Positions 1 through 64,000 of a stretch of 64,000 nucleotides of DNA are shown in pieces. A program made the position numbers and the translations under genes. The stretch is from Spirochaetia bacterium (GTDB lineage: Bacteria; Spirochaetota; Spirochaetia; CADAEX01): positions 1,568,001 to 1,632,000 of the forward strand of contig OY759746.1 of assembly GCA_963662795.1 (NCBI GenBank), read 5' to 3'. Every line of letters begins with the position of its first letter. The first letter of the stretch is position 1. The notes under the pieces are model-generated. The model was not told where the DNA came from, made no database searches, and saw only the letters and a program-made list of their open reading frames with translations.

Positions 1-326
1 GCATTCAGGGTTTCTGCCAGATCTATATACTCTTTATAGTGGATGGTATTTATCTGTGGATGAAAATAACGTTCAGCCTGTTCCTGAACAACCTTTATAA
101 CTTCTTTGTTGCTATGCCCTATGTTTAATACGCCTATTCCGGCTACCCAGTCCATAAAAATGTTGCCGTCCAGATCCTGCACCATTGCTCCTTCGCTTTT
201 GTCAATAACATAGGGAGCAGAACAGGCAATTGCAGATGGAACAGCCTTGTTCCTTTTTTCTATAACTGATTTACATTTTGGTCCCGGTAATTCTGTAATA
301 ATTTTAGGCAGTGAATTAATTAGCAT
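1..326 (-). CDS. gabT: Class III PLP aminotransferase, 4-aminobutyrate aminotransferase-like (5' part; runs off window)
   Basis: Manual translation from CAT 324-326: MLINSLPKIITELPGPKCKSVIEKRNKAVPSAIACSAPYVIDKSEGAMVQDLDGNIFMDWVAGIGVLNIGHSN, a typical GabT/class III N-terminus; GAGG RBS upstream. Confidence 0.8.
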   Translation of the reverse strand, partial: MLINSLPKIITELPGPKCKSVIEKRNKAVPSAIACSAPYVIDKSEGAMVQDLDGNIFMDWVAGIGVLNIGHSNKEVIKVVQEQAERYFHPQINTIHYKEYIDLAETLN

Positions 327-363
327 TGTTGATCCTCACTTGTGATTTGTATATCAGTTGTAA

Positions 364-379
364 TGCAATTTACATGCCA
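364..379 (-). promoter_or_regulatory. sigma54 (-24/-12) promoter of gabT-like gene
   Basis: Minus strand reads TGGCAT-GTAAA-TTGCA, matching TGGCAC-N5-TTGC; adjacent to a bEBP gene. Confidence 0.8.
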
Positions 380-573
380 TTTGATTAGTTTTTTCATTGA
401 GGTGAGGTATTTTTAATATTTTGGCTGAAAAACTTTTATTACATTATTTAATTGCTATTCAAAACATGTATTCATTTAATTTTTTATTAAAATAAGTATT
501 ACTAAAGTAATACTATATTGCATTTTTAATAATTTAATTATAAATATTACTAAAAGAATGGAGAATTTAAATC

Positions 574-2220
574 ATGAACATCAATTTTTTTTCCTTGAAA
601 GATCCGGCATTGCTAATCGATTCTCAAAATCAGATTATAACTTCTAACTCGTCATTCAATGAGCTTTTTGAGGATGATTATAAAAAAGAAAGAATAATAG
701 ATGATCTGATAAAAAATAATGAAAATTTTTTATATTCAATTGATGGCGAAGAATATCTAATATTGTTTCTTAGTCTAAATGATATAGCTAAAAAAATAAT
801 GATAATGATTAATATGAAATATATTGGAAATGTAATAAAAGATACAGAAACATTTAAATCAATGCAAGATGATTTTTTCAATATACTTGGGGCAATTCAT
901 GATGATTTTGTTATAATAGACAGTAACGGTGTCATTACCCATGCTCTTCCAAACTTTGAATCATTATATGGTATTCCAAGTCAAATAGCGATAGGAAGTA
1001 CAATTTTCGATATGGAAAAACAAAAAATATTTAATCCGTCTGTTGCGGCGCGGGTATTAAAATCAAAAAAAACGGAGACAATGCTACAATATACAGGAGC
1101 GAATAAGTATTTGATGTGTACAGCGATACCAATAAAGGATAAAAATGACAATATAATTAAAGTAATTAGCTACACCCGTGATATTACAAAATATGAATCC
1201 CTTGAAATGGAATATAATAATCTAGAAAAAACCCTAAAGCTTTATAGCGCTGAATTAGAAGAATTAAGAACTTATAGAGCAATTCCGTCCATAATTGGCA
1301 CAGATCCATCTTTTAAAAGAATTATTGCAATGATACAAAAAATTGCGAAATTCGATGCTTCTGTTCTTTTCCTGGGAGAATCAGGAGTCGGAAAATCAAT
1401 GTTTGCTAAATTAATGCACTCTCAAAGCAACAGAAGTTCAGGCCCTTTTATTGAAATACATTGTAGTACAATACCTGAGAACCTTATAGAATCAGAATTG
1501 TTTGGTTATGAAAAAGGGGCTTTTACTGGAGCAAATAAAGAAGGAAAAATTGGGTTAATAGAGTTATCAAATAAGGGTACGTTATTTTTAGACGAAATAG
1601 GAGATCTGCCTCCCCATATCCAGGTAAAACTTTTAAAAGTTATCCAAGAGAAAAAAATTATCCACATAGGTGGTGTTTCAGAAAAAATTGTTGATTTCCG
1701 TTTAATAACTGCAACAAATAGAGATTTAGAACGTATGGTAAAAAATGGTGATTTTAGAGAGGATTTGTTTTACCGCCTGCATATAATGACTTTCAGGATA
1801 CCAAGTTTGCGGGAAAGAAAAGATGATATTTTCCCTTTGTGCGAATATTTTATAAAAAAAATTACTGCAAAACATAATATTTCACGCGCACTCTCAAACA
1901 CAACCTTAGATTATCTTATAGAATATAAATGGCCCGGAAATATACGGGAACTTGAAAATATAATTGAAAGATTAGTATTAACATCTGATGATTATCTGAT
2001 TACACCGGATGATCTCCCTGCATCAATAAAATCACAAGAATTTTCCTCAATAATCGGAGAAAATAGTTTAAAAACAATATTGGAGAAAATTGAAAAGCAA
2101 GTAGTAATAAATTCATTTGAAAAACATGGGACAACAATTGGGGTTGCAAAAGCTCTCGGAATTAGCCAACCATCTGCTTCAATAAAGATTAATAAATATT
2201 GTAAAATAGAAAAGAATTAA
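574..2220 (+). CDS. sigma54-dependent transcriptional activator (PAS + AAA+ + HTH)
   Basis: Walker A GESGVGKS, ESELFGYEKGAFTGA, LFLDEIG, WPGNIRELEN, C-terminal HTH; N-terminal PAS-like region. Confidence 0.95.
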   Translation: MNINFFSLKDPALLIDSQNQIITSNSSFNELFEDDYKKERIIDDLIKNNENFLYSIDGEEYLILFLSLNDIAKKIMIMINMKYIGNVIKDTETFKSMQDDFFNILGAIHDDFVIIDSNGVITHALPNFESLYGIPSQIAIGSTIFDMEKQKIFNPSVAARVLKSKKTETMLQYTGANKYLMCTAIPIKDKNDNIIKVISYTRDITKYESLEMEYNNLEKTLKLYSAELEELRTYRAIPSIIGTDPSFKRIIAMIQKIAKFDASVLFLGESGVGKSMFAKLMHSQSNRSSGPFIEIHCSTIPENLIESELFGYEKGAFTGANKEGKIGLIELSNKGTLFLDEIGDLPPHIQVKLLKVIQEKKIIHIGGVSEKIVDFRLITATNRDLERMVKNGDFREDLFYRLHIMTFRIPSLRERKDDIFPLCEYFIKKITAKHNISRALSNTTLDYLIEYKWPGNIRELENIIERLVLTSDDYLITPDDLPASIKSQEFSSIIGENSLKTILEKIEKQVVINSFEKHGTTIGVAKALGISQPSASIKINKYCKIEKN

Positions 2221-2413
2221 AACTTATTTACTAAATTTTTAATATAATTATTATATTTTTAATAATATTACAGATTTTTTCGTTTAAATTTAATAGTAAT
2301 ATCAAAAATTTTATTCTTATAAATTTACCCCTTCTATTTATTCATAGAAAAGAATAATTATTTTCTATAATAAAAGTTTATTAATTACTCTAAAAGAAGG
2401 AGTTGTTAGTTTG

Positions 2414-2429
2414 TGGCACAATAATTGCT
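2414..2429 (+). promoter_or_regulatory. sigma54 promoter of TRAP operon
   Basis: TGGCAC-AATAA-TTGCT, consensus match ~40 nt upstream of dctP start. Confidence 0.85.
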
Positions 2430-2469
2430 ATAGTATTATTATGATTCAAATTACCTTATGGAGGATTCA

Positions 2470-3486
2470 ATGAAAAAAATACTTTTATTACTTCTAATTA
2501 TAGGATTAATAATACAGGTCACGTTTGCTACTGGACAAAAAGAAGTACCTGTTGAAAAGAAAACTTTCTTAATTCGAATAGGTCATGTTTTGCAAGAAAC
2601 AACGCCTAGCCATATTATGTTTTCAGATGGTTTAAAGAAATATGTTGAGGAGAAAAGTGATGGACGAATAAAAATTGAAATTTACCCAAATGGCTCTTTG
2701 GGCGGGGAAAGGCAAATGATAGAATCCACACAGCTTGGTACCCTTGACATTGCCTATGCAACAACGGCACTTCTGGCCAATTTTGATGAAAAATTTCTTA
2801 TTTTTGATTTGCCCTTTCTTTTTAATGATCAAAATATTGCACGCAAAGCTATTAATGGAGAACTTGGCCAGGCAATAGCATCTGATTTAAATAAAATAGG
2901 GCTCAAGCCTTTTGGTTATGCTGAAAACGGTTTCAGGCACATCTCCAACAATAAGAGACCAATTTTTAAACCGGAAGATTTAAAAGGTATTAAGATTCGA
3001 ACCATGGAAAATCCAATCCATATGCGATCATTTCAATTACTAGGGGCTTCTCCAACACCTATGGCGTTTACGGAATTGTATACTGGCTTACAACAGGGAA
3101 CTGTGGATGGTCAGGAAAATCCAATTTTTCTTACATATTCTTCTAAATTCAATGAAGTACAAAAATATTATTCTTTAACTGGTCATGTTTATGCTCCTGG
3201 TATTGCAGTTATGAATTTAAAACTATGGAACTCTTTGCCAAAAGATTTGCAAAAAATATTGGAAGAAGGAATGACCGAAGCACAGGAACTACAGTTTAAG
3301 CTTCTTGATGAACAAAATAAAACTGATCTTGTAAAATTAAGTAAATTAATGAATGTTAACGAACTTACTCCAGCGGAAAAAGCACTATTTATAGAAGCTA
3401 CAAAACCAGTGTATGATGAATTAGCAAAAAAAATTGGACAAAATATTGTTGATCTTGCCATGAAAGCAAACGAAACCTACAAATAA
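2470..3486 (+). CDS. dctP: TRAP transporter substrate-binding protein (DctP family)
   Basis: ENGFRH, DLKGIKIRTM, LQQGTVDGQENP motifs; signal peptide; start set at ATG 2470 after GGAGG. Confidence 0.93.
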   Translation: MKKILLLLLIIGLIIQVTFATGQKEVPVEKKTFLIRIGHVLQETTPSHIMFSDGLKKYVEEKSDGRIKIEIYPNGSLGGERQMIESTQLGTLDIAYATTALLANFDEKFLIFDLPFLFNDQNIARKAINGELGQAIASDLNKIGLKPFGYAENGFRHISNNKRPIFKPEDLKGIKIRTMENPIHMRSFQLLGASPTPMAFTELYTGLQQGTVDGQENPIFLTYSSKFNEVQKYYSLTGHVYAPGIAVMNLKLWNSLPKDLQKILEEGMTEAQELQFKLLDEQNKTDLVKLSKLMNVNELTPAEKALFIEATKPVYDELAKKIGQNIVDLAMKANETYK

Positions 3487-3493
3487 TGCATTT

Positions 3494-3529
3494 AATAGCT
3501 ACTTTAATTATTTAATTAAAGTAGCTATT
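3494..3529 (+). terminator. Perfect 17-bp inverted repeat after dctP (terminator or mRNA-stabilising hairpin)
   Basis: AATAGCTACTTTAATTA-TT-TAATTAAAGTAGCTATT. Confidence 0.65.
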
Positions 3530-3541
3530 TCTGGAGTAAGT

Positions 3542-4018
3542 ATGACGGTATTCAGAGAAATGAGAAGAAAAGAAAAACAGATGACATCAATTGAGGTCTT
3601 TAAAATTCTTGATAAAACAAGTTATATGGTACTTTCAACTGTTCTTGAAGACGAATATCCCTATTCCATTCCTCTAAACCATCTTTTTTCTGACGGAAAA
3701 ATATATTTTCATTCAGCGTTGGAGGGGCAAAAATGTGATGCATTTAATAAAGGGAACAAGGTGTGCATTTCCATAGTTGAATCTTTAACAGTAGTTCCTG
3801 ATAAATTTTCGACCAATTTCAGGAGTGTTACTGTTTTTGGAAAAATATACTTAGTAGAAAACCAGGATGAAAAAAAAGATGCTCTCATCGGACTGGTAAA
3901 AAAATATTCACCTGGCTTTACTGAGAGTGGAGCAGCATATATAGAAAAGCTTTTTGATAAAACAGCTGTATACCGTATTGAAATTGAACATTTTACAGGG
4001 AAGATGAGCAATAAGTAA
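3542..4018 (+). CDS. Pyridoxamine 5'-phosphate oxidase-like / NimA-family flavin-binding protein
   Basis: MRRKEKQ N-terminus, YPYSIPLN, IYFHSALEGQK, FSTNFRSVTVFG. Confidence 0.85.
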   Translation: MTVFREMRRKEKQMTSIEVFKILDKTSYMVLSTVLEDEYPYSIPLNHLFSDGKIYFHSALEGQKCDAFNKGNKVCISIVESLTVVPDKFSTNFRSVTVFGKIYLVENQDEKKDALIGLVKKYSPGFTESGAAYIEKLFDKTAVYRIEIEHFTGKMSNK

Positions 4019-4560
4019 GTGATATAGCGAAACTATAACAGAATTACAAGCCTGTTGATTAAATATAGAGGAGATTGTTTCGGTAAACTTTTGAAATAAA
4101 AATTGCGTTTTGTTTTATTTCTTTTAAATGTACTATGAGGTTTAATCCGAATTGCTTCTATGAATCGAAGTCATAAAATACATTATGACAATATTGTATG
4201 TGGATATAACTAAAAAATGCTTTTTTTAGTTAAAAACAACTATTGTTCATTTTATTATTGATAAGTCAATAAACAAAGAAAGGCTGATGATTATAGGATT
4301 TTACAGAAATATAGTAAAATGAAAAAGTATAAATATCCTTATAAAAAAAGCATAATTGTTACAATCAAGAAAACTGGTAATTTAGTTTATATAATTTAAA
4401 AAGAACAAAAAATAAATTGATCCTTTTATTGATGAATTTATAAGGAAAAATATAAGGATATGCGACGGCAGCATTGGATGTCGTGATGATCGGGTATCCC
4501 GACATAAAAACTATGAGCTTATATTTTAAAGTCTATGTGTGGCTTTATGGGGAGAAATTT

Positions 4561-5034
4561 ATGATAAAAAACATTTGGCAAAATTTTGAGGAATATATAT
4601 TGATTGGATCATTTTTCTTTGTCATTCCTTTACTATTCATGCAAATAATTATGCGCTATGTTTTTTCTAATTCAATTTCCTGGTCTGAAGAGCTAGCCAG
4701 ATATATATTTCTATGGCAAATATGGATTGGAGCAAGCTATGGTGTAAAAAAAACCCGGCATATTCGAATTGAAATCATTAAAGAACATATTTCCGAAAAA
4801 GGAAAAAATTTTATTGAATGTCTAACGATTAGTATTTCTATTATTTTTTGTGGATTTTTAGCAATAAAAGGAAGCGAATTGATTAGAAGTATTTTTTCTC
4901 TAGGGCAACTTTCTTCCGCACTTAGATTACCCATGGGATATCCCTACTTATCTGTACCAGTTGGTGCGACTTTAATGATAATTCGCTATAGTGAAAAGCT
5001 CTATGAAAACATTAAATCTTTTAAAGTGAGGTAG
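4561..5034 (+). CDS. dctQ: TRAP transporter small permease
   Basis: QIIMRYVF..WSEELARY, HIRIE motifs, about 4 TM; start at ATG 4561 after GGGGAG. Confidence 0.9.
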   Translation: MIKNIWQNFEEYILIGSFFFVIPLLFMQIIMRYVFSNSISWSEELARYIFLWQIWIGASYGVKKTRHIRIEIIKEHISEKGKNFIECLTISISIIFCGFLAIKGSELIRSIFSLGQLSSALRLPMGYPYLSVPVGATLMIIRYSEKLYENIKSFKVR

Positions 5035-5042
5035 TACAACAA

Positions 5043-6341
5043 ATGGAAATGACATTACTTTTTTTTCTTTTAATATTTTTCATTTCAATTAGTGTGCCTA
5101 TTGGCGTATCTCTTGGTTTATCAACATTAATTACAATGTTATTCACAAGTAAAATACCTGTGATTATGATTACACAGAATGCTTTCACTGCCCTTGACTC
5201 TTTTCCACTTATGGCGATCCCATTTTTTATTATGGCGGGGAATTTAATGTCTTTGGGTGGGATATCACGAAGAATAGTTGACCTATCTAATGCAATAATT
5301 GGAAACATTGTTGGTGCCTTAGGAATTATTACCGTATTTGCAAGTGCATTTTTTGCTGCTATTTCAGGTTCCGGACCGGCGACAGTTTCAGCAATAGGAT
5401 CCATGATGATTCCTGAAATGGAAAAGTCTGGGTATAATAAGGGATATGCAACAGCTCTGACTTGCTCTGCCGGAATTATTGGAGTAATAATTCCTCCTTC
5501 GATTCCTTTTGTAATTTATGGTGTTATCACTGGAACTTCTATTGGCGAATTATTTCTAGCTGGTTTTATTCCCGGATTATTGATTGCTGGGGTTTTAATA
5601 GCGATATCCGTTATAATATCTAAAAAAAATGGATATGGATTGAATGAAGTAAATAGTGCAAGACTTAAAAAGAAAGGATTTTTAAAAACCTTTAAAGATT
5701 CTTTTTGGGCATTATTAACACCCATTATTATTTTGGGAGGTATCTATGCCGGTGTTTTTACTCCGACAGAATCAGCAGTTGTTGCAATTGTCTATGCTTT
5801 GATTATTGGCCGCTTTGTTTATCATGAACTTACACTGAAAATAATCTTGACAACAATTAGAGAAACAGCAGTTATGACGGGAATTACATTATTTACAATA
5901 GGCTTATCAATGGCTTTTGCAAGTTTCTTAACCATGGAGCAAATTCCAATGAAAGTCGCAACACTAATGCTTGGGTTATCAAAAAATCCAATTATTATCC
6001 TTTTAATGATTAATGGGTTTTTATTATTTGTTGGACTCTTTATTGATAATATTTCCTCAATGACGATTTTAACTCCGATTTTTCTCCCTATTGTTGTATA
6101 TTGTGGCATAAACCCTGTTCATTTCGGTGTATTCATGACAGTAGCACTTTCAATTGGCTTTATTACCCCTCCCTATGGGGCAAATTTATTTATAGCATCA
6201 GCCGTAACAGGGTTAAAGATAGAAAAAATTGTAAAACACATAATCCCTTTTATGATCGGTTTAATTATATGTTTAATACTCATTACTTATTTTTCCGGGA
6301 TTAGTATGTTTTTACCAGACTTGGCATATCGATCATTTTAA
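5043..6341 (+). CDS. dctM: TRAP transporter large permease
   Basis: AIPFFIMAG, AISGSGPAT, IIPPSIP, FTPTES, ITPPYG motifs. Confidence 0.95.
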   Translation: MEMTLLFFLLIFFISISVPIGVSLGLSTLITMLFTSKIPVIMITQNAFTALDSFPLMAIPFFIMAGNLMSLGGISRRIVDLSNAIIGNIVGALGIITVFASAFFAAISGSGPATVSAIGSMMIPEMEKSGYNKGYATALTCSAGIIGVIIPPSIPFVIYGVITGTSIGELFLAGFIPGLLIAGVLIAISVIISKKNGYGLNEVNSARLKKKGFLKTFKDSFWALLTPIIILGGIYAGVFTPTESAVVAIVYALIIGRFVYHELTLKIILTTIRETAVMTGITLFTIGLSMAFASFLTMEQIPMKVATLMLGLSKNPIIILLMINGFLLFVGLFIDNISSMTILTPIFLPIVVYCGINPVHFGVFMTVALSIGFITPPYGANLFIASAVTGLKIEKIVKHIIPFMIGLIICLILITYFSGISMFLPDLAYRSF

Positions 6342-6353
6342 GGAGGGAAATAT

Positions 6354-7811
6354 ATGCCGGTTAATAAAAAAAAGATTGAAAAAATAATCAATAATTCAGA
6401 AATAAAAAATTTTATTGAATCGTGGATAGATAGTAATAAAAATGAGTTTTATGAACTTGCTGATTATCTATGGAATAACCCTGAATTAGGACTTGAAGAG
6501 TTTTTAGCTCATCAAAAAGTATCAGATCTCTTACAGAAACATGATTTTATTGTTGAAAGTGACTTGGCAGACATGCCTACTGCATTTATAGCCACTTTTG
6601 GCAATACTGCTCCAATAATTGGGATTAATGTAGAATATGATTGTTTACCAGGACTTTCTCAACAATCCGATGTTCCATTTCCTTCCCCAATTATTGTTGG
6701 TGCACCAGGTCAAGGATGCGGACATAACATTTTATGCGCAACAGCTGTAATGGCTGGTATTGCATTAAGATATGCAATTGATAAATTTAAAATAAATGCA
6801 GTAATCAAAATGCTTGGATCGCCTTATGAAGAGGCCAGTGTTGGAAAAGCAATGATGGCTAGAGCAGGATATTATAAAGGTATAGATGCCATTTTGGATT
6901 GGCATCCCTGGAATTATAATAGAGCTGACTATGACACATGTAATTCTGTTTTTGTGGTAAATTTTCATTTCACTGGTAAAACATGTCATGGTGCTATGCC
7001 TTGGGAAGGTGGTAGAAGTGCATTAGATGCGGGGCTTCTTTTTTCTCATGCTTTAGAAATGTTGAGGGAGCATATAATTCCAAACGGGCCAGAAGCAGCA
7101 CATACTATTAATTATACTTTTACCGATGTAGGCCCTAAATATGCAAATATTGTACCAGATAAAACCAGTATGCAGATTTATGGAAGATTTAAAAATATGG
7201 ATCTCTCCCAAGATGCTTTAAGACGGATTACCCTTTGTGCAGAAGGAGCCGCAATAGCAACTGAAACAAAATATATTCGAGATTTTACTACTTATACACA
7301 TAATAAAATTCCAAATAAAATACTCTCAGAAGTTATACACAGAAATTTTGAATATTATGGACCTCCAGAATTTTCTGAAGATGAACAAAATTTTGTAAAA
7401 GAAATGCAAAAATATATGAAGTTAGATCCAACAGGATTAGATACCAAGCTTAAAAAATTTGGAGCAAGCGAAACTATAATATGCGATACATCTGAATTTT
7501 CCTGGAATGCGCCTTATGCTACTTTTTGGGTCACTATGGGTCCAGAGAAAAGTTGGCATAATTGGATGGTTACAGCTTGTGCCGGGAACACAATAGGGAA
7601 AAAAACCATGGATAAAGCAGTCAAAATAATGACTGCTTCTGTAATTGATATACTGTTGAACCCCGATAAAATTATAGGAGCAAAGAAAGAGTGGAAAGAA
7701 CGTATGAATGGGAATGAATACAATTGTCTTCTTCCAAAGGAGCATAAACCACCTTTAGGAATCAATAAAAAAGCAATGGACGAATATTATCGTAAAAAGT
7801 TTGAAAAATGA
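6354..7811 (+). CDS. M20 amidohydrolase, AbgB (aminobenzoyl-glutamate hydrolase B)-like
   Basis: PELGLEEF, EYDCLPGLSQ, GCGHN, PYEE, DWHP, HGAMPWEGGRSALDA, WHNW. Confidence 0.85.
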   Translation: MPVNKKKIEKIINNSEIKNFIESWIDSNKNEFYELADYLWNNPELGLEEFLAHQKVSDLLQKHDFIVESDLADMPTAFIATFGNTAPIIGINVEYDCLPGLSQQSDVPFPSPIIVGAPGQGCGHNILCATAVMAGIALRYAIDKFKINAVIKMLGSPYEEASVGKAMMARAGYYKGIDAILDWHPWNYNRADYDTCNSVFVVNFHFTGKTCHGAMPWEGGRSALDAGLLFSHALEMLREHIIPNGPEAAHTINYTFTDVGPKYANIVPDKTSMQIYGRFKNMDLSQDALRRITLCAEGAAIATETKYIRDFTTYTHNKIPNKILSEVIHRNFEYYGPPEFSEDEQNFVKEMQKYMKLDPTGLDTKLKKFGASETIICDTSEFSWNAPYATFWVTMGPEKSWHNWMVTACAGNTIGKKTMDKAVKIMTASVIDILLNPDKIIGAKKEWKERMNGNEYNCLLPKEHKPPLGINKKAMDEYYRKKFEK

Positions 7812-8045
7812 TTTATAGAATTAATAAAATATCTCATAAGAGTTCTTTACTATATAAAAATGTTCCTATCAAAAAATAGATAAACCCAAAAAACTGCTTT
7901 AGGATTTAACACGTCAAAGAAACAAAACCGAGGTTTTAACAAACCGAATTGATAGGGTAAAAGTTGATTTGGATGGTGTCAAGAAAATTGTCATTACAAC
8001 TTTTTGTAATAATACTAGTGCTATTTATAAATTAGTGTAAAGGAG

Positions 8046-9329
8046 GTGAGAGATATTACTAACCAAGATAAAAAAATTGAACTACCTTACGGATTGCAAA
8101 AATTACCTTTTAAAATGAAATCCGATTTGGCTAAGTGGGAAGTACTAGAATCTAAAGAATGTAGTGAACTTTTTCCCTATGAGGATGGTATAAAAGAAGG
8201 TTTTCGAAAACCAATAAATTCTAAGCCTCTTAATGAATTAGTCATACCAGGAGAAAAAGTAGTTATTGTGACTTCTGACGGAACTAGACCGGTACCGCAT
8301 AAAGATTTGATACCTGCAATTATTTCAGAACTTAATATATCTGCTGAAAATATTACAATTATCATTGGAACTGGATCACATAGGCCAAATACTCCTGATG
8401 AGTTAGCGAATATGCTTGGTAAAAATATTGTATCAAAATTTAAAATTCTAAATCATGATGCTTTTGAAAATGGCGAAAATATAAAAGTTGGTATTACAAA
8501 GGCTAATGGGCCGCTTTATTTAAATAAACATTACGTTGAAGCAGATAAGCGAATTGTTGTTGGATTTATTGAACCACATGGATTAGCTGGTTTTTCTGGA
8601 GGCCCAAAGGGTGTAATTCCAGGAGTTGCTGGGATAGAGACGATAAAATTTATTCATAGTTATCAAATGATCAAGAGCCCTTTGCGAGGATGGGGAAAAA
8701 TAGAGAACAATCCAATTCGTAATGAAATATTTGAAATGGCCGGTATGTGTCCTCCCGACTTTTTGGTGAATGTTACATTAAATAAAGAGAAACGGATAAC
8801 TAATATTTTTGCTGGTGATTATATAACAGCCCATGAAAAAGGGTGCTTTTTTGTTTCTAAAAATTCAATGATACATGTTAAAAAGCGCTATCCTGTCGTT
8901 GTTGTTACAAATAATGGGTATCCATTGGATCAAAACCTTTATCAGTCAGTTAAGGGTCTAATGGCTGCCGATCAGATTATTGAAAAAAACGGTGTTATCA
9001 TCTTGTTCTCTGAATGCTCTGATGGAATACCAGAACACGGGAACTTTGATAGGTTTGTTAGAAATAAAACATCAGAACAAATAATTAAATATTTTGAAAG
9101 TAAAAATATAACAGAGTCCGATCAGTGGGAAGCTCAAGTTTGGGCTCAAATAATTATGGATAGGGAAATTTATATTTATTCTACTTTAAGTGTTGTAGAT
9201 GCGAAGTCTTTTCAGTTAATTCCGCTTAGTGATTTTCAAAATGATATTGAAAACATTTTAGCAAAGTTCGATCACCCTGATGTTGCTATTCTGCCAGAAG
9301 GACCTGTTTCGGTTCCCATAATATACTAA
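8046..9329 (+). CDS. larA: Nickel-pincer-dependent 2-hydroxy acid racemase (LarA family)
   Basis: SDGTRP, GTGSHR, EPHGLAGFSGGPK, DQNLYQSVKG, DQW motifs; GTG start after an AGGAG RBS. Confidence 0.88.
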   Translation: MRDITNQDKKIELPYGLQKLPFKMKSDLAKWEVLESKECSELFPYEDGIKEGFRKPINSKPLNELVIPGEKVVIVTSDGTRPVPHKDLIPAIISELNISAENITIIIGTGSHRPNTPDELANMLGKNIVSKFKILNHDAFENGENIKVGITKANGPLYLNKHYVEADKRIVVGFIEPHGLAGFSGGPKGVIPGVAGIETIKFIHSYQMIKSPLRGWGKIENNPIRNEIFEMAGMCPPDFLVNVTLNKEKRITNIFAGDYITAHEKGCFFVSKNSMIHVKKRYPVVVVTNNGYPLDQNLYQSVKGLMAADQIIEKNGVIILFSECSDGIPEHGNFDRFVRNKTSEQIIKYFESKNITESDQWEAQVWAQIIMDREIYIYSTLSVVDAKSFQLIPLSDFQNDIENILAKFDHPDVAILPEGPVSVPIIY

Positions 9330-9626
9330 AATATGGAGTATTCAATTACGGCATATGGCTGATTAAAAAGCTGATAAGGAGTGTTTTCTTTCAAGAGGAT
9401 TTTTCATATTCTCATAAAACTGCTCCAAAATGAGAGTAAATTTGACCATATTCCTGTTGTAATCAGTAATGTAGGTCATAGTAAGAATTATAGGTATCAG
9501 CGATCTTCCTTGGGTTAATCGTAAAATGAAAAATTATTTATGATAAAATTCCCTGAGGTATTGCGTTTACAGTATATTGTGCAATAGGGGAAAAATAATC
9601 TTAATCATGTATTAGGAGAAAATTAT

Positions 9627-10232
9627 ATGACGGAAGCAAAACTTTACCTTGTGCGGCACGGCGAGACAGAATGGAACAGGGAAGATAAAATGCAGGGTGT
9701 AAAGGACAGCCCGCTGACTGACAAGGGAATTGAACATGCAGGCCTTTTAGGGGAAAGGCTTAAGGGACTGCCGGGAGGAATAGATATAATCTATACAAGC
9801 GACCTCGGGCGGGCATCTGATACCGCCGGGATAATCGGCAGGTATCTATCTTTGCCTGTAACAGCTGATGAGAGACTCAGGGAAAGGAATATGGGTATCT
9901 TTGAAGGATACAGCTGGGATTATGTAAGGGAGAATTTTCCGCAGGAATTTAAAAAAACTGTATCGGATGATAACAGTTACAGAATCCCGGAAGGAGAATC
10001 AAAGAATGAATATATTGAAAAAGTGCGCTCCTTCCTTGATTTCGCATCTCATGAACACGAGGGAGACAGGGTGCTTGCTGTTACCCACAGGGGATTTATA
10101 AATTTCGCGCTGCGGATTATTCTTTCTGTTCCGTTTCATGAGCGGATGGGAATTGTTGTCCACAACACAAGCCTTGCGGGATTTACACTTCACAAGGGAA
10201 GATGGATGCTTGAAAGGTTCGGAGATTTATAA
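9627..10232 (+). CDS. Histidine phosphatase / phosphoglycerate mutase family protein
   Basis: LVRHGETEWN, SDLGRA, LRERNMG, VTHRG. Confidence 0.9.
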   Translation: MTEAKLYLVRHGETEWNREDKMQGVKDSPLTDKGIEHAGLLGERLKGLPGGIDIIYTSDLGRASDTAGIIGRYLSLPVTADERLRERNMGIFEGYSWDYVRENFPQEFKKTVSDDNSYRIPEGESKNEYIEKVRSFLDFASHEHEGDRVLAVTHRGFINFALRIILSVPFHERMGIVVHNTSLAGFTLHKGRWMLERFGDL

Positions 10233-10606
10233 TGTTTTTTATAGGAATATTCGGAATTGGTTCAAAAGAGTATCCCGCGGAAAATAAAGACGCGGCTGTA
10301 GGGTTAGCCCCCGGCAGCCGGTGCAGCCTCTGCGGAGGGGAAAACACTGTGAGAAGGTATGTGAGAAGGAAATACTTTCACATCTTTTTTATTCCCCTGT
10401 TTTTCTGGGGGGATGTGTTTTACTACAGGTGCTCAAGCTGCGGTGCTGCGGCAGGAGGAAATGATTCAACTTCAGGCAGGTTCAGGGGAGAGGTCGGTAC
10501 CGGCGGGCCCGGCGCGGACAGTCATCAGACCTGCAGACACTGCGGAAAAGAACTTGATAACACCGGCAGGTACAGGTTTTGCCCTTATTGCGGAAATCCT
10601 CTTTAA
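10232..10606 (+). CDS. Zinc-ribbon domain protein
   Basis: CSLC, FHIFFIPLF, CSSC, CRHC, CPYC; overlaps the upstream stop (TAATG). Confidence 0.75.
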   Translation: MFFIGIFGIGSKEYPAENKDAAVGLAPGSRCSLCGGENTVRRYVRRKYFHIFFIPLFFWGDVFYYRCSSCGAAAGGNDSTSGRFRGEVGTGGPGADSHQTCRHCGKELDNTGRYRFCPYCGNPL

Positions 10607-10682
10607 CCTGGTCCCGGGCGTTTAATCATCAGTAATGAAATCCTGTACACTTTTTTTTTATTCGGGTAATATATAAGCAATT

Positions 10683-12482
10683 ATGGCATCAAATAAAACT
10701 CAGGAATACGACGAAAGTAAAATAAAAACCTTAAGCTCCCTTGAACATATAAGACTCAGGAGCGGCATGTATATCGGCCGTCTCGGAGACGGAAACAATC
10801 AGGATGACGGCATTTATATTCTTTTAAAGGAAGTAATTGATAACAGTATTGATGAGTTTATCATGGGATACGGAAAATCAATTGTTATCGATATAAGTGA
10901 AAATGTTGTAAAAGTCAGGGACTACGGCCGGGGCATCCCTCTTGGGAAGGTGGTTGAGTGCGTCTCCCTTATAAACACGGGAGCCAAGTATAATGACGAT
11001 GTTTTCCAGTTCAGTGTGGGTCTTAACGGCGTAGGGACAAAGGCCGTGAATGCCCTCTCTTCCCGGTTCAGGGTAGTTGCCATCAGAGATGAAAAATACG
11101 CGGAAGCTGTTTTTGAGAAAGGGATCCTTAAATCGCAGAAAAGCGGTACCAAAAAAGGGGAGAAAAACGGAACCTATGTCGAGTTTACCCCGGACAGGGA
11201 CATCTTTGCTGAATATCAGTACAACAGCGAATTCCTTGAACAGAGACTGTGGAATTACGCTTATCTCAACAGGGGGCTAACTCTTCAGCTTGGAAAACAG
11301 AAATTCTATTCAGATAAAGGCCTTTATGATCTTTTAAACGCTGAGGTCGGAGATGACGTCTATTACGACATAGCATACTACCGCGGAGACAAGATAGAGT
11401 TTGCTTTTACCCATACTAAAACATACGGCGAAACCTTTTTCTCGTTTGTAAACGGGCAGTTTACAAGCGACGGAGGTACCCACCTTACAGCTTTCAGGGA
11501 AGGCCTTCTTAAAGGGGTGAACGAATTTTACAGGAAAAATTATTCAGGACAGGATGTAAGGGAAGGTATCGCAGGGACTATTGCAATCAAACTCAAGGAT
11601 CCTGTTTTTGAAAGCCAGACAAAAAACAAGCTCGGCAATACAGATATCAGAAGCTGGATAGTAAATGAAGTAAAATCAGGCGTTATCGATTTTCTGCATA
11701 AAAACAGGGAAGCGGCAAAGACCCTTGAAGACAGGATAGTCTATAACGAAAAGCTCAGAAAGGAGCTCAATGTTGTAAGAAAGGAAGCCAAGGAAGCCGC
11801 GAAGAAAATCGCGATAAAGATTCCTAATCTGAAGGACTGCAAATATCATCTTGAGGACGCTAAAAAGGGCGAGCTTACGACGCTTTTTATAACTGAGGGA
11901 CAGTCGGCAACCGGTTCAATGGTTGCCTCCCGTGATGTTTATACCCAGGCTATTTTTTCCCTCAGGGGCAAACCCCAGAATATGTACGGGAAGAAAAAAA
12001 CAGAAATATATAAAAATGAAGAGCTATATAACATGATGATGGCCCTTGGAATTGAAAATGATGTTGAAGAGCTGCGCTACGCAAGAATTGTAATCGCTAC
12101 TGATGCGGATAACGACGGATTTCATATCAGGAACCTTATGCTCACCTTTTTTCTGAATTATTTTGAGGAACTGGTTGTAGCAGAAAGGGTTTTTATTCTT
12201 GAAACTCCCCTTTTCCGCGTAAGGAATAAAAAAGAGACCCGCTACTGTTACAGCATTGCGGAAAGGGATATAGCCGTAAGCGCGCTTTCGGGGCCCGAAG
12301 TTACCAGATTCAAGGGTCTCGGGGAAATATCTCCCAATGAATTCGGGCAGTTTATAGGTGCGGATATTCGGCTTGTAAAGGTGAATGTTAAATCGCTCAA
12401 AACAGTTCCTGAAACACTGGAATTCTATATGGGAAAAAACACGCCTGAAAGAAGGCATTACATTATGGAGAACCTTATCTGA
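10683..12482 (+). CDS. parE: DNA topoisomerase IV subunit B
   Basis: EVIDNSIDE GHKL motif, GLNGVG, TEGQSA, TDADNDG TOPRIM, RFKGLGE. Confidence 0.92.
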   Translation: MASNKTQEYDESKIKTLSSLEHIRLRSGMYIGRLGDGNNQDDGIYILLKEVIDNSIDEFIMGYGKSIVIDISENVVKVRDYGRGIPLGKVVECVSLINTGAKYNDDVFQFSVGLNGVGTKAVNALSSRFRVVAIRDEKYAEAVFEKGILKSQKSGTKKGEKNGTYVEFTPDRDIFAEYQYNSEFLEQRLWNYAYLNRGLTLQLGKQKFYSDKGLYDLLNAEVGDDVYYDIAYYRGDKIEFAFTHTKTYGETFFSFVNGQFTSDGGTHLTAFREGLLKGVNEFYRKNYSGQDVREGIAGTIAIKLKDPVFESQTKNKLGNTDIRSWIVNEVKSGVIDFLHKNREAAKTLEDRIVYNEKLRKELNVVRKEAKEAAKKIAIKIPNLKDCKYHLEDAKKGELTTLFITEGQSATGSMVASRDVYTQAIFSLRGKPQNMYGKKKTEIYKNEELYNMMMALGIENDVEELRYARIVIATDADNDGFHIRNLMLTFFLNYFEELVVAERVFILETPLFRVRNKKETRYCYSIAERDIAVSALSGPEVTRFKGLGEISPNEFGQFIGADIRLVKVNVKSLKTVPETLEFYMGKNTPERRHYIMENLI

Positions 12483-14419
12483 TGGCATATGTAAAAAATG
12501 TATTTGATATAAATTTTCTTGAATACGCCTCCTACGTAATCAAGGACAGGGCAATCCCCGACATTGCCGACGGACTCAAGCCGGTTCAGAGAAGAATACT
12601 CCATTCGCTGTTTGAAATGGATGACGGCAAGTTTCACAAGGTTGCCAACGTTGTCGGGCACTGCATGAAGTACCATCCCCACGGCGATATGTCAATCTAC
12701 TCGGCGCTTGTAGTCCTTGCCGAGAAAAACTTCTTTATCGACAAACAGGGCAACTTCGGCAATATTTTTACAGGCGATTCAGCATCGGCTGCCAGGTACA
12801 TAGAATGCCGGCTCCTTCCCCTTGCCAAAGAGGTCCTCTTAAACCCTGATATTACGGTTTATGAAGATTCATACGACGGCAGGAACAGGGAACCGGTCGC
12901 TTACCCGGCAAAGATACCTGTTGTGCTTCTGCTCGGGACGGAGGGTATTGCGGTCGGAATGTCGACCAAAATTCTCCCCCACAATTTTAACGAGGTGCTC
13001 GATGCCTTGTCCGATGCCTTAAGCGGAAAAAAGAGATTGATATATCCCGACTTTCCGACCGGAGGAATACTCGATGTATCAGGCTATGATGACGGCAACG
13101 GAAAGGTTCTGGTAAGGGCAAAACTTGATACAAAGGATCCCAAGAGAGTCATTATCAGGGAGCTTCCATTCGGACAGACAAGTGAAAGCATTATCGCATC
13201 CATTGAGGCGGCTGTAAGGAAGAACAAGCTTAAAGTAGCATCGATCAGCGATTTTACAACGGACAAGGTTGAAATTGAGATTAAGCTTCCCCGCGGCATA
13301 ATGACGGAAGATGTTGTTGATGCCCTTTATGCGTTTACAGACTGTGAAACCTCAATATCTGTCAATCTCCTTGTCATAAAGGATAAAAAACCTGTACAGA
13401 TGACAGTAACCGAGGTTATAAGCTATTACGCGCTCCAGCTTGTTGATGTACTTACCCGGGAGCTTAAGCTTGAAGAGAAAAACCTCAAGGCAAGACTTCA
13501 CGCTAAGACACTCGAGCAGATCTTTATCGAAGAACGTATTTATAAAAAAATTGAACAGATGAAAACTTCCGAAAGCGTAATAAAGGCTGTTATCACAGGG
13601 TTTGAGCCTTTTCTTCACCTGATAAAAAACGAAGTGACAGAAGAGGATGTGGAGAGGCTCCTTAAGATACCTATCCGGAGAATTTCCCTTTATGATATCA
13701 ACAAGGCAAAAAAAGAGATGGAGGATATCCTCGCAAGACTCAAGGAGATCAAATACCATCTTGCCCATATTAAAGAATATGCGCTCTCTTTTGTTTCCGG
13801 AGTAAAGGAAAAATACGGAGCCGCGTTTAACCGCAATACACAGATCACATCGTTTCAGAAGGTTGATATGCGGGAAGCGGCTATAAGAAGCCTTAAACTG
13901 CGCTATGACAAGGATACAGGCTATCTTGGGTATGAAGTTGCGTCCGGTGCTGCGTTATTCGATGTATCTATTTATGACAGGGTGCTTATTATAAAGAAGA
14001 ACGGCACTTATCTTGTCATGAATGTGCCTGACAGGGTTTTTATTGACAAGGGGATGCTGCATTGCGTCATTGCGGAAAAAGAACAGATGCCGGATACTGT
14101 TTTTACTATCCTGTACAAAAGTTCTGACAATAAAGCCTTTTATCTGAAGAGATGCAGGATTGAGCAGTATATTCTTGATAAGGCCTACAGCCTTGTGCCG
14201 GATAACGCCAAGCTGATTTATCTGACAACCAGGGAAGAGGGTAACATAAACCTTACCTATGCGCCAAAAGCGAGGGTAAAGGTACTTGAAGAAAGTTTTG
14301 ATATTTCATCCTACCTGATAAAAGGGGTAAAAGCAGGGGGAGTGCGGCTTACAACCCGCGAAGTAAAATCGTGTAAATTTGTTTCCGCAAAAAAGAAGGC
14401 TAAAAATAACGGAAAATAG
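12482..14419 (+). CDS. parC: DNA topoisomerase IV subunit A
   Basis: DGLKPVQRR, YHPHGD, AARY catalytic Tyr; short C-terminus without GyrA box. Confidence 0.92.
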   Translation: MAYVKNVFDINFLEYASYVIKDRAIPDIADGLKPVQRRILHSLFEMDDGKFHKVANVVGHCMKYHPHGDMSIYSALVVLAEKNFFIDKQGNFGNIFTGDSASAARYIECRLLPLAKEVLLNPDITVYEDSYDGRNREPVAYPAKIPVVLLLGTEGIAVGMSTKILPHNFNEVLDALSDALSGKKRLIYPDFPTGGILDVSGYDDGNGKVLVRAKLDTKDPKRVIIRELPFGQTSESIIASIEAAVRKNKLKVASISDFTTDKVEIEIKLPRGIMTEDVVDALYAFTDCETSISVNLLVIKDKKPVQMTVTEVISYYALQLVDVLTRELKLEEKNLKARLHAKTLEQIFIEERIYKKIEQMKTSESVIKAVITGFEPFLHLIKNEVTEEDVERLLKIPIRRISLYDINKAKKEMEDILARLKEIKYHLAHIKEYALSFVSGVKEKYGAAFNRNTQITSFQKVDMREAAIRSLKLRYDKDTGYLGYEVASGAALFDVSIYDRVLIIKKNGTYLVMNVPDRVFIDKGMLHCVIAEKEQMPDTVFTILYKSSDNKAFYLKRCRIEQYILDKAYSLVPDNAKLIYLTTREEGNINLTYAPKARVKVLEESFDISSYLIKGVKAGGVRLTTREVKSCKFVSAKKKAKNNGK

Positions 14420-14458
14420 TCCCGAAGAGGGGGGGTATGGCGGCTGGCGCGCCGGATG

Positions 14459-14494
14459 AAAAAACCCCCGCCTGACTTGCTCGCCGGACGGGGG
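14459..14494 (-). terminator. Intrinsic terminator of the lrp-DUF1015-ridA transcript
   Basis: Minus strand: CCCCCG...CGGGGG stem followed by TTTTTT, downstream of ridA stop. Confidence 0.6.
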
Positions 14495-14526
14495 CCTGTT
14501 GGTATTCAGCTTTTTCTGACTTTCCG

Positions 14527-14904
14527 TTAAATTTCGGCTATTGCCTCAACTTCAACAAGGCAGTCTTTCGGAAGTCTTAAAACACCTACTGTCGATCGTG
14601 CGGGAAAATCAGATTTAAAAAATGATTTATATACTTCATTGAATTCGGTAAAATCATTCATGTCTTTGAGGAAGCATGTTGTTTTAACAATTTTTTCCAT
14701 TGAGCTTCCCGCCGCTTCTGCGACAGCTTTAACATTTTTAAGCGTTGCTTCCGCCTGTTCCCTGATTGTTGTGCCGGTTATCGCCCCGGTAGCAGGGTCT
14801 GAAGGAGTCTGTCCCGATATAAAAATCAGGCCACCCAGTTTTACCGCCTGGGAATAAGGCCCTATTGCTGCAGGGGCATTTTTTGTCGAAATTATTTTCT
14901 TCAT
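14527..14904 (-). CDS. ridA: RidA family reactive enamine/imine deaminase
   Basis: APAAIGPYSQA, ISGQ, FPARS, VEVEAIA. Confidence 0.93.
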   Translation of the reverse strand: MKKIISTKNAPAAIGPYSQAVKLGGLIFISGQTPSDPATGAITGTTIREQAEATLKNVKAVAEAAGSSMEKIVKTTCFLKDMNDFTEFNEVYKSFFKSDFPARSTVGVLRLPKDCLVEVEAIAEI

Positions 14905-14916
14905 TTTAACCTCCGT

Positions 14917-16188
14917 TTACTTTTTCAATAACCTGGATTCAAGGTAATACCGTTTTTCAATTGATTCCCCGATGGAAAAAGTTTTTCTGGGGTATACCCC
15001 TTTTGCGGTTATTCTTTTAAAAAAAGTTTTCTTGCTTATTACCGGTAATATAAAACCTATGTTTCCCTCTTTTTCAGCTATCTCAAGTGTGTCTGCTTCT
15101 CCGTGAATATAATCAATCTCATCCCCTGTTTCCGCCAGGTATTTGTCAAGAAATGTCTGAAGTTTTTCAGCTGCGAGAAGATTATCCTCATATTGCAGGA
15201 TTATTTCCCCGTATTTGTTTCCGGCGGCAAAGATTATCCTGCCGGGCTCTTCCGGAGTTTTTACTTCGCGGCTTGTACACTTTCTGATTTCGCAGCCTGT
15301 TTCCGCCTTGAAAGCATCAAGCATTTTTGCGCTGTCTGTACCAAATACAACCCTGTGAATCGGTTCGAAGTTAAGCCCTGAGCTGTTGATATTGATTATT
15401 TCAACAAGGGCATATCTTGCGGGATGATCTTCGCTTACGCCGGGCTGATTTTTGATTTTATTCCATACCTCTTTTGCCGCGGCAAGTGAGTGATTGCCGT
15501 CGCCGACTGCGAAAAGTGTTCTGTTGCCCTGAAGGAGCTTCTCAAACGCTTTTTTAATATGAGAGAGGTCATCATCACTGTTTACAAGCCATCCGCGGAT
15601 TTTACCCCCGTTTTTCATGAGGGTGAAATCATACAGTTTTTTGAGTTTATCTTTTTTTGCGTAAAGATATTCGACAACACTCTCATCAGCATCATCGATG
15701 AGAAAAAGTATATGGGGAAGGTCAAGCGATGCTTTTTCCCTGATTCTGATCCGGGGAGGAAGCCGGTCTACAACAGTCTTTTCGGTAGGGCGTATAAGTG
15801 AATCAGCTTTTTCACTGTAATCATATTTTTCAAGATCAACTGTAATCAGCAGCCCCTGTCTTGATTTTGTATACGGGGTTTCCCGGTCGATAAGCACAAA
15901 TCCGGGCTCTGTTTTTTTAAGCACTCCACCCGAAAGATAGTCTTCCATTGTCTTGTTTATTGATTTGATTTTATCATCAAGATTTACCTCTTTCAGATAA
16001 CATTCAGGGAGGATCAGATTAAGGGTGGAGGGTTTCCCTTTAGTTGTTTTTTTGACATCTTCCCAGTAATCCCTGTTGGATGTGAACTGGTCACACGCAA
16101 TAACCGACCATTTTTCAAAATCCGTTTTGCCGGTATCCGGAAGCAGAATTTCAGGTAATCTGACTCCGTATTTTTCGAAGCTGCTCAT
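14917..16188 (-). CDS. DUF1015 family protein (ParB/Srx-like DGNH motif)
   Basis: WSVIACDQFT, IRPTEKT, GDGNHSLA, FEPIHR, PRKTFSIG; start at 16188 with AGGAG RBS. Confidence 0.8.
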   Translation of the reverse strand: MSSFEKYGVRLPEILLPDTGKTDFEKWSVIACDQFTSNRDYWEDVKKTTKGKPSTLNLILPECYLKEVNLDDKIKSINKTMEDYLSGGVLKKTEPGFVLIDRETPYTKSRQGLLITVDLEKYDYSEKADSLIRPTEKTVVDRLPPRIRIREKASLDLPHILFLIDDADESVVEYLYAKKDKLKKLYDFTLMKNGGKIRGWLVNSDDDLSHIKKAFEKLLQGNRTLFAVGDGNHSLAAAKEVWNKIKNQPGVSEDHPARYALVEIININSSGLNFEPIHRVVFGTDSAKMLDAFKAETGCEIRKCTSREVKTPEEPGRIIFAAGNKYGEIILQYEDNLLAAEKLQTFLDKYLAETGDEIDYIHGEADTLEIAEKEGNIGFILPVISKKTFFKRITAKGVYPRKTFSIGESIEKRYYLESRLLKK

Positions 16189-16192
16189 ATTT

Positions 16193-16681
16193 TTACTCCT
16201 TTGAGTTATCAGTTTCATCAAGTTCTATTACATCAAACTGGTGAGGTATTTTAAGGTTGAAGCTCTTAAAGACTATAAAGGTTTCGGTTACTGTAATACC
16301 TTTGATAGTGGAAAGCTCCTGGCTCAGGAAATCAAGAAGGCTGTAGTCAGGTTCAAGATGCACAGTTATAAAAAGATCATATCTCCCGGTAACAACGCTT
16401 GATGATATGACTCCATTAAGTCTGCTGATATTTTCCGCAGTTTCTTCAAGCTGAAGGTGGTTCAGCTGTATTCCCATATAGACAATAGTGTGCCCTTTCG
16501 CAACTTCCGGGTTTACAAGCGTTGTAATATCAATTATTCCAGTCTCTCTGAGTTTCTGTATTCTTGCCTTTACAGTATTTTCCGCAATCGAAAGTTCTTT
16601 GGCGATTTTTTTGTATGAAATCCTGCCGTCTTTAAGGCGGTTGATTATCTTTTTATTGATGTCATCAAGAATAAGCCCCAT
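16193..16681 (-). CDS. Lrp/AsnC family transcriptional regulator
   Basis: LDDINKKII..DGRISY..IAKEL..SIAENTVKARI HTH; VTGRYD in the RAM domain; start at 16681 or 16729. Confidence 0.9.
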   Translation of the reverse strand: MGLILDDINKKIINRLKDGRISYKKIAKELSIAENTVKARIQKLRETGIIDITTLVNPEVAKGHTIVYMGIQLNHLQLEETAENISRLNGVISSSVVTGRYDLFITVHLEPDYSLLDFLSQELSTIKGITVTETFIVFKSFNLKIPHQFDVIELDETDNSKE

Positions 16682-16819
16682 TATTTGCCCCTTTTGTCTA
16701 ATTTTTACATGTTTTTGTCCAGATTTCAACTGAAGTTTTTTTATAACCGGAAAAAGATCCTTTATCCCCCGCTTAATGCTCCCCTTACCGTTTGAATATG
16801 TTTTTTTCTATATGAAAAA

Positions 16820-16870
16820 AGCTACATTATTGTAGCTAAACATATATTTTACTACAATAATGTAGTAAAA
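16820..16870. promoter_or_regulatory. Pair of palindromic operator/UAS sites CTACA-N4-TGTAG
   Basis: AGCTACATTATTGTAGCT (16820-16837) and TTTTACTACAATAATGTAGTAAAA (16847-16870), centres 30 bp apart. Confidence 0.65.
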
Positions 16871-16992
16871 ATATCAGAGGTAAAAAAGAGCCCAAGCCGA
16901 AAGAGTAATATTATTTTAATAATACTACATAAATCAGTAAAAATATATTTCAAAACTGCATTTACAGCAATATCTATTTTTAAATAGCTGGT

Positions 16993-17008
16993 TGGCACTA
17001 TAATTGCA
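16993..17008 (+). promoter_or_regulatory. sigma54 (-24/-12) promoter without an obvious downstream CDS
   Basis: TGGCAC-TATAA-TTGCA, consensus match. Confidence 0.8.
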
Positions 17009-17019
17009 TAATATTAATG

Positions 17020-17166
17020 ACTTATGCTCTGTATCCTTCAAAAGAGGGTATGCGCAGAAGTTTTTTGATTATCAGGGTTTATACTTTGAAATCAAACCTT
17101 TTTATTGTTCTGAACAGTCTCCTTAAGTTCTCAGGCTCTTTACTTGTCAAGTAAAGAGCCTGCTTT
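17020..17166 (+). ncRNA. Candidate sigma54-dependent small RNA
   Basis: Lies between the sigma54 promoter and a 15-bp perfect hairpin; two internal stem-loops; single-stranded TCTCCTT. Confidence 0.4.
17132..17166 (+). terminator. Strong hairpin, probable terminator
   Basis: CAGGCTCTTTACTTG-T-CAAGTAAAGAGCCTG followed by CTTT (weak U-tract). Confidence 0.55.
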
Positions 17167-17183
17167 ATCTCCCCTTATCATTA

Positions 17184-17212
17184 TTGACACTTGAAAGTAT
17201 AATTTATAGAGT
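17184..17212 (+). promoter_or_regulatory. sigma70 promoter of gatCAB (likely leaderless start)
   Basis: TTGACA-17 nt-TAGAGT, 6 nt before gatC ATG; no SD. Confidence 0.55.
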
Positions 17213-17218
17213 AATTCC

Positions 17219-17497
17219 ATGCAGAAAGAGGAATTATTTGTTACCGCAAGCCTTGCGAGGCTTGAGCTTGATGAGAGGGAAGCTGAGAAGCTTAATGAAG
17301 CTATTACAGGGATGATTGAATATTTTTCACTGATGGATAAAATTGATGTTGACGACCTGCCTCCAACAACGCACGCGGCATCGAAAGTGAACAGAACAAG
17401 AAAGGATCTCCCTTCAGACATCTCTCTTGCGGATAAAATGGTTGAAAATGCTCCCGAGAAAGAGGGCAGATTCATAACAGTACCGAATGTTTTATAA
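17219..17497 (+). CDS. gatC: Asp/Glu-tRNA amidotransferase subunit C
   Basis: ASLARLEL, NAPEKEGRFITVPNVL; precedes gatA. Confidence 0.92.
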   Translation: MQKEELFVTASLARLELDEREAEKLNEAITGMIEYFSLMDKIDVDDLPPTTHAASKVNRTRKDLPSDISLADKMVENAPEKEGRFITVPNVL

Positions 17498-17525
17498 TGT
17501 TCTAAATTAAAAACCGGAAAAATCA

Positions 17526-18941
17526 ATGATGTGGAAAGATGTTTTAAATAACTCTGATAAAAAGAAAAAATATATAAATTATGTAAATGAATGGGAACAG
17601 AAAATTCATTCATTTCTTGAATTTGACACTGAAAGAATCTCTGCGGAGTCTGTTCCCGGGGGCGGCCGGTTTGCCGGGGTCCCCTATGCCGTAAAGGATA
17701 ATATCGCTGTAAAGGATTACCATCTTACATGCGGGTCAAAAATACTTGAGGATTTTATTTCTCCCTATGACGCGGAAGTTATCGGAAAATTAAACTCATC
17801 CGGCGCTGTCCCGGTTGCGAAGTGCAATATGGATGAGTTCGGGATGGGCTCTTCCACCGATAATTCAGCCCTTGCTGTTACCAATAACCCGTGGGATACC
17901 GAACGTGTCTCGGGCGGCTCAAGCGGCGGCCCTGCAGCGGCTGTTGCTGCGGGACTTGTCCCCTTTTCACTCGGTTCCGACACAGGCGGTTCTGTGCGCC
18001 AGCCCGCAGCCTTCTGCGGAGTTTACGGGCTTAAGCCTACCTACGGCGCAGTTTCCCGCTATGGCCTTGTCGCTTACGCCTCTTCTCTTGACGTTATCGG
18101 AGTTCTTTCAAGAGACCTTTCGATGCTGGGCAATGTTTTTGACCTGATCAGAGGCCGGGATGAGAAAGACCAGACTACTGTTAAACTTGACCCTGACCTG
18201 TCTTCCGATTTACAGGCAGATGACGGGAAACCGGTATTCGGCTATCTTGGCGGCGATCTTGGGCTTGATAAGTCTGTAGAGGCAGGATACAAAAACTGCA
18301 TTGATATGCTGATTAAACAGGGATACGGCGTAAAAGAGATTTCAATACCGGCACTTGAATATGTTATTCCGGCCTATTATACAATTGCGACGGCAGAGGC
18401 AAGTGCGAACCTTGCCAGGTTCAACGGCGTAAGATACGGTTACAGAAGCAAGGGGGCGGAAACGCCTCTCGACCTGATGAAAAAAACAAGACATGAGGGC
18501 TTCGGCGACGAGGTAAAACTCAGGATACTTCTGGGCACCTATGTCCTGAGGTCCGGCTTTCAGGACAGGTACTATATAAAAGCCCAGAAGATAAGGACAA
18601 AAATCATAAACGATCTTGCCTCTCTTTTTAAAACCATTGAGCTCCTTATCCTCCCGGCTTTTCCGACTCCGGCTTTCAGGCACGGAACGGCCGAACTTAC
18701 CCAGTATCAGCAGAAAGTGGCAGACAAGTTTACGGCAACTGCAAATCTCGCAGGTATTCCCGCATTAAGTTTTCCGGCCGGGGTATATGACGGGCTTCCT
18801 GTAGGGCTTCAGCTTTTTGCCCCCCACTCAAGGGAAAAGCTTCTGCTTAAAGGGGCTGCGATAATAGGCAGGGAAATCCCTGTTCCCGAGGTTCCCGGCT
18901 ACAGGAGCATTGAAGATATCTGCAGCGGACAGGGGCGGTAA
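17526..18941 (+). CDS. gatA: Asp/Glu-tRNA amidotransferase subunit A
   Basis: Amidase signature GGSSGG, GSDTGGSVRQPA, NLARFNGVRYG, GFGDEVKLRI. Confidence 0.95.
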   Translation: MMWKDVLNNSDKKKKYINYVNEWEQKIHSFLEFDTERISAESVPGGGRFAGVPYAVKDNIAVKDYHLTCGSKILEDFISPYDAEVIGKLNSSGAVPVAKCNMDEFGMGSSTDNSALAVTNNPWDTERVSGGSSGGPAAAVAAGLVPFSLGSDTGGSVRQPAAFCGVYGLKPTYGAVSRYGLVAYASSLDVIGVLSRDLSMLGNVFDLIRGRDEKDQTTVKLDPDLSSDLQADDGKPVFGYLGGDLGLDKSVEAGYKNCIDMLIKQGYGVKEISIPALEYVIPAYYTIATAEASANLARFNGVRYGYRSKGAETPLDLMKKTRHEGFGDEVKLRILLGTYVLRSGFQDRYYIKAQKIRTKIINDLASLFKTIELLILPAFPTPAFRHGTAELTQYQQKVADKFTATANLAGIPALSFPAGVYDGLPVGLQLFAPHSREKLLLKGAAIIGREIPVPEVPGYRSIEDICSGQGR

Positions 18942-18943
18942 TT

Positions 18944-20398
18944 ATGGATAAAACAGATAAAAAAGATAAAACAGTATTTGAAACATTTATTGGAATTGAA
19001 ATACATATTCAGCTTATTACTCAGACCAAGATATTCTGCGGCTGCAGAAACTCTTTCGGGGACCCTCCCAACACAAATGTATGCCCGGTCTGCATGGGTT
19101 ATCCCGGTGTTCTTCCTGTCTTAAACGAAGAGGCGGTCCGCAAATCATATCTCATGTGCCTTGCCCTAAACTGCACATTGAGCGAAAAAGCGGTCTTTGA
19201 CAGGAAAAACTATTTTTATCCGGACCTTCCCAAGAACTACCAGATATCGCAGTTTGAACATCCCTTCGGCATAAACGGATATGTTGAAACAGAACTGCCG
19301 GACGGGCAGGTCAAACGTATAAGAATTCACGAAGCTCACCTTGAAGAGGATGCGGGAAAGATGATTCATGAAGGGGCGGTATCGCTTTGCGATTTTAACA
19401 GGACGGGAACGCCGCTGCTCGAGATTGTAACTGAGCCTGATTTCAAGTCAGGGGAAGAGGTTGAGGCCTTCCTTCAGGATTTCAGGAGGATGATAAGATA
19501 TCTGGGCGTCTCTGACGGCAACATGGAAGAAGGCTCGATGAGATGCGATGCAAACATTTCAATCAACTATCCGGGAAAAGGGCTCGGCCAGAAGGTCGAG
19601 ATAAAAAACCTTAACTCTTCCCGCCATGTCAAGCTTGCCATTGGGCATGAAGAGATAAGACAGGCAAAGATGATCCGTTCGGGAGAGAGGATAATCCAGG
19701 AAACCCGGCTCTGGAATGAGGAGAAAAAAAGGACAGAAAGCATGAGGTCAAAGGAAGATGCCAACGACTACAGGTATTTTCCGGAACCTGACCTGCCTCC
19801 TTTTATCCCGTCACCCTCCTTTGTTGATGAAATAAGAGAAAATCTTGTTGAACTTCCACATTTGAGAAGGAAAAGATTTATTACTGAATATAATCTGCCG
19901 TCAGAAACTGCGGAATTTCTTACCGACGAAAAAGGGCGGGCGGATTTTTATGAAAGCGTATGCAGAAAAGGAACTGATCCGCAGACAGCCGCATCCTGGA
20001 TAAAAGGGGATGTCGCAAAAGTCCTTAACAGGGAGAAAATGGATATAACATCAAGCCCTCTTACAGCAGAGCGTCTTGTTTCGCTGCTTGAAATACTTGA
20101 TGAGGGGAAAATTAACGGACAGACAGCCAAGAAAGTACTTGATATGATAATCACTGAAAACAGGGACCCCGTTTCAATAATCAGGGAACACAGCCTCGAA
20201 CAGCTTGATGATTCTGATGAGCTTTCGTCCATAATTGACACTGTCCTTACGCAGAGCAGTGCGGCTCTGGAGCAGATAAAATCAGGCGACATGAAGCCGG
20301 TAGGGTTTCTGATCGGACAGGTGATGAAGCTTTCAGGCGGAAAGGCTGATCCCAAAAAGACAAAAGAAATGATAATGGGAAAAATATCAGCATTGTAA
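18944..20398 (+). CDS. gatB: Asp/Glu-tRNA amidotransferase subunit B
   Basis: IGIEIHIQL, RKNYFYPDLPKNYQISQ, HLEEDAGK, DYRYFPEPDL. Confidence 0.96.
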   Translation: MDKTDKKDKTVFETFIGIEIHIQLITQTKIFCGCRNSFGDPPNTNVCPVCMGYPGVLPVLNEEAVRKSYLMCLALNCTLSEKAVFDRKNYFYPDLPKNYQISQFEHPFGINGYVETELPDGQVKRIRIHEAHLEEDAGKMIHEGAVSLCDFNRTGTPLLEIVTEPDFKSGEEVEAFLQDFRRMIRYLGVSDGNMEEGSMRCDANISINYPGKGLGQKVEIKNLNSSRHVKLAIGHEEIRQAKMIRSGERIIQETRLWNEEKKRTESMRSKEDANDYRYFPEPDLPPFIPSPSFVDEIRENLVELPHLRRKRFITEYNLPSETAEFLTDEKGRADFYESVCRKGTDPQTAASWIKGDVAKVLNREKMDITSSPLTAERLVSLLEILDEGKINGQTAKKVLDMIITENRDPVSIIREHSLEQLDDSDELSSIIDTVLTQSSAALEQIKSGDMKPVGFLIGQVMKLSGGKADPKKTKEMIMGKISAL

Positions 20399-20500
20399 TT
20401 TAATCAATACCGGGAATACCATGCATGCACGGCATGCTGAAATATGCGGCATGAAAAAATAGTTTAAAAAAGATATACAGACTAAAACAGGACAGACAGA

Positions 20501-22279
20501 ATGAAAATAAAAAGAAACAGTACTTGCGGAAGCCTTGAAATAAAGGATACGGGTAAAGAAGTTATATTAAGCGGCTGGGTGGAAAACTACCGCGATCATG
20601 GCGGAATTATCTTTATAGATCTATATGACAGATGGGGAATGACCCAGGTTGTCTTTGATCCCGAGGTCTCCGGAAAAGATGCCCATGCGACGGCGGGGAT
20701 TCTTAGAAGCCAGTTTGTTGTATCAGTACGGGGAGAAGTGAGAAAACGCCCTGAAGGTTCTGAAAACACAAAACTCGCAACAGGTTATATCGAAGTTTAC
20801 GCTAAAGAGATCGAGGTATTGAACGAATCAAAAACACCCCCCTTTGATGTGTATCACGCATCAGCTGTTAACGAAGAATCGAGACTTAAATACAGGTATC
20901 TTGATCTTAAAAATACAAAGCTCCAGAAATCAATGATTTTCAGGAGCAGCCTTACAAACACAATAAGAAATTATTTTTATGAAAATGATTTCATAGATGT
21001 TGAAACACCGATTCTCACCAAATCCACTCCCGAAGGGGCGCGTGATTATCTTGTCCCCAGCCGTGTAAATCCGGGGAAATTCTTTGCGCTTCCCCAGAGT
21101 CCGCAGCTTTTCAAGCAGATGCTGATGACAGCGGGTTATGACAAATATATCCAGATCGCAAGGTGCTTCAGGGATGAGGACTTAAGGGCTGACAGGCAGC
21201 CCGAGTTTACCCAGGTTGACCTTGAGATGTCTTTTGTCGACAGGGAAGATGTAATAAAAACAGTGGAAGGGCTGTTTAAGGAAATTTACGCAAGGCATCT
21301 CGGCCGGCAGCTGCAGCTTCCGCTTGAGAGGATAACATACGACGAGGCTATGCTCAAATACGGGTGCGACGCGCCTGACCTCAGGTTCGGCCTTGAGATA
21401 ACTGAACTTTCCGATATTTTTGAGAAGACAGGGTTCGCAGTTTTTAAAGGGGCCCTGGCGCAAAAGGGAAAGATAAGGGGAATAAACCTTAAGGGCTTAA
21501 GCAGTCAGCTCACCAGAAAAGACCTCGATTATATGACCGAGTTTGTAAAACCCCTGCGCGGGAAAGGTGTTGCCTGGATAAGGATGAACGAGGACGGTCC
21601 CCAGTCCCCGATAATTAAATTCTTCACCGATGATGAGGCAAATGCGCTTTATAAAAGGATGAACGCAGAGACAGGCGATGTACTTATATTCCTTGCTGAC
21701 AGGGAAAAAATTGTCTGCAGCTGCCTTTCGGAACTCAGAAAATTTTTCGCGAAAAAATGCTCCCTTTACAGCGAAGGCGACATGAGTTTGATATGGGTTA
21801 TAGATTTCCCGATGTTCGGCCCCGGTGAAAAAGGGAAACCTGAAGTCCTCCATCACCCGTTTACGTCACCTAAACCTGAAGATATCTCCAGACTTGACAG
21901 CGATATTTATGCGGTAAAGACAAATGCCTATGACATAGTTTTAAACGGCCATGAGGTAGGGGGAGGAAGCATCAGGATGCACAGCTCGTCCCTTCAGAGA
22001 AAGATTCTTGAGATAATCGGCATAGGCAATGAGGATGCGGAGAGGCAGTTTGGCTACCTTCTCGAAGCCCTTGATTACGGAACGCCTCCCCACGGCGGGC
22101 TTGCGCTCGGCCTTGACAGGATGGTAATGCTTTTTCTCGGGCTTGATTCGATCAGGGATGTCATAGCTTTTCCCAAGACACAGAAGGCTACCTGTCTGCT
22201 CACAAACGCTCCTTCTTCTGTGGCTGATGAGCAGCTGAAAGAGCTTTCAATTGAAACAGTTCTGCCTGAGAATGAATAG
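20501..22279 (+). CDS. aspS: Aspartate-tRNA ligase (likely non-discriminating)
   Basis: TPEGARDY, LPQSPQLFKQ, FRDEDLRADRQPEFTQ, PPHGG; RDHGG (His) anticodon-domain variant. Confidence 0.95.
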   Translation: MKIKRNSTCGSLEIKDTGKEVILSGWVENYRDHGGIIFIDLYDRWGMTQVVFDPEVSGKDAHATAGILRSQFVVSVRGEVRKRPEGSENTKLATGYIEVYAKEIEVLNESKTPPFDVYHASAVNEESRLKYRYLDLKNTKLQKSMIFRSSLTNTIRNYFYENDFIDVETPILTKSTPEGARDYLVPSRVNPGKFFALPQSPQLFKQMLMTAGYDKYIQIARCFRDEDLRADRQPEFTQVDLEMSFVDREDVIKTVEGLFKEIYARHLGRQLQLPLERITYDEAMLKYGCDAPDLRFGLEITELSDIFEKTGFAVFKGALAQKGKIRGINLKGLSSQLTRKDLDYMTEFVKPLRGKGVAWIRMNEDGPQSPIIKFFTDDEANALYKRMNAETGDVLIFLADREKIVCSCLSELRKFFAKKCSLYSEGDMSLIWVIDFPMFGPGEKGKPEVLHHPFTSPKPEDISRLDSDIYAVKTNAYDIVLNGHEVGGGSIRMHSSSLQRKILEIIGIGNEDAERQFGYLLEALDYGTPPHGGLALGLDRMVMLFLGLDSIRDVIAFPKTQKATCLLTNAPSSVADEQLKELSIETVLPENE

Positions 22280-22383
22280 CCGGAACTGCGCAATCAACTG
22301 CCCCGGGCTGTCCAGGCAGCCGGGAGGCATAATCGGCTGATTTTTTATATTGAATATTCTGTTTTTGACAGTATATTAATAAT

Positions 22384-22845
22384 ATGAAATTAAAACTTGT
22401 TATATTATTATTTTTTCTGGCGCCTCTTCTTTTTTCCCAGGAGATGGGCGGGTGGAAAGTTGACTGCTGCGACGGGTACTTTTACGCGGTCTCGGATAAG
22501 CCAATGACCCAGGGATGGAGCCCGTTTTTAGAGTTCAATGTAAAAAACGGAGAGATAAGCAATCTCAGGTTTGACAAGATTAAAAAAGAAAAATTAGCCT
22601 CTGAAAATAATTTTTATAACTCTCTCATGAAGAAAAAATCCGGAACCAGCCCTGCTGAATATTCAAAAACAATACCCGCCATGTTTCTTCAAAAACATGA
22701 TGCGGATAAAATGGATGTTATTGCAGGGGCAACCCAGTCAACAGAGGAGTTTAAGGTTATGATGAAATACCTGCTGCAGAAAGGGAAGGAAGGGACACCG
22801 GGTAAATTCACCATTGACAGCAGCCTTCTTGAACAGAAAAAATAA
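22384..22845 (+). CDS. Exported FMN-binding domain protein
   Basis: Signal peptide; DVIAGATQST flavinylation-type motif. Confidence 0.75.
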   Translation: MKLKLVILLFFLAPLLFSQEMGGWKVDCCDGYFYAVSDKPMTQGWSPFLEFNVKNGEISNLRFDKIKKEKLASENNFYNSLMKKKSGTSPAEYSKTIPAMFLQKHDADKMDVIAGATQSTEEFKVMMKYLLQKGKEGTPGKFTIDSSLLEQKK

Positions 22846-22865
22846 GCCTGCAATATGAAAAATCT

Positions 22866-23546
22866 TTACCGGATAATCCTTCCGTCAAGAAGCTTTATCC
22901 GGTTCGGATACCTCTTTATCACCCGCTCATCATGTGTTGTTATTATTACTGAAGTATTACCGGATGATGCAAGAAAATCGATTGCTGATATGACAGCGTC
23001 AGCAGATTCTGAATCGAGATTGGCAGTTGGCTCATCTGCAAGTATCAATTCCGGGTTATGAACAACAGCTCTTGCAACCGAGACTCTTTGTCTCTCCCCC
23101 CCTGAAAGATTTGCAGGGTAGGATAAAAGTTTTTCTGAAAGTCCGAGCTTCCTGAGGATTTCCATAACAAGGCTTCTTCTTTTCTTAAATGAATAACCAT
23201 TTATAACAAGAGGAATTTCAACATTCTCAATCACCGTAAGTTCAGGGACAAGGGCATCATCCTGAAAAATAAAACCAATTTTTTCCCGTCTGAAAGCAGA
23301 TGCCTTTTTCCCGGTCAGATATGTAATGTCATCCCCTGCATACTCAATTCTCCCCCTGTCCGGGCTGTCCAGTTTTCCGAGAAGATTAAGCAATGTCGAT
23401 TTACCGGAGCCGCTCGGGCCGGTTATAACAGTTTTTTCACCTTTTCTGATATCAAGTGATATATCTGTCAGCGCTGCTGTAAACGTTTTTCCTGTTTTAT
23501 ATGTACGGGAGATATTATCAAGTGATAAGAGAAGAAGATTTCTCAT
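22866..23546 (-). CDS. ABC transporter ATP-binding protein (LolD/MacB-like)
   Basis: GPSGSGKST, LSGGERQRV, ILADEPTANLD. Confidence 0.93.
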   Translation of the reverse strand: MRNLLLLSLDNISRTYKTGKTFTAALTDISLDIRKGEKTVITGPSGSGKSTLLNLLGKLDSPDRGRIEYAGDDITYLTGKKASAFRREKIGFIFQDDALVPELTVIENVEIPLVINGYSFKKRRSLVMEILRKLGLSEKLLSYPANLSGGERQRVSVARAVVHNPELILADEPTANLDSESADAVISAIDFLASSGNTSVIITTHDERVIKRYPNRIKLLDGRIIR

Positions 23547-23547
23547 T

Positions 23548-24768
23548 TCATATATCCCTCATTCCTGTTGCAGGATTTCTTTTGACTGCAGTGTAAGCCG
23601 GCCAGAGTGATGAAACAAGTCCTGCCAAAAGTGCCAGTAATTGAGGAAGCATTGTCATTCCTAAAGTTAACCGGGGGAAAATAACAGAACTCATTGTGAA
23701 ATTAGGGTTGCTGGAAGTGTAGCGAGAAATATCAATTCCATATTCTGCCGTTATCAGAACCGAAACTATCCCGAGTATTGTTCCAAGGATTCCTGAAAAG
23801 AAACACATAAAAAAGGCTTCTCCGAAAACAGCGGCGGCAATCCCTGAAGGCTGGACTCCAACCGCTTTTAATACAGCAAAAGATCTGTACCTGTCCATAA
23901 CTGAAATAAGGAGGGTATTCGATATCCCGAAAGCAAGAATTCCAGTAACAAGCGCGATCATTATATACATTGAAAACCTGTTAAGATCCGAAAGCTGCTT
24001 TATCTCTGCTATTCTCTCTTCCCATGTTATAATTTTCTCGCTTGAGACTGTCCTGATTTTTTCCCTTATTTCATCAGCAAGCGGCTGAAGGTGAATCCCT
24101 CTTTTCAGAATTATCATGACCTCATACTGTACCTTACCGGTAAAATAGAATGAGGCATCTTCAATCCTGATAAAACTCATCTTTCTGTCCAGGCTGTCAA
24201 TTCCTGTTTTGAATATACCGCTTATTTCTGCAGTCCTTATACTGTCAGATGAGATGACGCTTATGATTTCGTTTATTCCTGAACCAAGTGATTCTGCTGC
24301 AGCCTCTCCGATCAGTATTTCCCCTTCATTATCAGGAGCTGAACCTGAAATAATGCTGTTTAAGACCCCTTTTAAATGTTTTTCATTATCAGTGTTTATT
24401 CCGGTCAGGATTGTGCCGGCATTTCTCATGCTTCCTGCTGAAATAGTTTCCGCCGCTGATATCCTTGATGAGACGCTCTCTATCCCGGTGTTTTTCTCTT
24501 TGGCGAAAGCTGATATTCTTTCCTCTAATTCGCGGCATCTCTCATGCGCGATAGATGGTGAATCTGATACTCCCTCAAATATTATATGCCCCGGTCTGAA
24601 AGCCAGTGTGTTTTCAATAATTGTATCATTTACTCCGTTCATTATTGAGCCCAGAAGAATAAGTACTGCTATTGCAAGTGTAATCCCTGTAAGTGTAATT
24701 GCAGTTTTTTTCCATCTTCTGATTGAGGATTTTAGTGCAAAAAACAGCCAGAATATAAGGGAACTCAT
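23548..24768 (-). CDS. ABC transporter permease (FtsX/LolE-like)
   Basis: N-terminal TM, large periplasmic domain, SVMDR..FAVLKAVG, C-terminal TMs, WPA. Confidence 0.88.
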   Translation of the reverse strand: MSSLIFWLFFALKSSIRRWKKTAITLTGITLAIAVLILLGSIMNGVNDTIIENTLAFRPGHIIFEGVSDSPSIAHERCRELEERISAFAKEKNTGIESVSSRISAAETISAGSMRNAGTILTGINTDNEKHLKGVLNSIISGSAPDNEGEILIGEAAAESLGSGINEIISVISSDSIRTAEISGIFKTGIDSLDRKMSFIRIEDASFYFTGKVQYEVMIILKRGIHLQPLADEIREKIRTVSSEKIITWEERIAEIKQLSDLNRFSMYIMIALVTGILAFGISNTLLISVMDRYRSFAVLKAVGVQPSGIAAAVFGEAFFMCFFSGILGTILGIVSVLITAEYGIDISRYTSSNPNFTMSSVIFPRLTLGMTMLPQLLALLAGLVSSLWPAYTAVKRNPATGMRDI

Positions 24769-25769
24769 CGGGAGAGGTTCCTGTCCGACATAATCTGTCT
24801 CCTTGCGGCAGCAGCTGCGAGAAGAAATTCCCTGCCTGCAAATTCCGGCGCGATTTGCTTAAAAAGCTGATGTGTTTTTCTGAAATATCTGAATGACTTT
24901 CTGATGCATTCACGTTTTGATTTTTTCAATTGTTTTGAGGTTTCCAGTGCTTGCCTGAATGTTATGGCATCAAGTTTTTCAAGATTATCGATCAGTAATT
25001 TTTCATCTTCAAATCCGGCGGCTGATGATGCAACAGCATTGTTTTTTTTATTATAAAGATCCTCGGCCGTATCCATTACATCATCAAGCAGCTGACAGGC
25101 TATTCCAAAGGAAGCCAGGGCGCTGCATTGAAGAGCAACCGCATGGTCAGACAGCCCTTCCCCTGCCTGGATGAGTTTTACCGGCGCCTCAAAAAGAACT
25201 CCGGTTTTTCTGTAAAGGATATTTTCTATTACATCCCCGGCATCCGTATCTGTCCACCTGACTCCTGTTTCCTCTTCGTGTTCCTCCACCCCGCTCGGCA
25301 TAATTACTGAAAGGGCGGCTTTTGATATTACACCCGCTTTGGCAGATGTAATTATGCCGCTGTTTATATTTTCAATGAGAATATGGGATATGATTTTTTC
25401 TGCGGCTATTATGTGCAGAACTGATTTGAATATCGTCCCACTGCCGGGAAGCGACAGCGGAATAACCTCCTTGTATTCGCTGTCAAAAATATTGTCACAG
25501 CCGGTGACAAGCGTTCTGAGGCAATGGTTAAGGACCGCATAGAATTCAAGCTCCTCATCGGTCAGACCAAGTGTTGCAGAGACAGCAATAAAAAGTGTTG
25601 AAAATATATTATCGGCTAATTTGATCTTATTATTCCCCCTGCCCGGAATAAAGACATTGTTATCAAATATCAGTGAAGTTATTTCATTAAATTTTTCTAT
25701 GCATCTTTTCTGGATTTCAAACGCGTTTTTCCATTTTTGATTGACCAGAATAAACTTTAAATAATCCAT
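24765..25769 (-). CDS. Class 1 isoprenoid synthase-fold protein
   Basis: Degenerate first Asp-rich motif CDNIFD, YRKTG, second motif QLLDDVMD..ED. Confidence 0.65.
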   Translation of the reverse strand: MDYLKFILVNQKWKNAFEIQKRCIEKFNEITSLIFDNNVFIPGRGNNKIKLADNIFSTLFIAVSATLGLTDEELEFYAVLNHCLRTLVTGCDNIFDSEYKEVIPLSLPGSGTIFKSVLHIIAAEKIISHILIENINSGIITSAKAGVISKAALSVIMPSGVEEHEEETGVRWTDTDAGDVIENILYRKTGVLFEAPVKLIQAGEGLSDHAVALQCSALASFGIACQLLDDVMDTAEDLYNKKNNAVASSAAGFEDEKLLIDNLEKLDAITFRQALETSKQLKKSKRECIRKSFRYFRKTHQLFKQIAPEFAGREFLLAAAAARRQIMSDRNLSR

Positions 25770-26446
25770 TACATCCCCGGTTTGAATGCTTCAGTAATTG
25801 TAATATATCCTGAAAACCTTCCGGTCTTCCTGATATTAATAAAGCCGGTCTCTTTGAGCAGTTTTCCTGTCAGCCCGTCGATGTTCTCCTTTATTTCCGG
25901 CTGCCTTAATAAAATCCACGCTCCATAGGAAAGGAGAATTCCCGCAGGATTATAGGGCTTATCCATATCCGCCAGTATCAGTTTCCCGCCCGGTTTCAGT
26001 GTTCTTAAGATTTCCTTAAAACACCTTTCCTTTAGATTCCTGTTAATATGGTGAAAAAAAAGAGATGTAACGGCTGCATCAAAAGTACAGTCTTCAAAGG
26101 GAATATCCTCTCCAAGTCCCTGTATGAATGAACATCTTCCGGGAATTGATCTTTTTCCTGCAGCTGTCTGAATCATGGGGAGAGACGCGTCAATACCTGT
26201 AATTATTATCCCTGGGTTATTCCCGGCTATAAGATTTGTGAGTGCCCCGGTACCGCATCCGATATCAATTACTCTTCCTTTCCGGGAAGCTTCAAACCCT
26301 GAGGCAATAAATCTGTTAAGCCGTCCCTCCTGCCCAAGTGTCACAAACGGCTGAACAGCATCATATATTTTTGCAGCTTTGATGAGGACTCTTCCCTCTG
26401 TCGGCAATGATAATTTTTTTTTACCATTATTCTGTTTCATATACAT
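25769..26446 (-). CDS. Class I SAM-dependent methyltransferase (UbiE-like)
   Basis: VIDIGCGTG, GIDAS, FDAAVTSLFFHH, LKPGG. Confidence 0.9.
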   Translation of the reverse strand: MYMKQNNGKKKLSLPTEGRVLIKAAKIYDAVQPFVTLGQEGRLNRFIASGFEASRKGRVIDIGCGTGALTNLIAGNNPGIIITGIDASLPMIQTAAGKRSIPGRCSFIQGLGEDIPFEDCTFDAAVTSLFFHHINRNLKERCFKEILRTLKPGGKLILADMDKPYNPAGILLSYGAWILLRQPEIKENIDGLTGKLLKETGFINIRKTGRFSGYITITEAFKPGM

Positions 26447-26554
26447 TCAAAGTATATATTAAAAAAATTATATGTAAAGGATAAATATCATAAGTGTTTC
26501 TATGGCATGAATAGAGTTGAAATCTAAATATAAAAGCAATATACTCAAAGCATA

Positions 26555-26959
26555 ATGGATACTAAAAAAGTCGACAGAATATTATCAGGAGATAAATTTG
26601 CCCTGGTTTCCGGCATAACGCTTATTTCCATAGGTGACGGGGAAGCAGTCGCATCTGTTAATGTTGAGGACAGACATTACAACGGAGTCGGGATTGTACA
26701 GGGCGGACTAATATTTACGCTTGCGGATTTTGCCTTTGCGGCCGCATCAAATTCGCGCGGCAGAATAGCAGTCGCGGTGAGGTGCGATATAAGCTACATA
26801 AAACCTGTTAAAGGCGGAACCCTGACTGCCAGCGCAAAAGAGGTCTCCTGCGGCAATAAAATATCAAACTACCGCGTCAAGATAAATGACAGGACAGGGG
26901 ACCTTGTCGCAGTTTTTAACGGCACAGCATACCGCAAGGATGACAATAACGGAAATTGA
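26555..26959 (+). CDS. PaaI-family hotdog-fold thioesterase
   Basis: NGVGIVQGGLIFTLADFAFAAASNS. Confidence 0.88.
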   Translation: MDTKKVDRILSGDKFALVSGITLISIGDGEAVASVNVEDRHYNGVGIVQGGLIFTLADFAFAAASNSRGRIAVAVRCDISYIKPVKGGTLTASAKEVSCGNKISNYRVKINDRTGDLVAVFNGTAYRKDDNNGN

Positions 26960-27026
26960 ACATATTTCCGCCGGTGTACGGAATGTGAAATATCATTTAT
27001 CCCGCAGACCGGCAGAAGAATATCTG

Positions 27027-27137
27027 CTAAGCCTTGACCCTGTCAATGAAGCTCTTTAGTGTAATATTTTCCGCTGTCAGCTGAAACAAAGATGATGAAT
27101 AAAAAAATATAAAAAACAGAATAATAAATTTTTTCAT
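27027..27137 (-). pseudogene. 36-aa signal-peptide-bearing fragment, probable truncated exported-protein gene
   Basis: GGAGG RBS then MKKFIILFFIFFYSSSLFQLTAENITLKSFIDRVKA*; manual translation. Confidence 0.45.
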
Positions 27138-27302
27138 TTGCAGCCTCCGTCTTAAGCATATAATATATATAGATTTTTATATATTAACAAATTAATTAAC
27201 TCCATTATAATAATTACTATAGATTATTTATCTGCCGGTTGTTAAATTAAATATGGCGTTCCGAATTTTATTCCGGATGACGTGATAAGTGAGGAAATGA
27301 GG

Positions 27303-28025
27303 ATGAAAAACAATTACGATAAACTGAATGCTGCCATGGTTATTTCAGCATCAATTATTATCTCATCCATGGTTCTCGGGGTCCTTTTTTATAAGGCAAG
27401 GGCTGAAAATCCCTCCCTGATAGTAAAAGGGCTTGCTGAGAGAGAGGTTAAGGCAGACCTCGCGCTTTGGGAGATTAATTTCTCGGCAGGGGGAGATGAC
27501 CCCGCAACGATACAGGGCAAGCTTGACCGCGACCGTGATGCGGTAGTCTCATTCATAAAAAAGCAGGGTTTTACAGAGGCGGAGATCATCCCTGGCCGTC
27601 TTTTAATGATTGACAAGCTGGCATACGGCTATTACCAGGAAGGGCAGAAGGGAGAAAGGTATCAGGTGCGGACTTCCGTAATACTGCGTTCTGAAAATGT
27701 TGATCTGATCGACAGGGTAAGCAGAATGACGGGCGACCTTGTGAAACTCGGGGTAGTTTTAAGCGAGAATTATTCCGGCCCTTCATTTTTATTTACAAGA
27801 CTCAATGAAATCAAGGGCGAGATGCTTGATGAGGCAGTTGTCAATGCAAGAAAAGCTGCCGATACTTTTGCCGCGAAAACCGGTTCTTCAATCAGGGGGA
27901 TAAAAAGCGCCAACCAGGGAATTTTTTCAATTCTTCCCCGTGACATGACAGCCGGCGCGATGGAAGAGCATCAGATCCATAAAACAGTCAGGGTAGTATC
28001 GACTATCGATTATTATATTAAATAA
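27303..28025 (+). CDS. SIMPL (DUF541) domain protein
   Basis: VKGLAEREVKADLALW, IKSANQGIFSI, VRVVSTIDY; start uncertain (27282/27297/27303). Confidence 0.85.
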   Translation: MKNNYDKLNAAMVISASIIISSMVLGVLFYKARAENPSLIVKGLAEREVKADLALWEINFSAGGDDPATIQGKLDRDRDAVVSFIKKQGFTEAEIIPGRLLMIDKLAYGYYQEGQKGERYQVRTSVILRSENVDLIDRVSRMTGDLVKLGVVLSENYSGPSFLFTRLNEIKGEMLDEAVVNARKAADTFAAKTGSSIRGIKSANQGIFSILPRDMTAGAMEEHQIHKTVRVVSTIDYYIK

Positions 28026-28184
28026 TAATTCAGAATAGTGTATTTATGCGGATAAGGGTGAAAATAACAATATTCATTGCGTTATATTATTAATCTTATG
28101 GCATTTTAAGAATTTCCTTGCAGTTTTTGAGTTTATCTCTGATAATTAAATGTATCAAAGCAATAAAATAAACAGGAGTACGAT

Positions 28185-28673
28185 ATGGATATGTATGAAT
28201 ATTCAATTCAGATGGAGAAAGATGCTGAAGCGTTATATCTGGACCTTGCAGATAAAAGCAAGGTAGGCGGAATAAAAAAGGTATTTAAAATGCTTGCTGA
28301 GGATGAAGCATGGCACCAGAAAACAATAAAAAGCCTTCAGAAAAAGGCTGATGTAGATTCCAAAAAGGGTTCTGCCAAAGAAATTGCTACTGTTTTTGAT
28401 GATATCAGACATAATTTCAGAAATATCAAGCTTGAAGATTCTGCAGTAAAGGATTATGAAAGGGCTCTTGAGATTGAGAAAAAAGGGATCGAGCACTACA
28501 AAAAACTGTTTGAGGAGACAAAAGATCCGAAAACCAAGGATTTATTCGACCTTCTGATGAAGCAGGAATCCTATCACCTTAAAACAGTTGATAATCTTCT
28601 GGATATGGTCAGAAAGCCTGAATGGTGGGTGGAAAATGCTGAATTTACTCCTAAAGGCGATGACTATTACTGA
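28185..28673 (+). CDS. Ferritin-like / rubrerythrin-family di-iron protein
   Basis: Two E..ExxH repeats (MEKDAEALY..EDEAWH; IEKKGIEHY..QESYH). Confidence 0.85.
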   Translation: MDMYEYSIQMEKDAEALYLDLADKSKVGGIKKVFKMLAEDEAWHQKTIKSLQKKADVDSKKGSAKEIATVFDDIRHNFRNIKLEDSAVKDYERALEIEKKGIEHYKKLFEETKDPKTKDLFDLLMKQESYHLKTVDNLLDMVRKPEWWVENAEFTPKGDDYY

Positions 28674-28758
28674 TAAGCTATTCAGTATTAATGTTATGCG
28701 CAATAGCGTGAGGCATTTTAATTTAACTTCATGCAGGCCTTTCTCCGGAAACATCTGC

Positions 28759-29562
28759 ATGAAGTGTTTTTTTTCATTAATATTTCTATTTTACTTATCA
28801 ATTTTTTCCTGCGCTACGTCTGTCCCTGTGGAATTCGGTGAGGATAAATCTCCGGCAGGCAAGACAGGGTATCCTGAAGTAAACACTTACCGGACATTTG
28901 CTGATATCCCGAAACCGCTTTCTCCGGATGAGCAGAAATTTCTGGTTTCGGCCGGTTCACTGATGGGCCGCCCTCCGGGCTCAAAAGTTACTGTAAACAG
29001 CAGGGTTTTTACCCCTGACTGCATAGGCACAGTATGCGCTGTTTACTACGGAGTAGATTTTGATCTTACAAAAGATTTTTCACGGTATCCGGGCAACGGA
29101 GTAAAAAGTCTCCATGCCAGTCTCGGAGAAAGGGGAGTTCTTTACCGTGATAAATATCCCGGAACAGGCGATGTTGTTTTCCGGGACAATACCTGGGACG
29201 CTAATGAAGACAATGATAAAAACAATGACCCGCTGACCCATGCCGGCGTTGTAATAAAAGTTGAAGAGGATGGAACTGTTTGTTACATGCATTCCCATAT
29301 AACGCGGGGGATTATTGTCGAAGTAATGAATCTCAGACTCCCCACGGAATATTACGGGGATAATCAGAAAATCATAAATAACGCGCTTGCTATGGGTTCA
29401 GGAATTTCAAGACCTGTTAATCCCGGACACTGGCTTTCCGGCGATCTCTGGAATACATTCGGTGATGTTATGAAAACAGGAGAATACCATTCCTGTTCTA
29501 CGGCTTTAAACAACTGTGAAACGTTACAGGAACCTGCTGAAACAAGGATTTCATTGAAATAA
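28759..29562 (+). CDS. Lipoprotein with NlpC/P60-CHAP-like cysteine hydrolase domain
   Basis: Lipobox IFSC after hydrophobic stretch; DCIG catalytic Cys, GDVVF, THAGVV His; start moved to 28759. Confidence 0.65.
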   Translation: MKCFFSLIFLFYLSIFSCATSVPVEFGEDKSPAGKTGYPEVNTYRTFADIPKPLSPDEQKFLVSAGSLMGRPPGSKVTVNSRVFTPDCIGTVCAVYYGVDFDLTKDFSRYPGNGVKSLHASLGERGVLYRDKYPGTGDVVFRDNTWDANEDNDKNNDPLTHAGVVIKVEEDGTVCYMHSHITRGIIVEVMNLRLPTEYYGDNQKIINNALAMGSGISRPVNPGHWLSGDLWNTFGDVMKTGEYHSCSTALNNCETLQEPAETRISLK

Positions 29563-29673
29563 CTGAGCGCTTCCTGATGAAAATATACCTGTATTACTGA
29601 TTATCTGCGGATTAAATAATCGGCAGAACTTTTTTATGTTTGATAGCTCTTAAAGTGGGGAGGAAAATTAATT

Positions 29674-32337
29674 ATGCAGAAAATTTACCATGATCCCGAT
29701 CCCGAAGAAACCAGGGACTGGATTGATTCATTAAAAGGGGTAATTGACAAGGAAGGAGGAGAAAAAGGGGATTACCTGTTGTGTACCCTTACCGACACGG
29801 CCCGCTCAAAAGGGGTGTCAACTTCACCCGGAATAATTTCTCCTTATGTGAATACGGTTTTCCCCCCGGATGCCGCAAAAATACCGGAAGACTCACTTAC
29901 GGCCAGAAATGTCGCCGCTTTTGTCCGCTGGAACGCGATGGCGATGGTGGTTCGCGCAAACAGGGGAGATATGCATCTCGGTGGGCATATCGCAAGTTTT
30001 TCATCATCATCAACGTTATATGAAGTGGGATTTGACTGGTTTTTCAGGGGCCCCGAGTCTGAATCGGGCGCTGATTTGATTTTTTTTCAGGGGCATTCCT
30101 CTCCGGGGATATATGCCCGCGCCTATATCGAAGGAATACTGACTGAGGAAAATCTTGATAATTTCCGGCAGGAAATCGGCGGAAAGGGGCTTTCCTCATA
30201 TCCGCATCCGTATCTTATGCCGGGGTTCTGGCAGTTCCCGACAGTTTCAATGGGGCTCGGTCCCATGATGGCAATCTACCAGGCTAAATTCATGAAATAT
30301 CTTGAAGCAAGGGAGATTATACCGGCGACTGGACGTAAAATCTGGGTTTTCATGGGTGACGGAGAATCTGATGAACCGGAATCCCGCGGTGCCCTTTCCC
30401 TTGCCGCCAGGGAAAAGCTGGACAACCTTATATTTGTTGTTAACTGCAACCTTCAGAGACTTGACGGCCCTGTAAGGGGAAACGGAAAAATTATTCAGGA
30501 ACTTGAGGGGGTTTTCAGGGGAGCCGGCTGGAATGTCATTAAACTGATATGGGGCTCTGAGTGGGATGAAATTATGGCCCGTGATAAAAAAGGGCTTCTT
30601 TATAAAAAATTCAACTCCATGGTTGACGGTGATTTTCAGACAATAAGGTCAAAAGGGCCTGAATATCTGCGTGAAAAGATCTTCGGGGATGATCCCCAGC
30701 TGCTTGAGCTTGTAAAGGATAAAACCGACAGGGAGCTTTGGCAGATGTCCAGGGGCGGCCATGATCCGAGAAAGGTCTATACCGCCTATTCCGAAGCTGT
30801 AAAACATACGGGAGAACCTACCGTAATACTCGCGAAGACAATCAAGGGATTCGGACTGGGGAAGGAAGGCGAATCAGCTATGGGAGCGCATAACGTAAAA
30901 GTCCTTGATATTGAGGCGCTTAAACAGTTCCGCGACCGTTTCCATGTGCCGGTTATTGATGACGACCTCGCGGGCCTCCCGTACATAAAGCCGAAAGAGG
31001 GAAGCAGTGAGGCGGAATTCCTCAAACGGCAGAGGCAAGTCCTGGGCGGCTTTGTCCCGTCAAGAAAATATAAAAAAGAAAAGCTTGAGCTTCCTGCCTT
31101 AAAAATATTTCAGAATCTGCTTGAGTCTTCCGGTGAAAGGGAGATTTCCACAACAATGGCTTTTGTCAGACTTCTCGGTGTGCTGTTAAAGGATAAATCA
31201 ATCGGTAAGAGAATTGTTCCGATTGTCCCGGACGAGGCGCGTACCTTCGGCATGGAAGGCCTTTTCCGGCAGCTGGGAATTTATTCATCCGCCGGTCAGC
31301 AGTATGAGCCCCAGGATTCGGAATCCCTGATGTGGTACAGGGAAGACGCCCGCGGACAGATCCTTGAGGAAGGAATAACCGAAGCAGGCTCCTTTTCCTC
31401 CTGGATAGCGGCCGCTACATCATACGCAAATTACGGCAAGGTTATGATCCCTTTCTATATTTATTATTCCATGTTCGGATTCCAGAGGATAGGGGACCTC
31501 GCCTGGGCCGCGGGAGACAGCCGTGCGCGGGGTTTCCTTCTCGGCGCGACCGCGGGAAGGACAACGCTTAATGGAGAGGGGCTGCAGCATCAGGACGGAC
31601 ACGGCCTTCTGCTTGCGTCAACTCTGCCGAACTGCATTTCCTACGATCCTGCTTTTTCCTATGAGCTTGCTGTTATTATCCATGACGGCCTTAAAAGGAT
31701 GTTTGATAACGAAGAGGATGTCTACTACTACATAACGCTGATGAACGAGAATTACATACAGCCTCAAATGCCTGCCGGAGCTGACGAAGGGATTATAAAA
31801 GGGGTATATCTTTTCAGGAAAGGGGAAGAAAGCAAGACAAGGGTGCAGCTTATGGGAAGCGGCACGATCCTGAGGGAAGTTATCGCCGCTTCAGATCTTC
31901 TTAAGAAGGACTTTGGAATTGAATCAGATATCTGGAGCGCACCCGGAATAAATCAGCTGCACAGGGACGGTATGGAAGCTGAAAGATGGAACATGATCCA
32001 CCCGGGCGAGAAGAAGAAAGTGCCGTACCTCACAAAAGTTTTGAAAGGGTACAGCGGCCCGTTTGTAATCAGCACTGATTACGTTAAAGCCTATCAGGAG
32101 CAGATACGCCGTTTTATCCCGGGACATCTCACTGTTCTCGGCACTGACGGATACGGGAGGAGCGATTCAAGGGAAAATCTGCGCCGGTTTTTTGAGGTTG
32201 ACAGGTATTATATTGTTGTCGCCTCGCTTGCAGCTCTGCTTGAAGAGGGCAAGATAAAGGCGGAGACGGTTCAGAAGGCAATAAAGAAATACAAGATTGA
32301 TCCTGAAAAACTCAACCCAGCGGTCAGCCAGGCCTGA
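29674..32337 (+). CDS. aceE: Pyruvate dehydrogenase E1, homodimeric type
   Basis: GGHIAS, QGHSSPG, QFPTVSMGLG, GDGESDE, NCNLQRLDG, GEGLQHQD. Confidence 0.96.
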   Translation: MQKIYHDPDPEETRDWIDSLKGVIDKEGGEKGDYLLCTLTDTARSKGVSTSPGIISPYVNTVFPPDAAKIPEDSLTARNVAAFVRWNAMAMVVRANRGDMHLGGHIASFSSSSTLYEVGFDWFFRGPESESGADLIFFQGHSSPGIYARAYIEGILTEENLDNFRQEIGGKGLSSYPHPYLMPGFWQFPTVSMGLGPMMAIYQAKFMKYLEAREIIPATGRKIWVFMGDGESDEPESRGALSLAAREKLDNLIFVVNCNLQRLDGPVRGNGKIIQELEGVFRGAGWNVIKLIWGSEWDEIMARDKKGLLYKKFNSMVDGDFQTIRSKGPEYLREKIFGDDPQLLELVKDKTDRELWQMSRGGHDPRKVYTAYSEAVKHTGEPTVILAKTIKGFGLGKEGESAMGAHNVKVLDIEALKQFRDRFHVPVIDDDLAGLPYIKPKEGSSEAEFLKRQRQVLGGFVPSRKYKKEKLELPALKIFQNLLESSGEREISTTMAFVRLLGVLLKDKSIGKRIVPIVPDEARTFGMEGLFRQLGIYSSAGQQYEPQDSESLMWYREDARGQILEEGITEAGSFSSWIAAATSYANYGKVMIPFYIYYSMFGFQRIGDLAWAAGDSRARGFLLGATAGRTTLNGEGLQHQDGHGLLLASTLPNCISYDPAFSYELAVIIHDGLKRMFDNEEDVYYYITLMNENYIQPQMPAGADEGIIKGVYLFRKGEESKTRVQLMGSGTILREVIAASDLLKKDFGIESDIWSAPGINQLHRDGMEAERWNMIHPGEKKKVPYLTKVLKGYSGPFVISTDYVKAYQEQIRRFIPGHLTVLGTDGYGRSDSRENLRRFFEVDRYYIVVASLAALLEEGKIKAETVQKAIKKYKIDPEKLNPAVSQA

Positions 32338-32378
32338 AATCTCACAGAGGCCCTTCGGTCCATTAGGAGTAAAAAGAT

Positions 32379-33770
32379 ATGACAAAAAAGGAAATTGCGG
32401 TTCCGGATATTGGTAAATTCGAGAATGTGGATATTGTTGAAGTATATGTTTCAGCAGGCGATGTAATCGCTGTTGAAGACCCAATCCTTTCAATTGAAAG
32501 CGACAAGGCTGTAATGGATATACCCTCACCCTTCGCCGGAAAGATTGCAGAGGTTAAGGTAAAAGCGGGAGGCGCTGTCTCGGAAGGTGATATTATCGCT
32601 TTGATTGAAACAGATGATGCGGGAGCAGAGAGTAAAAAAGAGGAGCAGAAAAAAACAGTTCCTGAAGCTGCTGCTGAAGGCGGTGAGAAAACAGCTGAGA
32701 AGAAGAGTGAAAAGAAACAGACGGAGGTAAAGAAGCCCGGGGAAAAGCTTCCGGCGGAGAAGCAGGCGGAAGCAATAACATTTGCTCCTGAAAGTACTGC
32801 CGGTAAAGTGCAGAGGGACGGTAGTGAAGCAGCATCTGTTTATCATGCAACCCCATCAGTGAGAATTCTTGCAAGGGAACTGGGAGTTGATCTGGGATTG
32901 ATCAGGGCTACCGGTCCGAAAGGGAGGATCTTAAAGGAAGATCTCTATAAAACAGTCTCATCAGCGATGAAAGGCTATGGCGCATCTTCCTCAGATAGAA
33001 CTACCGGTGCTCCGGGACTGCCGCTTCTGCCTGATGTTTCACCTGAAGATTTTAAGGAATTCGGCCCTCTCGAAGAGGCGCCTCTAGGCAGGATCAAAAA
33101 ACTGTCAGGGACAAAAGTCCACCAGAACTGGACCGGTATTCCGCAGGTCACCCATTTTGAAGAGGCCGATGTTACTGTACTTGAGGATTTCAGAAAAGAG
33201 CTTAACAATGAAAAAAGCAATACCGGGGTAAAGTATACAATGCTGCCGTTTGTCCTTAAGGCGCTTGTGTCTGCGCTGATGGAATATCCTGATTTTAATT
33301 CCTCAATTGATATTGCCGGAAGCAGAATTATAAGAAAAAAATACTATAATATCGGGGTAGCGGTTGATACTCCAGCGGGACTTGTTTTTCCTGTTGTCAA
33401 AAACGCGGACAGAAAAGGGGTAACGGAAATCGCTGAAGAGCTTTCATCTTTAAGCCAGAAAGCGCGGGATAATAAACTCAAACTCAATGAAATTCAGGGC
33501 AGTTCCTTCAGTATCTCAAGCCTTGGGGGAATCGGGGGAACAGGTTTTACCCCAATTGTAAACCATCCCGAGGCGGCGATACTGGGTATTTCAAGGATGT
33601 CTGTTAAACCGGTATGGTCAGGGGACAAATTTGAGCCGAGAAAAGTGCTGCCGTTCTGCATTACCTATGATCACAGGATAATCGACGGAGCGCAGGCTGC
33701 TTATTTTTCAAAGCATCTTTCTGAGCTTATCGGGGATATAAGAAGGATAATACTGGGAAGCCCTGTTTAA
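32379..33770 (+). CDS. aceF: Dihydrolipoamide acetyltransferase E2 (single lipoyl domain)
   Basis: ESDKA lipoyl site, HATPSVR..ARELGV, YDHRIIDG. Confidence 0.95.
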   Translation: MTKKEIAVPDIGKFENVDIVEVYVSAGDVIAVEDPILSIESDKAVMDIPSPFAGKIAEVKVKAGGAVSEGDIIALIETDDAGAESKKEEQKKTVPEAAAEGGEKTAEKKSEKKQTEVKKPGEKLPAEKQAEAITFAPESTAGKVQRDGSEAASVYHATPSVRILARELGVDLGLIRATGPKGRILKEDLYKTVSSAMKGYGASSSDRTTGAPGLPLLPDVSPEDFKEFGPLEEAPLGRIKKLSGTKVHQNWTGIPQVTHFEEADVTVLEDFRKELNNEKSNTGVKYTMLPFVLKALVSALMEYPDFNSSIDIAGSRIIRKKYYNIGVAVDTPAGLVFPVVKNADRKGVTEIAEELSSLSQKARDNKLKLNEIQGSSFSISSLGGIGGTGFTPIVNHPEAAILGISRMSVKPVWSGDKFEPRKVLPFCITYDHRIIDGAQAAYFSKHLSELIGDIRRIILGSPV

Positions 33771-33825
33771 TAAGGGGAGCTTTTTCGTTACAGTTTTACA
33801 GCAAACAAAAAAAGAGGTAAATATT

Positions 33826-35238
33826 ATGGCAGAAAAAATAAACGCGGATCTTCTTGTTGTCGGGGGCGGCCCCGGCGGATATACAGCAGCCTTCAGGGCC
33901 GCAGACCTGGGCCTTTCAGTAACACTGCTTGAAAAAGAGGAGAGGCTTGGCGGCGTCTGCCTTAATGTCGGCTGCATTCCGTCGAAAACGCTGCTCCATG
34001 CCGCTTCCGTTATTGAGGATGCGGAAAAAATATCGTCATACGGGGTTAAGTACGGAAGGCCGGAAATAGACCTTGATGCGATGAGACAGAACAAGGACGC
34101 AGTCGTGAAAAAACTTACCGGCGGCCTTGAGCTGCTGTGCAACGCAAGGAAAATTAAGATTGTAAAGGGGAGCGGTAAATTCAAAGACAGCAGGACAGTT
34201 GCTGTTGAAGGGAACAGCGAAGTCGCGGAGATAGGTTTTAAAAACTGCATAATTGCCGCCGGCTCACGGCCAGTAAAACTTCCGATATTCCCTGAAGATC
34301 CCGGGATATGGGATTCCACCGGAGCTCTTGAAATAAAAGAAGTGCCTGCAAAGCTTCTTGTTGTCGGAGGGGGGATTATCGGCCTTGAGATGGCGACAGT
34401 CTATCACGCCCTCGGCTCATCCGTTACTGTCGTTGAAATGCTTGACCAGATCATCCCACCAGCTGACGCTGATGTCGTAAAGCCCCTTTTCAGAAAGCTT
34501 AAAAAATCCCTTGAAGCAATTCTTCTTGAGACAGAAATTGTTAAAGCAGAAAAATCAGGGAAATCCTTTACAGTTACAATGAAGGATAAAAAGGGAGCTG
34601 AAAAAACAGTTGTTTATGACAGAATACTTGTCGCTGTCGGCAGAAGGCCTAACACAGCACTTGTCGAACCAGAAAAGGCCGGAATAGAAACTGAAAAAGG
34701 GTTTATCAAAGTCAATGACAGGATGCAGACCAACATTGAGGGGATATACGCGATCGGAGACATTACAGGCAACCCGATGCTTGCACACAGGGCATCGCAT
34801 CAGGGCAAAATCGCGGCCGAAGTGATTTCCGGATTAAAGTCGGCCTTTACGCCGATGACAATCCCATCCGTTGCCTACACAAGCCCTGAGGTAGCGTGGA
34901 TGGGAATCACTGAAAAGGATGCCGCGCGGGACAACATACCGTTTAAAAAAGGCGTCTTTCCATGGGCGGCCAGCGGAAGGGCTTTGAGTGCGGATAACGC
35001 TCTTGGAAGCACGAAGGTCCTCTTTGACCCTGAAACAGGAAGGATAATCGGCGCCGGGATAGCAGGCTATAACGCGGGTGAGCTTATATCGGAAGCTGTC
35101 CTTGCCATGGAGATGGGATGCGACGCCGAGGACATCGGCAGCACTATCCACCCGCACCCGACACTTGCCGAAACCATCGCCTTTGCATCTGAGACTGCAG
35201 CCGGCACTGTCACGGATATCCTCCCCCCCAAAGCCTGA
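33826..35238 (+). CDS. lpdA: Dihydrolipoamide dehydrogenase E3
   Basis: GGGPGGY, GGVCLNVGCIPSK, HPHPTLAE. Confidence 0.96.
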   Translation: MAEKINADLLVVGGGPGGYTAAFRAADLGLSVTLLEKEERLGGVCLNVGCIPSKTLLHAASVIEDAEKISSYGVKYGRPEIDLDAMRQNKDAVVKKLTGGLELLCNARKIKIVKGSGKFKDSRTVAVEGNSEVAEIGFKNCIIAAGSRPVKLPIFPEDPGIWDSTGALEIKEVPAKLLVVGGGIIGLEMATVYHALGSSVTVVEMLDQIIPPADADVVKPLFRKLKKSLEAILLETEIVKAEKSGKSFTVTMKDKKGAEKTVVYDRILVAVGRRPNTALVEPEKAGIETEKGFIKVNDRMQTNIEGIYAIGDITGNPMLAHRASHQGKIAAEVISGLKSAFTPMTIPSVAYTSPEVAWMGITEKDAARDNIPFKKGVFPWAASGRALSADNALGSTKVLFDPETGRIIGAGIAGYNAGELISEAVLAMEMGCDAEDIGSTIHPHPTLAETIAFASETAAGTVTDILPPKA

Positions 35239-35454
35239 CCCACTATAAAAAAAGCCGTCCGGGAAAATCCTGCATTCTTGTACCGGGCGGCTGTAAAAGT
35301 TATCCGAAATTCTGCCTGAACTGCTAAAAATATGATATAAATATATAATCTGAATTGTTTTAATATCCCAGCGCCCCGAGAAAGCCATTGACGCTCACCG
35401 AATAGCGTCAATTCCTTGCCGGGTGATAAAGAGGGTAAGAGGCTATTAAAAGGA

Positions 35455-37824
35455 ATGAATAAAAAGAACCTGTCGGAAAGAGATATCTGCACCAAATTTA
35501 TTACTCCCGCCATAGAACAGGCCGGGTGGGATATAGCGACGCAGATTCGGGAAGAATTCCCTTTAACCAACGGCCGGATCATTGTTCGGGGGAAAATACA
35601 TACAAGGGCTGCCAATAAACGGGCCGATTACATTCTCTTTTATAAACCAGGAATCCCCATTGCAGTTGTTGAAGCAAAAGACAACAAACACACAGTTGCT
35701 GATGGCATGCAGCAGGCTTTAAGCTATGCAGGGATGATAGAAGTTCCTTTTGTGTTCAGCTCAAACGGCGATAGGTTTCTTTTTCACAATAAGCTGCAAA
35801 CTGCCGGAAAAGTTGAAACAGAAATTAATATGGAAGACTTTCCCCCTCCAGAGGAATTGTGGCAGATATGGGCGAAACACAGGGGAATCGACACAGAACA
35901 ATCCGCCATTGTAACCCAGGATTACTACAGTGATGCCAGTAATAAAACACCCAGGTATTATCAGCTGCTTGCAATAAATAAAACAATTGAGACAATAGCC
36001 AGGGGGCAAAACAGAATCCTGCTGGTAATGGCTACCGGTACCGGTAAAACATTTACAGCCTTTCAGATTATCTGGCGTTTATGGAAATCCAAAACAAAAA
36101 AGAGAATACTGTTTCTTGCGGATCGCAATATTTTAATTGATCAGACCATGACCAATGACTTTAAACCGTTTGGCAGCGCCATGACAAAGATACAAAAACG
36201 CCAGGCCAATAAATCCTTTGAGATATATTTATCCCTTTATCAGGCCGTCACAGGCACAGAAGATGAACAGAATATATATAAACAGTTCACTCCCGGTTTT
36301 TTTGACCTGATTGTTGTTGATGAATGCCATAGGGGAAGCGCTGCGGAAGACTCCAATTGGCGGCAGATACTGGAATATTTCACATCGGCAACGCAGATTG
36401 GCTTAACAGCGACCCCCAAAGAGACTAAAGATGTTTCAAACATCGACTATTTTGGAGACCCTGTTTATACCTATTCCCTGCGGCAGGGGATTGATGACGG
36501 CTTTCTGGCCCCCTACAAGGTAGTCAGGATTGACCTTGATAAGGATATGACCGGATGGCGGCCTGAAAGAGGAATGACTGATAAATACGGCAATGAGATT
36601 GAAGACCGTATTTACAATCAAAAGGATTTTGACCGCTCCCTGGTTCTTGAAAAGAGGACCGAAGTAGTGGCACGGAAAATATCGGAATTCCTGAAACAGA
36701 CCAGCCGCTATGATAAAACAATTGTCTTTTGTGACAACATCGACCATGCCGAACGGATGAGGCAGGCCCTGGTCAATGAGAATGCCGATATCGCATCTAA
36801 TAATCCAAGGTATGTTATGCGGATCACAGGCGATAATGAAGAAGGGAAAATGGAGCTTGATAACTTTATCTTTCCAGAGTCGAAATATCCTGTAATTGCC
36901 ACAACCTCAAAACTGATGAGTACCGGGGTGGATGCCCAGACCTGTAAGCTGATCGTGCTTGATCAGAGGATACAGTCGATGACCGAGTTTAAGCAGATTA
37001 TCGGCCGCGGTACCAGAATTAATGAAGACTACGATAAATATTATTTTACCATCATTGATTTTAAGAAAGCTACTGAGTTGTTTGCCGACCCTGACTTTGA
37101 CGGCGACCCGGTGCAGATTTACGAACCAAAAAGCATTGATGAAACCCCTGTCCCTCCGGAGGACGTTGAAGAAGATGAAAAAGGTAACACTGAAAATACT
37201 GATGCATCATCTATAAATGGCAATGGTGCCGATTCATCTGATATAACTGAAGACGGTCAAAGGGCAATAAAATACTATGTAGATGATGTCCCGGTAACGG
37301 TGGTGGCTGAGCGTGTGCAATACTTTGATGTCAACGGCAGAGTGATTACCGAGTCACTAAGGGATTATACCAGAAAGGCGCTTTTTAAAGAGTTTTCTTC
37401 TCTGGATGAGTTTTTAAAGCGATGGAACCATGCAGACAAAAAAAGGGCAGTTATTGAAGAACTAAGCCGGCAGGGAGTATTCTTCGAGGCGCTGGCCGAA
37501 GAGGTCGGCCGTGACCTTGATCCTTTTGATATCATCTGTCATGTTGCCTGGGACAAGCCGCCGCTCACACGGAAAGAACGGGCGGAAAATGTGAAAAAGA
37601 GAAACTATTTTGAGAAATACGGTGATCAGGCAAAGATTGTGCTGCAGGCCATGCTGGATAAATACGCTGATGAAGGAATTGTTCACATAGAGGAAACCAA
37701 AATACTGGCTGTCAATCCTTTCAGCTCATTCGGTACGCCAGTGGAGATTATTAATAAGTTCGGCGGCATGGAAAAATACCTAAAGGCCATCCATGAGCTT
37801 GAGCATCAGCTTTACAGCGCTTAA
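35455..37824 (+). CDS. hsdR: Type I restriction enzyme R subunit (EcoAI/EcoEI-like)
   Basis: ADY..VVEAK nuclease motif, MATGTGKT, DECHRGS, GLTATP, QIIGRGTR; ATG 35455. Confidence 0.94.
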   Translation: MNKKNLSERDICTKFITPAIEQAGWDIATQIREEFPLTNGRIIVRGKIHTRAANKRADYILFYKPGIPIAVVEAKDNKHTVADGMQQALSYAGMIEVPFVFSSNGDRFLFHNKLQTAGKVETEINMEDFPPPEELWQIWAKHRGIDTEQSAIVTQDYYSDASNKTPRYYQLLAINKTIETIARGQNRILLVMATGTGKTFTAFQIIWRLWKSKTKKRILFLADRNILIDQTMTNDFKPFGSAMTKIQKRQANKSFEIYLSLYQAVTGTEDEQNIYKQFTPGFFDLIVVDECHRGSAAEDSNWRQILEYFTSATQIGLTATPKETKDVSNIDYFGDPVYTYSLRQGIDDGFLAPYKVVRIDLDKDMTGWRPERGMTDKYGNEIEDRIYNQKDFDRSLVLEKRTEVVARKISEFLKQTSRYDKTIVFCDNIDHAERMRQALVNENADIASNNPRYVMRITGDNEEGKMELDNFIFPESKYPVIATTSKLMSTGVDAQTCKLIVLDQRIQSMTEFKQIIGRGTRINEDYDKYYFTIIDFKKATELFADPDFDGDPVQIYEPKSIDETPVPPEDVEEDEKGNTENTDASSINGNGADSSDITEDGQRAIKYYVDDVPVTVVAERVQYFDVNGRVITESLRDYTRKALFKEFSSLDEFLKRWNHADKKRAVIEELSRQGVFFEALAEEVGRDLDPFDIICHVAWDKPPLTRKERAENVKKRNYFEKYGDQAKIVLQAMLDKYADEGIVHIEETKILAVNPFSSFGTPVEIINKFGGMEKYLKAIHELEHQLYSA

Positions 37825-37840
37825 AAACGGGAGATATTAA

Positions 37841-39289
37841 ATGCCGATAGGTACTTTGATTAAAACGATTCAGGATATTATGCGGAAAGATGTGGGTGTC
37901 GACGGTGATGCCCAGAGAATCAGCCAGGTGGTCTGGCTTCTGTTTTTGAAAATATTTGATGACAAGGAACAGGAATGGAAACTGACTGTACAAGGGTATA
38001 AGTCGCCACTGCAAACCCGTTTCCAGTGGTCATCCTGGGCTAAAGATGCGGAAGGAATCACGGGAGAAGAGCTGATTGACTTTGTTAACAATGAGCTTTT
38101 CCCTGCCTTAAAGAAACTCGCAACCACAGCCGGAGTAAATACCCGGGGCAGGGTAGTTGGCAGTGTTTTTGAAGATGCCTACAACTATATGAAATCAGGC
38201 ACACTGCTTCGTCAGGTTATAAACACCATTCAGCAGGATGTGGACTTTAATTCATCCAGTGACCGGCACCTGTTTAACGATATTTACGAAAAAATTTTGT
38301 CCGACCTGCAGTCTGCCGGAAATGCAGGGGAGTATTACACGCCCCGAGCGGTTACCCAATTCATGGTGGATATCATCAATCCTCAGCTTGGCGAAAAAAT
38401 TCTCGACCCGGCCTGCGGAACCGGCGGTTTTCTGACCTGCGCTATCGCTCATCTGGACAGGCAGATTAAAACTGCCAAAGATAGGGAGACACTGCAGGAA
38501 ACCATTCATGGTGTTGAGAAAAAGCCGCTTCCCCACATGCTCTCACTTACCAATATGATGCTCCATGGTATAGATGTACCGACCAACATAAGGCATGACA
38601 ATACCTTAAGCCGCCCCTTAAAAGATTACAGCCCCAAAGACCGTGTGGATGTTGTGATTACCAATCCCCCTTTTGGCGGCATGGAAGAGGACGGTATTGA
38701 AAACAATTTCCCCAAAAAATATCAGACCCGCGAGACTGCCGACCTTTTTATGGCACTGATCATGCACCTGTTAAAACACGATACCGGCCGGGCGGCAGTG
38801 GTTCTGCCGGACGGCTTTCTTTTTGGCGAAGGGGTAAAAACCAATCTAAAAAGGGAACTCCTTAATGAGTTTAATCTGCATACCATTGTGCGCCTTCCAA
38901 AGGGTGTCTTCAGCCCCTATACCGGGATTAATACCAATATCCTGTTTTTTACCAAGGGAGATAAAACCAGGGATGTATGGTTTTTCGAGCATCCCTATCC
39001 GGAAGGCTATAAATCCTATTCCCGCTCCAAACCGCTGACTATCGGCGAGTTTGACCTGGAAAAATCCTGGTGGAACAAGCGAAAGGTAACTGAACAGGCC
39101 TGGAAGGTTTCTGTCAAAGAAATCGAATCGCGTAACTATAATCTTGATTTTAAAAACCCCCACCAGGTGGAAATTAACCACGGCGACCCCGATGAACTGA
39201 TGACGGAATATGAGACCATCGTAAAAGAGATGAACGCTACCCGTGATGCATTAAAAAAAGAACTGATGCAGGCCCTGGGGGAAAGGTAG
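37841..39289 (+). CDS. hsdM: Type I RM m6A methyltransferase subunit
   Basis: GEYYTPR, DPACGTGGFL, TNPPFGG. Confidence 0.95.
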   Translation: MPIGTLIKTIQDIMRKDVGVDGDAQRISQVVWLLFLKIFDDKEQEWKLTVQGYKSPLQTRFQWSSWAKDAEGITGEELIDFVNNELFPALKKLATTAGVNTRGRVVGSVFEDAYNYMKSGTLLRQVINTIQQDVDFNSSSDRHLFNDIYEKILSDLQSAGNAGEYYTPRAVTQFMVDIINPQLGEKILDPACGTGGFLTCAIAHLDRQIKTAKDRETLQETIHGVEKKPLPHMLSLTNMMLHGIDVPTNIRHDNTLSRPLKDYSPKDRVDVVITNPPFGGMEEDGIENNFPKKYQTRETADLFMALIMHLLKHDTGRAAVVLPDGFLFGEGVKTNLKRELLNEFNLHTIVRLPKGVFSPYTGINTNILFFTKGDKTRDVWFFEHPYPEGYKSYSRSKPLTIGEFDLEKSWWNKRKVTEQAWKVSVKEIESRNYNLDFKNPHQVEINHGDPDELMTEYETIVKEMNATRDALKKELMQALGER

Positions 39290-40662
39290 TGGAATCCAAT
39301 CGAATTGAATATAAAAAAGAGCTGACAGTTTCTCTTGAGAAAGAAGTGGTAGCTTTTCTTAATTCCCGTGATGGCGGTGAGCTTTTTATCGGGGTGGATA
39401 ATAACGGCACTGCTTTAGGGGTAGGCAAAAGTGATCAGCTTCAGCTGGTGATAAAAGACAGAATAAAAAACAATATTCAACCTTCTGCCCTTGGGCTCTT
39501 TGATGTTGTTCTGGAAGTAAAGACTGGTAAGGAAATTATCAGAATAATCGTGGCTGGGGGGTTGGAGAAACCTTATTATCTGCGTAAATATGGCATGACA
39601 GAAAAAGGCTGCTTTATTCGGGTAGGCAGTGCCAGCGAACCTATGTCTCAGGAGATGATTGACTCGTTTTACAGCAGAAGAATCAGAAACACAATTGGGC
39701 GGATGGAGTCAACCCGGCACAATCTGACATTTGAGCAGCTTAAAATCTATTATGAAACCAGGGGACTGCATCTGGGCACCTCGTTTATGCAAAACCTTGA
39801 ACTTCTTACACCGGAAGGGAAACCCAATTTTGCCGCATATCTGCTTGCTGATGAAAATGGTGTCTCAATCCAGGTTGCCAAATACGCTGATAAGGGGAGA
39901 GTCAATCTTGTTGAGAATATTGATTTTGGCCGATGCTCTCTAGTCAAAGCCTGTAAAAACATTATGGACCGGATGAATGTGGAAAACACCATTTATACAC
40001 GGATCAGTGTACCACTGCGGGAAGAACGCCCGATGCTCAATCCGGTTGCAATGCGCGAGGCAGTTGTCAATGCAATTGTCCATAATGACTACTCCAATGG
40101 AGGCGCTCCCAGGTTTGAATTTTTTTCGGATCGTTTGGAGATAACATCATCCGGCGGATTACCTTATGGTCTTGGGATTGATGATTTCTTTGCCGGTCAT
40201 ACTGCTCCCCGTAATAAAGAGATTATGCGGGTTTTCCGTGATCTTGAAATTGTAGAACAGCTTGGTTCAGGCATACCGCGTATTTTAATAGCTTACGGAC
40301 GGGAATGTTTTCAGCTTAGTCAAAACTTTATCCGGTTAGTGTTTCCTTATGCCGTGGGTCTTGTTGAAGATGGAAAGACGCAGCAAGAGTCACAGCAAGA
40401 GTCACAGCAAGAGTCACAGCAAGAGTCACTTGAGATGCGTATTTTGAGTGTTCTCGGGCAGGATTCAAAAAGCAAAAAAGAAATTTCTGAACAATTAGGA
40501 CAAAAACAGGTTTCCGGACAATTAAATGTTGTTATCCGCCGATTGCTTGAAAATAAAATGATTGAATATACTATTCCGGATAAACCCCCAAGCCGCTTGC
40601 AAAAGTACCGTATTACCAAAAAAGGCCGTATCAGTGTAAAAAAAGAGGGCAGCGATGAATAA
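39289..40662 (+). CDS. Schlafen/AlbA_2 + HATPase_c_4-like + winged-HTH protein
   Basis: ESNRIEYK..VAFLNSRDGGELFIGVDNNG; REAVVNAIVHNDY..DRLEITSSGGL; PRN..EQLGSG; C-terminal IEYTIPDKP..RLQKYRIT. Confidence 0.8.
   Translation: MESNRIEYKKELTVSLEKEVVAFLNSRDGGELFIGVDNNGTALGVGKSDQLQLVIKDRIKNNIQPSALGLFDVVLEVKTGKEIIRIIVAGGLEKPYYLRKYGMTEKGCFIRVGSASEPMSQEMIDSFYSRRIRNTIGRMESTRHNLTFEQLKIYYETRGLHLGTSFMQNLELLTPEGKPNFAAYLLADENGVSIQVAKYADKGRVNLVENIDFGRCSLVKACKNIMDRMNVENTIYTRISVPLREERPMLNPVAMREAVVNAIVHNDYSNGGAPRFEFFSDRLEITSSGGLPYGLGIDDFFAGHTAPRNKEIMRVFRDLEIVEQLGSGIPRILIAYGRECFQLSQNFIRLVFPYAVGLVEDGKTQQESQQESQQESQQESLEMRILSVLGQDSKSKKEISEQLGQKQVSGQLNVVIRRLLENKMIEYTIPDKPPSRLQKYRITKKGRISVKKEGSDE
40381..40428 (+). 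repeat. 12-bp tandem repeat x4 (QQES)
   Basis: (CAGCAAGAGTCA)4, in frame. Confidence 0.95.
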
Positions 40663-42355
40663 GCAAAGCGCTCAATTGCTTAAAAAACACTTCGATACTG
40701 CCCTTGAAAGCCCGGATGGTATTAAAAAACTAAAGGAGCTTATCCTCACCCTTGCCATGCAGGGCAAACTGGTAAAACAGGACCCCAAAGACCAGCCGGC
40801 AAGTGAGCTTCTTAAAGAGATACAGGCGGAGAAGGAACGGCTGATTGCAGAGGGGAAGATTAAAAAGCAGAAAGAGCTGCCGCCGGTGAAGCCGGGAGAA
40901 GTACCCTATGAAGTGCCGAAGGGGTGGGAGTGGGTGAGAAATGAAGAAATAGTAACTCTTCTTGGAGATGGCATACATGGAACTCCAATATTTGATGATA
41001 ATAGTGAGTTTTTTTTTATTAACGGTAACAATCTTAATGATGGAAAAATCGAAATAAAAGAAAACACTAAACGTGTTTCCGAAAATGAATACATGAAATA
41101 CAAGAAGAACTTGAATTATAGAACTGTTTTTGTTTCAATCAACGGAACAATTGGAAATGTAGCTTTTTATAACAATGAAAAAGTAATATTAGGAAAAAGT
41201 GCATGTTACTTTAATTTGTGTTCTGATATATCAAAGGATTTTATAAAAAAAGTAATTAATAGTAAATATTTTTTAGAATATACTTTTTCTGAAGCGACTG
41301 GGACAACTATAAAAAATGTATCACTAAAAACAATGCGCGAGTTCTTGATCCCACTTCCGCCTCTGGCTGAGCAAAAACGCATTGTTGCTAAAATTGACGA
41401 ACTCATGGCACTCTGCGACAGGCTGGAAAAAAAGCTCAAAGCCAAGAGTGAAAAACTGCTCGCAGTCCACACTGCGGCAATTAACCGCTTGATGAATGCA
41501 GCTGACAAAAATGATTTTGATACATCCTGGCAGTTTATCACATCTCACTTTGACCCGCTCTACAGCGTAAAAGAAAATGTTGCAGAGCTTAAAAAAGCCA
41601 TCCTCACCCTTGCCATGCAGGGCAAACTGGTAAAGCAGGACCCCAAAGACCAGCCGGCCAGTGAACTATTAAAAGAGATACAGGCTGAGAAGGAGCGGCT
41701 CATTAAAGAAGGGAAGATTAAAAAGCAGAAAGAACTGCCGCCCATAAAGCCGGAAAAAGTACCGTATGAGATTCCTGAGGGATGGGTTTGGACGAGATTA
41801 GGGGATATGTGCTTAAAAGTATCAGATGGATTTCACCATTCTGCAAAAAAAATATCGCAAGGAATAAGATACATTTCTGCTACGCATATTAATAACGGAT
41901 GGATAGAATGGGATAGTGGTCTTTTTGTATCTGAAAAAGAATATAATGAATTATTAAAAAAGACTGACTTAAAAAAAGGGGATATATTAATAGTTAATCG
42001 TGGGGCAGGATGTGGTGATGCAGCAATAATAAATATTAATGAAAAATTCTGTTTTCAAAATGCAGCAATTATCGGTTTTACACAAAATTTATTATTTGGA
42101 TCATATCTACTAAAATATATACATAAAAGCAAAGGTTATTTCCTTGAGAAATTTATACAAGGTGGAGCACAACCAATGCTTTCAAATAAATTGCTTGCAA
42201 CACATCCGTTTCCCATCCCCCCCCTTGCTGAACAAAAACGCATTGTCGCCAAAATTGACGAACTCATGGCACTCTGCGGCAGGCTGGAAAATAAGATAGA
42301 CCAGAAAACCGCAAAGCAGACGGCTTTATTTGATGCGGTGCTGGCTGCTATATGA
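40655..42355 (+). CDS. hsdS: Type I RM specificity subunit
   Basis: Two TRDs, each flanked by PYE.P.GW.W and PPLAEQKRIVAKIDELMALC; duplicated LAMQGKLVKQDPKDQPA. Confidence 0.95.
   Translation: MNKQSAQLLKKHFDTALESPDGIKKLKELILTLAMQGKLVKQDPKDQPASELLKEIQAEKERLIAEGKIKKQKELPPVKPGEVPYEVPKGWEWVRNEEIVTLLGDGIHGTPIFDDNSEFFFINGNNLNDGKIEIKENTKRVSENEYMKYKKNLNYRTVFVSINGTIGNVAFYNNEKVILGKSACYFNLCSDISKDFIKKVINSKYFLEYTFSEATGTTIKNVSLKTMREFLIPLPPLAEQKRIVAKIDELMALCDRLEKKLKAKSEKLLAVHTAAINRLMNAADKNDFDTSWQFITSHFDPLYSVKENVAELKKAILTLAMQGKLVKQDPKDQPASELLKEIQAEKERLIKEGKIKKQKELPPIKPEKVPYEIPEGWVWTRLGDMCLKVSDGFHHSAKKISQGIRYISATHINNGWIEWDSGLFVSEKEYNELLKKTDLKKGDILIVNRGAGCGDAAIININEKFCFQNAAIIGFTQNLLFGSYLLKYIHKSKGYFLEKFIQGGAQPMLSNKLLATHPFPIPPLAEQKRIVAKIDELMALCGRLENKIDQKTAKQTALFDAVLAAI
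40742..42291 (+). repeat. Internal direct repeats of hsdS conserved regions
   Basis: 40742-40884 resembles 41600-41742; 41366-41430 resembles 42227-42291. Confidence 0.85.
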
Positions 42356-42491
42356 CTCCTTACTTTTAACTTTTCCTGAACTAACTGTATCTCCATATAT
42401 TTAATTCAAAGGCAACTTAAACCGGTGGCAAGTGAAAGTAATATTTGGCTTTAATCTGTAAAATAGGTATTTTATACAGAAGGAGTTTAAG

Positions 42492-43223
42492 ATGAATGTT
42501 TTAATTCTTGGAGCAAGCGGCGCGACTGGCAAACAGGTAGTCCTGCAGCTTATTAAAAGAGGAATCAGTTCACGGATAGTTGTCAGGGAAAGCGCTTCTC
42601 TTCCGCAGGAAATAATTGATGCTTCGAATGTTGAAATCATCAAAGGCAGTATTACGGAATTCAGCAGTGAAAAACTTAAGGAGCTTGTGAAAGACTGCAC
42701 GGCTGTGGTATCCTGCCTCGGACACAATATTACATTTAAGGGCATGTTCGGGAAACCCCGTATGCTTGTGTATTCAACCGTAAAAAGGATATGCGGGGCA
42801 GCACAGGAAAATGGAAGTAAAAAACTGAAGTTCGTCCTTATGAGTACAACTGGCTATACAAACAGCGAAAACGGAGAAAAAAATACAACTGGGGAAAAGA
42901 TAGTTTTTTCACTGCTTAAATTACTGCTCCCGCCGCATCTGGATAATATGAAAGCCGCCGATTATCTTTTCAGAAAAATCGGAAAGGATAATGAAAAAAT
43001 AGAATGGACAGCGGTTCGGCCTGACGGATTAATTAATGAAAACACAGAGAGTAAGTACAATGTTTTTGAATCCCTGCAGAGAAGTCCGATATTCAATCCG
43101 GGACAGGTAAGCAGAATTAATGTAAGTCACTTTATGGCGGAACTGTTAACCAGTGAAGAGCTTTGGAAAAAATGGAAGTATAAAACTCCGGTTATTTATA
43201 ACGAAGAGCAGAAAGAAAAATGA
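42492..43223 (+). CDS. Atypical SDR / NAD(P)H-binding oxidoreductase
   Basis: ILGASGATG, WTAVRP, VSRINVSHF. Confidence 0.85.
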   Translation: MNVLILGASGATGKQVVLQLIKRGISSRIVVRESASLPQEIIDASNVEIIKGSITEFSSEKLKELVKDCTAVVSCLGHNITFKGMFGKPRMLVYSTVKRICGAAQENGSKKLKFVLMSTTGYTNSENGEKNTTGEKIVFSLLKLLLPPHLDNMKAADYLFRKIGKDNEKIEWTAVRPDGLINENTESKYNVFESLQRSPIFNPGQVSRINVSHFMAELLTSEELWKKWKYKTPVIYNEEQKEK

Positions 43224-43262
43224 TAAGATTGGGGAAACCAGGAGTCATAAGAAGGAGGTAAA

Positions 43263-43685
43263 ATGATTTTCGCCAATTTTCTTGCGGTATTGTTCATCCT
43301 TTTGATATCAGCGCACCTTAGCGGGGATGTTGGTTCATTCATAAATATTGACAGTGCAGTCATAGTTGCGGCTGGTTTTGTTTTCTCGTCAATAGCCCTT
43401 TCTGCAGGAAGGTTCAGCCTGCTTCTTAAGGGATTTAGTGAGATATTTAAATTCTCCTCAAATAAAACTCCAGATAATGAAATAAAAAACATGTTTTTCG
43501 GTATATCGGTTATGACAATGGGTGTCGGCATCTGTTCAACCGCGCAGGGCTTTATTTCCGGAACTTTAATAAAATCAGCGTATTCAATTTCAGAAATAAT
43601 TGTATTTTCCTCATTCACTACAATCTATAGTTTTATCCTGGTAGTTTTTATTTTGCTTCCTGTTTCATTCAGGAATATAAAATAG
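43263..43685 (+). CDS. Small membrane protein (weak MotA/TolQ-like N-terminus)
   Basis: Strong AGGAGG RBS, about 4 hydrophobic segments, SFINIDSAVIV. Confidence 0.6.
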   Translation: MIFANFLAVLFILLISAHLSGDVGSFINIDSAVIVAAGFVFSSIALSAGRFSLLLKGFSEIFKFSSNKTPDNEIKNMFFGISVMTMGVGICSTAQGFISGTLIKSAYSISEIIVFSSFTTIYSFILVVFILLPVSFRNIK

Positions 43686-43873
43686 TGAAATATATTGGAT
43701 TCTATGAATGAATAATATTATGGAAACATATAACTCCTGGCTTTATTGCTTGTTTTTATTTGACTGATGCAATATCACTTATATGTTGTTTTCCTCATCC
43801 TTTCCCGTGGAAACGATTCCCCGGGATTTCATTAGCAATCTGCAGGCTGACAATAATTAAGGAGCTTCATTTC

Positions 43874-45076
43874 ATGAGCGGCATTAAAAATATATATGGC
43901 AAACTTAACCTGCTCTCTTTCGGGATTGCCGGTTTTGTAATGTCTGCAAGAACCAGCGCTTTTTCATCAATCCGGGAAGAGTTTTCCTTAAATTATTCCA
44001 GCATTTCACTTCTTGTCCTTGTCTCGGGGATTATAATGCAGATTTCCACTTTCCTGACAGGCTATAGTTTAAGACGGTTCGGCTACAGGCTTAATACCGC
44101 AGTCTCGCTTTTGATTTTCGGTTCCTCCTTCCTCCTGATTTTTTTATCTGCCGGCTATCCGATGGTCTTTGTCTCATTCTGCATTATGCTTTTCGGGTTC
44201 GGAGCGGTTGTCCTTTCCCTCAACATGCATACAGGTTACCTTGCCGGAAAAAACAACGGGCCTGCGCTTATGAGGCTTCATCTCGGATTTTCAGTCGGCG
44301 CTCTTTTAGGGCCCAAGACAATAAGCTTTTTTATAACAAACGGAATGGACTGGCGGTTTGTCTATATCCCTGCCGCATGTCTTGTTTTTGCAATATCTGT
44401 TATTTATTTTATTCTTCCTGAAAAAAAGATGGAAATGGAAAATGAAAATGAATTATCTGAATCAGGCGTACAGGAAAAAAGTAAAGATACTTCCGCCGAC
44501 TTCAGTGTGGTTGATGGAAAAATCCTGAAAAAGGCCGTGTTTCTGTTTGTTGTTATCTTTATCGCGGGGCAGCTGTGGGAATACGGTTTTGGGACATGGT
44601 TTGTAATATTCTGCAGGCAGCACTTCAGTCTTTCAGAGATCACTTCCTCTACATATCTAACAATATTCTGGGTGTGCTTTCCCGTTAGCAGAATATCTGC
44701 CGGATATATTGTGAAGAAAACAGGGGCAGTCTCCCTGCTTGTGGTTTCGTTTATTTCCATTTTCCTGTTTGTCCTTGCGGGGTTTGTTTTTTCCGCTCCC
44801 CTGTTGTTCAGTCTGACAGATCTGTTTACGGCCCTTATTTACCCTCTCACAATGACTCTGATGCAGCAGACTCTCGGCAGGGAAAGATCCGACCTTATCG
44901 GCGTAATCAGTATGGTAGGCGGTTTTATCAACTATCTGCTTATTGCATCAGCCGGAAGCATCACGGATGTATTCGGAATTGCGGCAGGGTTCGGAAGCAC
45001 GGCGCTCTACCTGCTTGCCGGGGCCTGTGCGTCAATTATACTGGGTGTAAATATTTTATCGAAAAAAATATTATAA
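43874..45076 (+). CDS. MFS transporter (FucP-like)
   Basis: About 12 TM segments, LHLGFSVGALLGP; start at ATG 43874 after AAGGAG. Confidence 0.82.
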   Translation: MSGIKNIYGKLNLLSFGIAGFVMSARTSAFSSIREEFSLNYSSISLLVLVSGIIMQISTFLTGYSLRRFGYRLNTAVSLLIFGSSFLLIFLSAGYPMVFVSFCIMLFGFGAVVLSLNMHTGYLAGKNNGPALMRLHLGFSVGALLGPKTISFFITNGMDWRFVYIPAACLVFAISVIYFILPEKKMEMENENELSESGVQEKSKDTSADFSVVDGKILKKAVFLFVVIFIAGQLWEYGFGTWFVIFCRQHFSLSEITSSTYLTIFWVCFPVSRISAGYIVKKTGAVSLLVVSFISIFLFVLAGFVFSAPLLFSLTDLFTALIYPLTMTLMQQTLGRERSDLIGVISMVGGFINYLLIASAGSITDVFGIAAGFGSTALYLLAGACASIILGVNILSKKIL

Positions 45077-45346
45077 TTTGAATACGATAAAAGAAATGTG
45101 TAAATACTTTTTACTAAATTGAAAGGTAGTCAATATCTATCCGATTTAATATAACTGATTCATTGCTAGTTGTGGAATTCATCTGGCATTATGTTTTATC
45201 TTATTGAAAATAGTACTTTTTGTAGTTTATCCATATCCTTTTAACTTCCCGCTGCTGAAAAAATATTCAGTATTTAAACCATCACTTAAAATTTATATTT
45301 TTAATTTAGTTTTTAATGTTAATCACTGGTAGTTCAAAATATTTTG

Positions 45347-45404
45347 TTGACAATTTAGGTTTTCATGATATAATACTTATGCTGTTAACAGTTGACAGTT
45401 AACA
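45347..45404 (+). promoter_or_regulatory. Strong sigma70 promoter with downstream tandem operator
   Basis: TTGACA-16 nt-TATAAT with extended TG; (GTTRACA)x3 at 45384-45404. Confidence 0.75.
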
Positions 45405-45556
45405 AAGTAAAAGAAGAAATTAACATGCCAGTTACAATTACTTTAATGATAACATCTTTTTATTAATGGCTGTTTATGAGTTTGCAAACCTTATTGATGA
45501 TCTTAATAAATATTTAAAACAAAAATATGTTTCGGACTAAACTTATGGAGGATTGT

Positions 45557-46843
45557 ATGTCTAAAATTGTTATAAAGGATATAAAAGCAGGCGAAATAAT
45601 TGATAACAGGGGCATGCCTACCGTGCGCTCGTATGTCCGTGTAAATGATTCAGTCGCCTGGGCTGACGCGCCTAAAGGATCATCTACCGGCTCTTTTGAA
45701 GCTTTTGACCTGAGGGACGGCGGGAAAAGATACAATGGAATGGGTGTTAAAAAGGCAGTTAAAAATATTGAAGAGATAATTGCGCCTGCTTTAAGAAACC
45801 GGGAAGTATCATCATTAAATAAAATTGACAGGATAATGATTGATTTGGACGGCACGGAAAATAAATCAAAGCTGGGGGGGAATGCGATAACTGCAACATC
45901 CCTTGCCGTTGCTAAAGCTGCTGCAAAGGCTTTAGACCTGCCTCTTTATAATTATCTCAATCCGTTCGCGCATGTTCTGCCGGTCCCGCAGGCCTGTTTT
46001 ATAAACGGAGGCGTGCATGCTGACAACGGCCTGGAAACACAGGAAATGTGCGTAATGCCTGTTGGAGTCAATTCCTTTGCGGAAGCAATGGAAGTTTTAA
46101 ATGCTGTCTGGTTTTCATTAAAAGAGGTTTTAAGGAAAAATCTGGGGGGCGGGGCAAGCAATACAGGTGAAGACGGCGGATTCGCACCGCCGATTAATAA
46201 TCTTCACCAGGCAATGGATTATATCCTTGATGCTGTAAAAATTGCGTCATGCGAGGATATAGTTTTATATGGTTTTGACATGGCGGCAAGCGGTTATTTT
46301 CAAACATCAAATAACAGATATTTGTTCCAGGGAAAGGAAAGAACAAGGGAAGATATAATTGACTATTATGATGATCTTCTTGGGAAATACCCAAAGCTTG
46401 TATCCATAGAAGATCCGCTGGATGAAAATGATGTGGAAGGCTGGAGTATATTTACAAAAAAATTTCAGGACAGAATATTGATTATAGGAGATGACTTTTT
46501 TTCCACCAATATCGGCAGACTGAAAATAGGGGTAAAAAATAATGCAGGCAATGCGCTTCTTTGCAAGGTTAATCAAATCGGATCAATATCAGAAACTTTT
46601 GAGGCTGCTGGTTTTGCCCAGAGAAATAACATGTCAGTTGTCATGTCTCCGAGATCCGGTGAGACAGAAGATGATATCCTGTCAGATATAAGTGTTGCCT
46701 TAAACGCCGGGTGTTATAAAACAGGCGGAATGAGAGGAAGCGACAGGGGTTCCAATTACAACCGTTTTCTGGAAATTGAAAAAGAACTTGGAAGTGCTGC
46801 TGTTTATGCAGGAGCAGATTATTGCAGGAAAAATACTAACTAA
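45557..46843 (+). CDS. Enolase paralog with altered active site
   Basis: LDGTENKSKLGGNA, NGGVHAD, SIEDP, GDD, KVNQIG, RSGETED; variant motifs GEDGGF and SPRSG; ATG 45557 after GGAGG. Confidence 0.88.
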   Translation: MSKIVIKDIKAGEIIDNRGMPTVRSYVRVNDSVAWADAPKGSSTGSFEAFDLRDGGKRYNGMGVKKAVKNIEEIIAPALRNREVSSLNKIDRIMIDLDGTENKSKLGGNAITATSLAVAKAAAKALDLPLYNYLNPFAHVLPVPQACFINGGVHADNGLETQEMCVMPVGVNSFAEAMEVLNAVWFSLKEVLRKNLGGGASNTGEDGGFAPPINNLHQAMDYILDAVKIASCEDIVLYGFDMAASGYFQTSNNRYLFQGKERTREDIIDYYDDLLGKYPKLVSIEDPLDENDVEGWSIFTKKFQDRILIIGDDFFSTNIGRLKIGVKNNAGNALLCKVNQIGSISETFEAAGFAQRNNMSVVMSPRSGETEDDILSDISVALNAGCYKTGGMRGSDRGSNYNRFLEIEKELGSAAVYAGADYCRKNTN

Positions 46844-46856
46844 GCAGGTCTCTCAA

Positions 46857-48227
46857 ATGTATGTAAAGAACAGGGAACAGCTCCTATCCCACGGACTGGC
46901 AGAAGCCAGGGAAATGGCGGTCGAAATAATTGAAGCCTGTCTCGAAGCTGTTGATCCGTATAAGGCGGTAATAGATCAGATAAAGATAAATGATGATATA
47001 CTTTATTTTGATGAAAATAAAATTGATCTAAAAAAATTTGATAAAATATATGTGCTGGGCGCGGGAAAAGCGACATATAAAGTGGCAAGGGCAATTGATG
47101 AAATATTTTCCGGCAGAATACATCAGGGGCTTGTTGTTTTAAAAGATACCGATGAGAAAGAACTGAAGAATATCAGGATGATAAAAGGAAGACACCCGTA
47201 TCCGGATGAGAGCAGCTTTATCGCGGGAGAAGAAATAGAAAAAATAATAAAAAAAGTTAAAAAAAATGATCTGGTAATTTCTCTTATTACCGGAGGATCT
47301 TCCGCTTTATGCACAATCCCGGTGGAAGGAGTCAGCAGAAAGGATAAAATTGAAATTAATAAACTGCTTGTAACAAGCGGTGCTGATATTCTGGAAATAA
47401 ATACGGTAAGAAGACATCTTTCAAAAATAAAGGGGGGGTATTTAACCTCCTCGGTCGCCCCCGCGACTGTAATATCCTTAACAGTATCGGATGAAAAAAG
47501 AGACATATCGTGCTGGAATCATGACTGGACAGCGCCGGATAATTCAACTTTTGCAGATGCTGTAACTGTACTGAAAAAATATAAATTATGGGAATTAACA
47601 CCTGAATCCATTAAAAAGTATTTAAGAAATGGCAATAATGATAATGAAACACCCAAGAATATAACAGAAGGACAGGATATATATTATAAAATGGTGGTAA
47701 AGACAGTCGACTTATGGGAAGCCGCAAGAAGAAGGGCTTTGGAGCTGGGATTAACTCCCCAGCTATTGACAACAGTCTTAACCGGTGATTCCCTGAGTGC
47801 CGGGCGTTTCCTTGCATCTGTAGGAATATCCGCGAAAATAAATAATCTGCCGTTGAGCCCTCCATGCATGTTTTTCGTTACCGGCGAAACTTCCGTAAGG
47901 CTGGAAAGCAGTAAAAAATACGGAACCGGGGGCGCTGACCAGGAACTATCATTGGGAGGTTGTATAGATTTAACGGAAGATGAGAAAAATATACTGATCT
48001 GTTCAGTTGATACGGACGGTACTGACGGGCCGACTGATATTGCCGGTGGGATGACAGATTATTCAACAATAAACAGGGTCAGCAAAGCCGGTACTGATTT
48101 TTATGAACTGCTTGATTCACACAGTTCTTCTGAAATATTAAAGGCTTCAGGGGATTTTATTTTAACCGGTACGACCGGGACAAATGTAAATTCTTTTTCT
48201 TTTGTGATTGTTTTAAAGGACGCGTAA
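46857..48227 (+). CDS. Glycerate 2-kinase-like protein (DUF4147 + MOFRL)
   Basis: GAGKA, HPYPDE, GGSSAL, INTVRRHLSKIKGG, DTDGTDGPT, TGTNVN. Confidence 0.85.
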   Translation: MYVKNREQLLSHGLAEAREMAVEIIEACLEAVDPYKAVIDQIKINDDILYFDENKIDLKKFDKIYVLGAGKATYKVARAIDEIFSGRIHQGLVVLKDTDEKELKNIRMIKGRHPYPDESSFIAGEEIEKIIKKVKKNDLVISLITGGSSALCTIPVEGVSRKDKIEINKLLVTSGADILEINTVRRHLSKIKGGYLTSSVAPATVISLTVSDEKRDISCWNHDWTAPDNSTFADAVTVLKKYKLWELTPESIKKYLRNGNNDNETPKNITEGQDIYYKMVVKTVDLWEAARRRALELGLTPQLLTTVLTGDSLSAGRFLASVGISAKINNLPLSPPCMFFVTGETSVRLESSKKYGTGGADQELSLGGCIDLTEDEKNILICSVDTDGTDGPTDIAGGMTDYSTINRVSKAGTDFYELLDSHSSSEILKASGDFILTGTTGTNVNSFSFVIVLKDA

Positions 48228-48246
48228 TCAAAACAAGGAATATAAA

Positions 48247-49503
48247 ATGGATTTACCTGAAATATATAAAATTAAACAGATAATTAACCATCCCTTTATT
48301 GCTGATATTGATAAGGAAATAAGAAAGGAAATCAAGAAAATTGATTTAAGCAAAAAGGAAGGAAAGACAGTTGCGATTACCTGCGGCAGCAGAGGTATAA
48401 CTGACTATTTTTCCATTGTAAAATCTTTAGCTGATGTATTAAAAGAAAATTCAATGAAGCCGTTTATTGTTCCTGCCATGGGAAGTCACGGAGGAGGAAC
48501 GGCGGAAGGACAAAAAAAACTTCTGCACAATCTTGGTTTATCAGAAAAGGAATTAAAAATACCGATAAAATCATCTATGGAAGTTGTCAAAATCGGTGAA
48601 ACGGATGATGTTCCGGTTTATATAGATAAAACAGCAGCTGAAGCCGATTTTATTGTTTTATTTCATATCATAAAGGATCATCCGGATTTTTACCATAATT
48701 CATACGGAACAGGATTTCAGAAGATGCTGACAATCGGTCTTGGAAAATACAAAGGAGCCGATTGTTATCACAGGGCAATTATTTCACACGGCTTTGTAAA
48801 AATTATCAATGATGTTTCGAAGGTCGTTATTGAAAAAACAAATATTCTATTTGCTCTTGGAGTTGTTCAAAACGCATACGGCCGGACGGCAAAAATGGAA
48901 ATCTGCGAAAAAGATAAAATAACAGAAACAGAAAAAAAGCTCTTCAGGCTTGCATTGAAATATACAATGAAAATCCCGTTCGATGAATTTGATATTTTAA
49001 TTATTGATGAAATGGGCAAGGAGTACAGCGGAGCAGGATTTGAAACAAAGATTGTCGGAAGAATTGGTATGCCCTTATTAAGCAGAGAGCCGAAAAAACC
49101 AAAAATAAAACGGATTGTTGTCTGCGATATCACAAAGAAATCCGAGGGGAATGCGATAGGAATCGGAAATGCTGATTTCATAACAAAAAAACTTTATGAT
49201 AAAATAGACTTTAACTCGATGTATATAAACGCAATTGCCGCTTCTGAGGTTGAAGTCGCCAGAATCCCGGTCGTTTTGGAAAATGACAGAAAAGCCGTTG
49301 AAACTGCTATGGCAACAATTGGAAATATTGAAAGTAAAAATATTAAGCTTGTCAGAATAAAAAACACAAAAGAAATGGAGTATCTGTATATTTCAAAAGC
49401 ACTGTTAAAAGAAGTAAATGATTTAAAAAGAAAAACTGAAATAGAAATAATCAAGGAAGATTGTATGTTGCTTGATGAAGCTGATACCCTGGCAGAATTC
49501 TGA
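48247..49503 (+). CDS. Lactate-racemase-domain (DUF2088/LarA-like) protein
   Basis: VAITCGSRGI, PAMGSHGGGTAEGQ, KMLTIGLGK, DEMGK..SG, GNAIGIG. Confidence 0.75.
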   Translation: MDLPEIYKIKQIINHPFIADIDKEIRKEIKKIDLSKKEGKTVAITCGSRGITDYFSIVKSLADVLKENSMKPFIVPAMGSHGGGTAEGQKKLLHNLGLSEKELKIPIKSSMEVVKIGETDDVPVYIDKTAAEADFIVLFHIIKDHPDFYHNSYGTGFQKMLTIGLGKYKGADCYHRAIISHGFVKIINDVSKVVIEKTNILFALGVVQNAYGRTAKMEICEKDKITETEKKLFRLALKYTMKIPFDEFDILIIDEMGKEYSGAGFETKIVGRIGMPLLSREPKKPKIKRIVVCDITKKSEGNAIGIGNADFITKKLYDKIDFNSMYINAIAASEVEVARIPVVLENDRKAVETAMATIGNIESKNIKLVRIKNTKEMEYLYISKALLKEVNDLKRKTEIEIIKEDCMLLDEADTLAEF

Positions 49504-49511
49504 TCAATAAA

Positions 49512-50177
49512 TCAATCATTTTTTAACATGTATTCTTTGATATGCTGAAGTCCTTTTTCCAAATGTTTTTCATATATCTTTTTCGCCTGGTTTATATCAA
49601 TATTTTTAATAGAGTTAAAGATCAATAAGTGCTCTTCAATATTTTCTTTTTTTGCCGGCATGATTAATACATTCTTGTCCATGGCAATACACAGGCTGAG
49701 TTGACATTCCAGATCTTCCCAGATTTTTATAAGCCGTTTGTTGTTTGTTAATTCACAGATTGTTTTGTGGAATTCAAGATCTTTTGATACATGCCCGTTT
49801 ATTGATTTTTGTTTTTTCATTTCGTCTAATATTTTTGATAATTTGTTTAAAATATCCTCATTTATGTTTTTAATAATTTCTTCAACCGCAAGAATTTCTA
49901 TGGCATTTCTTAATTTGAAAATTTCCTCGATATCCCTGATGGTAAATTTTACCACAAATGTTCCTTTATACGGAATTGTATTAACAAGACCTTCTTTTTC
50001 AAGATAACGAAAAGCCTCTCTAATCGGATAACGGCTTATATTCATTTCACGTGATAATCTTGCTTCAGAAATTTTTTCACCGGGTTTTATCCTGCCGCTG
50101 ATAATCGCGCTGCGGATTTCCATTGCGACATCACTGGTTAAAGGTTCTCTTTTTTGGGAATTAAATATATTTGCCAT
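49512..50177 (-). CDS. GntR family (FCD) transcriptional regulator
   Basis: IISGRIKPGEKISEA..SRYPIREA..LEKEGLV; DLEFH, EEHL. Confidence 0.92.
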   Translation of the reverse strand: MANIFNSQKREPLTSDVAMEIRSAIISGRIKPGEKISEARLSREMNISRYPIREAFRYLEKEGLVNTIPYKGTFVVKFTIRDIEEIFKLRNAIEILAVEEIIKNINEDILNKLSKILDEMKKQKSINGHVSKDLEFHKTICELTNNKRLIKIWEDLECQLSLCIAMDKNVLIMPAKKENIEEHLLIFNSIKNIDINQAKKIYEKHLEKGLQHIKEYMLKND

Positions 50178-50365
50178 GTTTTGCAATCCATTATTATGAA
50201 AATATTAAATTAACAGGAAATCTTTAATATTATGATATATTAAAAGATTTTATTCTATAGACTGTAATCTGGAAAAATACTTTTATTGCGGATAATACGG
50301 TGTTGGTTTTTACACTGCAATATCAGGCCCGGGAATACAAGAGATAATATATCTGATAATATCCA

Positions 50366-51322
50366 TCAGCTTCTGATTTTGTTTAAAAAAGCCGCCGCCC
50401 GGCTGTAATTCATCCCTTTGGTAAATTCAAAAATCGTGTCCTCACGGTTTCCTTCCGGAAGGGAGGCTTTGACAATAGGGTTTTTTATATAAAAGAGTAT
50501 GTCCTTTATGCTGATTCCGTTTTCAGCGGCATAGGCAAGAAAAGATAGTTCCGTAAAATCTTTTTTCCCGGCATTATACAGATATTCAATACCGTCCTGC
50601 ACCTGCTCAAACGGGCTTTTGGTATAGTGAAAAACCCTTGCAACAGGTTTTTTTTGAGCGATTATGCCGTTCTTTTTAAGTGTTGTTTCCATATCAGATA
50701 TCATTTCTGTTATTTCCTTCCATGGAAAATAAATTCTGAAAAGCATAACCGCTATGTCTGTAAGGTAATTATTCTTGTGAAGGAGGGCCGGGATATCATA
50801 GTTTATAATATAATATTCTTTGTGCTTCTTGATTGAATTACCGTATATTGTCATAAAATCTTCCGGTTCAACCCAGATATTAAACAGCCCTTCCTCATCA
50901 AGGGCGAATTTTTTCATGGCAGTATAGGGGTTTATTATTTTTGCTTTTTTAAAACTGCAGCCGTAGTGGTCTTCAAACATTTTGATCATGTTTGCTGTGA
51001 AATATCTCTTCCCTTTTTCCGCTGCCTTTATTTTGTTGGCGTAATGGTGTTCTATAATATGTTTTGAGTTTATGTAATCACCCGGGTAATTTGCGAGGTA
51101 TACAAGCCTGACATTTTCCGCATATTCCCGGTTTCCCTTTATTACTTTTAAAAGCGAGCTTTCAACCTCAACGCCGTTTGTCTCAGGCCGCAGATAGATA
51201 AAAACATCATTTGTTTTCCCTGTCGGATCCGGTCCAGGATAAGGTACCAGTACCGACGGGTTATGCACTATCCTTTTTTTGCGCGGCTTTTTTATCAAAA
51301 CTTCTTTCCGTACTGTTTCCAT
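50366..51322 (-). CDS. Hypothetical protein, possible divergent nucleoside-diphosphate-kinase fold
   Basis: NDVFIYLRP, IIEHHY, FHYTKSPFE resemble atypical NDK-like proteins; overlaps acyl-CoA synthetase end. Confidence 0.45.
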   Translation of the reverse strand: METVRKEVLIKKPRKKRIVHNPSVLVPYPGPDPTGKTNDVFIYLRPETNGVEVESSLLKVIKGNREYAENVRLVYLANYPGDYINSKHIIEHHYANKIKAAEKGKRYFTANMIKMFEDHYGCSFKKAKIINPYTAMKKFALDEEGLFNIWVEPEDFMTIYGNSIKKHKEYYIINYDIPALLHKNNYLTDIAVMLFRIYFPWKEITEMISDMETTLKKNGIIAQKKPVARVFHYTKSPFEQVQDGIEYLYNAGKKDFTELSFLAYAAENGISIKDILFYIKNPIVKASLPEGNREDTIFEFTKGMNYSRAAAFLNKIRS

Positions 51323-53367
51323 ATCTTGAAAGCTATATTCATCGGTTCAATCATCGGGACAGTATATGTGTGAAAATCTTTTTTATATAAATAATCCCTT
51401 ATACTGAATACATATTGTGAAAATCCTCTCGGAGATACAATCATCGGTTTTGTCATTGAATGCTTCAGGTCAACAAGTCTGTCGGCAAGGTATTCGGAAA
51501 GATAGGGTACCTGTAGATAAAGCGCGGTTATTATACCGTCTACATTCGGGTCCCTGTCTATGATTTTCAAGGCTTCAAGCAGTCTGTCGTCATCGCAGTC
51601 GCCAAGCAAATCTATCGGGTTAGCTCCGAATATATGTTTTGCCTTTATCAGGTCACGAAGGGCTGCCTTTGTCCCGTCACTGAAAACAGCAAGCTTCATC
51701 CCATAGGCGGTTATCTGGTCTGCAATAAGTATTCCGGCTCCTCCTCCGACGCTGACAACGGCAATCCTGTCGTTGTGCGCCATGGGGTTTGTTGTAAGGA
51801 GTGATAATATATTTACCAGGATCTTGGGGTCTTCGGTGAGGGCCTCAATCATATAAAACCCCGCCTGTCTGCAACATGCCCTGAATGCCTCCACATTGCC
51901 GGCAAGGGTTGCTGTATGGGAAAGGGTCGCCTCTGCGCCCCCGCCGACTCCTCCCTTGATTATAAGAACAGGTTTTTTCTTTGTAACCTTTTTTCCGATT
52001 TCAAGGAAATGCTTGCCGTTCTTTATTCCTTCAAGGTATATAGCGATTACAGAAATATTGGGATCATCTCCCATGCTGTCGAGAATTTCAGGAAGGCCTA
52101 CACCGCTTGCGTTTCCTATTGAAACAAGTTTCCCGAGTTTCATGTTATCAGCTTTCATCATTTCAATGATTTCAAGACCCAGCCCTCCGCTTTGCGAGAT
52201 AATTCCGATGCCGTTCGGCTCCTCAATTATGCTGGTCCTGTGCTCGGGGATAAAAAAAGTGTTCATTCCCGAAAAATTGTTTATTGCGCCAAGACAGTTG
52301 GGCCCTACATACGCCACTCCGTACCGGCGGCTTATTTCGACAAGTCTGTCTTCCAGGTCTTTTCTTCCCACTTCCGCAAATCCGTCGCTGAGAATTATTG
52401 CTCCTTTCCCCCCTTTCTTGCAGAACTCTTCAAATTCCCTTACAGTCCCTTCCGCGTTGATTATAAACACCCCTACGTCCGGCGCTTCGGGAAGGTCCCC
52501 GATATTTTTATAGCATTTAAGGCCCATTATATAATCACGCCTGGGATTTATCGGATATAGTCTTTTAATTCTCATGCAGTTTTTAAGAATAATACCGCCC
52601 ATTGTTCCGGGGCGGGATGCGCCCAGCACTGCCATTGACTCGGGGTTAAGCAGAGAGTTAAGGCTGCGTCTTATCTTGTCCGGAATTTCAGGTTCCACTT
52701 CAATAAATACAGGATCTCCTTTTATAACCCTCGCATCGACAAGCGAATACCCGTTTTCATAAAGGACTATCGGGTTGAGGTCTATTTCAAGTATGTCCCT
52801 GTTTTCGGCCATGAGGGCTGATATATTAACGGCAATGGAAATTATTGCCTTTTTATCAAGAGGCTTTCCCCTGAACCCGTCAATTATCTGTCCGGCCCTG
52901 GTGAGAGAGAGCATCTCGTCAACATCTTTTTTCGACAAAAGACCTATCCCCGGAGCTGTGTCTTTTAAAAGCTCTACATATTTTCCTCCGCTTCCGGCAA
53001 TTATCAGCGGCCCGAAAACCGGGTCCTGATGCGCACCGACAAGCACCTCAAAACCGCCCGGGGCCATTTTCTGAAGCAGCAGTTCTTCCTGTTTCCTGTA
53101 ACCAGCTTTGGAGATGTTTCTGTTTATATCCGAGAGTGCTTTTTCAAGTTCATCCCTGTTTCTGATTCCGAGAATAACTGCACCGATATCCGACTTATGA
53201 ACTATTTCTTCAGAATTGGTTTTAAGTACAACAGGATACCCGAGCTTTTCGGCAGCTGCGCCAAGAGAACTGATATCTGCTTTACAGACTTCCCCCGAAA
53301 CAGTGATGTTGTATTTTTCAAGTAATTTTTTTGCTTCTGAAAAACTGATTTGTTTTCTCTCGGACAT
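51295..53367 (-). CDS. ADP-forming acyl-CoA synthetase (ACD), fused beta-alpha order
   Basis: N-terminal ATP-grasp (YPVVLK, HKSDIGAV, DPVFGP, DLNP), then CoA-binding domain, GPNCLG, SQSGG, SHT phospho-His. Confidence 0.88.
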   Translation of the reverse strand: MSERKQISFSEAKKLLEKYNITVSGEVCKADISSLGAAAEKLGYPVVLKTNSEEIVHKSDIGAVILGIRNRDELEKALSDINRNISKAGYRKQEELLLQKMAPGGFEVLVGAHQDPVFGPLIIAGSGGKYVELLKDTAPGIGLLSKKDVDEMLSLTRAGQIIDGFRGKPLDKKAIISIAVNISALMAENRDILEIDLNPIVLYENGYSLVDARVIKGDPVFIEVEPEIPDKIRRSLNSLLNPESMAVLGASRPGTMGGIILKNCMRIKRLYPINPRRDYIMGLKCYKNIGDLPEAPDVGVFIINAEGTVREFEEFCKKGGKGAIILSDGFAEVGRKDLEDRLVEISRRYGVAYVGPNCLGAINNFSGMNTFFIPEHRTSIIEEPNGIGIISQSGGLGLEIIEMMKADNMKLGKLVSIGNASGVGLPEILDSMGDDPNISVIAIYLEGIKNGKHFLEIGKKVTKKKPVLIIKGGVGGGAEATLSHTATLAGNVEAFRACCRQAGFYMIEALTEDPKILVNILSLLTTNPMAHNDRIAVVSVGGGAGILIADQITAYGMKLAVFSDGTKAALRDLIKAKHIFGANPIDLLGDCDDDRLLEALKIIDRDPNVDGIITALYLQVPYLSEYLADRLVDLKHSMTKPMIVSPRGFSQYVFSIRDYLYKKDFHTYTVPMIEPMNIAFKIWKQYGKKF

Positions 53368-53478
53368 TGTTTGGCTCCTTACTTGAAGGGAAATATAATA
53401 TTGCGGTCTATGGTTATTATGCTCTCTTAGGTGAATAATTTCAAATATAATTTTAAGGATAATGAATCCTCAAAAGAC

Positions 53479-53526
53479 TTGAAATTATTGCAAACGTTTA
53501 CTATTATTTAATGGTAAACGTTTGCA
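53479..53526 (+). promoter_or_regulatory. sigma70 promoter overlapped by two LacI-type operators
   Basis: TTGAAA-17 nt-TATTAT; TGCAAACGTTTAC (53489-53501) and GTAAACGTTTGCA (53514-53526). Confidence 0.8.
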
Positions 53527-53565
53527 GAAAGGAAGAGAGCGCCGTAACAGGCCTCAAACCGGAAA

Positions 53566-54567
53566 ATGACCGTAACCATAAAAGATATTGCAGAAAAGGC
53601 AGGTGTATCATACGCCACAGTCTCAAGAGCGTTAAACTATAAATACGGTGTAAACCCCTCGACCCGCCGGCAGATCCTTGAAATAGCGTCCAGCATGAAT
53701 TACAGCCCCAATGCGATAGCCCGGGGACTTGTCAAAAAGCAGACACATACAATCGGCCTTATTATTCCTGATATAACAAATCCTTTTTTCCCGGAGGTTG
53801 CCCGCGGTGTTGAGGATATGTCCGAAAAAATGGGATACAGCATTTTTTTGTGCAATTCAAACTGGGATAAAACCAAGGAAAACCGTTATGTAAAACTCCT
53901 GATTGAAAAAAGGGTTGACGGACTGATTCTTGCCCCGTCTGCAAGTATTATAACTGAAGAGGACAGGCAGATATATTCACGCCTTCCGGTTGTCCTTATG
54001 AGCGGCGTACAGAGCGGATGCGGGACCGCTTCTGTTGTAGTTGACAATGTAAAAGGCGGGTTTATCGCAGGTAAGTATCTTATTGAAAAGGGGAGAAAAA
54101 AACTCTGCTATATAGGGGGAGCTGAAGATTCATTTTCAGTTAAGGAGAGATTTGAAGGGTTTTTTCAGGCAGCAGAAAGCAGTTTTTCAGTCAGCCTTTC
54201 ACCCGACCTTGTGGGGTTCGGTGATTACAGGCAGAAAAGCGGGTACAGGATAATGAAAGAGCTCCTTGAAAGCAGGAATATTCCTGATGCTGTTTTTGCG
54301 TCAAACGACCTTCTTGCGATCGGAGTTATTCAGGCAATAAGGGCATCAGGGCTTAAAGTGCCTGAAGACATTTCCGTGATAGGTTTTGACAATATTGCGG
54401 CGGCAGGATTCGGAGAGGTTGAACTTACAACCATTGAGCACCCCAAGTACAGAATGGGCGAACTTGCCGCCGGAATGCTTCTTGAAAAAATTGACCTGAA
54501 GCCGGAAATGCAGGAAAATAAAAGAGTGGTCCTTGAACCTGAACTTATTATAAGGAGAACAGCCTGA
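53566..54567 (+). CDS. LacI family regulator of the inositol cluster
   Basis: TIKDIAEKAGVSYATVSRALN, YSPNAIARGL, PEDISVIGFDN. Confidence 0.95.
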   Translation: MTVTIKDIAEKAGVSYATVSRALNYKYGVNPSTRRQILEIASSMNYSPNAIARGLVKKQTHTIGLIIPDITNPFFPEVARGVEDMSEKMGYSIFLCNSNWDKTKENRYVKLLIEKRVDGLILAPSASIITEEDRQIYSRLPVVLMSGVQSGCGTASVVVDNVKGGFIAGKYLIEKGRKKLCYIGGAEDSFSVKERFEGFFQAAESSFSVSLSPDLVGFGDYRQKSGYRIMKELLESRNIPDAVFASNDLLAIGVIQAIRASGLKVPEDISVIGFDNIAAAGFGEVELTTIEHPKYRMGELAAGMLLEKIDLKPEMQENKRVVLEPELIIRRTA

Positions 54568-54690
54568 TATAGAGGTATTTAAGGATGCACTTCCGGAATG
54601 GCAGTGTCTTAAGCGGTGATGCCGTGAATAGAAAAAAACCTTAAGGCTGATTCTCTTTTTTTAAACTAAATAAAAAAACTGGAGGAAAAG

Positions 54691-55485
54691 ATGGTTATCA
54701 AACAGAACACGGATTTCCCTGAAGGGTATACATCTGTAACTGAACTTGACGGAAAGTTCAGCGAAATGAAAATGGATTTTGGCATTCTTAAAATCAGGAA
54801 AGGGAAAAGCGAAACCTTTAAAGAGAAAAAGGAGAGAGCATATCTCCTTATGACAGGAAAAATTGTATTTGAATGGGAAGGGAAAAAACAGGAAGCATCC
54901 AGAAAGGATTTCTTCAGGGAAAGTCCATATGTCCTTCATGTTCCCGAAAATGTTGAAGTGAAAATTACCGCTCTTGAGGACTGTGAGATCGCAATCCAGA
55001 AAGTTAAAAATACCAGCATTTTTGAGAGCCGTCTTCACACACCTGATGAATGCATTTCGGCGGAATTCGGTAAAGGGACTCTCGGTGAAACATCAACCAG
55101 AATTGTAAGAACCGTTTTTGATGCGGCGACCTCACCAATGTCCGGAATGGTAATGGGTGAGGTAATAAACTTTCCGGGGAAATGGTCAAGCTACCCGCCT
55201 CATGCCCATGCACAGCCTGAAATTTACCACTACAGGTTTTATCCGAAACAGGGTTTTGGTTTTTCAATGCTTGATGACGATGCCTATGTCGTTAAAAACG
55301 GATACACCTGTACGCTGGACCCTGACAAGGTCCACTCCCAGGCTTCAGGCCCCGGATACGCGATGTATTATATATGGATGATTCCCCATATCCCTGAGCA
55401 GAAGTGGTCAAGGGAAACTACATACTTTCACAAAGACCACAAATGGCTGCTTGACGGCGGCGCCAAAATATGGCCGGAGGCATGA
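54691..55485 (+). CDS. iolB: 5-deoxy-glucuronate isomerase
   Basis: GKWSSYPPH, EIYHYRF, GYAMYYIW; iol context. Confidence 0.88.
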   Translation: MVIKQNTDFPEGYTSVTELDGKFSEMKMDFGILKIRKGKSETFKEKKERAYLLMTGKIVFEWEGKKQEASRKDFFRESPYVLHVPENVEVKITALEDCEIAIQKVKNTSIFESRLHTPDECISAEFGKGTLGETSTRIVRTVFDAATSPMSGMVMGEVINFPGKWSSYPPHAHAQPEIYHYRFYPKQGFGFSMLDDDAYVVKNGYTCTLDPDKVHSQASGPGYAMYYIWMIPHIPEQKWSRETTYFHKDHKWLLDGGAKIWPEA

Positions 55486-55591
55486 ACAGCGGGCAGGTCA
55501 AACGTGCCGGCAGGATATTTCCTGACGCAAAGGCTTCGTAAATTCAAACATTACGAATAACGAAATATAAATTATGGAATGGAGGGAATAA

Positions 55592-57526
55592 ATGGAAACT
55601 ATCCGCCTTACAACAGCACAGGCAATAGTAAAATTTCTTGATAAACAATATGTGGAATTAAACGGCAAAGAAGAAAAATTCGTTAAAGGGTTTTTTATAA
55701 TCCCCGGGCACGGCAATGTTTTAGGTCTTGGACAGGCGCTTGAGGAATCCCCCGGAGATCTTGTTGTGCATCAGGGGAGAAACGAGCAGGGGATGGCCCA
55801 TGCCGCAATAGGTTTTGCCAAGCAGAAGCACAGAAGGCAGATTTATGCCTGCACATCCTCAATCGGCCCGGGAGCAGCCAATATGGTAACAGCGGCGGGA
55901 ACAGCTTCCGCCAACAGAATACCGGTGCTCTTTTTCCCCGGAGATACCTACGCTTCCCGGCAGCCGGATCCTGTACTTCAGCAGGTAGAGCATTTTCATG
56001 ACCTTAATATTACGACTAACGATGCTTTCAAGGGCGTTTGCAGGTTCTGGGACAGGATTAACAGGCCTGAGCAGGCAATGACATCGCTCATTAATGCCAT
56101 GAGGGTCCTTACAGATCCTGCAGAGACAGGAGCTGTAGCCATAGCGCTGCCTCAGGATGTAGAAGGAGAAGCTTACGATTATCCTGTCGATTTTTTTAAA
56201 AAAAGGGTTCACAGGATTGAAAGAAAGGCGCCGACCGCTGAAATGCTTAAAGATGCCGCGGCGGCGTTCAAGGGAAAAAAGAAACCCCTTCTGATCTGCG
56301 GCGGCGGAGTGCGTTATTCGGAAGCACATGATGTGTTTAAAAAGTTTGCGGAAAAACACAACATCCCCTTTGCTGAAACTCAGGCCGGGAAAAGCGCAAT
56401 CCCGTATGACCACTATCTTAACCTCGGGGGAATAGGCACGACCGGCGGACTTGCCGCGAATCTGATCGCTAAAGACGCAGACCTTATTATCGGCGTAGGC
56501 ACCAGGATGGGTGACTTTACGACTGCATCCAAATGGCTTTTCCAGAACAGCGGGGTAGAGTTTTTAAATATCAATATAGCATCCTTTGACGCATACAAGA
56601 TGGATGCCGTGAGGGTAACCGCGGATGCTAAAGCCTCTCTTGCCGCGCTTTCCAGAGAACTTCTCAAGACAGGCTATAAATCCTCATGGAAAAATGAAAT
56701 CAAGGATGCACGGGATAAATGGTTTGCTGAACTTGACAGGCTTTTCAGTGTCGAGTACAGCAGGAAAGGTTTTACTCCTGAAGTTGCCGGACACAGGGAC
56801 AGCATGCTTAAAGAGTTTGCGGATGATTTCGGATGCTGCCTGACTCAGACAAGGATTCTTGGAATCCTTGATGAGATGCTGGATGACAGCGCAATTGTTG
56901 TAGGGTCTTCCGGAAGCCTTCCCGGCGACATGCAGAGGGTATGGAAACCGAAAAAGCCCAATACCTACCATATGGAATACGGCTACTCATGCATGGGATA
57001 CGAAGTGTGCGCATCACTGGGGGTAAAACTTGCCGAACCTTCAAGGGAAGTCTACTCATTTGTCGGAGACGGGTCATACATGATGCTTCATTCAGAACTT
57101 GTAACATCAGTACAGGAAGGGAAAAAAATCAATATCCTTCTTTTTGACAATACCTCTTTCGGCTGCATAAACAATCTGCAGATGGAAAACGGACAGGGAA
57201 ATTTCATGACAGAGTTCAGGTACAGGGATTCGAAGTCAGGTAAACTTGACGGAAAGATCGTCCCTGTTGATTTCGCAATGAACGCCTCTGCCTATGGATG
57301 CAAGACCTATACAGTGAAAAATGAAGAAGAACTGAGGGAAGCAATAAGGGATTCAAAGAAACAGAAGGTTTCGACCCTTATTGATATCAAGGTTTTTCCG
57401 AAGACCATGACACACGGATATGAGGGATTCTGGAGAGTCGGAAGTTCGGAAGCTGCCGTGAATAAAAAGATTGTAAGAAAAAACACAGAGATGAAAAAAG
57501 AGCTTGATAAAGCCCGAAGATATTAA
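55592..57526 (+). CDS. iolD: 3D-(3,5/4)-trihydroxycyclohexane-1,2-dione acylhydrolase
   Basis: [46 protein letters not shown]. Confidence 0.95.
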
Positions 57527-57542
57527 ACATAAGGAAAAAAAT

Positions 57543-58436
57543 ATGGATAAAAAGAAAGTCAAACTTGCCATGGCCCCGATCGGCTGGACAAACGATGACA
57601 TGCCTGACCTTGGAAGTGAAAACACATTCGAGCAGTGCGTAAGTGAAATGGCGCTTTCAGGATTTACAGGAAGCGAAGTGGGAAATAAGTATCCCAAAAA
57701 CCCGAAAGTACTGAAACAGTATCTTGACCCGCGGGGAATTCAGATTTGCAACCAGTGGTTCAGTTCATTTCTTACAACTGAAAGCCTTTCTTCAGTTAAG
57801 AAAGCGTTCAACGCTCAGCTTAAATTCCTTGAAGCTATGGGAGCATCGGTAATTGGACCTGCTGAACAGGGAAAAAGCATTCAAGGCAAACTCGATGTTC
57901 CTGTTTTCGCGGGCAAACCGACATTCACTGATGATGAATGGAAAAAACTTACAAGCGGTCTTAACGAGCTGGGTAAAATCGCGAAGGAAAAGGGTTTCAG
58001 GCTCTGTTATCACCATCACATGGGAACAGGTGTTCAGACCCTTGAGGAGACAGACAGGCTGATGGAAAATACAGACCCCTCATATGTCTACCTTCTTTTT
58101 GATTCCGGGCATTTTACGTTTTCAGGTGAAGATCCGGTAGCGGCACTTAAAAAACACATTAAAAGGGTAGGCCATGTCCACCTTAAAGATGTAAGACCCA
58201 ATGTGCTTAAAGCTGTAAAATCCAAAAAAATGAGTTTTCTTGACGCGGTCAGGGCCGGAGCTTTTACAATTCCAGGCGATGGATGTATAGATTTTCCTTC
58301 AATTTTTAAAGTACTTGAAGAGGGTAAATACAAGGGCTGGATGGTAGTTGAAGCGGAACAGGATCCCGCAAAAGCCAATCCGTTTGAATATGCTCTAAAG
58401 GCAAGAAAATATATAAGGGAAAATGCGGGTATATAA
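57543..58436 (+). CDS. iolE: myo-inosose-2 dehydratase
   Basis: [33 protein letters not shown]. Confidence 0.95.
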
Positions 58437-58524
58437 TGATCAGGCCCTTTAAAGCCGGATAGAAACGCTGCCCCTCAATCGGGGCGGCATCCTGCCTTAG
58501 GCGGGACAATAAAAAGGAGAATAT

Positions 58525-59547
58525 ATGGCAGATAAAATAAGAGTTGGAATAATCGGAGCCGGCAGGATAGGAAAAGTTCATGCTGAAAGCATAGCGTATC
58601 ACATCCCCGAGGCGGAAGTTGTAACAGTTTCTGATCCGTTTGTAAACGCGGATATCGAGAAATTCATGAAAAATCTCGGTGTTAAAAAAGTTACAAATGA
58701 TTACAAAGAGATTATAAATGACAAGGATATTGATGTTGTCCTTATCTGCTCGCCTACAAACACTCACTCCCGGTACAGTATTGAAGCGGCCAACGCAGGA
58801 AAACATATCTTCTGTGAAAAGCCGATAGATATGGATGTTGATAAAATAAAGGAAACAATAAAAGCCGTAGAAAAAGCAGGTGTAAAATTTCAGGTTGGTT
58901 TTAACAGAAGGTTTGACCATAATTTCCTGAAAGTAAAAGGCCTTGTGAAGGAAGGCAAGGTCGGTGATATCCATGTTGTAAGAATTACATCAAGGGACCC
59001 GGCAGCGCCTCCGGCCGAGTATGTAAAAGGCTCGGGTGGTATGTTTATGGATATGACTATTCATGATTTTGATATGGCAAGGTATCTTTCAGGCAGCGAA
59101 GTAGAGGAAGTTTTCGCATACGGTACTGTTTTAGTCGATCCGGCAATCGGTGCGGCAGGAGATATTGATACAGCTGTTGTAACCCTTAAATTCGCAAACG
59201 GGGCGCTTGGAATAATTGAAAACTCAAGACAGGCTATATACGGCTATGACCAGCGGGTTGAGGTTTTCGGAAACAAGGGAGCTGTCGAGGTATCCAATGA
59301 TAAACAGTCATCTGCTGTTTTAAGCACAAAGGAAGGGGTAGCAAGCGAAAAGCCGCTTTATTTCTTTCTCGAAAGATATATGGAATCATTTACTGAGGAA
59401 AAGAGACAGTTTTTTGCAGCTATAAAAAACAATACAGCTCCTCCTGTAGGAGCGTTGGACGGTCTTAAACCCGTGCTTATAGCCAAGGCGGCGCTTAAAT
59501 CTGTTAAGGAAGGCCGGCCTGTCAAAATATCAGAAATAGACAAATAA
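58525..59547 (+). CDS. iolG: myo-inositol 2-dehydrogenase
   Basis: GAGRIG, CEKP, GFNRRFD, SRDP, DMTIHDFD, YGYDQRVE. Confidence 0.95.
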   Translation: MADKIRVGIIGAGRIGKVHAESIAYHIPEAEVVTVSDPFVNADIEKFMKNLGVKKVTNDYKEIINDKDIDVVLICSPTNTHSRYSIEAANAGKHIFCEKPIDMDVDKIKETIKAVEKAGVKFQVGFNRRFDHNFLKVKGLVKEGKVGDIHVVRITSRDPAAPPAEYVKGSGGMFMDMTIHDFDMARYLSGSEVEEVFAYGTVLVDPAIGAAGDIDTAVVTLKFANGALGIIENSRQAIYGYDQRVEVFGNKGAVEVSNDKQSSAVLSTKEGVASEKPLYFFLERYMESFTEEKRQFFAAIKNNTAPPVGALDGLKPVLIAKAALKSVKEGRPVKISEIDK

Positions 59548-59566
59548 AAATACAGGGAGGAAAATA

Positions 59567-60946
59567 ATGGAAGCGAAAGAAATGGTAGCTGCCCTGATAA
59601 AAAGGGCAAGGGCGGCGCAGAAGATAGCGGACGGATACAGCCAGGAAAAGGTTGATGAACTTGTAAAGGCGATATCATGGGCTATAATAAAGAAGGAAAA
59701 CTCGGAAAAAATAGCGCGCCTTGCGGTGGATGAATCGCAGCTCGGACACTATGAAGGAAAATACGGAAAGCTGCAGAAGAAAATCCGCGGTGTAGTTCGT
59801 GATGTGGCCGGAGTAAAATCTGTAGGTATAATTGAGCGTGATGAGAAAAAAGGACTCCTTAAAATAGCAAAACCTGTTGGAGTAATAGGGGCGCTTGTCC
59901 CCTGCACAAATCCTGAGGCGACCCCTGTAATCAAGGCGATAAACTCGATCAAGGGAAGAAACGCAATCATCTTCGCGCCGCACCCGAGGACAAAGAAAAC
60001 CAATACCCTTATAGTAAACATTATGAGGGACGCGCTTAAAAGACACGGAGCGCCGGAAGACCTTATAATCGGAATAGAAGAGCCTTCGATGGACGCAAGC
60101 GGAGAGCTTATGGCCCAGTGCGACCTTGTTGTTGCAACAGGCGGGGCAGGGATGGTAAAAGCTGCATATTCATCAGGAACTCCTGCATACGGAGTAGGTG
60201 CCGGAAATGTTGTAGTTGTAGTTGATGAGACAGCGGACTTTAAAGACAGCGCAAAGAAGATAATGCTGAGCAAGACATTTGATCTTGCAACCAGCTGCAG
60301 CGCGGACAATAATATCGTTCTTGTCGATGAGGTTTATGAAAAAATGCTTGATGAGCTTAAGGCAGTGGGCGGGTACATGTGCTCATCCGATGAGAAGGCA
60401 AAGCTTCAGAAGGTAGTCTTTCCAGATAATCATCTCGGACGGGACCATGTCGCACAGAGTGCACAGAAGATAGCATCCCTTGCGGGGTTTAAAATACCTG
60501 AAGGTGTAACCTTCATCCTTGTTGAGGAAGACGGTGTAGGGGCAAGCCATCCGTTCAGCGGAGAGAAGATGAGCGTAATCGCAGCTGTTCATAAAGTAGC
60601 TGATTTTAAGGCCGCGATTGATAAGGTAAACGAGATAACATCCTATCAGGGCGCGGGGCACTCCTGCGGTCTTTACTCAAATGATATGAAGCGGATAGAA
60701 GAATTCGGCGTTAAAACAAAGACGAGCCGTGTAATGATCAGGCAGCCTCAGGTGTTCGGAAACAGCGGAAACTGGGACAACGGTCTTCCATTTACTCTTA
60801 CCCTCGGATGCGGAACATGGGGAGGCAACATCTCAAGCGAGAACATCACCTGGAAGCATTTTATCAATATAACATGGCTTTCGATGCCTATCCCTGAGGT
60901 AATCCCGAAAGATGAGGACCTCTTTGGCGATATCATGAAGGAATAA
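59567..60946 (+). CDS. CoA-acylating aldehyde dehydrogenase (SauS/SucD-like)
   Basis: PCTNPEATP, ATGGAGMVKAAYSSG, SKTFDLATSCS, FSGEKMS, LGCGTWGGN. Confidence 0.88.
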   Translation: MEAKEMVAALIKRARAAQKIADGYSQEKVDELVKAISWAIIKKENSEKIARLAVDESQLGHYEGKYGKLQKKIRGVVRDVAGVKSVGIIERDEKKGLLKIAKPVGVIGALVPCTNPEATPVIKAINSIKGRNAIIFAPHPRTKKTNTLIVNIMRDALKRHGAPEDLIIGIEEPSMDASGELMAQCDLVVATGGAGMVKAAYSSGTPAYGVGAGNVVVVVDETADFKDSAKKIMLSKTFDLATSCSADNNIVLVDEVYEKMLDELKAVGGYMCSSDEKAKLQKVVFPDNHLGRDHVAQSAQKIASLAGFKIPEGVTFILVEEDGVGASHPFSGEKMSVIAAVHKVADFKAAIDKVNEITSYQGAGHSCGLYSNDMKRIEEFGVKTKTSRVMIRQPQVFGNSGNWDNGLPFTLTLGCGTWGGNISSENITWKHFINITWLSMPIPEVIPKDEDLFGDIMKE

Positions 60947-60972
60947 TCTTTTTAAAAAAATAATGGGAAATC

Positions 60973-61006
60973 AAGGCTGCCTCTTCCTCGGGGGCAGCTT
61001 TTTTTT
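60973..61006 (+). terminator. Intrinsic terminator of iol operon
   Basis: AAGGCTGCCTCT...GGGGGCAGC followed by T8. Confidence 0.8.
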
Positions 61007-61167
61007 GATTAATCTGTCTATACAAATTCCTGATTCACGATTTTTACTATTGAAAAATAAAAGTAAAAATCAAAAAAGAATAATAATAAATCAAAATAAG
61101 ATACGACAGGCTGATTTTTCAATGTGATACTGATCTCCTGAAAAAAAATAAGTAAGGAAATAATATC

Positions 61168-62121
61168 ATGATATATAGAAAACTTGGAAATTCGGAGTTG
61201 AATGTATCTGCCGTCGGTCTTGGAACATGGGCTCTGGGCGGTGATTTTTGGGGACAGGTTGATGACCGGAATTCTATTTCAGCAATACAGGCTGGAATAG
61301 ATTCAGGAATTAACCTGATTGATACAGCTCCTGCCTATGGACAGGACCAGCATGCGGAAAAAATTGTTGGCAAAGCCATTAAGGGCAGACGTGAAAAGGT
61401 AATAATTGCCACTAAAGTAGGAACAATCCGCCATCCCGATAGTTTTGAGAGAAATTTAAAACCGGATAATATTATTGCACAGCTTGAAGAATCTCTTGAA
61501 AATCTGGGTGTCGATGTAATTGATCTGTATCAGATTCACTGGCCTGATGCTAAGACGCCACTTGAAGAAAGCTTGAAAACACTGGCAAAAGCTCAAAAAG
61601 ATGGAAAGTTTAAATATTTTGGTGTAGCAAATTTTAATATTGAACAATTGAATCAAGCCCGTGACATTATTGATGTTGTAAGTCTTCAGCCCCCTTTTTC
61701 CCTGTTAAAGAGAAATATTGAAAGTGATATTCTTCCATACTGCCGTAAAAAAAATCTTGGGGTACTGGGTTATGGTGCACTTGCCGGAGGTATTTTAACC
61801 GGAAAATTCCGGGATATGCCTGTTTTTAAGGAAGATGATAAAAGGAGTGATTTTTATCCTTATTACAAGGAACCGCTCTGGGGAAATATTCAGAAACTTC
61901 TGGATGTACTGCGTAAAATTGCTGGTTTGCGAAGTGTTCCTGTTGCGCAGGTTTCAATTAATTGGGCAATACATCAGTCTGGTATAACCAGTTCACTGGT
62001 TGGGGCAAAAACTACCGAGCAGGCCGTATTAAATGCAGGAGCAGCTGACTTTAATTTATCTGAATCGGAATTAGAGGAGATTGATAATGCCTATAATAAA
62101 TTTCTTAAAAAACTGTTGTAG
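61168..62121 (+). CDS. Aldo/keto reductase
   Basis: GLGTW, IDTAPAYG, ATKVG, DLYQIHWPD. Confidence 0.93.
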   Translation: MIYRKLGNSELNVSAVGLGTWALGGDFWGQVDDRNSISAIQAGIDSGINLIDTAPAYGQDQHAEKIVGKAIKGRREKVIIATKVGTIRHPDSFERNLKPDNIIAQLEESLENLGVDVIDLYQIHWPDAKTPLEESLKTLAKAQKDGKFKYFGVANFNIEQLNQARDIIDVVSLQPPFSLLKRNIESDILPYCRKKNLGVLGYGALAGGILTGKFRDMPVFKEDDKRSDFYPYYKEPLWGNIQKLLDVLRKIAGLRSVPVAQVSINWAIHQSGITSSLVGAKTTEQAVLNAGAADFNLSESELEEIDNAYNKFLKKLL

Positions 62122-62236
62122 ATTTTTAATGGTTGTAAAAAACATGTAAATATCAATATAGGATAATATAGAGTCAAAATAAAATACGACAGATGATTTT
62201 ATTGGTGAGAAAATTAATAAACTAAAGGGGAATCAC

Positions 62237-62749
62237 ATGGCAAAAAAAATATTGGCTATAGTCTCAAATGATTATGAAGAACTTGAATTATGGTATCCGG
62301 TATTGAGACTGAGAGAAGCCGGATATGTTGTAGATATTGCCGGAGAGAAAAATAAAGAGTCTTATCTGGGAAAACACGGTTTGCCAATACTTAGTACGGT
62401 CAGTTTTGATGAAGTAAATGTGAATGATTATGCAGGTCTGATAATTCCAGGCGGTTGGGCTCCTGATAAACTGAGAAGGTATGAAAAAGTAATCGAAATT
62501 GTACAAATCATGAATCAGCAAAATAAGGTTATTGGGGCAATATGTCATGCTGCCTGGGTTCTTGTTACGGCTGGTATTCTTTCGGGGAGAAAAATGACAA
62601 GTGTTGAATGCATATCCCCTGAATTGAAATATGCCGGAGCTGAGTGGATAAATAAAAGTTGTGTTATAGATGGAAATCTTGTAACCAGCAGAACCCCTCC
62701 TGATTTACCTGATTATATGATTGGATATTTAAATGTACTTGAAAGATAG
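62237..62749 (+). CDS. PfpI/DJ-1 family protein
   Basis: YEELEL, IPGGWAPD, AICHA, VTSRTPPDL. Confidence 0.92.
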   Translation: MAKKILAIVSNDYEELELWYPVLRLREAGYVVDIAGEKNKESYLGKHGLPILSTVSFDEVNVNDYAGLIIPGGWAPDKLRRYEKVIEIVQIMNQQNKVIGAICHAAWVLVTAGILSGRKMTSVECISPELKYAGAEWINKSCVIDGNLVTSRTPPDLPDYMIGYLNVLER

Positions 62750-62788
62750 GCTGAAAAATACAAAAAAATTAAGGAGAACTGTAAAAAT

Positions 62789-63661
62789 ATGGAAATGATT
62801 TTTCAGGTAATAATAAACGGTTTACTTATCGGCGGGTTTTATGCCCTCGTAGGTATCGGGTTGAATGTAATTTTCGGAGTCATGAAAGTTGTAAATTTCA
62901 GTCAGGGTGAATTCTTGATGCTGGGAATGTATGTAACATATGTTTTAAATAAGGTTTTTGGGTTGGATCCATATTTGACATTACCTATTTCTGCCGCCTT
63001 GCTTTTTATGTTAGGCGCGATTGTTCAGAATTATCTTATGACTCCTATAATGAGACAGTCTGGTGATTCAAATCAAATATTCCTGACAGTATCAATTATG
63101 TTCTTATTACAAAATGCATCAATGATGATTTTTTCTGCAGATTACCTGGCTGTAAATACAGATTATGGTATGAAAGGTATTAAGCTTTTTGGTTCCTTAA
63201 TGACTTATCCTAAAGTCATAAGTTTTATTTTTGTACTTATTATAACAATTGCCTTATTTTATTTTTTAAATAAAACTGATACAGGTAAAGCGCTAAGAGC
63301 TACCTCGCAGAACAGTTATGGGGCAAATCTGATCGGTATCAATATAAAAAGAATGTATGTACTTGCTTTCGGACTGGGGACAGGACTTGCAGGTATTGCC
63401 GGTTCGTTGCTTGTCCCTTTTTATTATGTTTTTCCTCATATCGGAGATACATTTACTCCCAGGGCCTTTGTTGTAGTGGTTCTGGGCGGTCTTGGTAATA
63501 TTCCAGGTGCGCTTATTGGAGGTTTAATTTTAGGTCTTTTGGAAACTGCGGGTGGTTTTGTTCTGGGGCCGGCTTTAAAAGAAACTTTTGTATTTATTAT
63601 TTTTATTCTGATTCTTGTAACAAGAGGGCAGATTGAAACAAAAAAGAGGGGATTGGTTTAA
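62789..63661 (+). CDS. Branched-chain amino acid-type ABC permease (LivH-like)
   Basis: GLNVIFGVMKVVNFSQGE, GKALRATSQN, VVLGGLG. Confidence 0.92.
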   Translation: MEMIFQVIINGLLIGGFYALVGIGLNVIFGVMKVVNFSQGEFLMLGMYVTYVLNKVFGLDPYLTLPISAALLFMLGAIVQNYLMTPIMRQSGDSNQIFLTVSIMFLLQNASMMIFSADYLAVNTDYGMKGIKLFGSLMTYPKVISFIFVLIITIALFYFLNKTDTGKALRATSQNSYGANLIGINIKRMYVLAFGLGTGLAGIAGSLLVPFYYVFPHIGDTFTPRAFVVVVLGGLGNIPGALIGGLILGLLETAGGFVLGPALKETFVFIIFILILVTRGQIETKKRGLV

Positions 63662-63662
63662 T

Positions 63663-64000
63663 ATGGAAATTTTAAAAACTGATGTAAATCTTAAAAAGGC
63701 CAATTATATCATACTATCAATAATAACGTTACTGGTTTTTATGCTCCCGGTTATTGTTAAAGAGCCTTATCTGCTTCATGTTTTTATCATGCTGTTCTGG
63801 ACAACTGCCTGCAGTCTTGCATGGAATATTATTGGAGGATTTGCCGGACAGTTTTCTCTGGGACATGCTGTTTTTATGGGTTTCGGGGCATACGCTACCG
63901 CGTTCGTACAGACTAAATTGGCTCTTCCTCCCCTTGTCGGATTGGTTATCGGGGTTATATTTGTAGTTGTTGTTTCTGTCATTCTCTTCTATCCATGTTT
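63663..64000 (+). CDS. Branched-chain amino acid-type ABC permease (LivM-like), partial
   Basis: Manual translation from ATG 63663: ...AWNIIGGFAGQFSLGHAVFMGFGAY. Confidence 0.85.
   Translation, partial: MEILKTDVNLKKANYIILSIITLLVFMLPVIVKEPYLLHVFIMLFWTTACSLAWNIIGGFAGQFSLGHAVFMGFGAYATAFVQTKLALPPLVGLVIGVIFVVVVSVILFYPC

Follow-up and report, generated by a model that had tools for sequence, protein, structure and literature searches.

To our knowledge, a single function is ascribed to the enolase family proper in all organisms, and textbooks treat its catalytic residues as invariant. A locus in a Spirochaetia bacterium (GCA_963662795.1, contig OY759746.1) raises the question of what an enolase does when some of these residues have changed and its gene lies beside those of an altered kinase and a LarA-type isomerase. 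The window, meaning the whole 64,000-nt stretch analysed here, covers positions 1,568,001-1,632,000 of the forward strand. Within it, the locus (45347-50186) consists of a promoter and operator repeats followed by genes for a divergent enolase (ENO*), a divergent MOFRL/DUF4147 2-kinase (MOFRL*) and a group 22 isomerase (LarA22), with a convergent GntR/FCD gene. Judged from their sequences, ENO* and MOFRL* are conserved, unstudied subfamilies with rebuilt active sites. On balance, we lean towards reading the module as a substrate-inducible catabolic pathway for a 2-hydroxy acid other than glycerate, which would probably feed that acid into central metabolism.

A three-gene locus with a probable operator

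The features of the locus and its upstream neighbour are as follows.
43760..45076, + strand: MFS transporter (Pfam MFS_1), upstream of and outside the promoter
45346..45374, + strand: sigma-70-type promoter, -35 TTGACA at 45347-45352, 16-nt spacer with TG, -10 TATAAT at 45369-45374
45384..45404, + strand: probable GntR operator of three tandem GTTRACA heptads (GTTAACA GTTGACA GTTAACA), 10 nt after the -10
45405..45556, + strand: 5′ leader, roughly 150 nt long and containing GGAGG at 45547-45551
45557..46843, + strand: ENO*, enolase-family protein of 428 aa (Pfam Enolase_N, Enolase_C), with its ATG after GGAGG
46857..48227, + strand: MOFRL*, DUF4147 and MOFRL kinase of the WNxDW subfamily, 456 aa (Pfam; PDB 1x3l, 2b8n)
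48247..49503, + strand: LarA22, LarA-superfamily nickel-pincer-cofactor isomerase of 418 aa (NCBIfam group 22)
49512..50186, - strand: GntR and FCD regulator (Pfam GntR, FCD), with an alternative ATG start at 50177

Every sequence feature that an earlier note had listed at this locus is present, including three tightly spaced genes with a convergent GntR gene (gaps of 13, 19 and 8 nt for ENO*-MOFRL*, MOFRL*-LarA22 and LarA22-GntR) and a strong promoter with (GTTRACA)x3. The start of MOFRL* was set by alignment; a longer reading frame from 46776 overlaps ENO*. The promoter agrees with the consensus at 12 of 12 positions, has a TG preceding the -10 and is the sole perfect match within 43400-50500. 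The tandem repeat, GTTRACAGTTRACA, occurs once in the 3.93-Mb genome, and a fourth heptad, GTTGACA (45346-45352), overlaps the -35. These repeats are probably a GntR operator over the transcription start region. The 8-mer TGTTRACA shows no enrichment in the window (5 found versus 3.5 expected), and GTTGACA lies 40-95 nt upstream of ENO* at 9 of 24 Desulfobacterota loci, although this heptad itself includes the -35 consensus. A search of 43000-51500 against Rfam gave no match at E ≤ 1.

The regulator has the domain layout of the FadR-like (FCD) subfamily of the GntR family, with an N-terminal winged helix (PF00392, 3e-16) and a C-terminal FCD domain (PF07729, 5e-18), and matches no NCBIfam equivalog at cut-off. 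By binding the GTTRACA repeats, it would probably keep the strong promoter repressed in the absence of the substrate or its phosphate ester. The MFS transporter is a possible importer of uncertain membership in the module; its NCBIfam matches are weak (PgtP subfamily, 30 bits), and it is not conserved at related ENO* loci.

Altered motifs in the enolase and the kinase

ENO* shares with canonical enolase (TIGR01060) the two-domain fold (PF03952, 1e-45; PF00113, 7e-86), the length, which at 428 aa also equals that of its closest relative (P0001), the three metal ligands, the catalytic Lys pair, the loop His, QE and the RSGETED phosphate site. The Mg2+ ligands (Asp, Glu, Asp) and both Lys (KVNQ, KTG) are conserved without exception, in the window protein as in 31 of 31 aligned ENO* sequences, consistent with the GFD, IEDP and GDD motifs read previously. 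Against TIGR01060 the protein scores 462 bits, 261 fewer than the 723 of the canonical eno of the same genome; since this passes the cut-off of 300, ENO* may still act on 2-phosphoglycerate (2-PG).

The differences are concentrated in motifs that canonical enolases hold. GDEGG has become GEDGG, SHRSG has become SPRSG, and PSGASTG has become PKGSSTG, as first noticed from the window sequence. Across the subfamily, D204E, E205D, A41S and R397G occur in 147 of 147 ENO* rows, and H368 is lost in all 147, replaced by Glu (98), Val (46) or Pro (3); the window protein has Pro. By contrast, 47 canonical rows from distant phyla hold D204 (46/47), E205 (47/47), A41 (46/47), R397 (47/47) and H368 (47/47). 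Thus the column of the GDEGG Glu, which is Glu in every canonical row, is Asp throughout ENO*, with a Glu one position earlier; besides R397G and the lid-loop Ala to Ser change, further fixed sites distinguish the two sets. We take the general-acid Glu of GDEGG to be the equivalent of yeast Glu211 and the SHRSG His that of yeast His373, so that the changed residues presumably line the C3 side, as in the yeast-enolase literature. On this alignment, the C3-side pocket of ENO* appears to be rebuilt.

ENO* forms a separate clade (SH-aLRT 100) on a long stem apart from canonical enolases. The PDB matches include no solved structure from this clade; the closest, 2pa6, is the canonical enolase of M. 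jannaschii, with which ENO* has in common several residues that differ from bacterial enolases. The ENO*, MOFRL* and LarA22 genes are under purifying selection, with dN/dS of 0.05-0.14, far below 1, so the substitutions are not the drift that the earlier note had raised as a refutation. Given this selection and the fixation of the changes throughout a large clade, the sequence pattern goes beyond chance.

MOFRL* (PF13660, 6e-64; PF05161, 3e-25) matches 1x3l (2.4e-82) and 2b8n (8e-69), and shares with MOFRL class II glycerate 2-kinases the fold and the motifs GAGKAT, SD, GGxxQE and DTDGTDGP. Its segment DTDGTDGPTDIAG fits the class II family motif D-x(0,2)-G-x(0,1)-D-[GP]-x(4)-[APS]-[ACDGST] given in PMC2063504. 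Whereas solved kinases and the nearest ordinary ones have SDVxGD followed by IASGP or YITGP, the segment after SD is WNxDW in this subfamily (SDEKRD..CWNHDW in the window). WxxDW replaces IASGP in 100 of the best 120 kinase relatives, the next clade having DYITGPT, and WNxDW is found in 26 of 28 kinases neighbouring ENO*. This segment may touch the substrate. The scores against the NCBIfam glycerate 2-kinase equivalogs fall below cut-off (224 versus 550 and 164 versus 670 bits), which is weak evidence because these models are lineage-specific.

Two further kinase positions had been proposed as active-site changes, and both were set aside on comparison with the solved glycerate kinase PH0495, which also has NVNS and carries P in place of the R of GGRNQE. 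SDEKRD..WNHDW and GGADQE do stand as read; only the window's lineage shows the N-to-D of GGADQE (2 of the best 120 relatives).

LarA22 passes the group 22 model NF052515 (459 bits, cut-off 400). It has no sequence-level PDB match, and its AF2 model (pLDDT 83.4) has the fold of the LarA racemases and epimerases that act on lactate, malate, glycerate, 2,3-dihydroxybutyrate or gluconate: the best 15 PDB matches listed by Foldseek are all LarA-family structures, including 9eia, 7s91, 6d6z, 4nar and 5huq (E from 7e-12 to 2e-8). It is only 12-18% identical to solved LarAs. AMGSHG, IKDH, GFQKM and CYH are invariant in 18 of 18 group 22 rows, and the candidate sites within them (two catalytic His, the cofactor-tethering Lys and the nickel-binding His) align with the genome's own LarA, at an identity of only 12-18%. 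Both candidate His are kept, which would place LarA22 outside the His-to-Asn subfamily of PMC12611868. LarC (219.6 bits) and LarB (282.7 bits) are encoded 2 kb apart in the genome. We found no assigned substrate for group 22 in the papers on LarA homologues that we consulted; among the activities that PMC11770544 describes are the racemisation of glycerate and the epimerisation of 2,3-dihydroxybutyrates and tartrate.

Pairing, paralogues and neighbourhoods

We compared 32 ENO* loci in other genomes (Desulfobacterota). MOFRL* directly follows ENO* in 29 of the 32, and at two of the three remaining loci the contig ends. LarA22 and a GntR homologue (32-47% identity) each occur at 16 of 32 loci, counts that may be too low since many contigs are short. 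The residue at the lost His tracks the kinase motif: Glu accompanies WNTDW, Val mostly WNADW and Pro WNHDW. In each of the six genomes checked, other loci encode a canonical enolase and an ordinary MOFRL kinase with a higher score. ENO* is therefore an extra copy alongside canonical eno, coupled to a special kinase, and the pair constitutes a parallel system rather than the housekeeping route. These comparisons bear out the earlier note on several counts: a separate canonical eno exists, which excludes a second of the three outcomes that the note had named as refuting, the variant enolase, the variant kinase and a LarA-like gene are found together across genomes, and the active-site changes are coordinated across the clade within a conserved three-gene module.

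This pattern has to be weighed against ordinary glycerate salvage, in which LarA22 would racemise L- and D-glycerate, MOFRL* would make 2-PG and ENO* would be a co-expressed isozyme whose altered residues tune kinetics or regulation with the substrate unchanged. ENO* does pass the eno equivalog model, every MOFRL kinase characterised so far phosphorylates the 2-hydroxyl to give 2-PG (PMC2063504), and some LarA homologues racemise glycerate (PMC11770544). However, the Glu and His changed throughout ENO* are invariant in the canonical rows, and both ordinary enzymes are already present in every genome checked. A second cluster in the window genome combines LarA22 with an ordinary MOFRL kinase and does without an enolase, so the ordinary kinase needs no private one, and strict pairing of ENO* with MOFRL* is hard to explain if the intermediate is 2-PG. 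We regard glycerate salvage as a credible but minority explanation.

The neighbourhoods of ENO* loci are heterogeneous. Recurrent Desulfobacterota neighbours are MttB-family corrinoid methyltransferases, a BCCT transporter and dimethylglycine-dehydrogenase-like enzymes, which suggests N-methylated compounds rather than sugar acids. Aminotransferases also occur, and at 3 of 32 loci the gene immediately before ENO* encodes an IlvD/Edd dehydratase. Such variety would be just as compatible with a hub metabolite, for example glycerate, on which IlvD/Edd dehydratases, glycine-betaine-type methyltransferases and aminotransferases could all converge. Across related loci, no conserved downstream enzyme accompanies the module.

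The earlier note had proposed instead that the substrate is a C3-extended glycerate analogue (erythronate or threonate, 2,3-dihydroxybutyrate, tartrate), from which ENO* would eliminate water to give a substituted PEP analogue. The conserved module, the separate canonical eno, the co-occurrence and the dN/dS all accord with that interpretation; replacing His with smaller or other residues and Glu with the shorter Asp could make room at C3, and LarA homologues described in PMC11770544 accept two of the proposed substrates. The upstream IlvD/Edd dehydratases point the same way, and the window lineage alone has an extra Lys (PKGSSTG) and an Arg and His (SDEKRD..WNHDW) that would suit the second carboxylate of tartrate. 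Yet no enzyme that would take a C4 enol phosphate or a 2-keto-3-deoxy acid further, be it an aldolase, a decarboxylase or another type, is conserved beside the module at related loci, the commonest His replacement, Glu (98/147), would be unfavourable beside a carboxylate, and the recurrent neighbours are amine methyltransferases, not sugar-acid enzymes. We regard the substrate class proposed there as a possible but minority reading.

The cluster is rare and accessory, being present in 7 of 201 genomes of one order. MOFRL* has no counterpart among 40 relatives of the spirochaete; the kinase is therefore accessory there and, by inference, so is the whole cluster. Enolase homologues act in phosphinothricin biosynthesis, and in secondary metabolism members of the family can use 2-substituted glycerates as substrates; with the accessory distribution, this would fit a non-catabolic module in which ENO* serves biosynthesis or other chemistry, such as a modified enolpyruvyl compound. 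A GntR/FCD repressor, a strong promoter and nearby transporters (MFS in the window; BCCT, TRAP or ABC elsewhere) are instead the usual layout of a catabolic operon, and no NRPS, phosphonate or nucleotidyl-transferase genes were seen among 85 neighbouring ORFs. We consider a non-catabolic role very improbable.

A proposed route to phosphoenolpyruvate

For the catabolic pathway that we favour, the proposed order of epimerisation, phosphorylation and elimination is drawn from family chemistry. LarA homologues act on 2-hydroxy acids by inverting C2 (PMC7583248, PMC11770544), and LarA22, with its nickel-pincer cofactor, would equilibrate the C2 configuration. MOFRL* would then phosphorylate the 2-hydroxyl with ATP. 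ENO* would bind the 2-phospho acid through its retained two-Mg2+ site, the retained Lys (KVNQ) would take the C2 proton, and the C3 substituent would be expelled from the rebuilt pocket, with its general-acid Glu changed to Asp, a Glu inserted one position earlier, the SHRSG His lost and the lid-loop Ala changed to Ser. The product would be an enol phosphate. PEP itself is the likeliest, as the module has no further conserved enzyme, and pyruvate kinase would then recover ATP from it. The logic of 2-phosphorylation and then enolase-type elimination to an enol phosphate (PMC2063504) is common to known routes, among them the non-phosphorylative Entner-Doudoroff branch, the serine cycle, and the tartrate and glucarate routes.

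Given the lack of a conserved downstream enzyme and the methylated or quaternary-amine neighbours in Desulfobacterota, we favour as substrate a 3-substituted lactate that yields PEP itself. One specific and rather doubtful version is that ENO* is a lyase for a non-hydroxyl C3 substituent rather than a dehydratase and, with MOFRL*, converts isoserine-type 3-ammonio-2-hydroxypropanoates, N-methylated or betaine forms among them, to PEP and a free (methyl)amine. ComA offers a precedent, interconverting PEP and a 3-substituted 2-phospholactate by adding or eliminating a non-hydroxyl C3 group, although it is biosynthetic and comes from another protein family. Sulfonate is a poor candidate for the leaving group of ENO*, given the added acidic residues in the pocket and the absence of a NIR_SIR sulfite reductase from the window genome. 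If true, the isoserine-type route would be ATP-neutral, would need no cofactor beyond Mg2+ and would link quaternary-amine osmolytes directly to glycolysis, and the trimethylamine and dimethylamine methyltransferases next to the module in Desulfobacterota would be supplied with the released amine. The Glu, Val and Pro sub-clades would then differ in the substituent expelled, and the spirochaete Pro/Lys-type ENO* perhaps takes an anionic or neutral one.

Where names are given, databases call these proteins 'phosphopyruvate hydratase', 'enolase' or 'glycerate 2-kinase', so metabolic reconstructions of Desulfobacterota and of the spirochaete probably miscount them. The module gives the orphan LarA group 22 a concrete, testable context, and its defined promoter, operator and regulator should help in finding the inducer. 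As the window genome consists of one 3.93-Mb contig and the other hosts found are draft assemblies labelled MAG or uncultured, it is the most practical starting point. If the proposed chemistry is correct, the ENO* clade would add a second function to the enolase family and provide a new point of entry to PEP.

Layout and control of the operon

The operon encodes ENO* (a divergent enolase), MOFRL* (a divergent DUF4147+MOFRL 2-kinase) and LarA22 (a LarA-superfamily nickel-pincer isomerase of NCBIfam group 22), and with a convergent regulator gene forms the module described here. Plain coordinates refer to the window.

35416-42355: type I restriction-modification system immediately upstream of the module (EcoAI-family R, methyltransferase-like gene, specificity subunit with duplicated halves)
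45347-45374, + strand: sigma-70 promoter (12/12 consensus positions, TG ahead of the -10), the sole perfect match within 43400-50500
45384-45404: three tandem heptads, GTTAACA GTTGACA GTTAACA, 10 bases downstream of the promoter
45557-46843, + strand: ENO* (enolase family), ATG behind GGAGG
46857-48227, + strand: MOFRL* (DUF4147+MOFRL kinase), start set by alignment with 27 relatives
48247-49503, + strand: LarA22 (LarA superfamily)
49512-50186, - strand: GntR+FCD regulator, convergent with the operon, whose end is 8 nt away

Intergenic gaps measure 13 nt between ENO* and MOFRL* and 19 nt between MOFRL* and LarA22. A longer kinase ORF from 46776 overlaps the enolase gene and was set aside, the start at 46857 being preferred from the alignment. 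A fourth heptad, GTTGACA, lies across the -35. In a search of the whole 3.93-Mb genome the tandem form was found only here, and the single 8-mer of the heptad is not enriched within the window. The leader of ~150 nt has no Rfam match (scan of 43000-51500, E<=1).

Beyond the regulator, the minus strand at 50366-53367 carries a gene for a 690-aa protein like the ADP-forming acyl-CoA synthetases (410 bits with the archaeal acetate-CoA ligase model, whose cut-off is 1200) and a 318-aa ORF that overlaps its end by 28 nt and has no Pfam or NCBIfam match. The adjoining stretch at 53566-62121, with a LacI-type regulator followed by IolD (myo-inositol catabolism, 931 bits) and more sugar genes, is apparently unrelated to the module.

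Residue changes in the three enzymes

ENO* contains both enolase domains and, as judged from its sequence, falls within the enolase fold family. The NCBIfam eno model gives it 462 bits. A second enolase on the genome's single contig, canonical and located at C1:2893529-2894803, reaches 723 bits with that model; the separate eno gene on which the earlier note's proposal depended is thus present. All three metal ligands are kept, as are the two catalytic lysines, the loop His, the QE pair and the RSGETED phosphate site; GDEGG reads GEDGG, SHRSG reads SPRSG and PSGASTG reads PKGSSTG. When 5.8 billion proteins were searched, 119 of the best 120 relatives listed had both the Glu-Asp swap and the loss of the His (E in 81, V in 36, P in 2), the lone exception being a 703-aa protein with canonical motifs.

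We aligned 147 ENO* rows (119 database clusters, 27 loci and the window; loci may partly duplicate clusters) with 47 canonical rows from spirochaetes, Desulfobacterota, Patescibacteria and marine metagenomes, numbering sites (D204, H368 and so on) by the genome's canonical enolase. D204E, E205D, A41S, S15N, M146Q and R397G are switched in every ENO* row, M166C in 146/147 and N148C in 139/147. H368 is replaced throughout (E 98, V 46, P 3), defining Glu, Val and Pro types, and at every switched site no fewer than 44 of 47 canonical rows keep the canonical state. Of these sites, E205, H368 and A41 correspond to yeast Glu211, His373 and Ala38, presumably placed on the C3-hydroxyl side of the substrate.

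The closest solved structure, M. jannaschii enolase 2pa6 (1.6e-114), has canonical residues at the changed sites, so the ENO* clade is without any solved member. Compared with 2pa6, several departures of ENO* from bacterial enolases are simply archaeal-like. Since ENO* lacks two defining features of a 2-phosphoglycerate dehydratase, it is not filed as a phosphopyruvate hydratase. In a tree of 38 rows, ENO* forms a single clade (SH-aLRT 100) on a long stem, within which the window sequence groups with its two closest relatives, P0001 and P0002 (90% and 68% identity). All three are Pro-type, and the trio is sister to 27 Desulfobacterota sequences. The window enolase matched only canonical enolases among metagenome contigs, at 46% identity or less, and no genomic context for P0001 or P0002 was found there. 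The longest contig listed for P0002 and for the kinase relative P0243 is in each case 8445 bp and from the same source, which hints that their genes are neighbours.

MOFRL* aligns over its full length to the solved glycerate 2-kinases PH0495 (2.4e-82) and TM1585, and keeps GAGKAT, SD, GGxxQE and DTDGTDGP. Following SD comes EKRDISCWNHDW, in place of the VVGD..AIASGP of the solved enzymes. This replacement marks the subfamily: WN[AT]DW is found in 26/28 kinases adjoining ENO* in other loci, and WxxDW in 100 of the best 120 database relatives, the next clade having DYITGPT. Other changes to which the earlier note had drawn attention carry less. NVNS is not diagnostic, as PH0495 also has it, and neither is the loss of R from GGRNQE, where PH0495 has P; the N-to-D change that yields GGADQE is present in the window kinase but in only 2 of the best 120 relatives.

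LarA22 passes the model for nickel pincer cofactor-dependent isomerase, group 22 (459 bits, cut-off 400). A sequence search of the PDB gave no match at E<=0.01. The best 15 listed structural matches of its AlphaFold model (pLDDT 83.4) are all LarA-family, with E values from 7e-12 to 2e-8 at 12-18% identity. Aligned at that level of identity to the genome's lactate-racemase-type LarA, it keeps two candidate catalytic His, a candidate tethering Lys and a candidate nickel-binding His, and all four are invariant in 18/18 group-22 rows. With both His candidates kept, membership of the single-His LarA subfamily (PMC12611868) is unlikely. The genome encodes LarB and LarC and eight Lar_N homologues in total; two further group-22 members lie elsewhere in it.

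G000:C1:2626921-2632956 (L016 8925-14956), - strand: second group-22 LarA cluster
G000:C1:1830287-1840566 (L017): third group-22 LarA, in a sugar-acid-like cluster

The L016 cluster holds a TRAP transporter, an Fe-alcohol dehydrogenase, a LarA (474 bits, lactate-racemase model), the second group-22 LarA, a 224-aa Asp/Glu-racemase-like protein and an ordinary MOFRL kinase, without an enolase. The L017 cluster encodes GntR, an FGGY kinase, a Zn-dehydrogenase, a TRAP transporter, an SDR, a DapA-like aldolase and a D-2-hydroxyacid dehydrogenase. Elsewhere, a LarA homologue (437 bits; lactate-racemase cut-off 460) lies with a TRAP large permease and an amidohydrolase at window 5043-9329, and a further LarA lies just ahead of the window at C1:1562809.

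Conservation and distribution of the trio

Scanning one genome for each of 185,579 species with ENO*-specific peptide patterns yielded 32 ENO* loci, all but one from records labelled as MAGs; most records are named Desulfobacterales or Desulfobacula, and others bear broader labels. Neighbouring genes were scored by tblastn with the window proteins. MOFRL* (43-50% identity) lies directly 3′ of ENO* in 29/32 loci, and LarA22 (42-49% identity) and a GntR homologue were each found in 16/32, bearing out the earlier note's expectation that variant enolase, variant kinase and LarA-like gene co-occur across genomes. Of the loci lacking an adjacent MOFRL*, two are on contigs ending within 300 nt. At the third, L035, a GntR gene takes its place; this locus shares its MAG with L032, where the pair is complete, and both ENO* copies are Val-type. 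At L049 1321-2575 the ENO* gene is split over two frames (154 and 290 aa), a frameshift or assembly error.

The residue at the lost-His site tracks the kinase motif, Glu occurring with WNTDW, Val mostly with WNADW and Pro with WNHDW, a correlation that fits a module inherited together. Pairwise dN/dS (NG86) is 0.063-0.137 for ENO* (9 pairs), 0.082-0.141 for MOFRL* (8 pairs) and 0.054-0.135 for LarA22 (5 pairs), which excludes the drift (ratio near 1) that the earlier note had named among the outcomes refuting its proposal. The pattern described in that note is genuine and far from random.

The host belongs to the Spirochaetia. Its canonical enolase has its best named relatives in Spirochaetia and Spirochaetaceae MAGs (87-97%) and in Salinispira pacifica (82%). 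A MOFRL* counterpart was found in none of 40 relatives from genus to class, the best match being of the ordinary type at 36% identity. The 3′ part of the cluster has the lowest G+C of its neighbourhood (0.336). We read the module as an accessory island, with which this base composition and the adjacent restriction-modification system are consistent. ENO* is present in 7/201 sampled genomes from the order of one Desulfobacula genome.

Substrate and place of the proposed route

Each of six genomes examined, the window genome and five from Desulfobacterota, encodes a canonical enolase (664-723 bits) in addition to ENO* (462-510 bits), and the same six have an ordinary MOFRL kinase (Pfam model, 133-146 bits) in addition to MOFRL* (92-100 bits). 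A class I glycerate kinase was found in 0/5 genomes searched. Judged from gene content, ENO* and MOFRL* are not the housekeeping route. Moreover, the L016 cluster indicates that an ordinary kinase evidently needs no private enolase, and the strict pairing of ENO* with MOFRL* therefore argues for a shared intermediate other than 2-phosphoglycerate. Apart from the trio and the regulator, the related loci have no conserved partner gene; the product thus probably needs no dedicated enzyme, which favours PEP or an enol phosphate usable by pyruvate kinase.

MttB-family methyltransferase genes occur within 8 kb in 14/32 Desulfobacterota loci; they are frequently directly adjacent, and at least five arrangements are represented. 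They are accompanied by corrinoid proteins, MtaA/URO-D-type methyltransferases, a class III aminotransferase and dimethylamine methyltransferase. Two loci have a CaiT-like BCCT transporter inside the operon, and one has two dimethylglycine-dehydrogenase-like genes. Several of the methyltransferase genes are broken at the expected pyrrolysine site.

L022 4821-6305, L028 959-4086, L030 2750-5971: split MttB-family / dimethylamine-methyltransferase genes, break at expected pyrrolysine (TAG)
L022 922-2349, L030 179-1561, L036 1330-2721: split MttB-family / dimethylamine-methyltransferase genes, break at expected pyrrolysine (TAG)

The ORF pairs measure 327 + 141-162 aa and 348-363 + 103-109 aa, and many MttB matches in the genome search contain one in-frame TAG. 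These Desulfobacterota neighbours suggest N-methylated amines. As proof of an amine substrate the adjacency is weakened by copy number: three of five genomes checked have 15-34 MttB copies, so that some chance adjacency is expected (~10%, a rough estimate), and the other two ENO* genomes, like the window genome, have none. The ENO*-adjacent MttB-like proteins are distant from every solved methyltransferase (200-337 bits) and name no substrate. Other ENO* loci contain an IlvD/Edd dehydratase (3), a PrpD-like protein (2) or a peptide-type ABC transporter (3).

In most members the changes add acidic residues, namely Glu at the lost-His site of the enolase and Asn and Asp within WNxDW of the kinase, which would suit a cationic C3 substituent. 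The window lineage instead has Pro and a lid-loop Lys in the enolase and Arg and His in the kinase motif, so its substrate may differ from that of other members. Conversion of 3-sulfolactate to PEP and sulfite was ranked low, as the gains in both enzymes are mostly of acidic residues and a NIR_SIR sulfite reductase is missing from the window genome. Carnitine, by 3-phosphate elimination, was rejected, since the 2-phosphate-binding RSGETED site is unchanged.

The logic of the module resembles the branch that pairs a MOFRL glycerate 2-kinase with enolase in the serine cycle and in the non-phosphorylative Entner-Doudoroff pathway (PMC2063504). In front of this branch the module would place a C2 inversion of the LarA type (PMC7583248, PMC11770544). 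What sets the module apart is that its kinase and enolase form distinct sub-clades with altered pocket residues, which coexist with the ordinary enzymes. Plain glycerate salvage is a serious, if rather unlikely, rival. Searches of the full text of articles turned up nothing that describes the enolase or the kinase subfamily. The earlier note had proposed C2 epimerisation, 2-phosphorylation and β-dehydration of a C3-substituted glycerate analogue; its general outline is retained, while the specific substrates it offered (a tetronate, 2,3-dihydroxybutyrate or tartrate) are unproven. Of the explanations considered, the best supported, which we hold with moderate confidence, is that the module forms a new route for a 2-hydroxy acid by way of a kinase and an enolase-type lyase.
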